The notes beneath the pieces are model-generated. The model saw nothing but the letters and a program-made list of their open reading frames with translations. It was not told where the DNA came from and did not search any database. DNA of 52,141 bases from Thermomicrobiales bacterium (GTDB lineage: Bacteria; Chloroflexota; Chloroflexia; Thermomicrobiales; UBA6265), in assembly GCA_034667245.1 (NCBI GenBank), contig JAXDKI010000175.1, positions 1-52,141 on the forward strand, read 5' to 3'. The position numbers were made by a program, and so were the translations under genes. Of this stretch, positions 1 through 52,141 are shown in pieces (within the stretch, counting starts at the first letter, position 1; every line of letters starts with the position of its first letter).

Positions 1-65
1 CGCACGGCGTGCGAGTACCCGGTCGTCGGATGAACGGTCGAGGGGTTGAAGATCGTGAAGTCCAT
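1..65 (-). CDS. RidA/YjgF (L-PSP)-like protein, N-terminal fragment; gene runs off the left edge
   Basis: ATG at 63-65 (minus) with GGAGAA 4 nt upstream. Translates MDFTIFNPSTVHPTTGYSHAV, which resembles RidA N-termini (G-x-YSHAV). Only 21 codons are visible. Confidence 0.4.
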   Translation of the reverse strand, partial: MDFTIFNPSTVHPTTGYSHAV

Positions 66-120
66 CTATTTCTCCAAAGCGTTGCGAACGAGCTAGCCCC
101 CGATCTGGCATTACGCACCG

Positions 121-368
121 CTACTCCGGCAACTCCGCGGTTCGGATGTGCCTGAAGTACACGTCCTCTCCGCGTCGCGCAATCGCGGTGCCGACCGCGA
201 GCTCATGCTCGACGAAAGTAGGGTCGTCGTCGGGCAGCAGGAACACCAGGGTGTCTGGCAGTGGGGATGTGACAACGCGTCGCTGAGGATGGCGTTCGTG
301 TAGCGCCGAACCAAGTTCAGGCGCTTGTCGGTGAAGACGTCGGCGTCTGCCTGCGTACTCATCATCAC
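121..368 (-). pseudogene. Small gene whose plausible coding signal switches frame near 260-280 (frameshift, sequencing error or two artefactual ORFs)
   Basis: ORF 111..368 has a protein-like, high-GC3 N-terminus (MSTQADADVFTDKRLNLVRRYTNAILSDAL) and then degenerates. ORF 121..372 has a junk N-terminus but a protein-like, high-GC3 C-terminus (PLPDTLVFLLPDDDPTFVEHELAVGTAIARRGEDVYFRHIRTAELPE). It starts immediately after the stop of the upstream aminopeptidase gene. Confidence 0.3.
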
Positions 369-1472
369 TCACACGACGATCCGCCCGTCTCGCAGGAAGA
401 CCTGGCCGTCCACGGTCACTGTCCCACCCTGGCGGAGGTCGCAGATCAGGTCCCAGTGGATGGCGGAGCGGTTGGTGCTGCCACTGTCAGGGTAGCCGGA
501 GCCGACCGCCATGTGGACGGTACCGCCGATCTTCTCGTCGAGCAGGATGTTTCGCGTGAAGCGGGTGATGTCGGTGTTAGTCCCGAAGGCGAACTCGCCG
601 AGATATCGAGCCCCCTCGTCGGTGTCGAGGGTCTGGAGCAGGTAGTCCTCGTTTTTCGCCGCGCTGGCATCGACCACCCGTCCGGCGTCGAAACGGAGCC
701 GGATGTCCGCGATCTCCCGCCCGTTGGTCACGACCGGATAAGAGCATCGGACGTACCCCGTGGCCGAGGTTTCGATCGGTCCGGTGAAGATTTCGCCGGA
801 GGGGAAGTTGCGATGACCGTCGGAGTTGATCCAGGTCCGCCCCTTAACCGACAGCCGGAGGTCGGTGTCCGGTCCGACGACGTGGATATCATCTTTGTCG
901 GCCAGCCACGCGATCAGTCGCGCCTGCTCGTCGTGGAGCGCGTTCCAGGCGGCGACCGGGTCGGGTTGGTTGAGCTTGCACGCCGCAAAGAGGAACTCCG
1001 CGAAGTCTGCGGTCGCCAGCTCGGCGTCCTGGGCGTAGGCATCGGTCGGATAGAGCGTGCTCGACCAACGGACCTCCCCGGTTGCGGCCCGTTGGAGAAA
1101 AGTCTGGTGGAGTTCGGTGCGCGCCCGTTGGTACAGCCGCTGCCGGCCGGGATCGACCCCCGAGTTGACCCGTGTGTTCGTCTCGGCGCCGACGGTGATC
1201 ATCGCGTCCGCCTGCGTCCGCACAAACCGCTCCACCGGCGAGACGAAGGAGAGTTGGTCGTCGGATCCGCGTGCGACCAGGTCGGTCGTCAAACCGGGGA
1301 ACACGGGGATCATCACCGGGAACGCACCCCGCGCCACCACCTCACGATAGATCGCCCGTAGCAGCGGTTCGGCGGCAGTGCCACCGGTAATCGCGACGGT
1401 CTCACCCGGCCTGACGTCGATCGAATAGCCGACGAGCACGCTCGCCCACTTCTCCATGCGGGGATCCGGCAC
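369..1472 (-). CDS. Aminopeptidase, peptidase family M29 (AmpS/PepS-like)
   Basis: ORF 369..1508. The N-terminus PDPRMEKWASVLVGYSIDVRPGETVAITG and a length of about 370 aa fit M29. GTG at 1472 has GAGAAGG 6 nt upstream and is preferred over GTG at 1508. Confidence 0.85.
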   Translation of the reverse strand: MPDPRMEKWASVLVGYSIDVRPGETVAITGGTAAEPLLRAIYREVVARGAFPVMIPVFPGLTTDLVARGSDDQLSFVSPVERFVRTQADAMITVGAETNTRVNSGVDPGRQRLYQRARTELHQTFLQRAATGEVRWSSTLYPTDAYAQDAELATADFAEFLFAACKLNQPDPVAAWNALHDEQARLIAWLADKDDIHVVGPDTDLRLSVKGRTWINSDGHRNFPSGEIFTGPIETSATGYVRCSYPVVTNGREIADIRLRFDAGRVVDASAAKNEDYLLQTLDTDEGARYLGEFAFGTNTDITRFTRNILLDEKIGGTVHMAVGSGYPDSGSTNRSAIHWDLICDLRQGGTVTVDGQVFLRDGRIVV

Positions 1473-1662
1473 AGGCTGCCTTCTCTTTCTGTCGATAGCT
1501 CCGTCCACCAGTCAGTGGCCCTTATACCACTCCAGGTCCCGCGATGGCATCGGATTGCCGCAAGCTGCCGACCGAGCGAAGAGTACGAAACCGCGCCTGG
1601 ATCTGTTCCAGACGCGGCTTCTCATCATTTCAGATCTGATTGTTGACGTGAGACTCCACGCC

Positions 1663-2271
1663 TTAGAAAGACGGTCTCGGCGCCATCGTCGCAGGCGGCA
1701 CCGCGGGCGCGCTGAGTGTGAACGGAGGATAGGCATCGGTCAGCATCAGCACGTACGCCGTCACGCGGTAGGCCCAGCGAGAGACCCCGGTGACGAAGTC
1801 GAACATGCCCTGCGGGTAGCGACCGGTAATGAGAATAGCAAACCAGGCGATCAGCCAAACGACATACAACGCCACCCCGAGGATGTAGAGGACGATCGCG
1901 TGGGGGATGATCAGTAGCCACTTGACAAAAATCAGGAGCCGGCTCAGCCGCTCCGGATAGGCCATCTCGAACGTCACTGGGTAGTCACCGTCGCCGAAGG
2001 GCGGATATTCGTCCCGCTGCAAATAGATGTAGGCGTTGAGGCGTGCCTGCCAGCGCAGCGTCATCATCGCGAAGTCCCACAAGCCACGCGGGTACCGGCC
2101 GACGATGAGAATGGCAAACCAGGCGAAGAACGTCGTCACATACAAGGCGAAGCCGAGGATCGTGATCACGAACAGGTGCGGGATGATCAGCAGCCACTTC
2201 ACGAAGATCAGCAACCGGCTCAACCGCTCCGGATATGCCACCTCGTAGTGCAGCAACGGTTGATTGTCCAC
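1663..2271 (-). CDS. Membrane protein with two tandem DUF4389-type domains
   Basis: GTG start with a GGGAGGAG SD. The module AYPERLSRLLIFVKWLLIIPH + two hydrophobic helices + GRYP(R/Q)G occurs twice. Confidence 0.85.
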   Translation of the reverse strand: MDNQPLLHYEVAYPERLSRLLIFVKWLLIIPHLFVITILGFALYVTTFFAWFAILIVGRYPRGLWDFAMMTLRWQARLNAYIYLQRDEYPPFGDGDYPVTFEMAYPERLSRLLIFVKWLLIIPHAIVLYILGVALYVVWLIAWFAILITGRYPQGMFDFVTGVSRWAYRVTAYVLMLTDAYPPFTLSAPAVPPATMAPRPSF

Positions 2272-2432
2272 GTATCCAGACTCCTCCCTGAGTCGTCATG
2301 AATGGAACGCGCGGCCAAATGCCTCACGCCCCGACCGAGCGCGGGTTTCCCTATCCGTGCGGGGAATCTTTCGCTTGCTACTCTAACAGTGATGTCAAAA
2401 AGTATCAGCCTGGATCGGGAAGGACGATGGTC

Positions 2433-3617
2433 CTAGATCGCCCTCGACACCGGGAGTCGAGCCACGGCATGCTGCGCCGCCCGATCCAGCCCGGCAGCAA
2501 GATCGGCCTCGAGATCGGCCGGATCCTCCAAACCCACTGCAACGCGGATCAACCCTTCCCCTGACGAGTCGAACGGCCAGACGAGGGTCGAGCTGTCGCC
2601 GAGACTGACCGCGATCGTGCAGAGCTGGAGCGCATTTAGGCAGGCCCGGGCCGCGACCGGTCCGCCCTTCAGCGTGAACGAGAGGACACCGCCGAACCGC
2701 TCGCCGGTCGATCGCGCGACCGCGTCCGCTCCGGGATGACCGGGCAGCGATGGATAATTCACTGTTGCCACCGCTGGATGCTCCGCCAGGAAAGCGGCAA
2801 GTCGCGCCGTTGTCGCCGAGTGCCGCTCCATCCGCAGCGGCAGCGTCTTGATTCCGATCAGCAGGAGCCAGGCGGCGAACGGCGTCATGTTCCCGCCCTG
2901 CCGCGCCAGACGCGCCGCGATCGGCCCGATCACCTCCCGCCGCCCGGCGACGACCCCGCCGAGCGCCTGACCCGTCCCCGAGAGGTATTTGGTCGCGCTG
3001 TGCAGCACGAGGTCGGCGCCATGCTCGATCGGCCGCAATAGCGCGGGCGAGAGAAATGTGTTGTCCACGATGAGCAACGCACCGTGGCCATGAGCGATCT
3101 CCGCCAGGGCGCCGAGATCGGCCACCTTCAAGCGCGGGTTGGAGAGCGATTCGACAAAGATCGCCCGCGTCTGCGGCGTGAACGCCGCCTCCACTGCCGC
3201 CAGATCGCGCACGTCGAGGCGGCTGACCGTCACGCCCTGAGCGGGCAGGTCCTGGCAGAGGAGGTCGCCGCTGACGTTGTAGAGCTCGTCCGCCGCGATG
3301 AGGTGACCGCCGGCGGCGGTCACCTGCGTCAGTGTCGCGGCAATCGCGGCCATGCCGGTCGCCGCCGCGGCTGCCGCCTCGGCCCCCTCCAGGTCCGCCA
3401 TCTTGAGCTCGAAGCAACGGACCGTCGGGTTGCCGTAGCGGGCGTAGACGAAGTGCGGCACCTGGCCCGCCTCGAACCCCTCGACCTGCTCGTAGGAGCG
3501 GAAGGCGTAGGTACTGCTCCCGTACAGCGGCACCCCATGAGCACCGGTCGACGGGTCCGGCGCCTCCCCGGCGTGAACGACGCGTGTGTCGAACGATTGG
3601 GGACGAGATTGGGACAC
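2433..3617 (-). CDS. Cys/Met-metabolism PLP-dependent enzyme (cystathionine gamma-synthase/lyase or O-acylhomoserine sulfhydrylase family)
   Basis: 394 aa. FDTRVVHAG N-terminus, ESLSNP, PLP-lysine motif HSATKYLSG. GTG start with AGGAGGG upstream. Confidence 0.9.
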   Translation of the reverse strand: MSQSRPQSFDTRVVHAGEAPDPSTGAHGVPLYGSSTYAFRSYEQVEGFEAGQVPHFVYARYGNPTVRCFELKMADLEGAEAAAAAATGMAAIAATLTQVTAAGGHLIAADELYNVSGDLLCQDLPAQGVTVSRLDVRDLAAVEAAFTPQTRAIFVESLSNPRLKVADLGALAEIAHGHGALLIVDNTFLSPALLRPIEHGADLVLHSATKYLSGTGQALGGVVAGRREVIGPIAARLARQGGNMTPFAAWLLLIGIKTLPLRMERHSATTARLAAFLAEHPAVATVNYPSLPGHPGADAVARSTGERFGGVLSFTLKGGPVAARACLNALQLCTIAVSLGDSSTLVWPFDSSGEGLIRVAVGLEDPADLEADLAAGLDRAAQHAVARLPVSRAI

Positions 3618-3743
3618 GGACCGCAGACCCTCCTGGCATCAAGACGTCGTCGACCGATCTACCCCGAGTGTACGGCATGGAGTGATGCGAGCTATCGGCA
3701 CGCCCTGGAAGCGCCCCGGCGGACGCCAGCCGGGCCCCAAAAT

Positions 3744-5507
3744 CTAAGACGCCGCGGGCGACGCCACCGGCGTACCGTCGGCCGCCCCGTACGCCGCCGG
3801 GACGGCGAGCACCATCGTCATCCCACGCAGGCCGTTTCGGGTGAAACCGGCCGCTGCCAGCGACTGCACCGAGGACAGATCGAGCGACGCGGTGTCGGCC
3901 GCGAGCGACTCATCTGCTTGCTGCGCGAGCGGAATGAGCCGACCGAGATCGAGGTAAAGCTGCCAATCCCGCTCGGCCGGCAAGGCAGCCATCGCCTCCT
4001 GGTAGCGAGGATTGCCGGCGAGGGTTTCGGCCGGCCCGGCAAGGAAGTCGCTCAGACCACTCCGGTAGCCGAGGAGGAATCGCTGGCCGGCGACGCCAAA
4101 CTCGAGGTGGAGCACCGTGCCGTCCTCATCTACCGGCAGGTCGAGTACCTGGATCAACCCACCATCGACCTCCTTCGCCCCCGGCACTGGTCCCGTCCCG
4201 GCACCATTGTCGAACGTCGCGGCGTTCAGCAGCACGGCGAGTTTCGACGTCGCATCGGCGACAGGGAGCGGGTCGTCCACGCCCGAGACGAGGACGGCGT
4301 CGACACCACCGACGTCGAGCGACGTCGCCGACGCCGCCAGCCCGTACTCCCCAACCAATTGCCGGGCGAAGTCGTCGCGCAGATCGAACGTCAGCACCCG
4401 CGAGGCCGCCTCGAAGTACTGCGCGGGTTCGAGGGGAACCACTCCGGTCTGGTCGGAAACGAGACTGGCCACTCCCTGCGCGATGAGGAGGATGAGCGTC
4501 TCGAAACCCGTGCTCTCGCCAAGGTCGATACCGTTGAGGAAGAGGAGGGTATCCGCCGGGACCTGCTGGTCGAGTGCCAGCTCGGGCGCCGGATGGTCGG
4601 CGGGCGCGGCCATCCCGGTGCCGGGTGCCAGTCGAAGATCGAGGCGCACCTGCCCAACGTCCGCCGACAGCGCCAGGGCGAAACGGTGATTTATCTTCGG
4701 CGCCAGGGAGGCCACGAACGGCGCGAGAGTGGGATCCTCGATCGTGGCCTGCTGCAGCGGCGCTCGGAGCGCTTCGCCGTCGACGTAGGCATAGGCAATC
4801 GCAGCGGTCGGGAGGTCCGCCCGCAGCTTCGCGACGTCGGCCTCGTCGGCGAGCGCCGGTGCGTCGCCCGCGTGAACGTCGATGACCGGGTAGAGATCCT
4901 GCGGCGTATCGGCGAAGACGACGACGTCGCCAAACTGGGCGATCGCCTGATCCTCGGGGACGGAGACGATCGTCACCCCGTTGTAGGTCGCGCGCTCGAC
5001 GGTCTTGTCGGCGTCCGCGGCGCGTTGAGCAAGCGCGGACTCCTCCTCAGTAAAGACGTCTGCGGCATGAGCCGGCAGTGACAGGATCGCGACCAGCCCG
5101 GGAGCGCTCTCCCCATCGGAATCGTCGCCAGTAGCAGCGGCAAGATCGGTGACGACGATGCCGAGCTCGGCGCCGGCAAGGCGATTCCCCTCGTCGAATC
5201 CGGCCGTCCCAATCAGGTCCTCGCTCGCGCCCGCCCAGAATTCGTCGACCGCGTCGCCGAGACCGAGCCGCCGCAGCAGAGCATCCGCCAGCATCAGCTG
5301 CCTGGAGGCCGGATCGATCGTCACGGCGACATAGATCGGTGCATCGGCCGGTGTGAGCGCCGCGGTCGCCGGCATCGCCGCCTGGGCGTGAGCCGCCGGC
5401 GGCCGGACGATACCGGACGCCGCGGTCATCCCGATCAGGAGGGCAAAGACGGCCGCGATCGCGGTCAGGTCCGCACGACGACTGCTGGGTGATTGTTTCG
5501 GGTGCAT
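3744..5507 (-). CDS. Secreted or membrane-anchored protein of unknown function (DUF3352-like, assignment from memory)
   Basis: ATG at 5507 with GGAGGA 7 nt upstream (the ORF is open to 5558). Signal/anchor LTAIAAVFALLIGMTAASG...AHAQA, then a roughly 550-aa Ala/Asp/Leu-rich domain with high GC3. Confidence 0.8.
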   Translation of the reverse strand: MHPKQSPSSRRADLTAIAAVFALLIGMTAASGIVRPPAAHAQAAMPATAALTPADAPIYVAVTIDPASRQLMLADALLRRLGLGDAVDEFWAGASEDLIGTAGFDEGNRLAGAELGIVVTDLAAATGDDSDGESAPGLVAILSLPAHAADVFTEEESALAQRAADADKTVERATYNGVTIVSVPEDQAIAQFGDVVVFADTPQDLYPVIDVHAGDAPALADEADVAKLRADLPTAAIAYAYVDGEALRAPLQQATIEDPTLAPFVASLAPKINHRFALALSADVGQVRLDLRLAPGTGMAAPADHPAPELALDQQVPADTLLFLNGIDLGESTGFETLILLIAQGVASLVSDQTGVVPLEPAQYFEAASRVLTFDLRDDFARQLVGEYGLAASATSLDVGGVDAVLVSGVDDPLPVADATSKLAVLLNAATFDNGAGTGPVPGAKEVDGGLIQVLDLPVDEDGTVLHLEFGVAGQRFLLGYRSGLSDFLAGPAETLAGNPRYQEAMAALPAERDWQLYLDLGRLIPLAQQADESLAADTASLDLSSVQSLAAAGFTRNGLRGMTMVLAVPAAYGAADGTPVASPAAS

Positions 5508-5595
5508 CTCCGGTTCCTCCTTCAACAAATGGTCGCTTCCCGCCTCACCCCCTATCACAATTCTGACGCCGCGTTGTTCGAAAATCGAAGCCCCG

Positions 5596-6606
5596 TCACA
5601 CCACCTCTTCTGCGATGATCATGACGACCTCACCCTGCTGCGTTGCCGCGCGGAATTTGCGCTGCATCACGTAGCCGTCGCCGTCGGCGACGATCTCGAC
5701 GGCCGGTTCGTCCCACCGCTCGAAGTCGTGGATGCGGGTCACCGGCGTGCCGGCACGGACGAAGGCGCCAAGCGGCACCAAGGGTTCGCTGATCCCACTT
5801 ACCGGCGCGGTGATCCAGCGGTCGACATCGGTCGCCGCGACGACGCGCTGGCGGTCGAGCCCCGGCGGGGTCAGGTCAACGACCGGTTCGTCGAGCAGAC
5901 CGTTGTGCCGCATCACGTTGAGCACGCCGTGGTGCGCCCAACGAACGCCGTCGAGATCGGTCGACGCGCCGTAGCCCAGCTCACTGCCGATCGTGATCTT
6001 CCCCATCGCTTCCGCTTCTTCGGTGAGCAGTCCCGTCCCCATATCGCTCGTGTAGACCATCGTCCAGGGAGTGCCGAAGAGGAGCGCCGTTTCCTTGAAT
6101 TTCGCGTACAGCCCCGGATCGGCGACCTGATGGAACGACATCGTCCGGATGATCTCCATCGTCTTCCCGCCCGAGTGGATGTCGATCACCACATCGGAGC
6201 GGCGGAGCACCTCGTCGGTGACGAAACGAGCGATCCGGCTTGTGATCGAACCGCTCGGATCGCCGGGAAAGGCTCGGTTCATGTTCATCCCGTCGAGCGA
6301 TGAATGGCGCTGGTCGGCCCGGAACGCCGGCACGTTCAGGACCGGGATCACGATCAGCCGGCCCGCGACCAGCTTGCCCGGATCGAGCTCCCGGATCAGG
6401 TTCTTCAACCCGACCGGTCCCTCGTACTCGTCGCCGTGCGTCCCGCCGATCGCGACGATGGTCGGCCCCGACTGCTTGGCACAGGCGACGTAGACCGGCA
6501 CCCGCACCCGCCCCCAGGTCCCGTCCATCGTGAACGGCACGCTGTAGCGCCGGGCCCCGGGCGTTTCCCAATCGATCTTCCGCACAGGCGTGACGTCGAG
6601 GATCAT
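5596..6606 (-). CDS. Succinylglutamate desuccinylase/aspartoacylase (AstE/AspA) family zinc deacylase
   Basis: Motifs GGTHGDEYEG, NRAFPG and IDIHSGG. ATG at 6606 with a GGGAGAAGGGG SD region is preferred over the longer ORF start at 6654. Confidence 0.85.
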   Translation of the reverse strand: MILDVTPVRKIDWETPGARRYSVPFTMDGTWGRVRVPVYVACAKQSGPTIVAIGGTHGDEYEGPVGLKNLIRELDPGKLVAGRLIVIPVLNVPAFRADQRHSSLDGMNMNRAFPGDPSGSITSRIARFVTDEVLRRSDVVIDIHSGGKTMEIIRTMSFHQVADPGLYAKFKETALLFGTPWTMVYTSDMGTGLLTEEAEAMGKITIGSELGYGASTDLDGVRWAHHGVLNVMRHNGLLDEPVVDLTPPGLDRQRVVAATDVDRWITAPVSGISEPLVPLGAFVRAGTPVTRIHDFERWDEPAVEIVADGDGYVMQRKFRAATQQGEVVMIIAEEVV

Positions 6607-6866
6607 GCTTCCCCTTCTCCCGAACCGATGGCCAATACCGATGTCCGATAGCATCGCACGGATCGGCCGCCTCGTCGCGGGTCACCCGTCGCCCCCGCTC
6701 GATGCCGGTGGATCGCCCTCCGAGCAGGCCTCACATGCGGTCGCGTCAACTTCGACGAGAGCGCCCCCGTCTAGGAACGACCGATGAGCGAACAATCGTT
6801 CGTCGACGATCGCCATTTGCTGTGCATCATTTAGATATTCGCTATGAATTGACTACGTGGAACAGT

Positions 6867-6896
6867 TTGACGCGGTCGTCGCCTTCCATCTATAGT
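6867..6896 (+). promoter_or_regulatory. Candidate sigma70-type promoter for the lytic transglycosylase gene
   Basis: TTGACG (6867-6872), 18 nt spacer, TATAGT (6891-6896), in a locally AT-richer stretch about 55 nt upstream of ATG 6949. Confidence 0.35.
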
Positions 6897-6948
6897 CGGT
6901 GGCGCCCACGCTTCGTCCCGTCCGCTTCTGTTCGACCGAGGACGATCC

Positions 6949-7878
6949 ATGCTACGCCGCCTCAGCGCCTTCGCCCTTGCGCTCATGATCGTGCTGCTCC
7001 TGATCGGCACGGTTCCCGCGACCGCCTTCGCTGTCTCGACTTCGACGCCGACCACTGACGAGGTGGGGTCGCTGCGCGCCCGGCCCAGCCCGCGGCCGTA
7101 CGACAATCCCAACTCGAAGCCCAGGACTGGCGACAACGTGCGCGGCAGTCGTGCGCTCGAGACAACCGATGAGGCCGGTCCTCCCCGCCTCGACGACGCC
7201 GTCCTTCGGTGGCTGCCCGAGATGACCGAGGCATCCAACACGACGGGAACGCCGATCAGCCTGATCGCCGGGATCATGCGCGTCGAATCGGGAGGCGACC
7301 CCACCATCACCTCGCCCCAAGGCGCTCAGGGCCTGATGCAGGTGATGCCCGATGAACTCGCGACACAGGGGATCTCGCAGGAGAAATGGCTTGACCCACC
7401 GACCAACGTGATGGCCGGCGCGGTGATCCTCGCCCAGCGCTCGGGCAACGGTTGGGAGAGCGCCGCGGCGTATTACTTCGGGATCGGGTGCGACTACTAC
7501 GGGACCTGCACCTACGGCTACGCCGTCGCCATCATCGGCTGGGCGAATGCCTACGCCGCACTGCTCGGCGATCCGATCTGGTACGACGTCGGACGGATTC
7601 CCGACGTACCCGACTCGCCGGAGCCAACGCCGACCCCCACCCTGACCCCAACCCCGACCGCCAGCAGCACGCCCGACGAAGAGACCAGCACCCCCACGCC
7701 AGAACCGACGGGAGAACCGACCGACGTAACGACCGAAGAACCAACGGCGGTGCCGACGGACGAACCGACCGCGGTTCCGACCGACGTGCCGACAGAGGTT
7801 CCTACCGAGGAGGCATCGCCGGATTCCGGCGCAGAAAATGCGTCGTCAGGCGACGCGGACGGAACCCCGAACAGCTAA
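6949..7878 (+). CDS. Secreted lytic transglycosylase (SLT domain) with C-terminal Pro/Thr/Glu-rich tail
   Basis: Signal peptide LSAFALALMIVLLLIGTVPATAFA. SLT signature IMRVESGGDP...AQGLMQVMP. Tail of EPTAVPTD-like repeats. GAGGA SD. Confidence 0.88.
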   Translation: MLRRLSAFALALMIVLLLIGTVPATAFAVSTSTPTTDEVGSLRARPSPRPYDNPNSKPRTGDNVRGSRALETTDEAGPPRLDDAVLRWLPEMTEASNTTGTPISLIAGIMRVESGGDPTITSPQGAQGLMQVMPDELATQGISQEKWLDPPTNVMAGAVILAQRSGNGWESAAAYYFGIGCDYYGTCTYGYAVAIIGWANAYAALLGDPIWYDVGRIPDVPDSPEPTPTPTLTPTPTASSTPDEETSTPTPEPTGEPTDVTTEEPTAVPTDEPTAVPTDVPTEVPTEEASPDSGAENASSGDADGTPNS

Positions 7879-7880
7879 CG

Positions 7881-7902
7881 GCAGCCCCACCGCTGGGGCT
7901 GC
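7881..7902 (+). terminator. Stem-loop after the lytic transglycosylase gene
   Basis: gcagcccca ccgc tggggctgc (9-bp stem) beginning 3 nt after the stop. No clear U-tract. Confidence 0.35.
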
Positions 7903-8026
7903 AATCAAGAATCGCCGTCCCCTGCCGTAGACGTGCGCACGCGGAAGGCGTAATCTGCCGACCATCCCACGTCAGCGCTCCCGCTGACGGTTGAAGACTG
8001 ACGGCTGATCGCTGGAGGAATAGAGC

Positions 8027-8980
8027 GTGTCCGCAACGGCAACCTCGACCGGAGCCCGCAAAGTCATCGTCACCTGCGCCGTGACCGGCTCGGTGCACGT
8101 CCCGTCGCAGTCGCCTTATCTCCCCCTCACGCCGGAGCAGATCGCCGATTCCGCGGTCGGAGCCGCCGAGGCCGGCGCCGCGATCCTCCACCTCCACGCC
8201 CGTCGCCGCGAGAACGGCCGTCCCACCCCCGACCCCGACGTCTTCATGGAGTTCCTGCCGGTTATCAAGTCCCGCTCCAACGCCGTCGTCAACATCACCA
8301 CCGGCGGCGGTCAGGGCATGAGTCTCCAGGAGCGCCTCGCCCCACCGCTACGTGCCAAACCGGAGATGTGCTCACTCAACATGGGCTCGATGAATTTCGG
8401 CCGCTACCCGATCATGTCCCGGATCAAGGAGTATCGCTACGACTGGGAGCAAGCCGACCTCGAGAGCTCCCGCGACTACATCTTTCGCAACACCTACGCC
8501 GACGTCGAATACATCCTGCGCGAGCTCGGCGAGACCCACGGCGTCCGCTTCGAATTCGAGTGCTACGACGTCGGCCACCTCTACAATCTGGCCCACTTCC
8601 TCGACCGCGGACTGGTCAAACCGCCCCTCTTCGTCCAGACCATCTTCGGCATCCTCGGCGGCATCGGCGCCGACCCCGAAGACCTCCTCCACATGAAGCG
8701 AACCGCCGACCGCCTCTTCGGCGACGCCTATCTCTGGTCGATCCTCGGCGCCGGCCGCCACCAGTTCAACCTCGTCACCATGGGCGCGATCATGGGCGGC
8801 AACGTCCGCGTCGGCCTGGAGGACAACGTCTACCTCGGCAAAGGCGAGCTCGCCAAGTCCAACGGCGACCAGGTTGCCAAGATCGTCCGGATATTGCGGG
8901 AATTGTCGTTGGACGTCGCGACGCCCGACGAGGCGCGGCAGATGCTCGGGCTGAAGGGGGCGGACAAGGTCGGGTTCTGA
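8027..8980 (+). CDS. BKACE family enzyme (3-keto-5-aminohexanoate cleavage enzyme-like, DUF849)
   Basis: 317 aa. VIVTCAVTGS, ILHLHAR and NITTGGG motifs typical of the beta-keto acid cleavage family. GTG start with a GGAGGAA SD. Confidence 0.85.
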   Translation: MSATATSTGARKVIVTCAVTGSVHVPSQSPYLPLTPEQIADSAVGAAEAGAAILHLHARRRENGRPTPDPDVFMEFLPVIKSRSNAVVNITTGGGQGMSLQERLAPPLRAKPEMCSLNMGSMNFGRYPIMSRIKEYRYDWEQADLESSRDYIFRNTYADVEYILRELGETHGVRFEFECYDVGHLYNLAHFLDRGLVKPPLFVQTIFGILGGIGADPEDLLHMKRTADRLFGDAYLWSILGAGRHQFNLVTMGAIMGGNVRVGLEDNVYLGKGELAKSNGDQVAKIVRILRELSLDVATPDEARQMLGLKGADKVGF

Positions 8981-8997
8981 CGTCCCGGCGCAACGGT

Positions 8998-9027
8998 TGG
9001 AGGGGCGAAGCCGGCATCGCCCCTCCA
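8998..9027 (+). terminator. Stem-loop between the BKACE and VOC genes
   Basis: tggaggggcg / cgcccctcca 10-bp perfect stem with a 10-nt loop, followed by gtgaacgtttctattc. Confidence 0.4.
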
Positions 9028-9045
9028 GTGAACGTTTCTATTCTA

Positions 9046-9489
9046 ATGGAGGAGAGATTGGCGTCCACGGTCACGAATCAGGCGAACCAGAAACTGACCA
9101 CGTTCTTGATGTTCGTCGGTGAGCAGCACGGCAAGGCCGAAGAGGCGATGGATTTCTACGTCTCTCTCTTCAAGGACTCGCGCATCACGAAAATCGAGCG
9201 CTATGGAGCCGGCGAGCCAGAGCCGGAAGGGACGGTCAAGCACGCGACGTTCGTCCTCGACGGCCAGCAGTTCATGGCGATAGACAGCGGGCAGGAGCAT
9301 GCGTTCACGTTCACGCCCGCAATCTCGATCTTTGTCGATTGCGAGAGCGAGGCAGAGATTGATGGGCTGTTCGGGCAACTGTCCGACGGCGGGATGGTCT
9401 TGATGCCACTCGACAACTACGGGTTCAGCGCATCGTTCGGGTGGGTTGCCGATCGGTTCGGGGTGTCCTGGCAACTCAATCTCGCCTGA
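9046..9489 (+). CDS. VOC (glyoxalase-fold) family protein, PhnB-like
   Basis: This is the last 147 codons of ORF 8368..9489. KLTTFLMFVGEQHGKAEEAMDFYVSLFKDSRI...HATFVLDGQQFMAIDS pattern. The upstream part of the ORF overlaps the BKACE gene out of frame. Confidence 0.75.
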   Translation: MEERLASTVTNQANQKLTTFLMFVGEQHGKAEEAMDFYVSLFKDSRITKIERYGAGEPEPEGTVKHATFVLDGQQFMAIDSGQEHAFTFTPAISIFVDCESEAEIDGLFGQLSDGGMVLMPLDNYGFSASFGWVADRFGVSWQLNLA

Positions 9490-9569
9490 GCGGGCGACGA
9501 CCGGGCTGGAGGAGCCGGCAGTCTGTTAGCGTTGAGCGTTCCTTTCGCAGCTTTTCGGTGCGCACCGGT

Positions 9570-9595
9570 CTCGGCCTGTGAAAGGCCGAGTCTTT
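9570..9595 (+). terminator. Rho-independent-type terminator after the VOC gene
   Basis: ctcggcct gtgaa aggccgag followed by tcttt. Located between convergent genes. Confidence 0.55.
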
Positions 9596-9674
9596 AGGTG
9601 CACCCTAACGAGCGCCTCGAAAAAGAGGCAGGACGCTCACCTTGCCCAGCCTGCCGGCATCTCCAGCCCGCCCA

Positions 9675-10100
9675 TCACCTCCATTTCAGGACCTTTGCCG
9701 CGCCGCCCGACCAGCGAACATCGAACTCGGCGCGAAACGACGCGTCGCTCGCCTCGCCGAACATCCCGACGAAGTCGGCCAACGGGACAGGTAGACTCTT
9801 GATCGCGCAGCGACAATGGGGATGGGCGCGCCGAGCGTCCGCCGCCTCCCAGTTGGCGAAGAGTTTGTGCGCGGCGTGGCGTCGACACGCGCTACAGGTC
9901 GCACAACCCGACTTGCCGTCAGCAGACTCAGCCGCCGGATCGAAGATGTACACCGTCCGCACGATTCCTCGCCCCGCTGGGAATGTCAGGGCACGAGCCG
10001 CACGCCCATGTGTCAGCCCGATAGCAGCCGCCACCACCGCCATGGCAAGCCTGCCAAGACCGCGCCGCGTTGTGAGCAAGAGACCCGCCGCGTCAGCCAT
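9675..10100 (-). CDS. Small Tat-signal cysteine-rich protein of unknown function
   Basis: 141 aa. Twin-arginine motif TTRRGLGRLAMAVVAAAIG. Cys/His cluster GCATCSACRRHAAHKLF...RRAHPHCRC. ATG start. Confidence 0.65.
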   Translation of the reverse strand: MADAAGLLLTTRRGLGRLAMAVVAAAIGLTHGRAARALTFPAGRGIVRTVYIFDPAAESADGKSGCATCSACRRHAAHKLFANWEAADARRAHPHCRCAIKSLPVPLADFVGMFGEASDASFRAEFDVRWSGGAAKVLKWR

Positions 10101-10160
10101 GCAAAAAGACCTTCAATGGCGACTGCTGCCGGCTTCAACCGAATTATCGACGTGCGCGAC

Positions 10161-10189
10161 ACGCTAGCAGCGCGTGCCATATTTGTCAA
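10161..10189 (-). promoter_or_regulatory. Candidate promoter for the Tat cysteine-rich protein gene
   Basis: Minus strand reads TTGACA (10189-10184), 17 nt spacer, TAGCGT (10166-10161). It forms part of the inverted repeat TGTCAA-N5-TTGACA at 10184-10200. Confidence 0.3.
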
Positions 10190-10294
10190 GATTTTTGACA
10201 CGGGGTTTCCCAGGTCTGTCGCCGAGGATATCCTGCCGGAAACGTCAGGCCTTCGTGCCGGCAACGCCGTCAGTGACCGAAGAGGAACTCGCTC

Positions 10295-10711
10295 ATGCAG
10301 TGGCACCGTGACCGCTACACCCTCGACGACGACCGCTCCCGAGTCGACATGCCTCGCGTGATCGGCTGGATCCAGAACAGCTATTGGGCGCAGGGCCGAC
10401 CGGAGCCGACGATCCGTCGCTCCTGGGACAACGCCGCGGTCGTCATCGGTCTCTACGCGGGCGACGAACAAGTCGGCTGCGCCCGCGTCATAACCGACCT
10501 CGCCACCGCCGCCTACCTCGCCGACGTCTTCATTCTCCAGGAGCACCGCGGACACGGACTCGGACTCTGGCTCGTCGAAACCCTCGTCGCCCACCCCGAC
10601 CTCGCCGGTCTCCGCTGGCTCCTCCACACCCGCGACGCCCACGATCTCTACGCCAGGGTCGGCTTCCAGCCGGCCGGGGAGCGGGTCATGGAACGTCCGC
10701 GTCCTCAGTGA
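10295..10711 (+). CDS. GNAT family N-acetyltransferase
   Basis: 138 aa. Acetyl-CoA loop HRGHGLGLWL and C-terminal LYARVGF. GAGGAA SD. Confidence 0.85.
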   Translation: MQWHRDRYTLDDDRSRVDMPRVIGWIQNSYWAQGRPEPTIRRSWDNAAVVIGLYAGDEQVGCARVITDLATAAYLADVFILQEHRGHGLGLWLVETLVAHPDLAGLRWLLHTRDAHDLYARVGFQPAGERVMERPRPQ

Positions 10712-10912
10712 GCCGTCCGGCGTCAGGTCCAGAGCCCGATCTCAGACTGAAAGCGCGATCAAAAACAGGTGGGATAGACGCCCGAGGAGAGTCATGATAT
10801 CCTCCTCACACGGTTTTGATACTTTGTTTCATCTGGTGAAACGCGAGCCGAATCTCGGTTGACCTCGACAGCGAGGTAGTAGTCCGTGACCAACGGACGG
10901 AGGAGGAGTTTC

Positions 10913-12604
10913 ATGCGCGACGACATGCTCATTACCCGACGGCGGCTGCTCGCCACGGGCTCAGCGGCGGTGGGGAGCGCGGTGCTCGCCACCCACGGGG
11001 GATTGCCGATCGTTGCCGCCGCTCAGGATAGTACGCCCGCTGCCGCTACGGGCCCGCTCGGCGGCGAGATCAAAATGGCGTACCAGCCGCCGGCGACCTT
11101 GAATCCGCTCTTCTCGACGGCGGGCGCCGACCAGGGTGTCGAACGGCAAATCTACGGCGCCCTCGTCATGATGACGCATGCGCCGGACCCTCAATTCGAT
11201 CTCGCCGAGTCGGTCGACATCTCCGAGGATGCGAAGGTGTTCACCTTTCATCTCCGGGAAGGTCTGGTCTTCTCCGACGGCGTCCCTCTCACCTCGAAGG
11301 ACGTGCTGTTCACCTTCCACCGCGCGATCGACCCCCGCACCGGCAGCGTCTGGCGCGGTCGTTTGCTCTCGATTGACGGCGCCGAGGAGTACGACGGAGA
11401 ATCGGTGACCACCGTCCGCGGCCTGGAAGCGCCCGACGACCGCACCGTCAAAATGACCCTCAAGAACCCGGACGCCACCTGGCTCGTGACCCTCGGTGAC
11501 TTCGCGGGATTCTGCATCCTGCCGGAGCACGCCTTCGGCGATATTCCGCCCGATCAGTTGCAAGAGGCGCCGTTCACGTTCAATCCCACGCCGTCGGCGG
11601 GCGCTTTTGTCTTCGAGGAGTGGCTGCCCGATCAGTATCTCGCGATCAAGCGAAACGACAATTACAACCCACCCAAGGCGAAGTTGGACAGACTTTACCT
11701 GACCATCCTGCCACAGTCGGTAACCGCCCTCTCGCAATTGCAGAACGGCGAGATCGACATCATGGCCGTCGATGTGACGGACATGGAGGTTGTCCAACAG
11801 AATCCCAATCTCACGATTTCAGCCTCCCCCTCGCTGATGCTCCAGTGGTTGATCCCCAACTCGACGCGACCCGCCTTCAGCGACAAGCGGGTGCGGCAGG
11901 CGATGCTCTACGCGCTCGACCGCGAGGCGATGGTCCGGGAAATCCTGAAGGGGCAGGCGACGATCATCAACTCGCCATTCTTCGGCTGGGAGTGGGAGGA
12001 AGGCGAACCGGCAGGTTTGAATCCCTATGCCTACGATCCCGACAAGGCGAAGCAGCTCCTCGCGGAGGCGAATTGGGACAGCGGCGCCAACCAGATCACG
12101 ATGCACTACATCCCCGGCAACCAGCTGAACGAGACCCTCATCAACATCATTCAGCAGCAGTACAAGGATGTGGGCATCAACTTTGAGCTCATGGCCGTCG
12201 ATGTCCCCGACTACACCAACCGTCTCATCAGCGGCGCGACCGGGGGTAACACCGGCGACTTCGATCTCATCCTCGGCAGCGGCGGCGTGATGGGTCAGGA
12301 CCCGAATGTCATGACCCGGTACATCGACTCGAAGTCGGCCACTCCGGCCGGGTTCAACTACACCCACTTCGCCAATCCGCGCGTCGACGAACTCCTGGTC
12401 CAGGGCCGCGGAACCACCGATGTGGCCGAACGGAAACGGATCTACACCGAGGTCGCGCAGATCATCAACGAGGACGCCACGTGGATCTTCCTGTGGCGGT
12501 TGAACTCGGTCTACGGCGTCAACAAGCGGGTGCAGGGATTCGTCGCGCCAGGACACCCAGGCCGGGTGATCTCGAGCGCTCACGAGTGGTCGGTCGTCGA
12601 GTAG
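10913..12604 (+). CDS. ABC transporter substrate-binding protein, family 5 (peptide/nickel type), Tat signal
   Basis: ATG at 10913 with GGAGGAGGAG upstream. ITRRRLLATGSAAVG signal. Typical family-5 length and motifs. Confidence 0.9.
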   Translation: MRDDMLITRRRLLATGSAAVGSAVLATHGGLPIVAAAQDSTPAAATGPLGGEIKMAYQPPATLNPLFSTAGADQGVERQIYGALVMMTHAPDPQFDLAESVDISEDAKVFTFHLREGLVFSDGVPLTSKDVLFTFHRAIDPRTGSVWRGRLLSIDGAEEYDGESVTTVRGLEAPDDRTVKMTLKNPDATWLVTLGDFAGFCILPEHAFGDIPPDQLQEAPFTFNPTPSAGAFVFEEWLPDQYLAIKRNDNYNPPKAKLDRLYLTILPQSVTALSQLQNGEIDIMAVDVTDMEVVQQNPNLTISASPSLMLQWLIPNSTRPAFSDKRVRQAMLYALDREAMVREILKGQATIINSPFFGWEWEEGEPAGLNPYAYDPDKAKQLLAEANWDSGANQITMHYIPGNQLNETLINIIQQQYKDVGINFELMAVDVPDYTNRLISGATGGNTGDFDLILGSGGVMGQDPNVMTRYIDSKSATPAGFNYTHFANPRVDELLVQGRGTTDVAERKRIYTEVAQIINEDATWIFLWRLNSVYGVNKRVQGFVAPGHPGRVISSAHEWSVVE

Positions 12605-12629
12605 CCGGAACCGTTTCGACAGAGGGAGC

Positions 12630-12662
12630 GACGGGCTTGGCTCAACCGGAGCCGAGCCCGTC
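12630..12662 (+). terminator. Intercistronic stem-loop after the binding-protein gene (attenuator or 3'-stabiliser)
   Basis: gacgggcttggctc aaccg gagccgagcccgtc, a 14-bp stem with one G-U pair, 25 nt after the stop at 12604. Confidence 0.45.
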
Positions 12663-12744
12663 TATCACGACCGGGCGGGCTCGCCCCGATTCCGGCCGTG
12701 GTGATGTCGTGTCCGCCGCGGCGCGGGCATAGAGGGACCAAGCG

Positions 12745-13863
12745 ATGAAGATCACCCAAATCACGTCGTATGGCTGCAAAGCAAACCAGTCCAACTATGT
12801 CTTCGTCCGCATCGACACCGATGAGGGAATCAGCGGTGTCGGCGAAGCGACGTTGGAGAGCAAAGAACTCTCCGTCCTCGGCGCGATTGAGGAATGCAAG
12901 CGCCTCCTGATCGGGAAGAACCCGCTCGACATCGAGCTCAACTGGGTCACGATGAATCGGTATGCCCCGTGGAAGGGCGCCGCACTCTTCTCCGCCATGA
13001 GCGGACTCGAACACGCGATGTGGGACATCGCCGGGAAGGCCGCCAATCTCCCCGTCTATCGGCTCCTCGGGGGGCCTGTCCGAGACAGCATCCCCGCGTA
13101 TACCTGGCCGTCGCCATACACAAATCCGCAGGAGTTGGCGGAGGCCGCACTCTATGCGCGCGAGACCTACGGGTACAACAATTTCAAGATCGACCCGTTT
13201 ACCAGTTACTTCACCGTTAGTGCAGAAGAGATTACGTACCTTGAGCAGTGCATGGCGGCCATGCGCGATGCACTCGGCCCCTCGGCCGGTATCGCGGTCG
13301 ACGGCCACTGGCGATTCAATCCCCCGGCCGCGGTCCGGATTGCCAAGGCGATCGAGCCGTTCAATCCGCTCTTCTTTGAGGAACCCTGTCTCTCCGACAA
13401 CGACGAAGCGTTGGCCACGGTACGCAGGATGACCACTGTTCCGCTGGCGACGGGGGAACGGGGCTATACGCGCTGGGCCTTCTGGAACATGCTGAAGCAC
13501 GGGCTCGTCGACATCATCCAACCCGATCTCTGTCACGCGGGCGGCATTCTGGAAACGCGGAAGATCGCTGCGATGGCGGAAACGACCGGCGTCATGGTTG
13601 CGCCACACAACCCCAATGGCCCCGTGTCGTTGGCCGCAACCGTCCACTTCGCCGCCTGCACACCCAACTTCCTCATCACCGAGTCGGTCCATACGCGCAA
13701 CGACGTGGCGCATCAAGTTGTCAAGGAACCGCTGCAAGTCGTGAACGGAGCGATTCCGCTCCCGACTGCGCCGGGGTTGGGAGTCGAGCTCGATTACGAT
13801 GCGATTGCGAAGATCCCGATGGAGCCGCGTGAGCTCATGACGGGGAGCAAGGTGGTAATCTAG
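12745..13863 (+). CDS. Enolase-superfamily enzyme (mandelate racemase/muconate lactonizing family, acid-sugar dehydratase-like)
   Basis: 372 aa. MKITQITSY...VFVRIDTDEGISGVGEATLESKE...PVYRLLGG N-terminal capping domain and barrel motifs. GAGGGA SD. Confidence 0.88.
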   Translation: MKITQITSYGCKANQSNYVFVRIDTDEGISGVGEATLESKELSVLGAIEECKRLLIGKNPLDIELNWVTMNRYAPWKGAALFSAMSGLEHAMWDIAGKAANLPVYRLLGGPVRDSIPAYTWPSPYTNPQELAEAALYARETYGYNNFKIDPFTSYFTVSAEEITYLEQCMAAMRDALGPSAGIAVDGHWRFNPPAAVRIAKAIEPFNPLFFEEPCLSDNDEALATVRRMTTVPLATGERGYTRWAFWNMLKHGLVDIIQPDLCHAGGILETRKIAAMAETTGVMVAPHNPNGPVSLAATVHFAACTPNFLITESVHTRNDVAHQVVKEPLQVVNGAIPLPTAPGLGVELDYDAIAKIPMEPRELMTGSKVVI

Positions 13864-14106
13864 CTCCGCGGGAGTTCGTCCTCAATTGTTCCTGATCCAA
13901 GAGGAACGAGTGGCGCGGCGCGAAGCACCCAACCACGGTTTTATCCTGACATGCGAGTGAGACTCCAGCGTCTTTCATCCCCTTCTCCAAATGTACGCGT
14001 GGATTCTGGAGTCCACTCTGTTGTAGCGATTCGATGAAGAACAGCGAGTAGCGAACGCCTCAGTCATCGTCGCCTAACTCGTTGCTCACGCAAACGGAGT
14101 TCGTCC

Positions 14107-15069
14107 GTGGGACGGTATCTTCTTCGGCGTCTCGCCATCAGCATCCCGGTGCTGATTGGGATCACCATCGTGACGTTCACCATGGTCAGTTTGGCCCCCG
14201 GCGATCCGGTGAGTGCGCTCATCAGTCCGGAGGCCGCCGGCGCCCTCGGGCCGGAGTGGGTCGAGCAGCAACGGGAAAAGCTGGGCCTCAACAAACCCGT
14301 ACCGGTCCGCTATCTCCTGTGGGGACGAGAACTGATCCAGGGCAATTTTGGCTTCTCGACGCAGGACCGCCAGCCGGTAGCTGACAAGATCGTCGCCCGA
14401 ATCGGGCCGACGCTTCGGCTGATGGGCGCCGTGCAGCTGATCAGCATCCTCATCGCCGTCCCCGTCGGCGTTATCTCCGCCCTTCGCCAGTATTCGATTC
14501 TCGACTATCTCGTGAGCGTCCTCGGATTCACCGCGATCTCCATCCCGTCCTTCTTTCTCGCGCTGGCGGGGATCTTCATCTTTGGGTTGCAACTGGAATG
14601 GCTGCCGACGTCCGGAATGAGGACCGTCGGGGAGGACGCATCATTCGTCGATTCGGTGCGGCATCTCATCCTCCCCGCGTTCGTGCTCGGCTTAACAAAT
14701 GCGGCTCCGCTGATTCGTTACGTCCGTTCCAGCATGCTCGAGGTGATCCATCAGCCTTACGTCAATGTGGCACGTTCCAAAGGCCTGTCTGAGCGCGCCG
14801 TCGTCTACGGCCACGCCGCGCGAAACGCGCTGATTCCGTTGATCACCGTGATTACGCTCGGACTGCCGGGGTTGATCGGGGGAACGGTGATCATCGAGAC
14901 GATCTTTGCCTGGCCGGGAATGGGGCAAGTCGCGATCGCCGCCGTACGGGCCCGCGATTACCCCATGATCATGGCGCTCAATCTGATGACGGCCTCGTTG
15001 ATACTCTCCTGCAACCTCCTGGCGGACGTGCTCTACGCGACCGTGGACCCACGCATCAAGTACTCGTGA
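14107..15069 (+). CDS. ABC transporter permease (DppB/OppB-like)
   Basis: 320 aa. MGRYLLRRLAISIPVLIGITIVTF N-terminus, six hydrophobic segments, C-terminal DPRIKY. Confidence 0.9.
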   Translation: MGRYLLRRLAISIPVLIGITIVTFTMVSLAPGDPVSALISPEAAGALGPEWVEQQREKLGLNKPVPVRYLLWGRELIQGNFGFSTQDRQPVADKIVARIGPTLRLMGAVQLISILIAVPVGVISALRQYSILDYLVSVLGFTAISIPSFFLALAGIFIFGLQLEWLPTSGMRTVGEDASFVDSVRHLILPAFVLGLTNAAPLIRYVRSSMLEVIHQPYVNVARSKGLSERAVVYGHAARNALIPLITVITLGLPGLIGGTVIIETIFAWPGMGQVAIAAVRARDYPMIMALNLMTASLILSCNLLADVLYATVDPRIKYS

Positions 15070-15124
15070 TCCACCTGCGGCGTGCGACGACCAGCAACGG
15101 AGTGAGCGGTGACAAGGGGATTCG

Positions 15125-16045
15125 ATGAGCAGCGCGGTTGAAGCGACTCAGGGAAAGACCACCACAGCTGGGAACGACGTTCTTCCCAATGCCACGCGCA
15201 AGAGCAGCTCGGGCGCATGGAGGCGGTTTCGGCATCATCACTTAGCAATGGTCGGGGTGGTGATCCTGACGCTCCTAACCGTGACAGCGGTTGCCGCCCC
15301 GCTCATCGCACAGAACGACCCGTATCGAACGAACATCAGTCAGTATCGTAAGGGACCATCGGAGGGGCGCATCCTCGGATCGGATGGATCCGGCCGCGAT
15401 GTCCTGAGCCGCTTGCTCCATGCCGGGCGCATCTCACTCTCCGTGGGCCTGGTCGCGGTCAGCATCTATACCCTGATCGGGATCATCCTCGGCGCGTTCG
15501 CGGGCTACTATGGCGGGCGTGTCGATTCAATCATCATGCGCATGGCGGACGTCGTCCTCGCCTTTCCCTCGCTCATCATCATCATCACGATCGTGTCGTT
15601 CCTCGGGCCAAGCGTCTGGAACATCATGATGGTCATCGGGCTGCTCGGCTGGCCCCCGATGGCGCGCATCCTGCGCGGGCAGTTCCTCTCGCTCCGAGAG
15701 CAAGAGTTTGTGGTGGCAAGCCGCGCGATTGGGGCGCCGAACCGAACGATTATTTTCCGTCATATGCTGCCGAACGCACTCGCTCCGATCATCGTGGCTG
15801 CCACGTTCGGCATCGCCAGCGCCATCCTCCTCGAGGCGGGGCTGAGTTTCCTGGGATTGGGAGTCCAGCCACCGACGCCGACGTGGGGGAACATGCTCTC
15901 CGATGCCCAGTCACTGCCGGTGCTCCAGTCGATGCCCTGGCTCTGGCTGCCCCCTGGGGTGATGATCGCGCTCGCCGTTCTTTCCATTAACTTCATCGGC
16001 GACGGGCTCCGCGACGCGTTCGATCCTCATCTGCATCATCGCTGA
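15125..16045 (+). CDS. ABC transporter permease (DppC/OppC-like)
   Basis: 306 aa. APLIAQNDPY, EAA-like loop region, C-terminal GDGLRDAFDP. Confidence 0.9.
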   Translation: MSSAVEATQGKTTTAGNDVLPNATRKSSSGAWRRFRHHHLAMVGVVILTLLTVTAVAAPLIAQNDPYRTNISQYRKGPSEGRILGSDGSGRDVLSRLLHAGRISLSVGLVAVSIYTLIGIILGAFAGYYGGRVDSIIMRMADVVLAFPSLIIIITIVSFLGPSVWNIMMVIGLLGWPPMARILRGQFLSLREQEFVVASRAIGAPNRTIIFRHMLPNALAPIIVAATFGIASAILLEAGLSFLGLGVQPPTPTWGNMLSDAQSLPVLQSMPWLWLPPGVMIALAVLSINFIGDGLRDAFDPHLHHR

Positions 16046-16160
16046 GCAGTCCCTCGTGGTGAGCCAACGAGAGCCAGAACGACAGACGGAGTACAGATCA
16101 CCAGACGCCTAGGACTCGAGTCGATCGATAGTCACCGTGAAAGGGCGACGTGCATCCGAA

Positions 16161-16203
16161 GACGACGGATGTCGGGACGTTCCATCCCTCAACATCCGTC
16201 GTC
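16161..16203. terminator. Stem-loop between convergent genes
   Basis: gacgacggatgt (16161-16172) and acatccgtcgtc (16192-16203) form a perfect 12-bp stem with a 19-nt loop. Confidence 0.4.
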
Positions 16204-16245
16204 ACCGACTCGCCTCCGCTTGAGAGCCTTTCGTAACCGGTCAGC

Positions 16246-17598
16246 CTACGCTGGAAACGCCAGCCGTCCCCCAAAACGCAGAAACCGCACCCTGCCGTCG
16301 GCGTTGAGGATCATCTCCGCGTACGCCCCGTCCAACTCGCCGCCGTCCACGACGAAGATGCGCTCCGTCACCGGCACCAGCCGAAACGGCTCGCGGACCA
16401 TCTCCTCGCCGCTAAAGGGATTGCGGGTCACCCGCTCGACGCGGTACCCGCCATCCTCGACGTTGAGCGTCAGATCGGCAAGATGCTGCCGGTACGTCCC
16501 GGCAAACCGCGACAGCGCTGCATCGTCGAGCGTGATTCGCACCGGCGGGTCCGACTTGATCCCGAGGAAGCGTTCCAGCACCGCGTCGCCGATCTTGCCG
16601 TGAGCGGCACTGCCGTGGTCGCCATTCGTCAAGATGGCAATCGCGAAGCCGCGCTCCGGCACCGTCGTCAACCGCGCCATGAACCCGTTCGTCGCACCGC
16701 CGTGCTCCGCGATCGCCAGACCACCCAGATCGTTCAGACTCCAACCGAGCCCCCAGGTCCGGGGGTAATCGCCCTCGGTCTGCTTCGTCCGCATGGCCCG
16801 CGCCGACTCGGCCGAGATGACACGCACCCCGTCGAGCTCGCCATTCTGCATGTGCGCCTGCGCGAACCGCAGCAACTCGGCCACGTTCGATGAGACCCCT
16901 CCGGCCGGGTTGGACCGCCGCGGGATCGGCCACGGGTCGGCGATCCGGGCCGGCTCGTTCGGCGGCTGCGTGTGCCCGACCGCAACCGCATGCCGGATCG
17001 CCTCGTGCGCGAAGTAGGTCGTCCGCTCCAGTCCGAGCGGCGCGAAGACCCGCTCCCGCATCGCCTGCTCGAACGGTTGCCCGAGAATCAACTCGACCGC
17101 TCGCCCCGCCAGATCGAACCCGGCGTTGCAGTAGGTCCAGACCTCTCCCGGCGGCGTCTGCTGCGGCAGATCGTGGAACGCCGCCACCGCCTTCGCCAGC
17201 GCGTCGTCGCCGATCCCCTGGTCGTCGAAGCGATCGCCGTAGAACCCGCTCTTGTGCGTCAACAAGTGCCGGGTCGTGATCGTCCGCCGCGCCGTCTCGT
17301 CGGCCAGCGGCAAATCCGGCACGTAGCCGATCACCGGCGCGTCGAGGTCGAGCTTCCCCTCGTCGACGAGTGTCATCACCAACGTCGTGGTGAAGACCTT
17401 GCTGATCGACCCAATCTGGAACAGCGTCTCCGGCACGACCGGTTGTTTGGTCTCCAGACTGGCGACGCCATACCCCGCCGTCTCCACCCGTCCTTCGTGG
17501 AGGATGCCGACCGTCAGCCCCGGCACCTCCCACGTCGCCATCTGCTCCCGCACCAGATCGTCGATCTCCGCCAGGACCGCCAACTCCTCGCCGCTCAC
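16246..17598 (-). CDS. Serine hydrolase, beta-lactamase/transpeptidase-like (class C / esterase family VIII type)
   Basis: S-x-x-K motif GSISKVFT and Y-x-N motif YCNAGF. The ORF is open to GTG 17619, but GTG 17598 follows GGGAGGGGAG. Confidence 0.85.
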   Translation of the reverse strand: MSGEELAVLAEIDDLVREQMATWEVPGLTVGILHEGRVETAGYGVASLETKQPVVPETLFQIGSISKVFTTTLVMTLVDEGKLDLDAPVIGYVPDLPLADETARRTITTRHLLTHKSGFYGDRFDDQGIGDDALAKAVAAFHDLPQQTPPGEVWTYCNAGFDLAGRAVELILGQPFEQAMRERVFAPLGLERTTYFAHEAIRHAVAVGHTQPPNEPARIADPWPIPRRSNPAGGVSSNVAELLRFAQAHMQNGELDGVRVISAESARAMRTKQTEGDYPRTWGLGWSLNDLGGLAIAEHGGATNGFMARLTTVPERGFAIAILTNGDHGSAAHGKIGDAVLERFLGIKSDPPVRITLDDAALSRFAGTYRQHLADLTLNVEDGGYRVERVTRNPFSGEEMVREPFRLVPVTERIFVVDGGELDGAYAEMILNADGRVRFLRFGGRLAFPA

Positions 17599-17733
17599 GA
17601 CTCCCCTCCCTATCTCCACTCGGTCACGTCTGCTCGGGCATCATAGCTGCTTGAGCTCGGATTCGTGCCGCTCGGTTGACAACGGCACGACGCCGGTACA
17701 CCATCCCTCCACGCAGCGGGTCGCATCCCGGTG

Positions 17734-17777
17734 CTGTCCGTCTGTCCGTCTCTCCGTCTCTCCGTCTCTCCGTCTGC
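17734..17777 (+). repeat. Tandem octamer repeat (CTNTCCGT)x5.5 in a 5' leader
   Basis: ctgtccgt ctgtccgt ctctccgt ctctccgt ctctccgt ctgc. Ends 1 nt before the GAGGAGG SD (17779-17785) of the gene starting at 17792. Confidence 0.9.
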
Positions 17778-17791
17778 CGAGGAGGTCCGCC

Positions 17792-19093
17792 ATGTCACTC
17801 GCCGGATTGAAGGTCTTCGAGCGCGGCACCTTCCCGCGCTGGCTCAAAGTCCGGCAGCAGCTGGAGGCGACGGAGATCGCCGACGTCGCCGCCGCCGTCG
17901 CGGAGCAGTTCGCCCGGCCCGAGATCGCCGCGACGATCCAGCCCGGCGCCCGCGTCTGCCTCACCGCCGGCAGCCGTGGCGTCGATCGCATCGCCCAGGT
18001 CCTCAAAGCCGCCGTCACCGAAGTGAAGCGACTCGGCGGCGAGCCCTTCGTCATCCCCGCCATGGGGAGCCACGGCGGTGCCACCGCCGAAGGTCAACTG
18101 GAGCTCATCCACCACTACGGTGTCACCGAGGAGGCCATGGGCTGCCCGATCCGCAGCAGCATGGAGACGGTCCTCCTCGGCGAGGTCCACAACGACGACG
18201 ATCACGTCCCCGTCTACTTCGATCGCACCGCCTACGAGCAGGCCGACGTCGTCATCCCGATCGGCCGCATCAAACCCCACACCGACTTCCACGGCCCGAT
18301 CGAGTCCGGCGTCATGAAGATGATCGCGATCGGTCTCGGCAAGCAAAAAGGCGCCGACACCTTCCACTCGCGCGGCTTCCCGGTCTTCCACACCCTCATT
18401 CCGGCCGTCGGGCTCTTCACGCTTAGCCGCGTCAACATCCCGTTCGCCATCGGGCTCGTGGAGAACGGCTACAGTCACCTCGGCCTGATCGAGGCCATTC
18501 CCAACCGCCAGATCCTCGACCGGGAGAAGGAACTCCTCCGGATCGCCCGCGATTGGCTCGGCCGCCTCCCCGGTGAGCGTCTCGACGTCCTGATCGTCGA
18601 CGAGATCGGCAAAGATGTCTCCGGCGACGGCGCCGACCCCAACGTCATCAACCGCGACGTCGTCGGCCTCATCGCCCAGAGCGAGCTGGTCTTCCGGCCC
18701 ACCATCCAGCGCGTCATCTTCCGTGACCTCACCGAGGCGACCGAGGGCAACGCCACCGGGGTCGGCATGGCCGACGTCGTCCTCCGCCAATTGGTCGACA
18801 AGATCGACCGCGTTGCCACCTATATGAACCTGATCACCGCCAAAGGCCCCCAGGGCGCCAGAATCCCGATCACCGTCGACACCGACCGCGAAGCCCTCTA
18901 CATCGCCCTCGCCTGTTGCCTCCGCACCGAGGTCGAAACCGCCCGCATCGCCCGCATCCAGAGTTCCAAATACGTCGAGGAATTCTGGGTCTCCGAACCC
19001 TTCCTCCCCGAAATCCTCGCCACCGGCCGCGTCGAACCCCTCACCGACCCCGCACCCATCGCCTTCGACGCCAACGGGATGTTTGTGGACTGA
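17792..19093 (+). CDS. LarA-N/DUF2088-like domain protein (function unknown; family from memory)
   Basis: ATG at 17792 with GAGGAGG 6 nt upstream. 433 aa. CLTAGSRGVDRI...VIPAMGSHGGATAEGQ...RIKPHTDF pattern. The longer ORF from 17387 has an implausible N-terminus. Confidence 0.75.
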   Translation: MSLAGLKVFERGTFPRWLKVRQQLEATEIADVAAAVAEQFARPEIAATIQPGARVCLTAGSRGVDRIAQVLKAAVTEVKRLGGEPFVIPAMGSHGGATAEGQLELIHHYGVTEEAMGCPIRSSMETVLLGEVHNDDDHVPVYFDRTAYEQADVVIPIGRIKPHTDFHGPIESGVMKMIAIGLGKQKGADTFHSRGFPVFHTLIPAVGLFTLSRVNIPFAIGLVENGYSHLGLIEAIPNRQILDREKELLRIARDWLGRLPGERLDVLIVDEIGKDVSGDGADPNVINRDVVGLIAQSELVFRPTIQRVIFRDLTEATEGNATGVGMADVVLRQLVDKIDRVATYMNLITAKGPQGARIPITVDTDREALYIALACCLRTEVETARIARIQSSKYVEEFWVSEPFLPEILATGRVEPLTDPAPIAFDANGMFVD

Positions 19094-19121
19094 GCCGATA
19101 GCCGATAGCCGACAGCCGATA
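19094..19121 (+). repeat. Tandem heptad repeat (GCCGATA)x4
   Basis: gccgata gccgata gccgaca gccgata, starting 1 nt after the TGA stop at 19091-19093. No complementary arm seen downstream. Confidence 0.85.
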
Positions 19122-19353
19122 GGAGAACGATCAACCACCTTCTTGCCAGAGATTGATGGTAGGATCGTGACTGTTCATCGAAGCGCCGTCGCTCAAGCAA
19201 AATCGTCATTCCGAGCTTGTCGAGGAATCTCTCTCCGCAAGAGGCAACGGCGCGGCAATAGAGACCGGTCGTCCTAGCCCCGAGCGGGCTTCATCGCTTC
19301 AGCCCCGCGTCGAAACCCGGGGTCCGTCATACCAGGGGCCAAACGCGACACCC

Positions 19354-22300
19354 ATGACCCCATCCACCGACACCCAATTCGTCGGTCGCGCCTCCGAGTT
19401 AGCTGCCCTCACCGCCCGTTTCGAGCAGGCGGCGCGCGGCGCCGGCGGCGTCGCCCTGATCGCCGGTGAACCCGGCATCGGCAAGACACGCCTCGCTCGC
19501 GCCTTCGTCGATCACGCCGAGCAGCGCGGCGCTCTCGTCCTCTGGGGCCGCTGCTACGAAGGCGACTGGTCGCCGCCGTTCGCACCGTGGGTCGAAGCGA
19601 TCGGCGGTTTCGTCCGCGGCGCCTCGCCACAGCATGTCAACGACGCCCTCGGCCTGACCGCTCCTCAAGGAGCCTCGTCTCTTGCCCAGATCGTGCCGGA
19701 GCTCGGTCCCCTCGTCGCCGACCTCCCGGCACTGATCGCCCTCGGACCGGACGAGGAGCGCGTCCGTCTCTACGACGCCGTCGTCCGCTTCCTCCTCCGC
19801 CTTGCCGAGCGACAGCCGCTCGTCGTCGTCCTCGACGACCTCCACTGGGCCGACCGCGCCACGCTCGACCTCCTCCGCCACGTCGTCTACTTCGCCGTCC
19901 ACTCCCGGCTCCTCCTCCTCGGAACGTACCGTGACCTGGAGCTCGGCCCCGACCACCCCTTGACCACCATGCTCCCTGTCCTCCGGCGGGAGGCCGGCAC
20001 CGCGACGATCGCATTGCGCGGTCTGGAAGCGGACGAGGTCGCCCAACTCCTCGGCGTCGCCGGCGACGGCTGGAACGCGACGCTGGCGCGGACGGTCTAC
20101 GATGAGACGAATGGCAACCCCTTCTTCATCGAGGAGCTCTTCCGCCACCTCGTCGACGAGGTCAAGATCGTCGCCGGCCGCGAGGGGTGGACCGCCCCGG
20201 CCGGCATCGAGGACTTCGGCATCCCCGAGGGTGTTCGCCAGGTGGTCACCCGCCGCCTTGCCCGGCTCTCGACCGACGCCGAGCGCTTGCTGACCCACGC
20301 CGCCGTCTTCACCGGCGGGTTCGACTTTCCGGTCCTCCAGGCACTCACCGACCTTCAGGAGGATGCTCTCCTCGATGCCATTGACGAGGCCCTCGGCGCC
20401 CGTCTCATTCAGCCCGTTCCGGGTGGCCAGGAACGTTACGACTTCGTCCACGCCATCGTCCGTCACGCACTCTCCGAGAGCTGGAGTCCGTCCCGCCGCG
20501 TTCGCCTCCACCGCCGCGCGGCCGAGGCCCTGGTCAGCGCCTACGCCGGACGCGAGCGCGACCACGCCGCCGAGCTCGCTGTCCAATACCACCGGTCGCT
20601 CAGTCTCCCCGGCGCCGAGCTTGGCCTCCCCTTCGCCCTCGCCGCCGCCGACGAGGCGAAGCGACGCAACGCCGGCGATCAGGTCGTCACCTTCCTCCGG
20701 ATCGCGCGCGATCTCGCAGGTGCCGATACCGCCGCCCGCGCCGAGATCCTCCCCCGCCTCGCGGTCGCCGAGGCGGACGCGCTCCAGATCGGCGAGGCAC
20801 AGCGCACGACGGGCGATGCTCTCACCGTTCTTGACGAAGCAGGCACCGAACCGAGTCGCATCGCCGATTTCCTGGCGGCCGTCGCCCGCGCCTTGAAACA
20901 GCGCGCCTACGCCGATTCTCGCGTCTGGCGCCCCCTGGTCGAGCGCGGCCTCGCCCTCACCGGCGACCGCCACGACCACACCTGGGCGCGTTTGGTCTTC
21001 CTGGTCGATCCGATCGAACCGATCTCCCGCGAGACGATCCGCGCCGGTCGCTGGGTCGGCTACGACCCCAAAGCGCTCGCCGTCGCTCGCGCCGGCGGCG
21101 ACGAGGACGACTTCGCCCGCTCCTTCGAATCGTGGGACCCGCGCACTCGCGCCGAGACCGACGAGCTCGTCTCGCGCGCTCGCGGTTGGCAGCGCCCGAC
21201 CGCGATCATGTTTGCCCTCACCGTCGCGGCCAACGATTACCAGTACCGCCACGGCTCCTTCCGCGACGCCGAGGCGCTCTGGCAGGAACTGGTCGAGCTC
21301 AGCGAGCGCTCCGGCGCCATCTGGTGGCAACAGCAGGCCATCAGTCAACTCACCGGACTCCACCTCGCCTTCGGTCGCTTGGACGACGCGCGGGACGCCG
21401 AAGCCCGTGCCGCCGCCCTTGGCGCGCGCCTCGGTCCAGGACTGACTCACGATCTCTACACCACGATGCTGGACGCCTACTTCGCCGTTTACCTGGGCGG
21501 TGATTGGCCGGCGATCGCCGATCTCTTGACCCGCGCGGTCGACGATCCCGCCCTGGGACCGCACGACACCGGCACGCTTGGCGGTGCCTTTCTCGGCGCC
21601 ATCGCCGCCTATGCCCACGCGGAGGCGGGCTCAACCGACCAGGCACGGCGCCTGCTCGACGTCCTGACGGGGATCGTCGAGCAGATGGATCCGCGAACCG
21701 CCAGCCAGAACGACAACGGCACCGTCGCCTTTGCCGCCGGCGCCGTCTGGCGACTCGGCGCCACGAACCACGCCGCCGCCTACCGCCGCCTCGCGCTGGA
21801 GCTCCTGGCAGCGGGTATCGGCGACGACCCCCTCGGCTCGACCGAACTGTCCGTCGCCCGCATGGCGGCGCTCCTCGGTAATATGGCGGAAGCGACTGAG
21901 TTCTTCGGACGGGCGCGGCAGGGCCTCGAAGCGAGTCACCGCCGGCCGCTCCGCGCGATCGTCGACCTCGACGAGGCCACGTTCCTCCTCGGTGCCGGCC
22001 CGGCGCAGCTCCCGCGCGTGCTCGAATTGCTGGACGCTGCCACGACGGCGTTCGAGACGCTCGGCATGACCCCCTGGCTCGAACGCGCCCAGGCGACCCG
22101 GACCGAAGCCGACGCCCGCGCCGGCCGCGTTCCACTCCCCGGCGGATTGACCGAACGCGAGGTGGACGTCCTCCGCCTCGTCGTGCGAGGTCAGTCCGAC
22201 CGCGAGATCAGCGACGCGCTCTTCATCAGCCCGCGCACCGTCAATGCGCACATGCGGAATATGCTCAACAAGACCGGATCCTCCAACAGGACGGAACTCT

Positions 22301-22368
22301 CGATCTGGGCCTTCGAGCACGGCCTCGTCTCGCGCGACGAGCCTGGCCGCCCGGTTACGTCTCGGTAA
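19354..22368 (+). CDS. LAL-type regulator: N-terminal AAA/STAND ATPase, helical repeats, C-terminal LuxR HTH
   Basis: 1004 aa. Walker A GEPGIGKT, Walker B LVVVLDDLHWAD. C-terminal LTEREVDVLRLVVRGQSDREISDALFISPRTVNAHMRNMLNK. Confidence 0.92.
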   Translation: MTPSTDTQFVGRASELAALTARFEQAARGAGGVALIAGEPGIGKTRLARAFVDHAEQRGALVLWGRCYEGDWSPPFAPWVEAIGGFVRGASPQHVNDALGLTAPQGASSLAQIVPELGPLVADLPALIALGPDEERVRLYDAVVRFLLRLAERQPLVVVLDDLHWADRATLDLLRHVVYFAVHSRLLLLGTYRDLELGPDHPLTTMLPVLRREAGTATIALRGLEADEVAQLLGVAGDGWNATLARTVYDETNGNPFFIEELFRHLVDEVKIVAGREGWTAPAGIEDFGIPEGVRQVVTRRLARLSTDAERLLTHAAVFTGGFDFPVLQALTDLQEDALLDAIDEALGARLIQPVPGGQERYDFVHAIVRHALSESWSPSRRVRLHRRAAEALVSAYAGRERDHAAELAVQYHRSLSLPGAELGLPFALAAADEAKRRNAGDQVVTFLRIARDLAGADTAARAEILPRLAVAEADALQIGEAQRTTGDALTVLDEAGTEPSRIADFLAAVARALKQRAYADSRVWRPLVERGLALTGDRHDHTWARLVFLVDPIEPISRETIRAGRWVGYDPKALAVARAGGDEDDFARSFESWDPRTRAETDELVSRARGWQRPTAIMFALTVAANDYQYRHGSFRDAEALWQELVELSERSGAIWWQQQAISQLTGLHLAFGRLDDARDAEARAAALGARLGPGLTHDLYTTMLDAYFAVYLGGDWPAIADLLTRAVDDPALGPHDTGTLGGAFLGAIAAYAHAEAGSTDQARRLLDVLTGIVEQMDPRTASQNDNGTVAFAAGAVWRLGATNHAAAYRRLALELLAAGIGDDPLGSTELSVARMAALLGNMAEATEFFGRARQGLEASHRRPLRAIVDLDEATFLLGAGPAQLPRVLELLDAATTAFETLGMTPWLERAQATRTEADARAGRVPLPGGLTEREVDVLRLVVRGQSDREISDALFISPRTVNAHMRNMLNKTGSSNRTELSIWAFEHGLVSRDEPGRPVTSR

Positions 22369-22568
22369 CCTTGCCTAACGCACGCGCTTCCTTGTCACAG
22401 AGGAAATCGGCAACTCCCCCGATGCGACTCGACGTGCTCGAGGCTATCGTGATTACGCTGGGAATCGGTCCCGGTGCTTTCGAGACACGTGGACGTTGAT
22501 AGACTGTCGCGAGGACGATGGGGCTGACGGAGAGAATCGGCGATCCCCGAAGAGAGGAGCGGACACTC

Positions 22569-23132
22569 ATGGCTTCAAACATTCAGACGCAAGAAGGATG
22601 GACGCGGCGGCAGGCGATGGCGGCAGGAGCGGGCACGGCGGTGCTCGCGGCCGGGCTCGGTGCACTCCTCCCGGCGAATCGGGCGGGAGCACAGCTCGTC
22701 CGGACCGGCGGCGGTATCGCCGGCGGCGGTCAGGTCAAGGAGGAGGGTTCCCGGACCCACTTCTCGGTCTTCGCGAGCCGGTTCGAGGGCGAATCACTGA
22801 AAGAACCGGTCTTCGTCGGCCGCTTCCAATGGGTGGACGGCAAGGCGGACATCACGATCGAAAGCACCAAGATCGACTTCTACGGCGCGATCGAGGGCGG
22901 ATCCGAAAACGACCGCGAGCTCCGAGGCACCGCCAAGCTCAACGACGAAGACGGCCACCCCTTCCTCGTCCGCATGGCCGACGAGGGCGGGCCCGGCTCC
23001 GGCGCCGACTCCATCTCCGTCTTCCTCGGCAAGGCCGACGCCGAAGACGCGGAAACCGACCCCATCTACAAACTGGAAGGCAAACTCGACGTCGGCGACC
23101 TCCAACTCTTGCAGATCGAACTGCCATTCTGA
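22569..23132 (+). CDS. Tat-signal secreted protein of unknown function (beta-rich)
   Basis: ATG at 22569 with GAGAGGAG upstream. WTRRQAMAAGAGTAVLAAGLG twin-arginine signal. Mature part of about 150 aa with alternating hydrophobic pattern and a DEGGPGSGADSISVFL motif. Confidence 0.7.
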   Translation: MASNIQTQEGWTRRQAMAAGAGTAVLAAGLGALLPANRAGAQLVRTGGGIAGGGQVKEEGSRTHFSVFASRFEGESLKEPVFVGRFQWVDGKADITIESTKIDFYGAIEGGSENDRELRGTAKLNDEDGHPFLVRMADEGGPGSGADSISVFLGKADAEDAETDPIYKLEGKLDVGDLQLLQIELPF

Positions 23133-23196
23133 CGAAACGCGGCACGCGATCCGGCCCTTCTCTCCCGAGAACTTCGTGCAATGCCGGACAAACAAG

Positions 23197-23217
23197 GGGA
23201 GGGCCCCGTGCCCTCCC
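23197..23217. repeat. REP-like hairpin GGGAGGGC-N5-GCCCTCCC, copy 1
   Basis: gggagggc cccgt gccctccc. Lies between convergent genes (stops at 23132 and 23379). Confidence 0.8.
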
Positions 23218-23265
23218 GTGCCAATGAACACGCTTCTCCCTCTCGATCACGGTGCCGATGAACCC

Positions 23266-23286
23266 GGGAGGGCACAGGGCCCTCCC
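23266..23286. repeat. REP-like hairpin GGGAGGGC-N5-GCCCTCCC, copy 2
   Basis: gggagggc acagg gccctccc, followed by ctacccc. Lies 48 nt after copy 1. Confidence 0.8.
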
Positions 23287-23378
23287 CTACCCCGAAGCCG
23301 CTATCGCGCGGTCACTCGCTTTATGTCACCTGCGCCGGTTCGGGCGGCTCCACTGTCGTGCTCGAAGCAGGCTACGGC

Positions 23379-23780
23379 TCAAGACGGATCCATGCGTCCG
23401 TCCTGAACATTTCCCTTCACTCCGGTGCTATCGACAAGCGCGGAGATACGCTCGACCAAGGTGTCGAGGTCGAACGGCTTCGGCAGGTAGTCCTCCGCAT
23501 CGACGTCCTCGCCTCGCCTCGCCGCATCCTGGGCGGCGGTGAGGACGAGGATTGGGGCTCGGTGGCCGTACCGCTCTCGGTAGCGCCTGGCGAACTCCCA
23601 GCCGTCCATCGCCGGCATCTTCATGTCGAGGAGGATCACATCCGGGTGGTGTCGTTGGATCGATTCAAGCGCCGCCTGACCGTCCGGAGCCTCGTCCACC
23701 TGATAGCCCTCGTCCCTGAGGACGTAACCGATGACCAGGCGTATGCTCGGATCGTCGTCGATCACGAGAACGCGCGGCAT
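23379..23780 (-). CDS. Single-domain response regulator (CheY-like receiver)
   Basis: 133 aa. VLVIDDD, phospho-acceptor context VILLDMKMP, LVLTA, PKPF. Confidence 0.9.
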   Translation of the reverse strand: MPRVLVIDDDPSIRLVIGYVLRDEGYQVDEAPDGQAALESIQRHHPDVILLDMKMPAMDGWEFARRYRERYGHRAPILVLTAAQDAARRGEDVDAEDYLPKPFDLDTLVERISALVDSTGVKGNVQDGRMDPS

Positions 23781-23792
23781 CGTGGGGACCGA

Positions 23793-25628
23793 TCAAGCAG
23801 CGGACTCGCTCGCTGGATCGCCGGTAGAAGGCGGGAGCGACACGACGAAGCGCGACCCACGATCGCCCGGTTCCTCGATCCGCAGAGATCCGCCGTGGAG
23901 GACGACAATTTCGCGTGTGATGTAGAGACCAAGTCCCATCCCCGACAAGTGCGGTTCGCCGTGCGCTTGATGCAGGCGGTTGAACACCGCCTCGCGCTGG
24001 TCAGGCGGGACCCCCACGCCTTGATCGGTAACCGCGAGGCGGATCCCGCCGTCATCGTCTTGCCCAAGCTCCACCGTCACCGTCCCACCGAGAGGACTGA
24101 ACTTAACGGCATTATCGAGCAGATTCGTCACGACCTGCTCGAACCGAACCGGATCGACGACGGCGTGCAGTTGCTCGGGTCCCTCAAAGATGAGCTGATG
24201 ATCGGCACCGATGTGCTGCAGCCCGACCCAGGAGCGGACGAGCGCGGCAAGATCGGTTCTCACCGGATCGAGGCGCACCAGACCGGCCTCGATCTGGGCC
24301 GTGTCGAGCAAGCGCGTCAGTAATCCGTTCAGCTTGCTGGTTTGCAACTCGATCGCGGTCAACGCGCTCTCCAGCCGCTCCGGCGCGGTCCCCACTCCGC
24401 GGCGCGCATCGCGGAGGAGCAGTTGCGCGAAGATCCGCAAACTCGTGATCGGCGTCTTCAGCTCGTGCGCCGCCACTGACAAGAACTCATCCCGCGCCGC
24501 GACGGCCGCGCTCAATTCGCGATTCCGTTCGCGGAGCTCCTCCTCCATCCGCCGCTGCTGGGTGACGTCATGCATGAAGCACCGGGTGTGGACGAAGCGG
24601 TCGCCATCCCAGCGACCGTTTGCCGTGATGAGCACGTGCTTGATCGAGCCGTCCTTGCAGCGGAGGTCAGCCGGATAGTCGTAGACATCCTCTCGCCGCA
24701 TCAGCTTCTGCCAAAAGTCCTCGAACGTGTCTCTGTTGACGTGATACTCCCCAAAGGGACGATTGACGTACTCGTCAGCCGTGTATCCGAGCAGACCCAA
24801 CTGTGCCCTGTTCGCCCAAAGAATCTGGTTGTCGGGGCCCAATTGCTGCACGCCTTCCAGAGCGTTCTCAAGGAAGTCGGCCAGTTCATCCTCACGGCGA
24901 CGCAGCGACTCCTGGGCGCTCTTGCGCTCAGCAACCTCGATCTCCAGTGCCTGCGCCTTCTGCTGCAGGAGCGCGATCGAACGCAGACGCTGCTCGTCGT
25001 CGGCCAGCGATGAGTAGCTCTCGGCAGGCATCACGTGGGAGTGGGCCGCGCAGATCTGCGCGATCGATCCACCATGCTCCTCTCGACCGAAGGTGCTGAT
25101 CGGGTAGGCACAATGGAGCGAGAACGCGTGCGTCTTCGCCAGATCGTTCCAGAGTCCTTCGAGTTGGAGCGCCGCCTCGTATCGTCCCTGGCCGGTCAAG
25201 AGCGCGACGAGTTCCCCGAAGACGGCAACGCGCGGTTGCTTCCCGGTCGCCGCAGCCGTCGCCCGTGTCAGGACATCGCCGACGAGTTCGGCAAAGCGTG
25301 CGGCGTCGGGCATGCCGTCCGGCACGCAGATCGCCATCGTCTCCGCCGCGTCCAACGAGATGTATCGCCCCTGGCTCGCGGCGTGGACGATGTCCAAATC
25401 CCTCGCCAGCAGCCGCTCGGCCAGCCCGCGCCGGTGCTCCTCGGTCGCGATGACGACGGCGGCGTCGCCCGCCGCCAACGCCGCGCCGATGTAGTGAGTC
25501 AAGTGGTCCAGGAGCGCCGGATCGGCTTCGTAGAACTGAAGGGTGTGCGGATGGTGGTTCTTGCTCCCCAAGACCGCGGGCGGTGGAAACGTTGCAGTGT
25601 GATCGCCCGGGTTAGGGTACAGACTCAT
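23793..25628 (-). CDS. Sensor histidine kinase: N-terminal MEDS-like domain, coiled coil, PAS, HisKA, HATPase_c
   Basis: 611 aa. N-terminus HTLQFYEAD...AVVIATEEH...HCAYP resembles MEDS. H-box AAHELKTPITSL. G-box GMGLGLYI. GGAG SD. Confidence 0.9.
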   Translation of the reverse strand: MSLYPNPGDHTATFPPPAVLGSKNHHPHTLQFYEADPALLDHLTHYIGAALAAGDAAVVIATEEHRRGLAERLLARDLDIVHAASQGRYISLDAAETMAICVPDGMPDAARFAELVGDVLTRATAAATGKQPRVAVFGELVALLTGQGRYEAALQLEGLWNDLAKTHAFSLHCAYPISTFGREEHGGSIAQICAAHSHVMPAESYSSLADDEQRLRSIALLQQKAQALEIEVAERKSAQESLRRREDELADFLENALEGVQQLGPDNQILWANRAQLGLLGYTADEYVNRPFGEYHVNRDTFEDFWQKLMRREDVYDYPADLRCKDGSIKHVLITANGRWDGDRFVHTRCFMHDVTQQRRMEEELRERNRELSAAVAARDEFLSVAAHELKTPITSLRIFAQLLLRDARRGVGTAPERLESALTAIELQTSKLNGLLTRLLDTAQIEAGLVRLDPVRTDLAALVRSWVGLQHIGADHQLIFEGPEQLHAVVDPVRFEQVVTNLLDNAVKFSPLGGTVTVELGQDDDGGIRLAVTDQGVGVPPDQREAVFNRLHQAHGEPHLSGMGLGLYITREIVVLHGGSLRIEEPGDRGSRFVVSLPPSTGDPASESAA

Positions 25629-25835
25629 CTAGATACTCCAAAGCGCACTCATTCCGGGAAGCGCGGCGACAACCCCGTCGTGCACGATAGTTGACTTCCC
25701 CGCACACACCAATGGCGCCTAGGTCGACTCGAGCGGGGCCGATCCCAGTGAATCATGCACGACCCATGCCAAGCATCGGGGCACGGCACTCCGCCGCTGT
25801 CCCTTCACTCCCGGGAAAAGATCCTTCAGCGGCGT

Positions 25836-26996
25836 TTACAACAATCGGCGGAGCCCGTCGATCAGCGCGTCCAGGTCGGCCTCGTCGTTGTAACCCTGGA
25901 ACGACACGCGAACCTGACTCACTCCATCGAAGCGCCCCATCGGCACCTCGACCCGGTACTCATCGTAGAGGCGCGTCTTGAGGGTGAGGAGATCGCCATC
26001 GAACGGCAACCTGCTGGCAACCATTTGGCCAAACCAGTCCGGCGAATCGGGGCAAATGGGAGGCAGCCCGGTCAGATCGGCCAGGCGTTCGCGCGCCTGG
26101 CGGGCGAGTTCGTGACAGCGGCCGCGGACGGTGTCCCAGTCGTGTTCCTGCTGGAAGCGAATCGCGGCCGGCACGGCCAGGAAGGGCGCGATGTCGCGGG
26201 TGCCCTGCCATTCGTTGCGCTGGACGAAGGTCGAATCGACGATGCGGCCCTCTCGGCCCCACCCCCAGCTCACGACCAGCGACTCGATCCAGTCCTGCTC
26301 CTCCGGCCGCACGTAAAGGAAGCCTGCACCCTTCGGCGCGCAGAGCCACTTGTGGAGATTGCCGGAATAGATGTCGGCACCGAGGTCTGCCAGATCGAGC
26401 GGGATCTGACCGGGCGCGTGGGCGCCGTCGACCACCGTTAAGATGCCCTGTTCGCGGGCGCGCCGGCAGATCTCCTTGACCGGGAAGATCAGCGCCGTCG
26501 GCGAGGTGATGTGGCTGAGGAAGATGACTTTGGTGTGAGGCGTCACGGCGCCCCAAAACGACTCGACGAGCTCTTCGTGCGAGGTAACCGGTAGCGGGAC
26601 CGAATGCCGACAGTACCGAGCGCCGGTCTTCCCAAGCAGGTGCTCCCAGGTCATGCTACAAGCGCCGTACTCGTGGTCGGTGGTCAGCACCTCGTCGTCC
26701 AGTTCGAGCTCGATCGACCGGGCGACGATGTTGATCCCCCAGGTCGCGTTCGTGACGAAGACGAGACTGTCGGCGTCGACGTTGAGGAAGGCGCCAAGTG
26801 CCTTCCGCGCCTCACAGAGCAGTTCGTCGTTCCGGCGACCGAGGAATTCGACCGGCTGGCGTTCGAGTTCGCGCTGCCAGCACTGGTACTCCTCGAAGAC
26901 CGGCTTCGGCGTCGCGCCGAAGGAACCGTGGTTGAGGAAGTGAACGTCGGGATCGAGCAGGAATAAATCGCGTAGGTTTTCGGCCACCAATGACAC
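25836..26996 (-). CDS. Aminotransferase class V fold PLP enzyme (isopenicillin-N epimerase / cysteine desulfurase-like)
   Basis: 386 aa. FLNHGSFGATPKPV N-terminus and PLP-lysine context GNLHKWLCAPKGAGFLY. The start is uncertain within about 9 nt (GTG 26996, TTG 26990, GTG 26987). Confidence 0.88.
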   Translation of the reverse strand: MSLVAENLRDLFLLDPDVHFLNHGSFGATPKPVFEEYQCWQRELERQPVEFLGRRNDELLCEARKALGAFLNVDADSLVFVTNATWGINIVARSIELELDDEVLTTDHEYGACSMTWEHLLGKTGARYCRHSVPLPVTSHEELVESFWGAVTPHTKVIFLSHITSPTALIFPVKEICRRAREQGILTVVDGAHAPGQIPLDLADLGADIYSGNLHKWLCAPKGAGFLYVRPEEQDWIESLVVSWGWGREGRIVDSTFVQRNEWQGTRDIAPFLAVPAAIRFQQEHDWDTVRGRCHELARQARERLADLTGLPPICPDSPDWFGQMVASRLPFDGDLLTLKTRLYDEYRVEVPMGRFDGVSQVRVSFQGYNDEADLDALIDGLRRLL

Positions 26997-27038
26997 CCTC
27001 GCGGGGGATGGCCGTGGCGTGACCCCTCCCCCAGTAGC

Positions 27039-27056
27039 GGAGGGCCCCTGCCCTCC
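27039..27056. repeat. REP-like hairpin GGAGGGC-N4-GCCCTCC, copy 3
   Basis: ggagggc ccct gccctcc. Intercistronic between the binding-protein gene (stop 27259) and the aminotransferase gene (start 26996). Confidence 0.75.
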
Positions 27057-27214
27057 CTTCGTCCGCAGCCCGCGCCGGCGGCGCGACCTTCATCCCTACT
27101 CGTCCCCGGTCGCGGCGCGAAGCACCGGAGGAAGCCGGGGTACCCTCCGGGGCTTCCCTTGTGGGGAGTGTTGTGGCGTATCTGCAAGGGTGCCGTGAAT
27201 GATACGAGGCGCAC

Positions 27215-27246
27215 GACGGGCGCGGTCCAACTGGACCGCGCCCGTC
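27215..27246 (-). terminator. Intercistronic stem-loop after the binding-protein gene
   Basis: gacgggcgcggtcca ac tggaccgcgcccgtc, a perfect 15-nt inverted repeat, 12 nt downstream of the stop at 27259. Confidence 0.5.
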
Positions 27247-27258
27247 ACGGGTGTTCGA

Positions 27259-29067
27259 TTACGCCCGGTCGGGTGCCTCGCTACCGATGTAGAGCTCGGC
27301 GGGAACGGTTTGCGTCAAGGCATAGCCGGGCCAGTGCATCGCGACGATTCCATTCTCGTCGGGCTCAAGGAAGGGGCCCTTCACCCATGGCTTGATCAGC
27401 TGCACTGGTGTGCCGTGGTAGATGAAGACGGCCGGCACGTCCTCGACCAGGATCCGCTCCGCCTCCTGGAACAGCTTGATCCGTTCCTCGGTCGGACCGA
27501 GGAACGACGCCGCCTCCTTCACCTTGGCGTCGTAGTCGGCGTTGACCCAGGCGTACCGACTCGGGCTGACCCAGACGCCGAGCATGTTGAACGGGTCGAA
27601 GAAGTCCATGCCGTAGCGGACGTAGCCGAGCAGGATCTCCGTCGGCTTCGCCGTCAACGCCGACATGAAGCCCTGGTTGTCCCGCTCCAGCAGTTCGACC
27701 TCGATGCCCAGGTTCTGCTTGATCATCGCCGCGGCCGCGCCGGCGACCGTCTTGTCGAGCGGACTGGGCGCCCGCAGCCAGAGTTGTTGCTTGGGGAAGC
27801 CCGCGCCGTCGGGGAAGCCGGCCTCGGAGAGGAGTTGTTTGGCCAATTCCGGGTCGAACTTCTGGATGTCCTGCAGCCCCTCCCGGTTGGAGGCGGGGAA
27901 GCCGGGTGCCAGCCAGGAGTAGGCCGGGGTGCCGTTGGGGCCGAGGATCTGCTCCTTGATCGCGTCACGGTCGATGGCGTGGCTCCAGGCCTGCCGCACC
28001 TTCTTGTTGTCAAACGGCGCCTTGGTGACGTCGAAGAAGATGTGCCAGGTCGGGAAGTCTCCCACGCCGGAGTAGACCTCCTTCGCCGTCTCCGGGTCGT
28101 TCAGCATGATCTGGAGCGCAGCCGGCGGGGGCGCCTCCATGAAGTCGATCTCGTTGTTCTGGTACATCGTGAAGTAGGCATCGAGCGCAGCCAGCTTACA
28201 AACGACCTGGTTCACCGGAACCTGAAGCGTGCCGGTGTACTTCTCGTTCTTGGAGTAGACGATCCGCTGGTCGGGGGTCCACTCGGTGAGGATGAACGGA
28301 CCCGACGAGACCGCGGTCTCGGGCTTGGTGTTGTAGAGCGGGCCGTGCGTCTCCAGCGCCGCCTTCGACAGCGGTTGCGAGTAGAGGAGCATGGCCGGCA
28401 GGTAGGGCGCGGCGGCCTCCGTCTCGATCACCAACTCATATTCGTTGGCACCGGTGCGGACGCCGATCTGATCCGGCGGGAGGGCCTCGGTACCCTCTGC
28501 CGGCGCAACGACTGCCGACCAATTCTTAATGACGCCCTGGAAGTACCAGGTGAAGTCCCAAGCGTGCTCCGGGTCGGCGCCGTAGCGGAGGGTGGCGACG
28601 TAGTCGTTGGCGGTGACGGGATTGCCGTCGCTCCAGACCATCCCCTGGCGGATCTTGAAGGTCCAGGTCTTGCCGTCCTCGCTGCCGGTCCACGACTCCG
28701 CCGCCGCCGGCTGGAGTTGGAAGTTCTTGTCGAGGCGGACCAGCGGCTCGCTGAACAGGTCGGCGGTCACGTCGCGCTCGTAGACCTTCTCGTAAAAGTC
28801 GATGACCTTGACGACCGCCGCGTTGCCGGCAGTGACAAAGATCTGCTTCTCGGGTGGCGCGGCGTCGGCGGGGAGCTCCTGTAGCGCCCGACGTGAGAGG
28901 GTGCCCCGAGCGGCAGGAGCCGCGGTCGCGTCGCCCCTGAACATCCCGGCGCCAAACGCACCGGCGGCTGCCGCCGCCGCCCCGCCGAGCACGGCACGGC
29001 GGTGTAGACGTCGCTTGAGCAGTTCCAGGAACTCGGACTCGCTGATCGGACCGGGGTCGTTCGCCAT
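27259..29067 (-). CDS. ABC transporter substrate-binding protein, family 5, Tat-like signal
   Basis: 602 aa. RRLHRRAVLGGAAAAAAGAFG signal. GGGAG SD 7 nt upstream of ATG. Confidence 0.9.
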   Translation of the reverse strand: MANDPGPISESEFLELLKRRLHRRAVLGGAAAAAAGAFGAGMFRGDATAAPAARGTLSRRALQELPADAAPPEKQIFVTAGNAAVVKVIDFYEKVYERDVTADLFSEPLVRLDKNFQLQPAAAESWTGSEDGKTWTFKIRQGMVWSDGNPVTANDYVATLRYGADPEHAWDFTWYFQGVIKNWSAVVAPAEGTEALPPDQIGVRTGANEYELVIETEAAAPYLPAMLLYSQPLSKAALETHGPLYNTKPETAVSSGPFILTEWTPDQRIVYSKNEKYTGTLQVPVNQVVCKLAALDAYFTMYQNNEIDFMEAPPPAALQIMLNDPETAKEVYSGVGDFPTWHIFFDVTKAPFDNKKVRQAWSHAIDRDAIKEQILGPNGTPAYSWLAPGFPASNREGLQDIQKFDPELAKQLLSEAGFPDGAGFPKQQLWLRAPSPLDKTVAGAAAAMIKQNLGIEVELLERDNQGFMSALTAKPTEILLGYVRYGMDFFDPFNMLGVWVSPSRYAWVNADYDAKVKEAASFLGPTEERIKLFQEAERILVEDVPAVFIYHGTPVQLIKPWVKGPFLEPDENGIVAMHWPGYALTQTVPAELYIGSEAPDRA

Positions 29068-29233
29068 TGAAGCGCTCCCTTACTTCATTCGTGCCACCCC
29101 GCCACCAATCGTGACGCAGGTCATCCGCGTGTGAAGGGTCGGTATTCTACCGCCGACCGTCTACCCCGTCACGCCGTCTTGTTTCTTGGGTATGACGCCG
29201 TCTGAGACGGGGCCCCTCTTCAACGACTCATCC

Positions 29234-30157
29234 CTAGTTCTGGCGCGGGTCGAGCGCGTCCCGCAAGCCATCGCCGACGAAAGCGAAACCGAGGACCGCC
29301 AGCGCGATCGCCAGAGTCGGGAAGACGCCGAGGTGCCAATAGAGCTGGATGGAAGAACGGCTGTCGGCAATCATCTTGCCGAGACTCGGCGTTGGTTCGT
29401 TGATACCGAGACCGAGGAAACTGAGTCCGGCCTCGGCAAAGATCGCGATTGGCATCAGGAGTGTCACCGCGATAATCAGCGGCGGGACCGCGTTCGGCAG
29501 CAGGTGGCGTACCGCGATCTGGAAGTCGGTGGCCCCCAGGCTTCGCGCCGCCGTCACGTACTCACGCTCTCGCAACGAGATGATCTGCGCCCGCGTCAAT
29601 CGGCAGAGCCCGACCCAGCTCGTCACCCCGATGACGATGGCGACGTTGAGGACCTGATTCCCGAAGAGGGCTTTGAGCACGCCGCTGGTGACGACCGAGA
29701 GCAGGAACATCGCGAAGAGGATTCCCGGGAAGGCCGTCATCACCTGCACGGCGAAGAGGACGACGGTGTCGGTGAACCCGCCGCGCAGTCCGGCGGCGAG
29801 TCCCAGCGGTACGCCGACGAGACAGGCGACGCCGACCGCGAGGAAGCCGACGAGGAACGAGGTTCGAATGCCGAAGATGGTGCGGCTGAGGTAATTGTGG
29901 CCGATGGGGTCGGTGCCGAAGGGGTAGTCCCAACTCGGGAACTTGTTGGCGGACATCAGATCGGCGTCAGCGTAGCCGGTCGGTGCGACGATCGGCGCAA
30001 AGACAGCGGCGAGGACAAGGATGAGCACAATCAGCAGCCCGGCCAACGCCAGCTTTTGCCGGGCAAAACGGCGCATCGCGAACTCGAAGTTCGTCCGGGA
30101 TCGCGTCGGCCGGTCGAGACTGAACTCCCGCGTCGTCGCGGCGGCGGCTGTCTCCAC
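29234..30157 (-). CDS. ABC transporter permease (DppC/OppC-like)
   Basis: 307 aa. GTG start with GGAG SD. C-terminal GDGLRDALDPR. Confidence 0.9.
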   Translation of the reverse strand: METAAAATTREFSLDRPTRSRTNFEFAMRRFARQKLALAGLLIVLILVLAAVFAPIVAPTGYADADLMSANKFPSWDYPFGTDPIGHNYLSRTIFGIRTSFLVGFLAVGVACLVGVPLGLAAGLRGGFTDTVVLFAVQVMTAFPGILFAMFLLSVVTSGVLKALFGNQVLNVAIVIGVTSWVGLCRLTRAQIISLREREYVTAARSLGATDFQIAVRHLLPNAVPPLIIAVTLLMPIAIFAEAGLSFLGLGINEPTPSLGKMIADSRSSIQLYWHLGVFPTLAIALAVLGFAFVGDGLRDALDPRQN

Positions 30158-30169
30158 GGCGCCCAGCTC

Positions 30170-31108
30170 CTAGACCTTGACCCGAGTGCCCGTGAGACGG
30201 ATTCTCGGGTCGAGGACCGTGTAGAGGATGTCGGTCAGCAGGTAAGTGAGCCCCCAAAGCACGGCGATCAGAAGCGTGACGGCCAGGATCATCGGGTAGT
30301 CACGACTGAGCATGCTCGTCGCGAAGTACCCGCCGAGACCAGGAATGCGGAAGACCGACTCGATGAAGATCGATCCGGTGAGAATATTCGGGATCTCGGG
30401 CAGCAGCACCGTCACCCAGGGGATCAGCGAGTTGCGGGCGACGTGCGACAGCAAAACGCGTCGCTCGCCCAGCCCTTTCGCCCGTGCCGTCCGGACGTAG
30501 TCCGCCCGCAGTACCTCCAGGATGCTGACCCGGGTGTAGCGCGCGACGAGGGCCATCGGCGCCAGCGAGTAGGCGGCAACCGGCATGAGGTAGTGCTTCC
30601 AATCGCCCCATCCACCGGTCGGCAGCAACTTGAGCTGGACGCTGAGGAGCAAGATCAGCCAGATCCCGATCACCCAGCTCTGCACGGTCAGGCCAAGCGT
30701 CCCGACCGTGGTGACCAGGTAATCGATCCAGCTGTTCTGCCGAACCGCTGCCACAAAACCGAAGAACGTCCCAAACGTGTAGGCGACGAGGATCGTGGGG
30801 ATGCCGATCTTGATCGTCACCGGCCAGCGGCTGCCGATCAGACTGGTGACGGTCTCGGTCGGTCGCTGGAACGGCACGCCGAAGTCGAAGTGTAGAACGT
30901 GCCAGATGTACTTGACGTACTGGACGAGGATCGGCTGATCGAGACCGTACTTGCGGAGCTGCGCCTGCCGCGTCGCCTCCGGCAACCGCCGTTCGCTGAT
31001 GTCGAACGGGCCGCCCGGTACGGCGTGCATGAGAAAGAAGGCGATCAGCGAGACCGCGAGGAGGACGAAGATAAGACTGATCAGCCGCCCCAGGATGTAG
31101 CGAGCCAT
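30170..31108 (-). CDS. ABC transporter permease (DppB/OppB-like)
   Basis: 312 aa. MARYILGRLISLIFVLLAV N-terminus. C-terminal DPRIR. AAGGTG SD. Confidence 0.9.
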   Translation of the reverse strand: MARYILGRLISLIFVLLAVSLIAFFLMHAVPGGPFDISERRLPEATRQAQLRKYGLDQPILVQYVKYIWHVLHFDFGVPFQRPTETVTSLIGSRWPVTIKIGIPTILVAYTFGTFFGFVAAVRQNSWIDYLVTTVGTLGLTVQSWVIGIWLILLLSVQLKLLPTGGWGDWKHYLMPVAAYSLAPMALVARYTRVSILEVLRADYVRTARAKGLGERRVLLSHVARNSLIPWVTVLLPEIPNILTGSIFIESVFRIPGLGGYFATSMLSRDYPMILAVTLLIAVLWGLTYLLTDILYTVLDPRIRLTGTRVKV

Positions 31109-31315
31109 GCGTCACCTTCTGCGCTGACGACCGGCATCACGTCAGGCTCGTCGCACGAAGTACCTGTTCCTACGGCAAGGTCGAGGTCGTTGAGAGCATA
31201 GATTACCGTTTCTGGAGGTTGAGCGTATACCACGGTGAGGTGCGCGTGCCGAACTTGGTCTCCGCGGCACCTCATTGTGACACTCTGTGGATTACTTGCA
31301 ACGCCTCACGTGCGC

Positions 31316-31344
31316 TTGACACAGTCGTGGACGGACGGCATGAT
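31316..31344 (+). promoter_or_regulatory. Candidate promoter for the sugar ABC operon
   Basis: TTGACA (31316-31321), 17 nt spacer, CATGAT (31339-31344), about 100 nt upstream of ATG 31444. Confidence 0.3.
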
Positions 31345-31443
31345 GCCCGCGCACCGGAGGTCAAGGTTCTCGTTGCTCGGTCCATTCGCTGCGGGTGAGG
31401 CGCCGGTCAGAGCGAAGTCCCGCGTTCGGCAAGGAGCGAGGAA

Positions 31444-32739
31444 ATGGTACGAACGTTGAATCGTCGGCAGTTCGTTGGAACCGCCGCGGGCGCGGCGGCC
31501 GGGCTCTCGCTCGGTCTGCCAAACCTCGGCACCAGGTCGGCGCTCGCTGCGACCGAGATCAACTGGGCAGTCAACGCCTGGGCACCGACCGAGACCAGTC
31601 TCGTCGAGAAAGTCGTCGCAAACCTTATGGCGATGAATCCCGAGCTCAAGGTCGACGTCCTCGGCTATGATCCGAACACCTACGATCAGAAGCTCCTCGC
31701 CGACATCGTGGCCGGCACGCTGCCCGACATCTTCGTTAGCGCAGACGTCTACACCAAGCCCTTCTTCGACGCTAATCTGACCGCCGACCTCAAACCGTTC
31801 ATGGACAAGACCGGGCCGAAGATCGAGGAGTTCGACGAGAAGTTCATCGCTCTCGCCCAGTACGATGGCAAGGTCGGCTTCCTGCCGCGCGCCGCCGACG
31901 TGGTCGTCCTCTATTACAACAAGCGAATGTTCGACGAGGCCGGCGTGGCCTACCCGACCGAGGACTGGACGCTCGACGACCAGATGAGCGCCGCTGAGAA
32001 GCTGACGAAGAAGGCCTCCGACGGGACGACCACGCAGTACGGTCTGACGGCCAACTACACCTGGTGGGCATACTGGGTGCCACTCGTCGTCGCACAGGGC
32101 GGCCAAATCCTCAGCGAGGACAACACCAAAGCGGTGTTCAACTCGCCGGAAGGTATCAGTGCCTGGGACTTCATCTTCAGCGGTCTCAAGAACGGTTTCT
32201 TTGTTCCCTATTCGGTTCAGCAGTCGATGGGCGGTGATTCCGTCCCGTTCGCGAACGGCACCGCCGCGATGATCCCAACGATTCGCGGCCTGACCCCCTC
32301 ATTCCGCGAACAGCTCAAGGACGACTGGGACGTGACCCTGGTGCCGAAGGGCAAGGTCGACCGCAAGACCGGCATGGGAACGATGGGTTACGCGATGTCG
32401 TCCCAGACGAAGAACCCCGAGGCAGCCTGGGAGGTTCTCAACTACACCTTCACCGAAGGGATGAAGGTCTTCATGGAGACCTACCTCCTGATCCCGCCGA
32501 TCAAGAGCTTCTACGATGATCCGACCTGGCGCAATCTCCCCGGTCCGCCCTACAGCAACGACATCTTCGTCACCGCGATGGACACCGCCATGCTGCCGCC
32601 GAGTCTGCCCTTCTACAGCACCGGCCCCTTCAACCAGGCGATGAAAGACGGTCTCGACGCGGTGGTCCTGGGCCAGATGACGACCGAAGAGGCCGTCAAC
32701 CGGATGGCCGAGGAAGCCACCAACGCGCTGAAAAGCTGA
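31444..32739 (+). CDS. Sugar ABC transporter substrate-binding protein (family 1 / CUT1), Tat signal
   Basis: 431 aa. LNRRQFVGTAAGAAAGLSLG signal. AAGGAG SD. Confidence 0.9.
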   Translation: MVRTLNRRQFVGTAAGAAAGLSLGLPNLGTRSALAATEINWAVNAWAPTETSLVEKVVANLMAMNPELKVDVLGYDPNTYDQKLLADIVAGTLPDIFVSADVYTKPFFDANLTADLKPFMDKTGPKIEEFDEKFIALAQYDGKVGFLPRAADVVVLYYNKRMFDEAGVAYPTEDWTLDDQMSAAEKLTKKASDGTTTQYGLTANYTWWAYWVPLVVAQGGQILSEDNTKAVFNSPEGISAWDFIFSGLKNGFFVPYSVQQSMGGDSVPFANGTAAMIPTIRGLTPSFREQLKDDWDVTLVPKGKVDRKTGMGTMGYAMSSQTKNPEAAWEVLNYTFTEGMKVFMETYLLIPPIKSFYDDPTWRNLPGPPYSNDIFVTAMDTAMLPPSLPFYSTGPFNQAMKDGLDAVVLGQMTTEEAVNRMAEEATNALKS

Positions 32740-32745
32740 CGTTTT

Positions 32746-32866
32746 GAGTCGTTAGTCGTCGGTCGTCAGTCGTCAGAACGGAGTTTCAGAGTCGCACGTG
32801 ACAAGAAGCGACGGCTTGGAGCTTGCCACGTGCGACTGACGACTGACGACCGACGACTGACGACTC
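32746..32866. repeat. Heptad-armed inverted-repeat element, copy A (121 bp)
   Basis: The 31-nt arms at 32746-32776 and 32836-32866 are reverse complements with 1 mismatch. The arms are tandem (A/G)GTCGTC heptads. There is an inner 11-bp stem at 32790-32800 / 32827-32837. Confidence 0.9.
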
Positions 32867-32882
32867 GCCCGTAGGAGGCACG

Positions 32883-33809
32883 ATGGCGCTGTCGCAGGCG
32901 ATGCCTCGGGTGCGTCAACGCACCCGGTTTCGACTGGGAGCGAATCGCGATTGGCCGTGGGCGCTTTTTTTCCTCGCCCCCAATCTCATCCTCTTTCTCG
33001 TGTTTTTTGCCTACCCCATCGTCTACGGGTTGTACATCAGTCTCTTCGACTGGAAAATCATCGGGCCCAAGAAGTGGGTCGGGATCGGTAATTATGTCGA
33101 CTTCTTTGGGGACGACCTGACCCGGAAGCTCCTCTGGAACTCGATCTACTACGTCGTCGGCTCGACCGTTCCGTTGATCCTCCTCTCGCTCGGTATCGCG
33201 ACGCTGCTCAACACCGTCGTCTACGGCAAGTACGCCTGGCGGGGACTCTACTTCCTGCCCCTCGTGTCGTCGCCGGTGGCCGCGGCGGCCGTCTGGAAGT
33301 GGCTCTATGCCAAGGACCAGGGGCTGATCAACTACGCCTTTGTCCAACTCGGCGGCGATCGCATCGACTGGTTGTACAACACGCGCTGGGCGCTCCCGTC
33401 GCTGATCCTGATGACGATCTGGCAGCTCCTCCCCTTCAACACGATCGTCTATCTGGCTGGGTTGCAGGAGGTTCCGCGGTCGCTTTACGACGCCGCCGAG
33501 GTCGACGGCGCAACCGGCTGGCGGAAATTCCGCGACATCACCATCCCGCTCGTGACGCCGACGACCTTTTTTGTCATCATGATCACCCTCTTCAGCCTTC
33601 TCTTCGGCAGCTTCGACATCATCAACGTGATGACACAAGGCGGCCCGATCGATTCGACCAATGTCTTCGTCTACAACATCTATCAAAACGCCTTCAAGTT
33701 CTTCAGAATGGGCTACGCCTCGGCCGAGGCGTATCTCCTGTTCCTCGTCGTCTTCGTCCTAACGTTGGGCAACTGGGCTTTGCAGAAACGGTGGGTGCAC
33801 TACGAATGA
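32883..33809 (+). CDS. Carbohydrate ABC transporter permease (MalF/UgpA-like)
   Basis: 308 aa. AGGAGG SD. EAA loop region SLYDAAEVDGATGWRKFRDITIPL. Confidence 0.9.
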   Translation: MALSQAMPRVRQRTRFRLGANRDWPWALFFLAPNLILFLVFFAYPIVYGLYISLFDWKIIGPKKWVGIGNYVDFFGDDLTRKLLWNSIYYVVGSTVPLILLSLGIATLLNTVVYGKYAWRGLYFLPLVSSPVAAAAVWKWLYAKDQGLINYAFVQLGGDRIDWLYNTRWALPSLILMTIWQLLPFNTIVYLAGLQEVPRSLYDAAEVDGATGWRKFRDITIPLVTPTTFFVIMITLFSLLFGSFDIINVMTQGGPIDSTNVFVYNIYQNAFKFFRMGYASAEAYLLFLVVFVLTLGNWALQKRWVHYE

Positions 33810-34642
33810 GCGACAAGCGCTTCCGGTTCACACCGTCCTGGCTGGTTCTCTACCCGTTGCTCGTCCTCGGCGCGCTGGCGGCCGTCATCCCTTTCCTCTG
33901 GACCCTTTCGACGTCCCTCAAGGGTCCGGAAGAGGTCTTCGCCTATCCGCCCCGCTGGATCCCCAGCCCGTTCGTCTGGTCCAACTACGCTGACGCGTTC
34001 CACATCATCAGCGGGCGAACGTTCCTCAATTCCGTGATCTTCGCGGCGAGCATCGTCCTCTTCCAAGGGCTCGTGACGACGATGGGCGGATTCGCCTTTG
34101 CCCGCCTTCGCTTCCCCTTCCGCGACCAGGTCTTTCTCCTCTATCTCGGCACGATGATGATCCCACCCCAGGTGACGATGATCCCCACCTTCATCGTCGT
34201 CGTCGAGCTGGGCTGGATCAACACCTACCAGGGACTGATCGTCCCGATCGTCGCCCAGGGCGCGTTCGGCACCTTCATGTTCCGGCAGTTCTTCGCCAAG
34301 ATCCCGAACGAGCTCTACGAGTCGGCCCGTCTGGACGGCGCCAACCCGCTGCAGCTCTACTTGCAGTTGACGCTTCCTCTGAGCCGGCCGGTCCTGACTG
34401 CCTACGGCGTCATCACCTTCCTTACCGCCTGGAACATGTACCTCTGGCCGCTGATCGTCGTTCGCTCCACCGAGATGAAGGTCGTCCCCATGGCGATCGC
34501 CGAGCTCGCCGGTGGCTTCTCGCGGGATCGCGGGGTCGAGATGGCCGCGGTCTCACTCTCGATCTTGCCGATTCTCGTCCTCTGGGTCATCGGCCAACGG
34601 TGGTTCGTCGAAGGGATCGCCCTGACCGGCATGAAGGGATAG
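33806..34642 (+). CDS. Carbohydrate ABC transporter permease (MalG/UgpE-like)
   Basis: ATG at 33806 overlaps the upstream TGA (ATGA). EAA loop ELYESARLDGANPLQLYLQLTLPL. Confidence 0.9.
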   Translation: MSDKRFRFTPSWLVLYPLLVLGALAAVIPFLWTLSTSLKGPEEVFAYPPRWIPSPFVWSNYADAFHIISGRTFLNSVIFAASIVLFQGLVTTMGGFAFARLRFPFRDQVFLLYLGTMMIPPQVTMIPTFIVVVELGWINTYQGLIVPIVAQGAFGTFMFRQFFAKIPNELYESARLDGANPLQLYLQLTLPLSRPVLTAYGVITFLTAWNMYLWPLIVVRSTEMKVVPMAIAELAGGFSRDRGVEMAAVSLSILPILVLWVIGQRWFVEGIALTGMKG

Positions 34643-34646
34643 GTAC

Positions 34647-34671
34647 GAGCTTTGAGCTTTGAGCTTCGAGC
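34647..34671 (+). repeat. Tandem heptad repeat (GAGCTTT)x3.5
   Basis: gagcttt gagcttt gagcttc gagc, between the permease stop (34642) and the preferred isomerase start (34691). Confidence 0.75.
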
Positions 34672-34690
34672 GGGACAACGGGAGGGACAA

Positions 34691-35488
34691 TTGGCGTTAC
34701 GGTTCGCGTACAGCACGATCAACTGGGGTGAGACACCCGATCTGGAGACGACCTTCGGGGAGATCCGGGAGGCCGGGTGGGACGCCGTCGAACTCTTCTG
34801 GCACTCGCTCGACTGGCTGGGGCCGATGCCACGGCTGCTGACCGCGCTGGGCGATCTTCAAGTTGCCACACTCTTCGGCGCGGTCAGCCTGCCGACCGAC
34901 CGCGTTCAGCTGACGAAGCTGAAGAACCACGTCGACTACGCGGCCGAGCTCGGCGCCGAGGCATTTGGCATGGTCGGTGGCAACCGCTTGCGCTGGCGAC
35001 CGCCGTCCGACGCCGAGTACAGCGATCTCGCCCGGTTCTGCGAAGAACTCGCCGAGTACGGGGCGGAGCGCGGAGTCACTATCGCCTATCACCCGCACGT
35101 CGCCTGCACGATCGAGACGGAGGAGGAGATCGATCGCTTGATGGCGGAGACAAGTGCACTCACCCTCTGCCTCGATGCCTCGCACATCGCCCTCGTCGAC
35201 GAAGACCCGATCGCCCACATGGGGAAGTACCGGTCGCGTACTGGGTACATCCACCTCAAGGACTGGGCACGGGGCAAGTTCGTCGAGATGGGTCAAGGCA
35301 CGCTCGGGATCGACTTCGGCGCGATCCTCCGCGACCTCGAAGACCATCAGTTCGGTGGCTGGGTCGTCGTGGAGCAGAGTCGCAGCGACGTCTCCCCCGC
35401 AGCAAGCGCGCAGACCAACGCCGCCTTCCTCCAGAGTCTCGGCTATTCGCTGCGGCAACCGACTGCCGCCGCGCGGGGAGTCGGCTGA
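34691..35488 (+). CDS. Sugar phosphate isomerase/epimerase (xylose isomerase-like TIM barrel)
   Basis: The ORF is open from TTG 34652. TTG 34691 follows GGGAGGGA and gives MALRFAYSTINWG, a typical N-terminus. HPH and HLKD metal-ligand contexts. Confidence 0.82.
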   Translation: MALRFAYSTINWGETPDLETTFGEIREAGWDAVELFWHSLDWLGPMPRLLTALGDLQVATLFGAVSLPTDRVQLTKLKNHVDYAAELGAEAFGMVGGNRLRWRPPSDAEYSDLARFCEELAEYGAERGVTIAYHPHVACTIETEEEIDRLMAETSALTLCLDASHIALVDEDPIAHMGKYRSRTGYIHLKDWARGKFVEMGQGTLGIDFGAILRDLEDHQFGGWVVVEQSRSDVSPAASAQTNAAFLQSLGYSLRQPTAAARGVG

Positions 35489-36618
35489 TGGCCGGCGAGC
35501 GGATCAAGATCGTCGTCTGGGACAGCATCGGCAACACCCTGCTCGGTGTCCGCCCCTGGTCGAGTTGGGACGAGAAGACCGTCGCCCACTTCCTCCGCGA
35601 GGACCCGGCGGGTGCCGAGCACGCGCCGAGTTTCCGCCAGCTCTTCGCCGGTCGCGACGTCGATCTCGTCTGGTTCAACAGCGCCGACGGACCATACGCC
35701 CCCTTCGGTCAGCTCTACGCCGACTACGAGGGCAGCGTCCGCTTCACCCGCTCCGTCGACGAGATCGCCGCGGAGATCCCCGACGCCGATTACCTCGTCC
35801 TCCACAAGGAGCGGCTCCCCGCCGACGCCCTCCGCACCGCCCGTAAGCTGAAGCTCGTCCAGCATCTCGGTCAGGACCACCGCGGCGTCCCGACGGATGC
35901 CACGCGGGAGCTCGGGGTGCCGGTCGCGGCCACACCGCTCGTCAACTACATCACGGTGGCCGAGCACGTCTGGGCCTTCGTCCTCAACTGGCTGAAACGC
36001 CTCCCCGCCCTCCGCGAGCACATGCGGACCCGCGATTACGCCGATACCTGGGGACTCTTTCCGAACGTTCGTTACGCCGGCGACGTCACCCTTGGCATCC
36101 TCGGCATGGGCGAGATCGCCCGGCCGATCGCTCGCTACGCCCAGGCGTTCGAGATGCCGGCGGTCTACTGGGACATCGAGCGATTCCCCGACCTGGAGGA
36201 GAAGTACGGCGTCCGCTTCGTCGAGTGGGACGAGATCTTCCGCACCTCCGACGTCCTGACCGTCCAACTCGCCCTCAACGACAAGACGCAGGGCATCATC
36301 GGCGCCAGGGAGATCGGCCTGATGAATCCGACCTCCCTCTTCATCAACACCGCCCGCGGCAAACTCGTCGACCAGCCCGCGCTGACACGAGCAGTCGCCG
36401 ACGGCCAAATCGGCGGCGTCGCCCTCGACGTCTTCGCCGAGGAGCCACTCCCCTACGATGACCCGCTCTTGGCCCTCCACGATCAACCCGGCGACCGCGT
36501 GACGCTGACCCCGCACTGTGCCTGGCAAAGCCCCTGGACCTGGGTTCGCGACTCCCAGGAGATCTGGCTGAACGTCCTGCGATCCTTGAACGGAGAACCG
36601 CTGAAGCATCTGGTGTAG
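35488..36618 (+). CDS. D-isomer-specific 2-hydroxyacid dehydrogenase family, NAD-binding
   Basis: ATG overlaps the upstream stop (TGATG). GILGMGEIARPIA dinucleotide fold, TARGKLVD, DVFAEEP, TPHCAW. About 60 aa of extra N-terminus. Confidence 0.85.
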   Translation: MAGERIKIVVWDSIGNTLLGVRPWSSWDEKTVAHFLREDPAGAEHAPSFRQLFAGRDVDLVWFNSADGPYAPFGQLYADYEGSVRFTRSVDEIAAEIPDADYLVLHKERLPADALRTARKLKLVQHLGQDHRGVPTDATRELGVPVAATPLVNYITVAEHVWAFVLNWLKRLPALREHMRTRDYADTWGLFPNVRYAGDVTLGILGMGEIARPIARYAQAFEMPAVYWDIERFPDLEEKYGVRFVEWDEIFRTSDVLTVQLALNDKTQGIIGAREIGLMNPTSLFINTARGKLVDQPALTRAVADGQIGGVALDVFAEEPLPYDDPLLALHDQPGDRVTLTPHCAWQSPWTWVRDSQEIWLNVLRSLNGEPLKHLV

Positions 36619-36656
36619 ACGTCACGTCTATCTCTGTCCCCTTGGAGAAGCATGGC

Positions 36657-37733
36657 ATGACGACGCCGCAATTCGGTTTCTGCGTTCCCATCTTCGCCTG
36701 CCCCGGCCACAACCTCTTCCGCACCCCGAACTTCCCGGAGCTCGACGCCGCGACGACGATGTCGATTGCCAAGCGCGCGGACGAACTCGGGTACGACTCG
36801 CTCTGGGTGGCGGACCACCTGATGCTCGGCAAGGACGAGGCGATCCTCGAGGGCTGGACGGTCATCTCCGCCCTTGCCGGCGCCACCAGCCGGGCGAAAC
36901 TCGGGATGATCCACCAGGCGCTGCTCTTCCGGAATCCAGCCCTCGCCGCCAAGATGGCGGCCACACTCGATCAGATCTCCGGCGGACGCCTGATCCACTT
37001 CATGGACTGCGGGTACATGCGCCGCGAGTACGTCAACTACGGACTCCCCTGGGACGACGACATGGAGGCGAGGATCGCCAAGCTTGTCGAGGCGACCGAG
37101 CTCATCCTCGCCCTCTGGGCAGCCGACGGCCCCCTGACGCGCCAAGGTCCCGCCTACGAGGTGACCGACGCCGTCTGCACCCCCAAACCGGTCCAGCAAC
37201 CGCACCCGCCCCTCTGGTTCGGCGAAGCCACCCCCGGCATTCTCGACGCCTGCGCCCGCTTCGGTCAGGGCTGGAACACGACGCCCGTCTCGCTGCCGGA
37301 GCTGCGGCGTCGCCTCGACCTCCTCGGCGCGGCCTGCGAGCGCGCCGGCCGCTCGCTGAACGATCTCGAGTTGAGTCTCGAAACCCAGATTCTGGTCGCA
37401 CCCGACGTTGCCGCACTCCGCGAGCGACTGCGCGAGATGGTCGCCCTCACCGAAGATGCCGGCCAGAACCTGCCGAACGAGATCCAGCCGTTTCTCGACA
37501 GCTATGCGATGGCGCCCGACTTCCGCGCCTTCGTTGATGGCACGACCGATGCACTCCCGAGCCGGATGATCGAGGACTGGGTCGTCGGCACACCTGACCA
37601 GGTCGAGCAGCGATTACGCGCCTACATGGCCGAGGGGATCAGCCACTTCATGCTCTGGTTCATGGACGCGCCGCGCACCGACGGACTTGACCTGTTTGCC
37701 TCGGACGTCATACGGCGGTTTCAGGAGGCGTGA
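36657..37733 (+). CDS. LLM-class (luciferase-like) flavin- or F420-dependent oxidoreductase
   Basis: ATG 36657 with GGAGAAG 6 nt upstream (the ORF is open from TTG 36642). GYDSLWVADHL and PHPPLWFG motifs. Confidence 0.85.
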   Translation: MTTPQFGFCVPIFACPGHNLFRTPNFPELDAATTMSIAKRADELGYDSLWVADHLMLGKDEAILEGWTVISALAGATSRAKLGMIHQALLFRNPALAAKMAATLDQISGGRLIHFMDCGYMRREYVNYGLPWDDDMEARIAKLVEATELILALWAADGPLTRQGPAYEVTDAVCTPKPVQQPHPPLWFGEATPGILDACARFGQGWNTTPVSLPELRRRLDLLGAACERAGRSLNDLELSLETQILVAPDVAALRERLREMVALTEDAGQNLPNEIQPFLDSYAMAPDFRAFVDGTTDALPSRMIEDWVVGTPDQVEQRLRAYMAEGISHFMLWFMDAPRTDGLDLFASDVIRRFQEA

Positions 37734-38524
37734 TGAGCGATCCCTCCACCGAGCGTCGCGTCGCCCTCGTCACCGGCGCCACTCGCCGCAACGGGATCGG
37801 CGCCGCGATCTGCCGTGCGCTCGCCGCGGCAGGCAACGACGTTGCGTTCACACACTGGCGACGCTATGACCAACAGTTTTCGTGGGGCGCGCAATCCGAA
37901 GATGCGCCAGCTCTACTGGAGGAACTGCGGGCCACCGGTGTGCGAGCAGAGGCATTCGAGGTCGACCTCTCGCTCCCCGAGACACCGACCCGGCTCCTCG
38001 ATCTGGTGACGGACCAACTGGGACCGCTTTCGATCCTTGTCAACAACGCAGCCTATTCGACGCAGGACGGCTACGAAGCACTCGACGCCGCGACACTCGA
38101 CGCCCACTACGCCGTCAACATCCGCGGCATGGCGCTGCTCAGCGTCGAGTTCGCGCGGCGCTGGCCGGGCGGTCGCGGTGGCCGGATCGTCAACCTCACC
38201 TCGGGACAGTCGCTCGGCCCAATGCCGACCGAGCTCGCCTACGCCGCGACAAAGGGAGCAGTCGAGGCGTTCACCCGCTCCCTCGCCGACGGAGTGGCCT
38301 CACGTGAGATCACCGTCAACGCCGTCAATCCCGGGCCAACCGACACCGGCTGGATCGACGACGACTTGCGGGCGGAGTTGTTGCCGAGTTTTCCCTTCGG
38401 CCGCATCGGCCTGCCCGAGGATGCCGCGCGCGTGGTCGCCTTTCTCGCGAGCGAGGAGGCGGCCTGGATCACGGGACAGGTCGTCCACTCCGAGGGCGGC
38501 TTCCGGCGAGGAGCGCCGCGGTAA
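37733..38524 (+). CDS. SDR family oxidoreductase
   Basis: TGATRRNGIGAAI cofactor motif. Catalytic YAATKGAVEAF. ATG 37733 overlaps the upstream TGA (GTG 37730 is also possible). Confidence 0.88.
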   Translation: MSDPSTERRVALVTGATRRNGIGAAICRALAAAGNDVAFTHWRRYDQQFSWGAQSEDAPALLEELRATGVRAEAFEVDLSLPETPTRLLDLVTDQLGPLSILVNNAAYSTQDGYEALDAATLDAHYAVNIRGMALLSVEFARRWPGGRGGRIVNLTSGQSLGPMPTELAYAATKGAVEAFTRSLADGVASREITVNAVNPGPTDTGWIDDDLRAELLPSFPFGRIGLPEDAARVVAFLASEEAAWITGQVVHSEGGFRRGAPR

Positions 38525-39829
38525 CTACGCCGCCGCGGTTGTGCGGCGACGACCGCCGGCGACCTTCTCGCCCTTCAACGGATAGGTCGCAACGAAGACC
38601 GTGTCGTCGCTGCCGAGCTGAACCAGCGACGGCAGTTCCCAGCCGACAATCTCTTCCCGCCGGCGATCGATCAGCCACTGTAGCGCGTCGGCCAGCTCCA
38701 GCGACCCGCCCTTCTGCCGCTCCCGGTCGAGCGCCGAGAGCGCGGTCAAGACCGTCGGCGAGAGGACGTAGCGGCCGAGGACGGTGCTGACCGCCTCGGG
38801 ATCGCAGGGCGGCTCGCAGCACGAGATCGGGTGGCGCGCGTCCGGTTTTTCCGCCAGGAGTTCGATCGGCCGCAATCCGTGCTCGTTCGGCACCGACCGC
38901 AACCGGGCGAGACCGTAGTTGCGGCGGTTGACTTTCAGCTTGCCGACCGCCACCACGCTGGAACCGCCTTCGGCATAGTGCTCGGTCAACTGCTGGAGAA
39001 CCGCCATTCCCGTCCCGGGACGGTCGAAGTGATTGTCGGGCAACAGCACCGCGAACGGCCGCTCGCCGATCAGCGGTCGCGCCTGAAGAATCGCGTGGCC
39101 GAGGCCGAGCGCCTCCGACTGCGGCACGCAGCTCAGGCGTTGCATCCGCTGCGCGAACGACGCGCCGGCAAACGCGGCGTGCAACCCGGCGATCTCGGCC
39201 GGCGGCAGGATCACCACCAACTCGCGGATACGCGCCTTCATCGCCTCGGCAGCGGCGCGGTCGAGCGCGGCGACAATCTGGTCGCGCGTCCACTCCCGCC
39301 ATTGCCAACCGGCGATCGGGATGCAGCAGACCGGGACCGGACCGGGTGTGCGCCACCAATCGACGGTGGCGATCACCTGCGCGGCCTTCGACCGGGCATC
39401 TTCGAGGAGCATCTGCCGAACGAGATCGGCCTCCTCGATCGCCAGCCCCGCGTCCGCGAGAACACGCGCCAGTTCGCCGTCGAGCGAGAGCCCGGCCGGC
39501 TGCGTCTCCCAGTCATGGCTCTGGCGCCGGGGGATGACCACGGTGCGCGCGGGGCGCTCCTTCTCCTGCGCTCCCGCAACCTCACGATCGTAGGCATCGA
39601 GCAACTGCGCATGAGGGAGAGCGAGAACTCGCTGGTATCCGGCAACCAACTCCCGGGACGGGCGGACCGTTCGATTCTCGACCGCCGAGAGATGTGCCTT
39701 CGAATAGCCGAGTTGTCCGGCCATCTCGCCCAGGCTCATCGACCGCTCTTGCCGGGCGAGGCGCATCCGTGCGCCAAGCGGGAGCGTCTCGACGCTCCCA
39801 GCCGGGATCGGGTTCTCTTTTCGGGCCAT
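38525..39829 (-). CDS. XRE-family HTH regulator fused to a degenerate UTP-glucose-1-phosphate uridylyltransferase (GalU)-like domain
   Basis: ATG 39829 with GGAGGA 5 nt upstream. HTH: LGARMRLARQERSMSLGEMAGQLGYSKAHLSAVENR. C-terminal domain aligns by eye to GalU (ALGLGHAILQARPLIGERPFAVLLPDNHF, LAEKP, VLGRYVLSP, LELADAL), but the G-x-G-T-R-x-L-P-x-T-K loop reads IAGWQWREWTRDQ. Confidence 0.8.
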   Translation of the reverse strand: MARKENPIPAGSVETLPLGARMRLARQERSMSLGEMAGQLGYSKAHLSAVENRTVRPSRELVAGYQRVLALPHAQLLDAYDREVAGAQEKERPARTVVIPRRQSHDWETQPAGLSLDGELARVLADAGLAIEEADLVRQMLLEDARSKAAQVIATVDWWRTPGPVPVCCIPIAGWQWREWTRDQIVAALDRAAAEAMKARIRELVVILPPAEIAGLHAAFAGASFAQRMQRLSCVPQSEALGLGHAILQARPLIGERPFAVLLPDNHFDRPGTGMAVLQQLTEHYAEGGSSVVAVGKLKVNRRNYGLARLRSVPNEHGLRPIELLAEKPDARHPISCCEPPCDPEAVSTVLGRYVLSPTVLTALSALDRERQKGGSLELADALQWLIDRRREEIVGWELPSLVQLGSDDTVFVATYPLKGEKVAGGRRRTTAAA

Positions 39830-39876
39830 CGTCGTCCTCCGTTGGACGCGCACCTCATCAGCAACCTGCACCTATC

Positions 39877-39904
39877 AATCTAACATTTGTTGACGAAATA
39901 GCAA
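39877..39904 (-). promoter_or_regulatory. Candidate promoter for the XRE/GalU-like gene
   Basis: Minus strand reads TTGCTA (39904-39899), 16 nt spacer, TAGATT (39882-39877), in the only AT-rich patch of this spacer. Confidence 0.3.
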
Positions 39905-39915
39905 GGGCCGCTAGC

Positions 39916-39973
39916 GAGACGGCAGGCGGACGGGCGGACAGACGGACGGGCGGACAGACGGAGAGACGGAGAG
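39916..39973 (-). repeat. Tandem octamer repeat of the same family (read on minus strand: CTCTCCGT CTCTCCGT CTGTCCGC CCGTCCGT ...)
   Basis: Plus strand reads gagacggcaggcggacgggcggacagacggacgggcggacagacggagagacggagag. Bracketed by CCGCTAG (39908-39914) and CTAGCGG (39999-40005). Confidence 0.85.
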
Positions 39974-40020
39974 TAAACGCCCTGGGCGATTGTTACTCCT
40001 AGCGGTTAGCGGCTCGTGGC

Positions 40021-40962
40021 TCACTCGGCATCGCCAACGCTTCTGACGTCGAGCGCATCCCGAAGGCCGTCGCCGAAGAGGTTGAGCGCGAGCACGGTGA
40101 GGACGATCGCCAGTCCGGGGAAGACGCTGATCCACCAGGCCTGCCGGACGAAATCCCGCCCCTCGTTCAGCGCCATCCCCCAGGTTGGCGTCGACGGGTT
40201 CACGCCCAGCCCGATGAACGTCAGCGCCGCCTCGGCCAGAATCCCCAGGCCGACCGCGAACGTCGTCTGGACGATGATCGGCGCCGCCATGTTCGGCAGG
40301 ATGTGCCCGAACATGATCCGCCGGTCGGTCGCGCCGATCGACCGCGCCGCGGTCGTGTAGTCCTCTTCACGCAGACTCAATACCTGCGATCGCACGATCC
40401 GCGCGAAGTCGTCCAGGTACGCCACCGCGATCGCGACCACGACGTTGCGAAACCCTGCCCCGAAGACCGCGACCATCGCCACCGCCAGCACGATCACCGG
40501 GAAAGCCCAGAGCAGATCGATCATCCGCATGATCAGGCTGTCGAGCCAACCGCCGTAGTACCCCGCCACCAGCCCGAGCAACACCCCGACCGCCATTGCC
40601 GACAGCGCCGCCAGCAATCCCACCGTAAACGAGACGCGCGTGCCGACGATCACCCGGCTCAGCAGATCCCGCCCGAACGAGTCCGTCCCCATCGGGTGCG
40701 ACCAACTCGGCGAGGCAAACAGATCGTAGTCGTCCGCCAGGGGATCGTACGGCGCGATCACCGGTCCAATCGCGGCCACGAGCGCCAGCAGACCGACGAA
40801 GACCAGACCGAGCAACGCCTTGCGCTCCCGGCGCAATCGGCGCCAGAATCGATTCCCGACCGCGGCCCGCCGGCGCTCGGCCAGGACCGTGAGGCGATCC
40901 TCGGCCGCCAACTCGCGCTGTCCGATCGCGCCGGGGCGGTCGGCGCTCGCCTCCCTAGCCAT
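40021..40962 (-). CDS. ABC transporter permease (DppC/OppC-like)
   Basis: 313 aa. GPVIAPYDP. C-terminal GDGLRDALD. 8-nt overlap with the upstream permease gene. Confidence 0.88.
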   Translation of the reverse strand: MAREASADRPGAIGQRELAAEDRLTVLAERRRAAVGNRFWRRLRRERKALLGLVFVGLLALVAAIGPVIAPYDPLADDYDLFASPSWSHPMGTDSFGRDLLSRVIVGTRVSFTVGLLAALSAMAVGVLLGLVAGYYGGWLDSLIMRMIDLLWAFPVIVLAVAMVAVFGAGFRNVVVAIAVAYLDDFARIVRSQVLSLREEDYTTAARSIGATDRRIMFGHILPNMAAPIIVQTTFAVGLGILAEAALTFIGLGVNPSTPTWGMALNEGRDFVRQAWWISVFPGLAIVLTVLALNLFGDGLRDALDVRSVGDAE

Positions 40963-41902
40963 ACTTGATCCTCGGATCGAGGACGGTGTAGACGATGTCC
41001 ACGATCAGGTTAGCCAGGACGAACGTGACCGTCGTCAGCAGGATCACCCCCTGCACGATCGGGTAGTCCTTGTCGAAGATCGCGCCGACCAGAATCCGGC
41101 CCAGACCACGGATTGAGAAGACCGTCTCGACGACGACCGCACCGCTCAACAACAGCGCCAGCTGAATCCCGGCCACCGTCACCACCGGGATCATCGCGTT
41201 CCGGAGCGCGTGCCGAACGATCACGCCCCGCTCCGAGACCCCCTTCGCCCGCGCCGTCCGGATGTAGTCGCTGTTCAACACCTCCAGCAAGCCGGCCCGC
41301 ACAAACCGCATCAGGATCGCCGCGTAGCCCGCGCCGATCGCCAGACTCGGCAGCAGCAGGTGCTCGAACCAGGCCCGCAACCCGTCCTCGCCGATCGGCG
41401 AGTAGCCGACCGCCGGCAACCACTGCAGCTTGACGGCAAAGATCAAAATCAGGATGATCCCGAACCAGAACCCGGGCATGCTGACGCCGACAAAGGCGAC
41501 GACACTCGCCACGTAGTCGACCGCCGAGTTTCGACGCAGCGCCGAGACGATCCCCGCCGGCACCGCGATCAGCACCGCCAGCGCGAACGAGAGCGCCGCC
41601 AGGCTCATCGTCTTCGGCAACCCAGTCTTGATCGCACTCATCACCGGCTCGGGCGACGAGATCGACGTGCCCAAATCCCCGGTCAGCACGTTGCCGGCCC
41701 ACTTCGCATACTGGACGTAGATCGGCTGATCTAGCCCCAGCTTTCGCCGCAGTGCCGTCGCCGCCTCCGGCGTGTACTCGGGCCCCAACATCACCACGAC
41801 CGGATCGCCCGGCACCAGACGCAGCATGAAAAAGACGAGGGTGGCGCACCCCCAGATGATGAACACCGCATGGATCAACCGCCGGAGGATGTACTGGGCC
41901 AC
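40955..41902 (-). CDS. ABC transporter permease (DppB/OppB-like)
   Basis: 315 aa. MAQYILRRLIHAVFIIWG. C-terminal DPRIKYG. GTG start with a GGGAG SD. Confidence 0.9.
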   Translation of the reverse strand: MAQYILRRLIHAVFIIWGCATLVFFMLRLVPGDPVVVMLGPEYTPEAATALRRKLGLDQPIYVQYAKWAGNVLTGDLGTSISSPEPVMSAIKTGLPKTMSLAALSFALAVLIAVPAGIVSALRRNSAVDYVASVVAFVGVSMPGFWFGIILILIFAVKLQWLPAVGYSPIGEDGLRAWFEHLLLPSLAIGAGYAAILMRFVRAGLLEVLNSDYIRTARAKGVSERGVIVRHALRNAMIPVVTVAGIQLALLLSGAVVVETVFSIRGLGRILVGAIFDKDYPIVQGVILLTTVTFVLANLIVDIVYTVLDPRIKYG

Positions 41903-41954
41903 GGCGCCACTCCCAAGTTCGAGTGGGGAAACGCGCTCATGAACGCGGCATGCT

Positions 41955-41984
41955 CCCCCTTTCCCCTAAAGTTGGGAAAGGGGG
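41955..41984 (-). terminator. Intercistronic stem-loop after the binding-protein gene
   Basis: ccccctttccc ctaaagtt gggaaaggggg, a perfect 11-bp stem, between the stop at 42016 and the permease start at 41902. Confidence 0.45.
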
Positions 41985-42015
41985 TTTGGGGGGATAGAGG
42001 GCCCTACTCGCGCCC

Positions 42016-43653
42016 CTACTTATCGAGCCACACCGACTCGAGGTAGCGCATCTCCGGGATCGGGACGTAGCCCTTCACCGCGTTCGCGAAGGCGACGACG
42101 TCGGGCGTGTGGTAGAGGAAGGCGTAGGCGACGTCCTGCGCCGTTGCCGCCTGGATCTGCTGGAAGAGCTTGGCCCTGTCTTCCTGAACCGCCGTAGCGC
42201 GGGTCTGTTCCAGCATCTGGTCCACGGTCGGGTTGTTGTAGCCGTACGTATTCCACGGCCCCTCCGAGTAGAAGAAGTTCCAGTGGCCGTCGTCCGGGTC
42301 GGCGTCGACCACGCTGCCGTTGACGATCCAGTCGAAGTCCTTCGCCAGCCAGCGCTCGTTCCAGGCCGCCTGCTGCAGCAACTCGATCTGCATCTCGATG
42401 CCGACATCCCGCATCTGGCTCTGGAGAACCTCGGCGACCCGGTTGTTGCCCTGGGCGAACATCAGGGTCGGTTTTGCACCCTTGACGCCGGTCTGCTCCA
42501 CGGCCGCGGTCGCCGCCTCCTTATCGAACGCCTGCGGATTCTCGACCTGATCCGGCGGCAGGTAGGCGAACCCGAAGGCCGGCGCGATCGCCCCGACGCT
42601 CGGTTGGGCGAGACCGAAGAGCGCCTTCGAGATCAGGTCCTCGCGATCGATCGCCTTCGCGACCGCCATCCGCGCTTCGACCGTGTCCCACGGCGGACGC
42701 GCGTAGTTCATCGTCAAACCGACCCAGTTCGTCCCCTGCACTTCGACGACCGTGACGTCGCCATTCCCCTTCAGCTGCTCGACGCCGACCGCCGGCGCGA
42801 TGTCGAGCATGTCGACATCGCCCGCTTCCAGCGCGCTGACCATACTCGACGGCTCGGGGATGATCGTCACGTCGATTCCATCGACGTGTGACCGACCGCC
42901 ATACCAATCGTCGAACGCCACGAGTTTGAACCCACTCGCGAGATCGACCCCCTCCGGCACGATCTTGAACGGCCCGCAACCGATCGGCGTGATCCCGAAC
43001 TGCTCGTCCCCTAGCTCGTCGATCGCCCGCTTGGAGATGGGCGTCAGGGCTCGGCCCGGCCCGCGGCTGCAGGCGGTCGCCAGGAACGGCGCGTAGGGCG
43101 CGCTCATCTTGATGAGGAAGGTGAGTTCGTCGGGGGCGGTCGCTTCGGTCACCAGGCTGAGCTTGTTGGCGTGGGGCGAGGCGAAGTCGGCGTTGGTCGT
43201 CCGCTGGTAGGTGTAGACGAGGTCGTTCGCGTTCAAGGGATCGCCGTTGTGGAAGCTCAGACCCTGGCGGAGCTTGAAGGTGTACTGCATCCCGTCCGGC
43301 GCGACCTCCCACGTTTCAGCGAGGTCGGCCACGAGCCCGAGCTGCTCGTCGAACTGGACGAGACTGGAGAAGAGGTTCGAGACGATCTCACCGGCGACGA
43401 TCCCGAGGTTGACCTGCGCGGGATCGAGGGTCGGGATCTGGCTGATCCCGAAACCGAGCCTCAGCGTCCCACCCTTCTTCGCCTCTTGCCGCGCGATGCG
43501 GAGCCGCCGCTCACCGACGCCGCCCGCCGCGCTCGCCTCGAAGGCGGCCAGGCGACCGGCGAAACCGAAGGCCCCCGTCGCCGCGGCCAGCTTCATCATC
43601 GTCCGCCGCGAGACGCGCGGCCCGCTCAAGACACTCCAATCGATCCGGGTCAT
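42016..43653 (-). CDS. ABC transporter substrate-binding protein, family 5, Tat signal
   Basis: 545 aa. VSRRTMMKLAAATGAFG signal. GAGGAGGAG SD upstream of ATG 43653. Confidence 0.9.
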   Translation of the reverse strand: MTRIDWSVLSGPRVSRRTMMKLAAATGAFGFAGRLAAFEASAAGGVGERRLRIARQEAKKGGTLRLGFGISQIPTLDPAQVNLGIVAGEIVSNLFSSLVQFDEQLGLVADLAETWEVAPDGMQYTFKLRQGLSFHNGDPLNANDLVYTYQRTTNADFASPHANKLSLVTEATAPDELTFLIKMSAPYAPFLATACSRGPGRALTPISKRAIDELGDEQFGITPIGCGPFKIVPEGVDLASGFKLVAFDDWYGGRSHVDGIDVTIIPEPSSMVSALEAGDVDMLDIAPAVGVEQLKGNGDVTVVEVQGTNWVGLTMNYARPPWDTVEARMAVAKAIDREDLISKALFGLAQPSVGAIAPAFGFAYLPPDQVENPQAFDKEAATAAVEQTGVKGAKPTLMFAQGNNRVAEVLQSQMRDVGIEMQIELLQQAAWNERWLAKDFDWIVNGSVVDADPDDGHWNFFYSEGPWNTYGYNNPTVDQMLEQTRATAVQEDRAKLFQQIQAATAQDVAYAFLYHTPDVVAFANAVKGYVPIPEMRYLESVWLDK

Positions 43654-43800
43654 CTGGCGCTCCTCCTCTGGGGCGTGACTGTCGTCACCATTCGCCGCAC
43701 CACCGACGCCGGGGCCGGCGCATCTGCCGTTTGAGCCGAGCGTTCTCGAGTCTGACCGGTATCGGTTGTTAGCCTCCTTTCACGAGCCGTACATCGGCAC

Positions 43801-43908
43801 GAGTCGTCAGTCGTCAGTCGTCAGTCGTCAGAACGAGGAGCGAGATCGCTCTCGTTTCCGCGATGCAGCATCTCTTCGAACTTCTCGGCTACTGACGACT
43901 GACGACTC
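43801..43908. repeat. Heptad-armed inverted-repeat element, copy B (108 bp, asymmetric arms)
   Basis: Left arm is gag + (tcgtcag)x4 at 43801-43831. The 17-nt right arm ctgacgactgacgactc at 43892-43908 is perfectly complementary to the left-arm start. Confidence 0.9.
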
Positions 43909-43986
43909 CGTCATACTGGAGATTCCTCGCCCGGCCAGCAGCAACGAGCCGATCAATTCCACGACGCGAACCGCGACCGCGTTGCG

Positions 43987-44475
43987 TTAGGCGTATGCAC
44001 GTGCTGTGTGGAAATCACGACCGAGCCCGAGCGAAACATCCTCGCGGTCGAGCGCCGCTTCCTGGCGATCCACGAGTCCATCAATGGCGGCCAGGTCTTC
44101 GCCGGTTGCCCGGAGCGCCGCACGAGCCGCGATCTCCGGCTCCACGATCAATCTGATCTCCCAGAGATCGCCGACGGTGTCCCCCGGCGCCTGGAGCACC
44201 AGGGCCAGCGGTGAGACGGCGTCGCAGGAGACGGCGTCGCGGACAAAGGTGCCGCCCCCGTGGTGCGACTCGACCAGTCCGGCGCTCTCCATCGTCCGCA
44301 ACGCCTCGCGCAACGACGAGCGGCTAACCCGCAGCTGGTCGGCCAGCTCCCGCTCCGGTGGGAGCCGACCGCCGGCACGGAACCGGCCCTGGCGGATCAC
44401 CTCGCAGAGCTGAAGCACGATCTGGTGCGACAGCCGTGAACGCCGTACCGGTTCGACGAGAGCCCCGTTGCTCAT
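43987..44475 (-). CDS. GntR/FadR-subfamily regulator, apparently truncated (winged HTH intact, FCD domain cut short by an in-frame TAA)
   Basis: 162 aa. wHTH LPPERELADQLRVSRSSLREALRTMESAGLVESHHGGGTFV. The FCD part ends at DFHTARAYA-stop, and FCD-like sequence continues in frame after the stop (see findings). Confidence 0.7.
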   Translation of the reverse strand: MSNGALVEPVRRSRLSHQIVLQLCEVIRQGRFRAGGRLPPERELADQLRVSRSSLREALRTMESAGLVESHHGGGTFVRDAVSCDAVSPLALVLQAPGDTVGDLWEIRLIVEPEIAARAALRATGEDLAAIDGLVDRQEAALDREDVSLGLGRDFHTARAYA

Positions 44476-44494
44476 CTCACATCCGGCGGTTCAC

Positions 44495-44505
44495 TGGTTG
44501 GACCA
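44495..44505. promoter_or_regulatory. FadR/GntR-type operator-like palindrome TGGT-N3-ACCA
   Basis: ctGGTTGGACCAat lies 20 nt upstream of the GntR start (44475) in the divergent GntR/ppdK spacer. It resembles the E. coli FadR half-site arrangement TGGTNNNACCA. Confidence 0.35.
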
Positions 44506-44594
44506 ATCGCGATGCGGACACCTTACCGCCGCCTGGCCGCAGTGTCAATCGCCCGGTTTCCGTAAGGACCGCCCCTCAAATCGGGCCGGCCGTA

Positions 44595-44623
44595 TTGACA
44601 ACGAACTCACACTGAGATATTTG
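44595..44623 (+). promoter_or_regulatory. Candidate promoter for ppdK
   Basis: TTGACA (44595-44600), 17 nt spacer, TATTTG (44618-44623), followed by an AT-rich discriminator. About 65 nt upstream of ATG 44689. Confidence 0.4.
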
Positions 44624-44688
44624 ATTGTTTGTTATTCGAATGGTCGGGCGCGACGGCCGACGACCGATCTCCAGGGAGGTGTGCCACG

Positions 44689-47403
44689 ATGCCCCGATGG
44701 ATCCAACTCTTTCATCAAGGATCTGCCGACGATCGCGATCGGCTCGGCGGCAAGGGCGCCAACCTCGCCGAGATGACGAATCTCGGACTGCCGGTCCCAC
44801 CGGGCTTCACGATTACGACCAACGCCTGCCGCGCCTATCTCGAGAACGATCGGCGCACCCCCTCCGGATTGTGGGACGAAGTCCGGAACGCTCTCGCCGA
44901 GGTCGAGCGCCGGACCAACCGTCGGTTCGGTGACCCCGCGTGCCCCCTCCTCCTCTCCGTCCGCTCCGGCGCCAAGCATTCGATGCCCGGCATGATGGAC
45001 ACCGTCCTGAACATCGGCTTGACCGACGCCACCCTCCCCGGTCTGGCTGCGCTCTACGACGAGCGGCTCGCCCTCGACTGCGCCCGTCGCCTGCAGCAGA
45101 TGTTCGGCACCGTCGTCCTCGGTCTCCCAGCTCGCGAGTACGAAGCGGTCCTCGCCAAATTCGCGGGAGTTGGCGGGCAGACCGATCGGCTGGACCTCAC
45201 CGCCCGCCGGCAATTGCTCGCCGCTTTCACGGCGATCCCCGTTCTGCACGGTCTCGCGATTCCCGACGACCCCTTCGCTCACCTGGAACAGGCGATCACG
45301 GCCGTTTTCGCCTCCTGGAACACACTCCGCGCCGTCGCCTACCGCCGCTCCCAGGGCATCGCCGACGATCTGGGGACCGCCGTCAACGTTCAGGCGATGG
45401 TCTTCGGCAACGTTGGCGCCGACAGTGCCACCGGCGTCGCCTTCACCCGCGATCCCAACACCGGCGCGGCAGGCCTCTTCGGCGAGGTTCTCGTCGACGC
45501 GCAGGGTGAAGACGTCGTCGCCGGTATTCGCACCCCGCAGCCGATCGCGTCGATGGCAGCCGAGCCTCGCTTACGCCCGGCGTACGACCAACTCCTCGAG
45601 ATCGCCGACCGACTCGAGCGCCATTTCCGGGACATGCAGGACATGGAGTTCACGGTCGAGCGCGGCAAGCTCTGGCTCCTCCAGACGCGAACCGGCAAGC
45701 GGACCGCACAAGCTGCGATCCGGATCGCGATCGACCAAGCCGAGGAAGGACTCATCGACCGCGCGGCGGCGGTGCGACGGGTCGAACCGGCGCAACTCGA
45801 ACGCCAACTCCACCCGAACCTCGACGAGTCGCAGCCCCTCTCCGTGATCGCGACCGGACTGCCCGCCAGCCCCGGCGCGGCCAGCGGTCGGGTCGTTTTC
45901 GACCCACTTGAGGCACGGCAACGCGGCGAGCAAGGCGAGGCGGTCATCCTGGTCCGTCGGGAAACCTCAGCCGACGACTTCCCGGGCATGGAACGGGCGC
46001 AGGGCATCCTGACAGCGCGCGGCGGAATGACCTCCCACGCGGCCGTCGTCGCCCGCGGGATCGGCAAACCGGCCGTCACCGGGTGCGCCGAGATCGAGAT
46101 CGACGAGGCGAGCGGCACCTTCACCGCCGGCGAGGTCGTCGTGCACGAAGGCGACGAGTTGACGATCGACGGTTCCACCGGGCGCGTCATCCTCGGCCAC
46201 GTTCGGACGATCCCGGCCGGTCTCGGCGGCGAGACGGCGAAACTCCTCGCCTGGGCCGACCGGTTCCGGCACCTGGCCGTCCGCGCGAACGCCGACACGC
46301 CCGCCGACGCCGCGCGAGCTCGCGAGTTCGGCGCCGAAGGCATTGGTCTCTGCCGCACCGAGCACATGTTCTTCGGCGACGGCCGGATCGACCTCGTCCG
46401 CGACATGATCCTTGCCGAATCGACGAGCGAGCGCGAGCAGGTGCTGGTCGCGCTGGAGGCGCTTCAGGTCGAGGACTTTGCCGGCATCTTCCGCGCCATG
46501 GACGGCTACCCGGTGACGATCCGGACCCTCGATCCTCCCCTGCACGAGTTCCTCCCCCGAGACGACGAGGAGGTCGCTCGCTTCGCGACCCGGCGTGGCC
46601 TCACGACCGCCGAGGTTCGAACACGGATCGACGCCCACCGCGAGTCGAATCCGATGCTCGGACACCGGGGCTGCCGGCTGGGGATCACCTTCCCCGAGAT
46701 CACGGCGATGCAGGCGCGCGCCGTCTACCGCGCCGCCCTTGACTGCACCGCTGACGGGGTCATCGTCGAACCCGAGGTGATGATCCCCTTCGTCTCGGAT
46801 GCCGAGGAACTACGGCTGCAGCGCGAGGTCGTTGTCAGCGTAGCGGAGCGACTGTTTGCGGAGACGGGTCGGCGCGTCCCCGTCAAGATCGGCACGATGA
46901 TCGAGGTGCCGCGGGCCGCCCTTCTCGCCGATCGGATCGCCGCCCATGCCGATTTCATCTCGTTCGGCACCAACGACCTGACGCAGACGACTTTCGGTCT
47001 GAGCCGCGACGACTCCGGTCGCTTCCTGCCGGACTACGTCGCCCAGGGCATCCTTCCCAGCGACCCGTTTCAGACGCTCGACCGCTCCGGCGTCGGCCGC
47101 TTGATCGAGATCGCCACCACACTCGGCTACCAGGCCCGACCGGATCTCAAAGTCGGTCTCTGCGGCGAGCATGGCGGGGAACCGTCCGCCGTCGCCTTCT
47201 GCGACGACCTCGGCATCGACTACGTCAGCTGCTCGCCCTATCGGGTACCGATCGCTCGGTTGGCCGCAGCACAGGCCGCCCTGGCCTCACCAGACGGGTC
47301 CAGTTCCCTTAGCGACGGCAGGATCGAAGGCGCGGCGGAGTCGGAGCAGGAACGATCGTTTGCCCACGTCGGGGACGGCAACGCCATCGGGTATCTGGAT
47401 TAG
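44689..47403 (+). CDS. ppdK: Pyruvate, phosphate dikinase
   Basis: ATG 44689 with AGGGAGG 7 nt upstream. LGGKGANLAEM, SVRSGAKHSMPGMMDTVLNIGL, phospho-His loop GGMTSHAAVVARG, C-terminal PEP/pyruvate domain GLCRTEHMF and SCSPYRVP. Confidence 0.95.
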   Translation: MPRWIQLFHQGSADDRDRLGGKGANLAEMTNLGLPVPPGFTITTNACRAYLENDRRTPSGLWDEVRNALAEVERRTNRRFGDPACPLLLSVRSGAKHSMPGMMDTVLNIGLTDATLPGLAALYDERLALDCARRLQQMFGTVVLGLPAREYEAVLAKFAGVGGQTDRLDLTARRQLLAAFTAIPVLHGLAIPDDPFAHLEQAITAVFASWNTLRAVAYRRSQGIADDLGTAVNVQAMVFGNVGADSATGVAFTRDPNTGAAGLFGEVLVDAQGEDVVAGIRTPQPIASMAAEPRLRPAYDQLLEIADRLERHFRDMQDMEFTVERGKLWLLQTRTGKRTAQAAIRIAIDQAEEGLIDRAAAVRRVEPAQLERQLHPNLDESQPLSVIATGLPASPGAASGRVVFDPLEARQRGEQGEAVILVRRETSADDFPGMERAQGILTARGGMTSHAAVVARGIGKPAVTGCAEIEIDEASGTFTAGEVVVHEGDELTIDGSTGRVILGHVRTIPAGLGGETAKLLAWADRFRHLAVRANADTPADAARAREFGAEGIGLCRTEHMFFGDGRIDLVRDMILAESTSEREQVLVALEALQVEDFAGIFRAMDGYPVTIRTLDPPLHEFLPRDDEEVARFATRRGLTTAEVRTRIDAHRESNPMLGHRGCRLGITFPEITAMQARAVYRAALDCTADGVIVEPEVMIPFVSDAEELRLQREVVVSVAERLFAETGRRVPVKIGTMIEVPRAALLADRIAAHADFISFGTNDLTQTTFGLSRDDSGRFLPDYVAQGILPSDPFQTLDRSGVGRLIEIATTLGYQARPDLKVGLCGEHGGEPSAVAFCDDLGIDYVSCSPYRVPIARLAAAQAALASPDGSSSLSDGRIEGAAESEQERSFAHVGDGNAIGYLD

Positions 47404-47435
47404 CCGGAGTCCGCTGGACAGCGTGCGGTGATGCA

Positions 47436-47464
47436 GCCGGGGCGGGGGCTTGTTTCGCCCCGGC
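47436..47464. terminator. Stem-loop between convergent ppdK and the epimerase gene
   Basis: gccggggcg ggggcttgttt cgccccggc, a 9-bp GC stem. No clear U-tract on either strand. Confidence 0.4.
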
Positions 47465-47476
47465 CCGTCGTCTCGA

Positions 47477-48487
47477 TTACACGCCGTAGAACGCGCGATA
47501 CCACGCCACAAACCGCGCCAGGCCATCCTCGATCGACGTCCGCGGCCGGAACCCGGTGGCCGCCTCCAAATCCTCGACGTCCGCATACGTCGCGAGCACA
47601 TCCCCCGCCTGCAGATCGACGAACCGCTTGATCGCTTCCTTGCCGATCTCTCGCTCCAGAATCTCGATGAAGCGCAAGAGCTCGACCGGCCGGTTGTTAC
47701 CGATGTTGTAGATGCGATACGGCGCGGACGACGTGCCCGGGTCTGGATGGTCGCCGCTCCAGTCAGGATTCGGATGCGGAAGCGTGTCGAGGCAGCGGAC
47801 GACGCCCTCGGCGATGTCGTCGATGTAGGTGAAGTCCCGCCTCATCTTGCCGTGGTTGTAGACGTCGATCGGTTTCCCCTCGACGATCGCCTTCGTGAAC
47901 GAGAAGTAGGCCATGTCGGGGCGACCCCATGGACCGTAGACGGTGAAGAAGCGGAGTCCGGTCGTCGGCAAGCGATAGAGATGGCTGTAGCTGTGCGCCA
48001 TCAACTCGTTCGCCTTCTTCGTCGCGGCGTAGAAGCTGACCGGGTGATCGACGTTGTCGTGGACCGAGAAAGGCACCTTCGTGTTCGCCCCATAGACGGA
48101 GCTCGACGAGGCAAAGACCAGGTGGGCGACTCCCGTTTGCCGGCAACCTTCCAGCACGTTCCCGAACCCAACGAGGTTGCTGTCGACATACGCGGCGGGG
48201 TTCGTCAGGGAGTAGCGAACGCCCGCCTGCGCCCCCAGGTGGACGACCGACTCCGGTCGCTCCTCGGCGAAGAGACGAGACATCCCCTCACGATCCGCCA
48301 AATCGAGCCGGTGGAACCGGAAACCCGGCTCGCTCGTCAATTGAGCGAGCCGGGCGTCTTTCAGGCGGGGGTCGTAATAGTCGTTGAGATTGTCGAGCCC
48401 GATCACCTCGTCGCCACGCGCCAGGAGGAGCTTGCCGACGTAGAGTCCGACGAAACCGGCGGCACCGGTGACCAGGACGCGACTCAT
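47477..48487 (-). CDS. NAD-dependent epimerase, UDP-glucuronate 4-epimerase-like (extended SDR)
   Basis: ATG 48487 overlaps the ugd stop (ATGA). [29 protein letters not shown]. The longer ORF to 48727 has an Arg/Gly junk N-terminus. Confidence 0.88.
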
Positions 48488-49917
48488 GACGGCGGCGCGC
48501 CGTCGCCGATCCCGTCCGTGTACGCCGCGCCGACCGCATCGCGCACGTACCCGTCGCGCGCGTCGAGCACCGGCAGCGCGACCGACTCGCCGAGCCCGAT
48601 GCCGAAGTAGGTAATCCCCTCCTTCGCCATCCGGTCCGGGTCGTGGATGTTCCGTCCGTCGAAGACGACCGGACGCTTCAGCGTCGCCTTCACGACCGCC
48701 CAATCGGGACTGCGGAACGCCCGCCATTCGGTGCAGATCACCAGCGCCTCCGCCCCCTCCAGCGCCTCATCTTCGGTCTCGCAGAGGACGAGGCTGCCCG
48801 CCGCGACCCGATCCGGGTAGTGGCGCCTCGCCTCGCCCATCGCTTCCGGGTCGAAGGCCCGCACCCGCGCCCCGACTTCCCAGAGCGCCTCGATCAGCGC
48901 CCGGCTCGGCGCGTCGCGCATGTCGTCAGTGTTGGGCTTGAATGAAAGCCCCCAGACTGCCAACGTCTTTCCGGTCAGCTTGCCCCCGAAGTGCCCCCAG
49001 ACCTTCTGGAAGAGCACCCGCTTCTGCCGCTCATTGACGTCCTCGACGGCACGCAGCAGCTGCGCGTCGTAGCCGACGCCGGCCGCGACCCGCTCCAGCG
49101 AGCGAACGTCCTTCGGGAAGCAGCTTCCGCCATACCCGCAGCCGGGGTAGATGAACGAATAACCGATCCGCGGATCGGACCCGATGCCGACGCGGACGCT
49201 TTCGATGTCGACCCCGACCCGTTCGGCGATGTTCGCCAACTCGTTCATGAAGCTGATCTTCGTGGCGAGCATCGCGTTCGCCGCGTACTTGGTGAACTCG
49301 CTCGACCGCACGTCCATCACCATCAACCGGCTGTGGTTGCGGTTGAACGGCGCGTAGAGTTCGCGCATCACCTCGATCGCGCGCGGGCTGTCGGAGCCAA
49401 CGACAATGCGGTCCGGCTTCATGAAGTCGTCGATCGCCGCCCCCTCTTTGAGGAACTCGGGGTTGGAGACGACCTCGAACGGGATCGCGACCCCGCGCGC
49501 CGCGAGCGCCCGGCCGACGATCGCGCGGACCCGGTCCGACGTCCCGACCGGCACCGTCGACTTGGTGACGACGGTCTTCGGTTCCGTCATCAACTCGCCG
49601 ATGGTCCGCGCGACGGACTCGACGGCGCGGAGATCGGAGCTCCCGTCCGGCAGCGGCGGCGTGCCGACGCAGATGAACACGACCTCGCCGTGCGCCACTC
49701 CGACGGCCGGATCGGTCGAGAACGCCAACCGGCCCGCGCGCCGGTTGCGCCCGACCATCTCGGCCAGACCCGGTTCGTAGATCGGGACCTCGCCGGCATT
49801 CAACCGGTCGATCCGGTCGCGGTCGATGTCGACGCACAGGACGTCGTTCCCGACGTCGGCGAAGCACGTACCGGTCACGAGTCCAACGTAGCCAGTGCCA
49901 AATACGGTAACGTGCAA
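48484..49917 (-). CDS. ugd: UDP-glucose 6-dehydrogenase
   Basis: TTG start. [15 protein letters not shown] fold. Catalytic-Cys context [10 protein letters not shown]. About 35 aa of C-terminal extension. Confidence 0.92.
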
Positions 49918-49932
49918 TCCAACCCCCTAGGA

Positions 49933-50052
49933 GAGTCGTCGGTCGTTCGTCGTCACACTAAGGACTCGGGTATTCATTGTCCTCATTGTTTGATCGCCCC
50001 CGACGTCCATCCGGCACCAGAGCTAACCGCTGACGACGAACGACCGACGACT
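49933..50052. repeat. Heptad-armed inverted-repeat element, copy C (120 bp)
   Basis: agtcgtcggtcgttcgtcgtca (49934-49955) is perfectly complementary to tgacgacgaacgaccgacgact (50031-50052), 22/22. Confidence 0.9.
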
Positions 50053-50063
50053 GGTAACTCACG

Positions 50064-51011
50064 TCACGCCGCCCCGGCCAGGGCCGCCGGAGCCAGCGCC
50101 TCGACGGTGCGCGCTAGGCCCAGCTCAAAAGGTACCAGGATTTCAAATCCAAGCGCCGCCGCCGCTGCCGAAACGTCGGCCGCCGAGTGGCGTACGTCAC
50201 CAACACGAGCCGGCAAGTAGATCGGCTGGGCGGGAACGCCCATGATTCCGATCAGCGACCCGAGCAATCGGTTCAACGACACCGAGCGGCCCGACGCGAT
50301 GTTGAAGACCTTGCCGGGCGCATCCGGTGACTGGGCGGCGAGCAGGTTAGCCTGAACCACGTCGTCGACGTAGACGAAGTCGCGCGTCTGCTCGCCGTCC
50401 CCGTAGATCACCGGGGGCTCGCCGTCGAGGAGCGCCTTGACGAAGCGCGGGATCACCGGCGCGTAGGCCGAAGCCGGGTCCTGGCGGGGCCCGAAGACGT
50501 TGAAGTAGCGCAGCGCCACTGCCTCGACCTCGAAGGCCCTGGTAAATACCTGGCAGAGGTGCTCGCCCGCGATCTTCGAGCTGGCGTACGGCGACAGCGC
50601 CGCGATCCCCATCCTCTCCGTCTTCGGCAGACCCGGTGCGTCGCCGTAGACGGCGCAGGACGAAGCGAAGACCACCCGGCGCACTCCCGCCTCGCGCGCC
50701 GCTTGGAGCACGTTGACCGTCCCCAGCACGTTGGCCTCATAGCAGGCGGCCGGGTCGGCCATCGACCGGGGCACCGATGGGTCTGCCGCCTGGTGGAACA
50801 CCACCTCGACACCCGCCATTGCCTTCCGCACCGCCGCCATATCGCGGAGATCGCCCTTGACCAGCTCGGCCTTGAACGCCAGCGGCGCGAGATTCTCCAT
50901 CTTCCCGGTCGAGAAGTTGTCGAAAACCCGCACCGCCTCCCCTCGCTCGACCAGACGAGCAGCCAGATGCGACCCAATGAATCCAGCGCCACCGGTAACG
51001 AGATACATCAC
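50064..51011 (-). CDS. NAD-dependent epimerase/dehydratase (UDP-hexose 4-epimerase-like extended SDR)
   Basis: 315 aa. VTGGAGFIGSHL, YASSKIAGE. GGAGGG SD. Start is GTG 51011 or ATG 51008. Confidence 0.88.
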   Translation of the reverse strand: MMYLVTGGAGFIGSHLAARLVERGEAVRVFDNFSTGKMENLAPLAFKAELVKGDLRDMAAVRKAMAGVEVVFHQAADPSVPRSMADPAACYEANVLGTVNVLQAAREAGVRRVVFASSCAVYGDAPGLPKTERMGIAALSPYASSKIAGEHLCQVFTRAFEVEAVALRYFNVFGPRQDPASAYAPVIPRFVKALLDGEPPVIYGDGEQTRDFVYVDDVVQANLLAAQSPDAPGKVFNIASGRSVSLNRLLGSLIGIMGVPAQPIYLPARVGDVRHSAADVSAAAAALGFEILVPFELGLARTVEALAPAALAGAA

Positions 51012-51037
51012 GCATGCCCTCCGAAGCGGCAGAGAAT

Positions 51038-51176
51038 GAGTCGTCGGTCGTCAGTCGCCAGTCGCCAGTCGCCAGCGATTGGACTTCGGTGCCGGTCGCG
51101 ACCGCCGGGGGCGATTGGCACAACGAGGACGACGAGTACCCAGGATCGTGATTTAACGACTGACGACTGGCGACTC
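51038..51176. repeat. Heptad-armed inverted-repeat element, copy D (139 bp, GTCGCCA variant heptads)
   Basis: Left arm gagtcgtcggtcgtcagtcgccagtcgccagtcgccag at 51038-51075. Right arm cgactgacgactggcgactc at 51157-51176 pairs 18/20 with the left-arm start. Confidence 0.85.
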
Positions 51177-51186
51177 CGCAACTCGA

Positions 51187-52141
51187 TCAGTCCGCCACCA
51201 TTGCCAACGGGCGTTCAAGCTGACCGATGGTCGCGCGGATACCCGCTTCGAGCGGTGTGTCAGGGGAGAATCCGACCAGACCGCGTAGCTTGGCGGCGTT
51301 CGGCACGCGCCGGCGCATGTCGGCGAACCCCTGGGGGTAGACGTCGCGGTAATCGACGTGTTCGATCGCCGAATCGCTGTGGGTCGCTTCCAGGACCAGC
51401 TCGGCGAGGCGGTGGATCGTTACCTCGCGCTCGTTGCCGATGTTGACCGACTCCCCGAACGCGGCCGGCGTCCGCATCAGTGCCAGCACCGCGTCGACCG
51501 CGTCGTGGACGAAGGTGAAGCAACGCGACTGCTCGCCGTCGCCGAAGATCGTGATCGGCTCGCCGCGCAGCGCCTGGCCGATGAAGCGCGGGATGACCAT
51601 GCCGTACGATCCGGTCTGACGGGGTCCGTAGGTGTTGAAGAACCGACCGATCACGACCGGCAGCCCGTGCTCGCGCGAGTAGGCCAGCGCAAGGAACTCG
51701 TCGAGCGACTTCCCGACGGCGTAGAGCCAGCGCGTCGTCTCCAGCGGACCAACGATGCTGTCGTCGAGCTCGGTCAGCCCGCTCTTCTCGTTTTTGCCGT
51801 AGATCTCGGACGTCGAGGCGAGGAACGTCTTGACGCCGTAGCGGTGCGCGGCACGCAGTACCGCCGCCGTTCCATCAACGTTGGTGGCGATCGAAGACAG
51901 CGGCTGCTCCAAGATGCGCCGGACGCCAACCGCCGCTGCCAGGTGATAGACCGTATCTGCCCCACGCACCAGATTGGCGACCAACCTGGCGTCGAGCACC
52001 GATCCCTCGACGAAGCGAAACGACGGCGACGACACCAGATGCTCGATATTCGTCCGCGACCCGGTGCTGAGGTCGTCGAGCACCACCACTCGCTCGCCCT
52101 CCCGCACCAACCGATCCGCCAGATGCGACCCGATAAACCCA
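51187..52141 (-). CDS. NAD-dependent epimerase/dehydratase (UXS/ArnA-decarboxylase-like), 5' end beyond the right edge
   Basis: The frame stays open to the window end (GFIGSHLADRLVREGE...). TSEIYGKN and YAVGKSLDE (Y-x-x-x-K). Subfamily guess only. Confidence 0.85.
   Translation of the reverse strand, partial: GFIGSHLADRLVREGERVVVLDDLSTGSRTNIEHLVSSPSFRFVEGSVLDARLVANLVRGADTVYHLAAAVGVRRILEQPLSSIATNVDGTAAVLRAAHRYGVKTFLASTSEIYGKNEKSGLTELDDSIVGPLETTRWLYAVGKSLDEFLALAYSREHGLPVVIGRFFNTYGPRQTGSYGMVIPRFIGQALRGEPITIFGDGEQSRCFTFVHDAVDAVLALMRTPAAFGESVNIGNEREVTIHRLAELVLEATHSDSAIEHVDYRDVYPQGFADMRRRVPNAAKLRGLVGFSPDTPLEAGIRATIGQLERPLAMVAD

Follow-up and report, generated by a model that had tools for sequence, protein, structure and literature searches.

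The window analysed here, i.e. the whole stretch of 52,141 bp, is a complete contig of a Thermomicrobiales MAG. In one of its operons, the spacer between the gene of a solute-binding protein and that of a permease is filled by a heptad-armed hairpin, referred to below as copy A (Table 1). The TGA of the binding-protein gene occupies positions 32737-32739 and copy A begins 6 nt later, while 16 nt separate its end from the permease ATG at 32883; both distances agree with the first-pass annotation of this DNA. That annotation described two 31-nt arms, complementary with one mismatch and made of about 4.5 heptads each, and this description holds: the arms are 31 nt long, 97% complementary and 59 nt apart, and both are period-7 arrays (4.3 and 4.7 copies, TRF). 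The inner stem reported at the same time is also real, but it is longer than the 11 bp claimed, comprising 16 nt (32790-32805 / 32822-32837; 94%, one mismatch). Folded as sense RNA, as had been proposed, copy A is very stable (MFE -91.2 kcal/mol, z = -11.3 in folding against shuffles).

Table 1. Coordinates of copy A, its neighbours and the further copies in the window
Feature	Position	Strand	Description
Copy A, whole element	32746..32866	+	heptad-armed hairpin filling the spacer between binding-protein gene and permease gene
Copy A left arm	32746..32776	+	GAGTCGT TAGTCGT CGGTCGT CAGTCGT CAG, ~4.3 RGTCGTC units
Copy A core	32777..32835	+	starts CAGAACGG; holds the inner 16-bp stem; lag-7 periodicity
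Copy A right arm	32836..32866	+	(GACGACY)n, ~4.7 units; TGA in 3/3 frames
Binding-protein gene upstream of copy A	31444..32739	+	extracellular solute-binding protein, SBP_bac_1 / SBP_bac_8
Shine-Dalgarno AGGAGG of permease gene	32873..32878	+	free, 6 nt past copy A right arm
Permease gene downstream of copy A	32883..33809	+	ABC permease, BPD_transp_1
Copy B	43801..43908	-	long arm 43801-43831, 4.3 units; short arm 43891-43908, 2.4 units
GntR/FCD regulator gene, truncated	43909..44475	-	in-frame stop 43987-43989; adjoins copy B
Copy C	49933..50053	-	arms 49934-49955 / 50031-50052, 22 nt, 100% complementary; from epimerase E2 stop to UDP-glucose dehydrogenase start
Copy D	51038..51176	-	arms 51038-51075 / 51155-51176, AGTCGCC variant units; between epimerases E1 and E2

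Three further elements (copies B, C and D) had been announced together with their termini, and all of them are present. The four copies (4/4) pair into inverted arrays and lie between co-directional genes, those around B, C and D being on the minus strand. All eight arms (8/8) have period 7, with 2.4-5.3 units (TRF), and a two-heptad pattern matches the window 18 times, compared with 0.47 matches expected; 0/100 shuffles reach 18. Copies A, C and D begin 6-11 nt past a stop codon. The arms of B and D are unequal (4-5 versus 2.4 units and 5.3 versus 2.9 units, respectively), which implies that the extra units are not needed for pairing.

Copy B occupies the expected 3' end of the GntR/FCD gene. 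When the in-frame stop is read through, the match to the FCD profile grows from positions 1-58 to positions 1-85 of 125, and the frame continues to the copy B arm. The gene is a remnant, in which the last ~40 profile positions, i.e. the last third of the domain, are missing; the same 162-aa GntR/FCD call appears in three sister assemblies.

Sister MAGs and JGI metagenomes yielded the same loci in independent assemblies, which shows that the elements do not result from mis-assembly. Copy A is where five other assemblies of its locus (L001-L005) stop, either within the element or at most 6 nt from it. Such breaks in five samples are as expected if the arms recur elsewhere in the genome, and they hint at many copies; in practical terms, these elements fragment short-read assemblies of such genomes. 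Two of these five assemblies end in a spurious ...GTCGTGGG(G) tip.

Sister contigs that are ~99% identical in the flanks were used to compare the copies between strains. In copy B, the long arm consists of 4 units in the window, compared with 5 in L127 and 2 in both L135 and L136, and the only other difference between the strains, over core and flanks, is one flank substitution; copy D has gained or lost one unit in either arm. In copy C the strains differ by substitutions only, of which 2/3 fall within or beside the arms; substitutions between sister contigs are concentrated in the arms. That near-identical strains differ by indels of a whole heptad (7 nt) is direct evidence of slippage, by which the arms are lengthened or shortened unit by unit. 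Mis-assembly of the unit number is unlikely, as the arrays are shorter than a sequencing read.

The first-pass annotation had also called the cores unrelated. This is wrong for C and D, whose cores, compared as C(+) with D(-), reach a local score of 26 versus 8.2 ± 1.5 in shuffles, and right for the other five pairs among A-D, which score at shuffle level. The homology of C and D spans the whole element (77% identity over the whole spacer), and the two are diverged, inverted copies of one element. Their opposite orientation is uninformative: an element whose two arms recombine with each other would turn its core around. BLAST of the cores against all collected loci returned matches only to the cores themselves and to sister strains. 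The arm-core junction GTCAGAACGR is common to A, B and an AGTCGTY element of the lineage L168 (U1-E1 junction, Table 2); AGAACG alone is too common to interpret and was used only by its position at this junction. The C/D homology and the motif common to A, B and L168 indicate that whole elements are sometimes copied between spacers. The choice between mobility and slippage, previously left open, thus has an answer on both sides: slippage is evident from the 7-nt indels, and element copying is indicated by the homologies just described.

The cores themselves retain traces of the heptad. The match at lag 7 amounts to 0.38 in the core of copy A versus 0.25 ± 0.06 (p = 0.02), and a similar periodicity is seen in the cores at the C site of L165 (p = 0.01) and at the D site of L168 (p < 0.002). 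Since this periodicity is kept and the arms are purest toward their outer ends, the ‘variable core’ consists, at least partly, of old and decayed heptad units.

Periodic-armed hairpins fill most co-directional spacers in this Thermomicrobiales clade. They lie 0-11 nt from the preceding stop and, in most cases, 12-18 nt from the next start. Stems of at least 15 bp were found in 15/43 tandem, 2/8 convergent and 0/9 divergent spacers, the divergent ones being longer and yet devoid of long stems; the difference between divergent and other spacers (0/9 versus 17/51, hypergeometric p ~0.04) comes from a small sample in which orthologous sites are counted repeatedly. In the lineage L167, stems of at least 15 bp are present in 0/8 spacers.

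Several other repeats were noticed in the window. An octamer array (GTCCGTCT)~5 at 17737-17775 of the + strand ends 17 nt before the ATG at 17793, beside GAGGAGG, and a complementary array (AGACGGAC)~7 at 39917-39970 starts 46 nt upstream of the start (39871) of a minus-strand HTH gene. The two are members of one family with the same orientation to the gene start, and represent 5'-leader repeats distinct from the hairpin elements. Two solo arrays have no inverted partner nearby, i.e. (AGCCGAT)4.3 at 19091-19122, which overlaps the TGA at 19091-19093 and is followed by AGAACGA, and (GAGCTTT)3.6 at 34644-34672, which begins 2 nt past the stop of the second permease gene. An inverted repeat with 24-nt arms (AGGGGAGGGCCCCGTGCCCTCCCG and its complement, 96%), located at 23195-23288 between convergent genes, is probably a bidirectional terminator; similar C/G-run hairpins occur at 41955-41984, past the SBP_bac_5 gene, and in the relative L133, where they occupy the site of copy A. 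Period-12/24 repeats (CCGACC-rich) at 7630-7810, inside the gene of an SLT-domain protein (6949-7878), resemble a coding low-complexity linker and are unrelated to the heptad elements.

Some known classes of elements could be set aside. A known RNA or tRNA was rejected, as Rfam 15 (gathering score, whole window) and tRNA scans gave no match. Integron attC-like sites, considered because C and D flank a single gene, were rejected as well, since neither GTTRRRY cores nor an integrase are present and relatives have kept the order of the genes. The copies do not qualify as canonical intrinsic terminators either: the hairpin is there, but the sequence after it (gcccgtagg, ccgtcatac and the like) has no U-tract in any copy, and the 11 terminator-like sites detected in 32200-52141 all lie off the elements.

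The most informative comparison is that of the same junctions in relatives. At the orthologous binding-protein/permease junction, 5/5 relatives (71-82% aa identity) have a stable hairpin of 11-22 bp. The sequences of these hairpins are unrelated, and AGTCGTC units are present in 0/5. Within the window, a strong hairpin lies directly 3' of every binding-protein gene (4/4). A stable stem-loop directly 3' of the binding-protein cistron, kept across relatives, is the mark of the malE-malF type, and its presence here gives comparative support to the analogy with the malE-malF REP hairpins drawn in the first-pass annotation. The empty sites that a comparison of orthologous loci was meant to reveal were not found in a clean form, as these junctions hold other hairpins.

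Copies C and D belong to a sugar-nucleotide operon that encodes, in this order, Bac_transf, UDP-glucose dehydrogenase U1, epimerase E1, epimerase E2, dehydrogenase U2 and epimerase E3. The operon was recovered from five further lineages, i.e. from six including that of the window (Table 2).

Table 2. Occupants of three junctions of the sugar-nucleotide operon in six lineages
Lineage	U1-E1	E1-E2 (D site)	E2-U2 (C site)
Window lineage	GGCAGAR arms (L134)	AGTCGTC / AGTCGCC	AGTCGTC
L165 (E2 85%)	AGTAGYC	plain GC hairpin	AGTCGTC
L166 (E2 84%)	AGTTGYC	22-bp hairpin	GAGGCGT heptads
L168 (E2 82%)	AGTCGTY	RGTYTCA heptads, 31 bp	AGGCGGCR octamers
L170 (E2 79%)	GGTCTCR	plain GC hairpin	RGGCGGA heptads
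L167 (E2 69%)	25-nt spacer	26-nt spacer	weak hairpin, 67-nt spacer

Nearly every junction is occupied by a hairpin with periodic arms, and the sequence of the unit evidently turns over between lineages at one and the same junction. Even at the C site of the window and L165, where the arms are AGTCGTC in both, the cores cannot be aligned, with flanks that are ~85% identical. In an alignment of three U1-E1 hairpins and copy C, a small sample with hand-chosen arms, 6/17 pairs had changed on both sides and 98.4% of the cells were paired; the covariation score was reached by 0/500 shuffles. Judged from this alignment, both arms change in step and their complementarity is kept. The hairpins are nonetheless dispensable for the pathway, as the operon of L167 manages with 25-26-nt spacers.

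Two side observations concern the same operon. The hairpin located beyond the window's end (L134:953-1048; arms GGCAGAR / YTCTGCC) carries in its loop the 12-mer AAGAACGAATCG, which is also found in the loop of the octamer-armed hairpin of L168 (C site, 6977-6988); the two differ in arms, junction and lineage. In L165, two overlapping ORFs (7498-8211 and 8199-8864) are called in place of the first UDP-glucose dehydrogenase gene (7498-8864), owing to either a frameshift or a sequencing error.

Similar elements are found well beyond this lineage. At least 120 stretches of (AGTCGTC)3 occur in the species-representative genome collection. Among the matches listed, many are solo arrays, and clear inverted pairs with variable cores are found in another Thermomicrobiales MAG (L043), in several Terriglobia, a 71%-GC ‘Deltaproteobacteria’ MAG and Thermoanaerobaculia. 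The inverted-array loci outside the window that are capable of forming a stem-loop include L029, L043, L078, L113 and the Terriglobia loci. The further copies in L043, the Terriglobia and other MAGs, together with those at the C site of L165 and the U1-E1 junction of L168, bear out the earlier proposal that the elements form a family. Two Terriglobia species have kept such a hairpin, with a different loop, in orthologous positions (the aligned region has a mean column identity of 86%). A rough assignment of gene context for 120 foreign loci, made with a noisy GC3-based caller, placed 14/15 paired elements between tandem or convergent genes.

In L016, L029, L030, L047 and L078 (71%-GC ‘Deltaproteobacteria’ MAG), hairpins of a second heptad, (GGTCGAA)n / (TTCGACC)n, are nested inside the AGTCGTC-armed elements. 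Those of L016, L029 and L030 are each followed by the common motif GCGAG(C/T)GGCGACACG. The left arms of the elements in the ‘Deltaproteobacteria’ MAG often begin 0-14 nt past a stop codon.

The AGTCGTC unit itself is not special. In viral contigs, three composition-matched scrambled heptads, all of which keep TCAG across the unit boundary, were found at 10, 3 and 10 loci compared with 5 for AGTCGTC, and 2/3 of them also form inverted pairs; the idea of a privileged unit was rejected on these grounds. An 8-kb Thermomicrobiales locus (L059) contains nine arrays of period 7, in which about seven types of unit are represented and GGACTCA forms two pairs. The general phenomenon is that of paired heptamer microsatellites with lineage-specific units.

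With modest confidence, we consider it probable that the elements are paired heptanucleotide microsatellites, grown by slippage, which serve or are tolerated as intercistronic 3' stem-loops. Two inverted RGTCGTC arrays bracket a core of largely older, decayed units, and the whole spacer folds as one hairpin, which extends from a few nucleotides past one gene's stop codon almost to the ribosome-binding site of the next. The arms gain and lose units by slippage while staying in step, and whole elements are sometimes copied elsewhere. Presumably co-transcribed with the operon, the stem-loop would act like the malE-malF REP hairpin, i.e. as a barrier to 3'-to-5' exonucleases and/or as a leaky terminator; this would hold the upstream cistron, that of the binding protein, above the permease genes in abundance. 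The heptad composition would then be a mutational route to build and renew hairpins, and not the functional feature itself. We infer this RNA role, whether as exonuclease barrier or as leaky terminator, from the position of the elements. At binding-protein junctions, they would very probably substitute for the ordinary protective hairpin. It should be added that a perfect 20-30-bp duplex could be a target of RNase III, so that the message would be destabilised rather than protected.

The folding of the two strands bears on this question. Among 25 hairpins, the sense strand folds better in 14 and the antisense strand in 11 (p = 0.31), i.e. there is no RNA-specific signal, and G-U pairs are rare. 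As the strands fold equally and G-U pairs are rare, the near-perfect complementarity exists at the DNA level, without a signature of selection on the transcript. This suits another explanation, which we regard as possible, if rather doubtful: that the elements are functionless, self-expanding DNA, produced by slippage and hairpin-templated repair, whose growth is limited by the stop codon and the ribosome-binding site, whose persistence is due solely to the tolerance of these spacers and whose RNA effects are incidental. Besides the near-perfect DNA-level palindromes without sense-strand bias, this would account for the unit-number polymorphism between strains, the unequal arms, the fast turnover of unit and core, the spacers filled exactly to their functional boundaries, the location of copy B within a decayed gene and the same operon without elements in L167. 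It is less easily reconciled with the hairpin present at the binding-protein/permease junction in 5/5 relatives whatever its sequence, and with the absence of long stems from divergent spacers, though these are longer. Moreover, arms that remain complementary through unit changes need either selection or a templating mechanism, the latter being hypothetical.

A DNA-level process may also go further and build and renew long perfect palindromes from 7-/8-nt units in nearly every intercistronic spacer of this Thermomicrobiales clade, an idea that we consider unlikely. It could consist of slippage combined with hairpin-templated copying of one arm from the other, or of gene conversion between elements through their arms; a new variant of the unit would then spread through both arms at once. 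If true, this would constitute an undescribed, self-organising ‘palindromic microsatellite’, which makes operon stem-loops de novo without a transposase, perhaps also in Terriglobia and others, and would also account for the paired heptamer arrays of Xanthomonas.

It seems improbable that the elements are non-autonomous mobile elements of the MITE or REPIN kind, in which the heptad arms would be terminal inverted repeats or REP-like sites used by a transposase encoded elsewhere. Like MITEs, they are small (108-139 bp), intergenic, bounded by terminal inverted repeats and present in multiple copies, and mobility would explain why C and D are diverged copies of one element, why A, B and the U1-E1 element of L168 have an arm-core junction in common, why the AGTCGTC family occupies different junctions in different lineages, why copy B interrupts a gene remnant, and why short-read assemblies break in copy A in five samples, as they do for a dispersed repeat. 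However, no target-site duplication is present: the flanks of A-D have no common direct repeat, as the first-pass annotation had already remarked. The cores are unrelated except for C/D, there is neither a family-wide core nor a parent IS, and the arms vary by whole units; a MITE was rejected for want of a target-site duplication in the A-D flanks and of a shared core. No transposase, RAYT or integrase was found in a Pfam scan of essentially all window genes, the orthologous sites hold other hairpins rather than being cleanly empty, and one sequence-specific enzyme would not explain how many units give the same architecture.

Arrays of binding sites for a heptad-recognising DNA- or RNA-binding protein, i.e. 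a post-transcriptional regulator as proposed for the TAACTGA repeats or a nucleoid or replication factor, are highly improbable, since, despite the recurrence of AGTCGTC at several sites in several phyla and the ACTGA that CGACTGA has in common with the Beggiatoa TAACTGA (PMC4679880), the unit differs between close lineages at one orthologous junction, viral contigs contain scrambled heptads no less often, some of them also as inverted pairs, and sites in a hairpin would be buried in duplex.

Returning to paired microsatellites that serve or are tolerated as stem-loops, in our view a DNA-level process makes and maintains the palindromes, and the needs or the tolerance of operon spacers influence where they lie. 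To our knowledge, heptamer microsatellites in bacteria have no accepted function. The comparative series presented here (unit swaps at one junction, co-varying arms and whole-unit indels) leads to a testable picture of the birth and replacement of stem-loops, in which a mutational process, and neither transposition nor tinkering by point mutations, would renew them.

Among known systems, the REP sequences of E. coli operons offer an analogy in function. REPs are fixed sequences of 20-40 nt, for which spreading by RAYT transposases has been proposed (PMC3116915), and in ABC operons of E. coli the stabilised cistron is invariably that of the binding protein, protected by a 3' hairpin (PMC5927463). 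Like REPs, BIMEs and REPINs, the elements are extragenic palindromes between cistrons, i.e. inverted doublets with a spacer that can form a hairpin in ssDNA or mRNA, and copy A lies 3' of a binding-protein gene, as does the malE-malF REP stabiliser (PMC5927463). Whereas the repeated unit of REPs and REPINs is a fixed, imperfect palindrome of 20-40 nt, each arm here is a tandem array of 7-mers that vary in number and in sequence; the relation is one of resemblance in likely function, not of membership.

Heptanucleotide units are, according to Mrazek (2007) as quoted in PMC4679880 and PMC4692102, the most over-represented class of long SSRs, with slippage as the proposed origin. In the TAACTGA repeats of marine Beggiatoaceae (MacGregor 2015, PMC4679880), which are intergenic heptamer arrays scattered over distant phyla, 169 sets are direct and one is inverted, and most of them lie just before start codons, overlapping the ribosome-binding site. 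The present unit is reminiscent of these repeats, as CGACTGA, a rotation of the complement of AGTCGTC, includes ACTGA and provides TGA in 3/3 frames. In contrast to TAACTGA, it forms inverted pairs past stop codons and leaves the ribosome-binding site free. The analogy with the cyanobacterial STRRs (Mazel 1990, as cited in PMC4679880 and PMC4692102), made already in the first-pass annotation, is apt, because both are tandem heptamers in non-coding DNA. In these second-hand accounts, STRRs are described as direct arrays, without hairpin pairing around a core, and their units and phylum differ from those of the present elements.

The closest counterpart is found in Xanthomonas. The first-pass annotation could not name a known element of this composition; convergent pairs of heptamer arrays near the upstream ORF have in fact been described in that genus (PMC4692102), and the elements analysed here represent, in the Thermomicrobiales, the paired heptamer microsatellites, a little-studied class known from Xanthomonas and cyanobacteria; they are located where an operon commonly has a stem-loop that protects its mRNA. 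In Xanthomonas, the GGGAATC repeats form ~185 arrays per genome, mostly of 4 units, of which 89-93% are intergenic (Rehm 2015, PMC4692102). Their mean distance to the upstream ORF is 28 nt, much shorter than that to the following ORF, and they are under-represented between divergent genes. In each genome, 70-75 pairs of arrays converge and could form a stem-loop (PMC4692102). Their length differs between species, while site and type are kept, and they are transcribed, with no known function (PMC4692102). The agreement is considerable, as head-to-tail 7-nt units, convergent pairs, a non-coding location near the upstream ORF and a variable number of units at a kept site are found in both. On the other hand, the host belongs to another phylum (Thermomicrobiales, Chloroflexota), the elements fill operon spacers exactly, and, unlike in the reports from Xanthomonas, several unit families coexist and swap at orthologous junctions with both arms compensating.

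The units themselves also differ in an informative way. Rehm (2015) stressed the formation of G-quadruplexes by GGGAATC, the Nostoc counterpart of which is GGGGAYT (PMC4692102). RGTCGTC has no run of three G and cannot form a G-quadruplex, which leaves the hairpin as the sole structure on offer; lacking G-runs, the elements belong to the broad heptamer class and not to the GGGAATC/GGGGAYT sequence family. The only detailed study of heptamer microsatellites read them as G-quadruplex elements, whereas here the paired architecture is built from a quadruplex-incapable unit in another phylum. As the same paired architecture exists in another phylum with a unit unable to form quadruplexes, the hairpin is the common denominator of these elements.

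Follow-up and report, generated by a model that had tools for sequence, protein, structure and literature searches.

What does a bacterial DNA-binding protein sense when its C-terminal part resembles an enzyme of UDP-glucose synthesis, and which genes does it control? The question is raised by a gene on contig JAXDKI010000175.1 (assembly GCA_034667245.1) of a Thermomicrobiales bacterium, of which 52,141 nt were analysed and are here called the window. An initial annotation, made from the sequence alone, had described the product as an XRE-type helix-turn-helix (HTH) domain fused to a degenerate GalU-like domain and had proposed a pseudo-enzyme serving as ligand sensor. UDP-glucose links central carbon metabolism with envelope and polysaccharide synthesis. 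In an old proposal it was reportedly linked to sigma-S control in E. coli. To our knowledge, no dedicated UDP-glucose-sensing transcription factor is known, and a UDP-glucose-binding transcription factor was not found in the literature. Likewise, we know of no regulator of gluconeogenic genes for Thermomicrobia/Chloroflexota-type bacteria, and the literature yielded no regulator of ppdK, the gene encoding pyruvate phosphate dikinase (PPDK), in these bacteria. UDP-glucose is a suspected intracellular signal in bacteria, for example in cell-size control via UgtP/OpgH (PMC3723540).

The pairing of the fusion regulator with PPDK and the twin motif tied to it, both described below, are new in this follow-up. 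The fusion protein is a concrete candidate for a nucleotide-sugar sensor, for which a ligand, two 21-bp binding sites and a target gene are predicted; one purified protein and two oligonucleotides would thus suffice to test the hypothesis.

Domain architecture and similarity to GalU

The gene and the parts of its product are as follows.

38525..39829, minus strand: coding sequence of the HTH/GalU-like fusion regulator, 434 aa, ATG start (open reading frame list; GC3 0.83)
39605..39778, minus strand: XRE-type helix-turn-helix DNA-binding domain, residues 18-75 (Pfam HTH_31, AF2)
39491..39565, minus strand: disordered, poorly conserved linker, residues 89-113, about 25 residues (AF2 pLDDT <50)
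39350..39484, minus strand: two-helix module, residues 116-160, before the sensor domain (AF2 and conservation)
38633..39331, minus strand: GalU-fold sensor domain, residues 167-399 (Foldseek, TIGR01099, conserved pocket residues)
39290..39319, minus strand: remodelled nucleotide/phosphate loop P-I-A-G-W-Q-W-R-E-W, residues 171-180 (translation, alignment)

The N-terminus MARKENPIP is kept across homologues. An in-frame GTG upstream (39871) was rejected as the start, since the homologues begin with MARKENPIP; it is very unlikely to serve as a start because it lies inside a conserved non-coding motif.

The HTH named in the initial annotation was recovered by Pfam HTH_31 at residues 18-75 (E 6.4e-9), and with 36.4 bits against a curated cutoff of 27 the protein belongs to the XRE family by profile threshold. 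The closest solved HTH in a search of PDB sequences is of the SinR type (1b0n, E 0.003). AF2 predicted a five-helix bundle for this region (helices 18-89, pLDDT about 90; 79.5 for the whole model). A region between the two domains is present, as had been described, but of the presumed 90-residue linker only about 25 residues are disordered, varying in length and sequence among the aligned homologues. They are followed by a confidently predicted two-helix module (helices 116-127 and 131-160, pLDDT 80-89) with the conserved pattern LD..AR..L...E..L.R.M...DAR.KA...RA..DWWR. The module is absent from GalU, and its role is possibly dimerisation or signal relay.

The similarity of the sensor domain to GalU is far above chance level. 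TIGR01099 (galU, NCBIfam) matched residues 231-390 with E 8.6e-20 over profile positions 95-238 of 261, scoring 71.4 bits and thus staying below the equivalog cutoff of 326.8. In a phmmer search of PDB, 15 GalU sequences matched the fusion regulator (E 3e-13 to 2e-6). The best 50 Foldseek matches of the AF2 model in PDB were all bacterial UDP-glucose pyrophosphorylases (GalU; lowest E 8e-17, alignments of about 260 columns, TM 0.6-0.7 normalised to the target), and the domain shares GalU's Rossmann-like nucleotidyltransferase fold. In sequence it is about 25-30% identical to GalU, and the GalU-like strings quoted in the initial annotation (ALGLGHAILQARPLIGERPFAVLLPDNHF, LAEKP, VLGRYVLSP, LELADAL, GWQWREWTRDQ) are all present. 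Of the checks proposed there, structure prediction bore out the GalU fold; the Pfam search did so in part, with HTH_31 matched but NTP_transferase giving no match to the window protein, only to its more typical relatives.

Loss of the catalytic loop and conservation of the ligand pocket

The GalU sequence P-x-A-G-x-G-T-R-x-L is P-I-A-G-W-Q-W-R-E-W in the fusion regulator, so that the GxGTR signature reads G174-W-Q176-W177-R178, with Q for G19 and W for T20. The initial annotation had regarded the signature as replaced, which is true of its centre; the first Gly and the Arg are retained, the latter (R178) in 39 of the 41 members of the family alignment. The new residues W175, Q176, W177 and W180 occur in 41/41 members and E179 in 40/41. 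The loop is also shorter than in GalU. A deletion of about 13 residues had been read from the sequence; counted from the AG to the EA anchor, 24 residues stand against 34 in GalU, a net loss of 10, or of about 14 if read from predicted secondary structure. The GalU segment missing from the fusion is LPATKAIPKEMLPLVDK, and with it the P-K-E segment with K31 and E32 is gone. Position 182 carries no conserved Lys (R in 19/41, F in 16/41), and position 183 is acidic in 36/41. In the UDP-glucose pyrophosphorylase of K. pneumoniae (KpUGP), K31 contacts the phosphate and E32 the uridyl moiety, and each is essential: residual activity is 0.45% for K31A, 1.4% for E32A and <1.5% for G17A (PMC11796359). 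Judged by the sequence, the part of the active site that handles phosphate is absent even when the alignment is done properly.

The ligand pocket is retained. A173, G174, Q237, G242, D265, G306, E327 and K328 are 100% conserved in the 41 members and map, in this order, to A16, G17, Q109, G114, D137, G179, E201 and K202 of KpUGP (PMC11796359). The contacts to uracil, glucose, Mg2+ and beta-phosphate (Q237, G242, D265, G306, E327, K328; 41/41) are also present in 5/5 distant fusions. These invariant pocket residues and the WQW..W loop hold among proteins down to about 47% identity. Outside the pocket, the helical insert after beta-3 is shorter than in GalU, and instead of the C-terminal extension of the aligned GalU sequences the fusions have a short strand and a disordered tail.

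The protein has the architecture of a one-component pseudo-enzyme sensor: an HTH and an enzyme fold, catalytic residues lost, pocket conserved. The sensor domain is predicted to be non-catalytic. Residual or altered catalysis may exist, because R178, the Mg ligand D265 and K328 are kept and D/E183 or E179 could replace E32. Nucleotide specificity may have shifted, since the lost E32 also contacts uridyl in GalU. The suggestion of a pseudo-enzyme used as ligand sensor gains support from the invariance of the ligand contacts and of the WQW..W loop and from the deletion in all of about 50 HTH-fused clusters (see below). We looked for what would speak against it, namely lack of similarity to GalU, conserved catalytic residues or an architecture already characterised, and encountered none of these.

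Genomic context and pairing with PPDK

Three further features of the window are needed here.

44689..47403, plus strand: pyruvate phosphate dikinase gene, the putative regulatory target (Pfam PPDK_N, PEP-utilizers, PEP-utilizers_C)
40021..44475, minus strand: inserted block of a GntR/FCD regulator, a family-5 solute-binding protein and two permeases (Pfam)
39907..39923, minus strand: terminator-like hairpin after the last permease gene, just upstream of an operator-like motif (terminator scan)

The likely true start of PPDK is ATG 44689; GGGAGG precedes it, and tblastn alignments begin at residues 16-23. The survey of homologue neighbourhoods that the initial annotation had advised identified PPDK as the conserved partner of the regulator. 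The two genes are divergent, with a spacer of 290-365 bp, in five homologue lineages of 47-84% identity, all of them MAG or metagenome contigs of one bacterial order: P0003 (84%), P0019 (55%), P0020 (54%), P0029 (48%) and P0028/L001 (47%), at the loci L082, L085, L086/L001, L088 and the P0003 contig. In the window the ABC/GntR block separates regulator and PPDK. The block is absent there in the five lineages, and in L081 PPDK is nearby, parted from the regulator by a different, fragmented block at the same place. The ABC/GntR block is a lineage-specific insertion outside the conserved unit.

The initial annotation had rightly placed the gene near a family-5 solute-binding protein with two permeases (upstream) and near UDP-sugar genes, but this context was uninformative and the conserved partner PPDK had been missed. 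Regulation of the adjacent family-5 ABC transporter was considered and rejected: the block is absent in five lineages, fragmented in L081 and carries no copy of the motif described below. In the window, the distance from the regulator to the UDP-glucose dehydrogenase and epimerase genes is about 8.6 kb. Such genes flank PPDK here, at L082 and L088 and on the P0003 contig, and are not adjacent in L085/L086. A pyruvate kinase gene occurs near the L082 locus, a hint that the glycolytic direction does not depend on PPDK there. Defence or mobility genes were found near the regulator neither in the window nor in the five syntenic lineages. The terminator-like hairpin (1 found versus 0.1 expected in the scan) suggests that the regulator has its own promoter.

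A 21-bp motif upstream of the regulator and of PPDK

The 52 kb contain exactly two copies of a motif of about 21 bp (AAATGTTAGATTGWTAG-like), one upstream of the regulator and one upstream of PPDK.

39868..39888, minus strand: candidate autoregulatory operator-like motif AAATGTTAGATTGATAGGTGC, 39-59 nt upstream of the regulator ATG
44615..44635, plus strand: second motif copy AGATATTTGATTGTTTGTTAT, 54-74 nt upstream of the PPDK start

The consensus, A-TGTTAGAT-TGTTAGAT, is AT-rich and consists of two tandem 8-bp units. The regulator-side copy coincides with a conserved block in an alignment of six upstream regions. A position weight matrix (PWM) built from four distant loci only scored 26.8 bits at the regulator side and 30.0 bits, the best score, at the PPDK side of the window; the best of 200 simulated windows reached 20.5 bits. 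With a PWM from regulator-side sites, the PPDK-side site of the window came second with 23.6 bits (next site, 9.9), and in 6/6 loci the PPDK-side site ranked second, on the strand of PPDK. The 11-mer core TWGATTGWTWG is found 2 times in the window, with 0.03 expected. No further strong site was found in about 150 kb of loci scanned, including the ABC block and the UDP-sugar cluster, as would be expected of a local factor and not of a global one. The fusion regulator is the putative binder of the shared motif.

The two units repeat in direct orientation, while XRE dimers mostly recognise inverted repeats. By eye, a promoter-like TTGACA-N17-TATTTG arrangement is overlapped by the PPDK-side copy, which also continues beyond it downstream; the overlap with a core promoter is a reading by eye only, because a strict sigma-70 scan called no promoter at either motif site. 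The motif was rejected as an RNA element: it had no Rfam match, and the leaders fold no better than shuffles (z about 0).

A metagenome scan with the operator 17-mer returned 120 stretches; none encoded the regulator, and they gave no extension of the regulon. Essentially all were chance matches in AT-rich contigs (median GC 36% in the first 80 loci). One carried an unrelated PPDK fragment, and the sole match at 66% GC (L214) lies upstream of a TonB-dependent receptor.

Proposed mechanism and alternatives

We propose that the protein is a one-component transcription factor whose N-terminal XRE HTH would bind the site of about 21 bp at its own promoter and at that of ppdK. Its C-terminal GalU domain, with the phosphate-handling catalytic loop lost and the pocket for a uridine-diphospho-hexose kept, would no longer make UDP-glucose; by binding UDP-glucose, or a UDP-sugar close to it, it would report on the hexose/sugar-nucleotide pool. 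The pocket residues point to UDP-glucose as the probable ligand. The signal may pass via the two-helix module to DNA binding. With sugar nucleotides plentiful, ppdK and the regulator gene would be switched off; when gluconeogenic PEP supply is needed, they would be released. Repression is the most likely mode because the sites, in the by-eye reading, overlap core promoter regions. Repressive control and gluconeogenic operation of PPDK are both proposals. A supporting analogy for the gluconeogenic link is a distant clade (P0046) whose fusion gene is divergent from another gluconeogenic gene, for FBP aldolase/phosphatase (PF01950). A non-catalytic nucleotide-sugar sensor that controls ppdK and itself is, taken as a whole, the best explanation, and we give it slightly more credence than doubt.

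The same regulator with the same target might respond to another ligand: UTP/UDP, glucose-1-phosphate, a further NDP-sugar, or a product of the nearby UDP-sugar cluster such as UDP-glucuronate. The deletion of the uridyl contact E32 and the phosphate contact K31, three new invariant Trp residues, and the dehydrogenase and epimerase genes flanking PPDK both in the window and at L082, L088 and the P0003 contig lend this some weight. The residues reading uracil (Q237; the backbones of G242, A173 and G174) and glucose (E327, G306) are nevertheless invariant, the cluster is not adjacent in L085/L086 and has no motif copy near it, and we regard a different ligand as unlikely, if a serious contender. 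Decidedly improbable, in our judgement, is a bifunctional protein like BirA or NadR, both enzyme and regulator, in which nucleotidyl transfer, possibly with altered chemistry, is kept and regulation is by substrate or product. R178 (the equivalent of the catalytic Arg), D265 (Mg), K328 and E327 are kept, acidic residues (E179, D/E183) are conserved near the loop, and even GalF has trace activity (PMC4643126); yet the K31/E32 segment is deleted, G19 and T20 have become bulky Q and W, and a single Ala at K31, E32 or G17 suffices to leave <1.5% activity (PMC11796359). Moreover, the score of 71 bits is far from the GalU equivalog cutoff of 327, no fusion in the superfamily keeps the canonical loop, and the fusions are without the GalU C-terminal extension, while tetramerization is reported essential for bacterial UGP (PMC11796359).

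It is likewise improbable that the motif serves otherwise than as the operator of the fusion protein, be it as a promoter element, as the binding site of a different factor or as an RNA signal in the 5'-UTR, with the protein regulating something else such as the ABC transporter. An RNA signal would, like the motif, have the same orientation relative to each downstream gene; the motif is AT-rich as a -10 region is, and in the window the regulator gene comes right after those of the ABC permeases. However, at 17-21 bp the conserved block far exceeds a -10 hexamer, the site of a global factor or a general promoter element should recur within about 150 kb and this one does not, and neither Rfam nor leader folding (z about 0 versus shuffles) indicates an RNA. 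The ABC block is absent in five lineages, degraded in L081 and without a motif copy; the only conserved neighbour with the motif is the regulator itself. We give almost no credence to the window protein regulating a conflict/defence or mobile-element module. Relatives of other subfamilies do stand beside such genes (P0127 next to Prok-RING/E1/JAB/AAA/Pup-ligase and CHAT genes, P0244 on a relaxase/primase element), and the PADLOC models HTH_VI, capH and RmrA match the HTH, but these matches cover the generic HTH only, the window and the five syntenic lineages are without defence or mobility genes, and the conserved partner is PPDK.

Comparison with known systems

GalU (EC 2.7.7.9; TIGR01099; PDB 3JUK, 8F73, 2E3D) shares its fold with the sensor domain across the whole enzyme core, and the contact residues Q, GLGHA, LPD, YG, EKP and GRY are kept. 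In contrast to GalU, the sensor domain has GWQWR for GxGTR, has lost the PKE segment with K31/E32 and is preceded by the HTH and the two-helix module. GalF is a stand-alone enterobacterial GalU paralogue, 57% identical to GalU overall and thought to have a non-catalytic role (PMC4643126, PMC11796359). Its inactivity, with trace activity remaining, is explained by the exchange of T20/R21 for M/H (PMC4643126). GalF derives from GalU and became inactive by alteration of the GxGTR loop, as the fusion regulator probably did, but GalF keeps K31/E32 and has no DNA-binding domain, whereas the fusion keeps the Arg, has lost the K/E segment and carries an HTH. The fusion regulator is not a GalF-type paralogue; the two are independent losses with different outcomes, and the fusion would be a second, independent route from GalU to a non-enzyme.

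Several regulators derive their sensors from enzymes. MocR/GabR combine a GntR-type HTH with an aminotransferase fold, the ROK proteins NagC/Mlc an HTH with a sugar-kinase fold, and NadR and BirA an HTH with an active enzyme. They follow the design of the fusion regulator, an HTH joined to the fold of a metabolic enzyme, with the ligand pocket now sensing a metabolite of the pathway, and differ in sensor domains unrelated in sequence or fold. A characterised regulator built on a sugar-nucleotide pyrophosphorylase fold is not known to us, and none was found in the literature; with the fusion regulator, this fold would join the enzyme folds recruited as sensor domains. Known regulators of gluconeogenic genes are Cra/FruR (LacI family), CcpN (HTH and CBS) and the archaeal TrmB/Tgr. 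The proposed role is alike, namely metabolite-responsive control of PEP-forming or FBPase-type genes, but the proteins are unrelated and their effectors are fructose phosphates, ATP/ADP or maltose-type sugars, none of them a nucleotide sugar. The fusion regulator would offer a regulatory handle on gluconeogenesis in Thermomicrobia/Chloroflexota-type bacteria. SinR sites include tandem as well as inverted repeats, and SinR-type XRE repressors thus provide a precedent for the direct-repeat motif. They differ in a small oligomerisation domain, in control by antagonist proteins and in having no enzyme-like ligand domain.

Distribution of the architecture

About 45 full-length homologues of the fusion regulator were found. 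An exhaustive search of 1.84 billion representatives added about 50 HTH-fused clusters, all with the loop deletion and 0 with an intact catalytic loop. In a scan of a genome collection, at least one full-length fusion, L001 from a Sphaerobacteraceae MAG with the same locus type as L086, was among the matches listed, and any statement on the rarity of the architecture in genomes is a lower bound only. One candidate distant fusion, L004 on a 'Klebsiella' MAG contig (match to residues 73-399), turned out to be an ordinary GalU of 292 aa. The HTH/GalU architecture is not rare in metagenomes, merely uncharacterised: as the initial annotation had supposed, the literature yielded no characterised regulator of this kind, nor any description of an HTH with a GalU-like domain.

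Other subfamilies with the same architecture adjoin unrelated genes, of ubiquitin-like conjugation/CHAT, of a mobile element or of GAF kinases. P0127 is divergent from the Prok-RING/E1/JAB/AAA/Pup-ligase cluster, with a CHAT protease downstream, and P0244 is sited on the relaxase/primase element. The gluconeogenic link is therefore subfamily-specific and uninformative on the ligand in general. No PADLOC model matched the sensor domain. Possible, though on balance doubtful, is a so far unrecognised superfamily of one-component regulators with a dead GalU sensor and the window protein as its founding example, in which the Thermomicrobia-type member would be a UDP-glucose sensor feeding back onto ppdK, and sister proteins would switch on ubiquitin-like/CHAT conflict and mobile-element genes. 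If this is true, nucleotide-sugar levels would be a more general intracellular signal than is now appreciated. In the spacer of the FBPase_3-linked clade (L089, one independent sequence), the search for a shared motif gave only a local tandem 19-mer with a TGAGCGCTCA palindrome near the FBPase gene.

Gene and domain architecture of the regulator

The regulator is encoded by a single open reading frame (ORF) with a high GC3 of 0.83. Its start is placed at the ATG at 39829, since homologues open with the same MARKENPIP N-terminus. A GTG at 39871 was rejected as a start, as the longer version would enter a conserved non-coding motif.

38525..39829, minus strand: regulator ORF

The initial annotation described the protein as an XRE helix-turn-helix (HTH) fused to a GalU-like domain, and profile and structure searches bear this out. 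Pfam HTH_31 matches residues 18-75 over threshold (E 6.4e-9). The Pfam NTP_transferase model, proposed for the same check, does not match the protein; GalU similarity is instead detected by NCBIfam galU TIGR01099 (residues 231-390, E 8.6e-20), by phmmer against PDB sequences (15 bacterial UDP-glucose pyrophosphorylases, E 3e-13 to 2e-6) and by Foldseek. The TIGR01099 score of 71 bits is far under the equivalog cutoff of 327, and profile positions 1-94 are unmatched. An AlphaFold2 model based on 46 family sequences (mean pLDDT 79.5) shows the following parts.

Residues 18-89: helices of the HTH bundle, confident
Residues 89-113: disordered stretch
Residues 116-127 and 131-160: two helices, confident, no GalU counterpart
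Residues 167-399: alpha/beta domain
Residues 402-434: disordered tail

All of the best 50 PDB matches of this model are GalU-type UDP-glucose pyrophosphorylases (Foldseek, best E 8e-17, about 260 aligned columns, target-normalised TM 0.6-0.7). A complete GalU core is thus present, down to the N-terminal part missed by sequence profiles.

Active-site residues lost and kept

In Klebsiella pneumoniae UGP (KpUGP, a GalU) the uridyl moiety is contacted by E32, Q109 and the backbones of A16, G17 and G114, the phosphates by K31, K202 and a Mg2+ held by D137, and UTP is positioned by R21; residual activity is 0.56% in G17A, 0.45% in K31A, 1.4% in E32A, 0.19% in D137A, 0.67% in E201A and 4.6% in R21A (PMC11796359). 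A study of GalF showed that K202 binds Glc-1-P and ascribed GalF inactivity to substitutions of T20/R21 (PMC4643126).

We aligned the regulator with four bona fide GalU sequences and counted residues over 41 core-family members. A173, G174, Q237, G242, D265, G306, E327 and K328 are each present in all 41, and R178, the equivalent of R21, in 39. G19 is replaced by Q176 and T20 by W177 throughout (41/41 each); W175 and W180 are equally invariant, and E179 is found in 40/41. All sequence strings quoted in the initial annotation are present, and its loop, PIAGWQWREW, was verified by translation. The catalytic degeneration it proposed holds for the G-T of GxGTR and the K31/E32 segment but not for the catalytic arginine, R178, which is retained. 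A deletion after the loop is likewise real, with a net shortening of 10 residues (about 14 going by the predicted secondary structure) against the proposed 13 or so: the AG-to-EA anchor distance is 24 residues in every core-family member versus 34 in GalU, and it is this shortening that removes the segment bearing K31/E32. No conserved lysine takes the place of K31 (position 182 is R in 19/41 and F in 16/41); an acidic residue at position 183 (36/41) might partially stand in for E32.

Judged from the alignment, the predicted pocket for uridine, hexose, metal and beta-phosphate is strictly conserved in the family, while the elements predicted to handle triphosphate and pyrophosphate have given way to an equally conserved tryptophan-rich loop. 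Such a combination points to altered function and not to decay. The sensor domain is GalU by descent, whereas the regulator falls outside the GalU enzyme family on score, GxGTR and K31/E32. Nor is it GalF-like, as it carries a different lesion and is fused to an HTH.

Extent of the fused superfamily

A word-indexed search yielded about 45 full-length HTH + GalU-like fusions, nearly all metagenomic. One is recorded as 'XRE family transcriptional regulator [Thermomicrobiales bacterium]', and JGI automatic names merely join 'dTDP-glucose pyrophosphorylase/transcriptional regulator with XRE-family HTH domain'. When 1.84 billion representatives were searched exhaustively with a profile, 171 matched at E ≤ 1e-30; the window subfamily is there as a single 50%-identity representative (homologue P0019), beside about 50 additional full-length HTH + GalU-like clusters. 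The matches listed from 185,579 species-representative genomes include at least one full-length member of the window subfamily, from a Sphaerobacteraceae MAG (class Thermomicrobia). The initial annotation is to be amended in that metagenomes contain the architecture widely. Our literature search brought up neither a published description of it nor a comparable ppdK regulator, nor any bacterial transcription factor that binds UDP-glucose.

The catalytic loop is not intact in any of 52 fusion clusters aligned with GalU. All of them lack both the G-T of GxGTR and the PATKxxPKEMLPLVD segment, typical loops being AGWQxRLL or AGGQHRLL, and Q, GLGxA, LPDD, YG, EKP and GRY are retained in nearly all. 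Loss of the loop thus dates back to the ancestor of the superfamily and has been stably kept. Five proteins of about 280-310 aa (P0150, P0151, P0153, P0167, P0179) match the profile from position ~116-134 on and cover the two-helix module and sensor domain without the HTH; these could be free-standing forms or the result of truncated gene calls.

Gene neighbourhood and pairing with PPDK

The gene order around the regulator is as follows.

52110-47477, minus strand: three epimerase/dehydratase genes and a UDP-glucose dehydrogenase gene
44689-47403, plus strand: pyruvate phosphate dikinase (PPDK, gene ppdK)
43987-44475, minus strand: GntR/FCD gene
43653-40021, minus strand: family-5 binding protein and two permeases
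39829-38525, minus strand: regulator, followed by a convergent SDR gene and a luciferase-like oxidoreductase gene

In five homologous loci the regulator is divergent from PPDK with a spacer of only 290-365 bp: P0003 (84% identity), P0019 (55%), P0020 (54%), P0029 (48%) and P0028/L001 (47%). A GntR + ABC-transporter block separates the two genes in the window and in locus L081 (80% identity), where it is fragmented into permease pieces of ~118 aa. Since PPDK is directly paired in the other lineages, it is the conserved partner of the regulator and the ABC locus is a lineage-specific insertion. The ABC and UDP-sugar surroundings stressed in the initial annotation are both present, but the informative context is PPDK and not the ABC locus. 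The UDP-sugar cluster lies on the far side of PPDK in the window, L082, L088 and the P0003 contig, and does not flank PPDK in L085/L086.

The window block (40021-44475; GntR/FCD, SBP_5 and two permeases) has no adjoining ATPase gene, and its GntR ORF of 162 aa, with an FCD match to positions 1-58 of 125, is probably truncated. The blocks in the window and L081 look like decaying insertions. Between the binding-protein and GntR genes lie two mutually reverse-complementary perfect heptamer arrays, AGTCGTC x4.3 (43802-43831) and ACTGACG x2.4 (43891-43907), which could form a long hairpin. The last base of the convergent SDR gene (37730-38524, plus strand) adjoins the final stop-codon base of the regulator at 38525, so that terminators have no intergenic room. 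Several homologous loci also have SDR and luciferase-like genes no more than ~10 kb from the regulator. At 23793-25628 the window encodes a histidine kinase of MEDS-PAS type (MEDS + PAS + HisKA + HATPase), unrelated to the regulator.

A shared 21-bp motif upstream of both genes

Aligned across six loci, the 100 nt that precede the regulator gene contain a single conserved block, AAATGTTAGATTG(T/A)TAG(A/G)T, 39-59 nt 5' of the ATG. A weight matrix built from these six regulator-side sites only was run along the two strands of every complete locus. In 6/6 loci the second-best match is a site just before PPDK and in the same orientation as PPDK, at 18.6-24.6 bits; unrelated positions reach 6-15 bits at best.

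39868-39888: regulator-side motif, from the alignment of six upstream regions
44615-44635, plus strand (that of PPDK): PPDK-side motif, 4.8 kb from the regulator

A more stringent matrix, from eight sites of four distant loci with window and L081 sequence excluded, ranked 44615-44635 first (30.0 bits) and 39868-39888 second (26.8 bits) in the 52-kb window; the next unrelated position reached 10.1 bits, and 200 first-order Markov simulations of the window peaked at 20.5 bits. Exactly two copies of the 11-mer core TWGATTGWTWG are present in the window (0.03 expected).

The motif looks like two tandem 8-bp units, TGTTAGAT-TGTTAGAT, and on the PPDK side TGATTGAT-TGTTTGTT, where it would overlap a putative promoter read as TTGACA-N17-TAnnnn. 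Inside the regulator-side motif a TAGATT hexamer lies 16 nt past TTGCTA. A strict sigma-70 scanner called no promoter at either site. A hairpin resembling a terminator (39923-39907) follows the last permease gene and precedes the motif, which suggests that the regulator is transcribed from its own promoter. Reading the motif as an RNA element is unsupported, there being no Rfam match and leader folding energies equal to those of shuffles. Just upstream of the candidate operator lies a tandem repeat array (39917-39970; 8/16-nt unit AGACGGAC / CAGACGGACGGGCGGA, ~7 or 2.5 copies), and L081 carries a different simple repeat, GCCGCCTC, in the same place.

Contexts of other superfamily clades

P0046, of a distant fusion clade (L089:8349-11326), is divergent from a gene for class V fructose-1,6-bisphosphate aldolase/phosphatase (PF01950), a gluconeogenic enzyme like PPDK in role. 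Their 518-bp spacer holds a tandem 19-mer (CTTGAGCGTTCAGCAATGT / CTTGAGCGCTCAGGTATGT) close to the phosphatase start, containing the palindrome TGAGCGCTCA; it could be the operator of this clade. Other subfamilies are not tied to metabolism. P0127 (L094:1-12907, L095) is divergent from a Prok-RING_1 / ThiF-E1 / Prok-JAB / AAA / Pup-ligase cluster, followed by two small ORFs and a CHAT protease, a context that resembles ubiquitin-like conjugation in a conflict-type system, so that non-metabolic modules, too, may be under the control of this sensor domain. P0244 (L096:2297-14554) lies on a relaxase/primase/TrwB-like mobile element, P0051 directly upstream of multi-GAF histidine kinase and response-regulator genes, and P0045 (L091) carries a HEAT-repeat insertion beside a HEAT-repeat protein.

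Proposed mechanism and alternatives

The simplest model accounting for fold, residues, synteny and motif is a local one-component regulator, a candidate binder of the twin sites at its own and the ppdK promoters. DNA binding would be set by UDP-hexose occupancy of the GalU-derived pocket, most probably by UDP-glucose with Mg2+, and because of the site position the mode would be repression. A full sugar-nucleotide pool would then lower gluconeogenic PEP formation by end-product feedback. PPDK would run in the gluconeogenic direction, with which a pyruvate kinase gene near L082 fits. The initial reading as a pseudo-enzyme and ligand sensor is supported by the lost loop and the pocket residues kept in 41/41 members, from which we infer function computationally.

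That the same regulator senses a different ligand is plausible, given the loss of E32 and K31 and the gain of three tryptophans. Retention of R178, D265 and K328 would suit a still-active bifunctional enzyme-regulator, which is made unlikely by the deletion, the KpUGP mutagenesis data and the lack of an intact loop anywhere in the superfamily. The idea that the motif serves another factor, or that the ABC transporter is the true target, is contradicted by the locus-specific motif and the non-conserved ABC block. A role in conflict systems, as other subfamilies suggest, finds no support in the window or its syntenic relatives.

In MocR/GabR, ROK repressors, NadR and BirA an HTH is likewise joined to an enzyme fold that has been reused as a sensor, and by design the regulator is of their class. 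Cra, CcpN and TrmB/Tgr parallel its proposed role, with homology to none of them. The model allows a concrete and cheap test with one protein, two oligonucleotides and a nucleotide-sugar panel.
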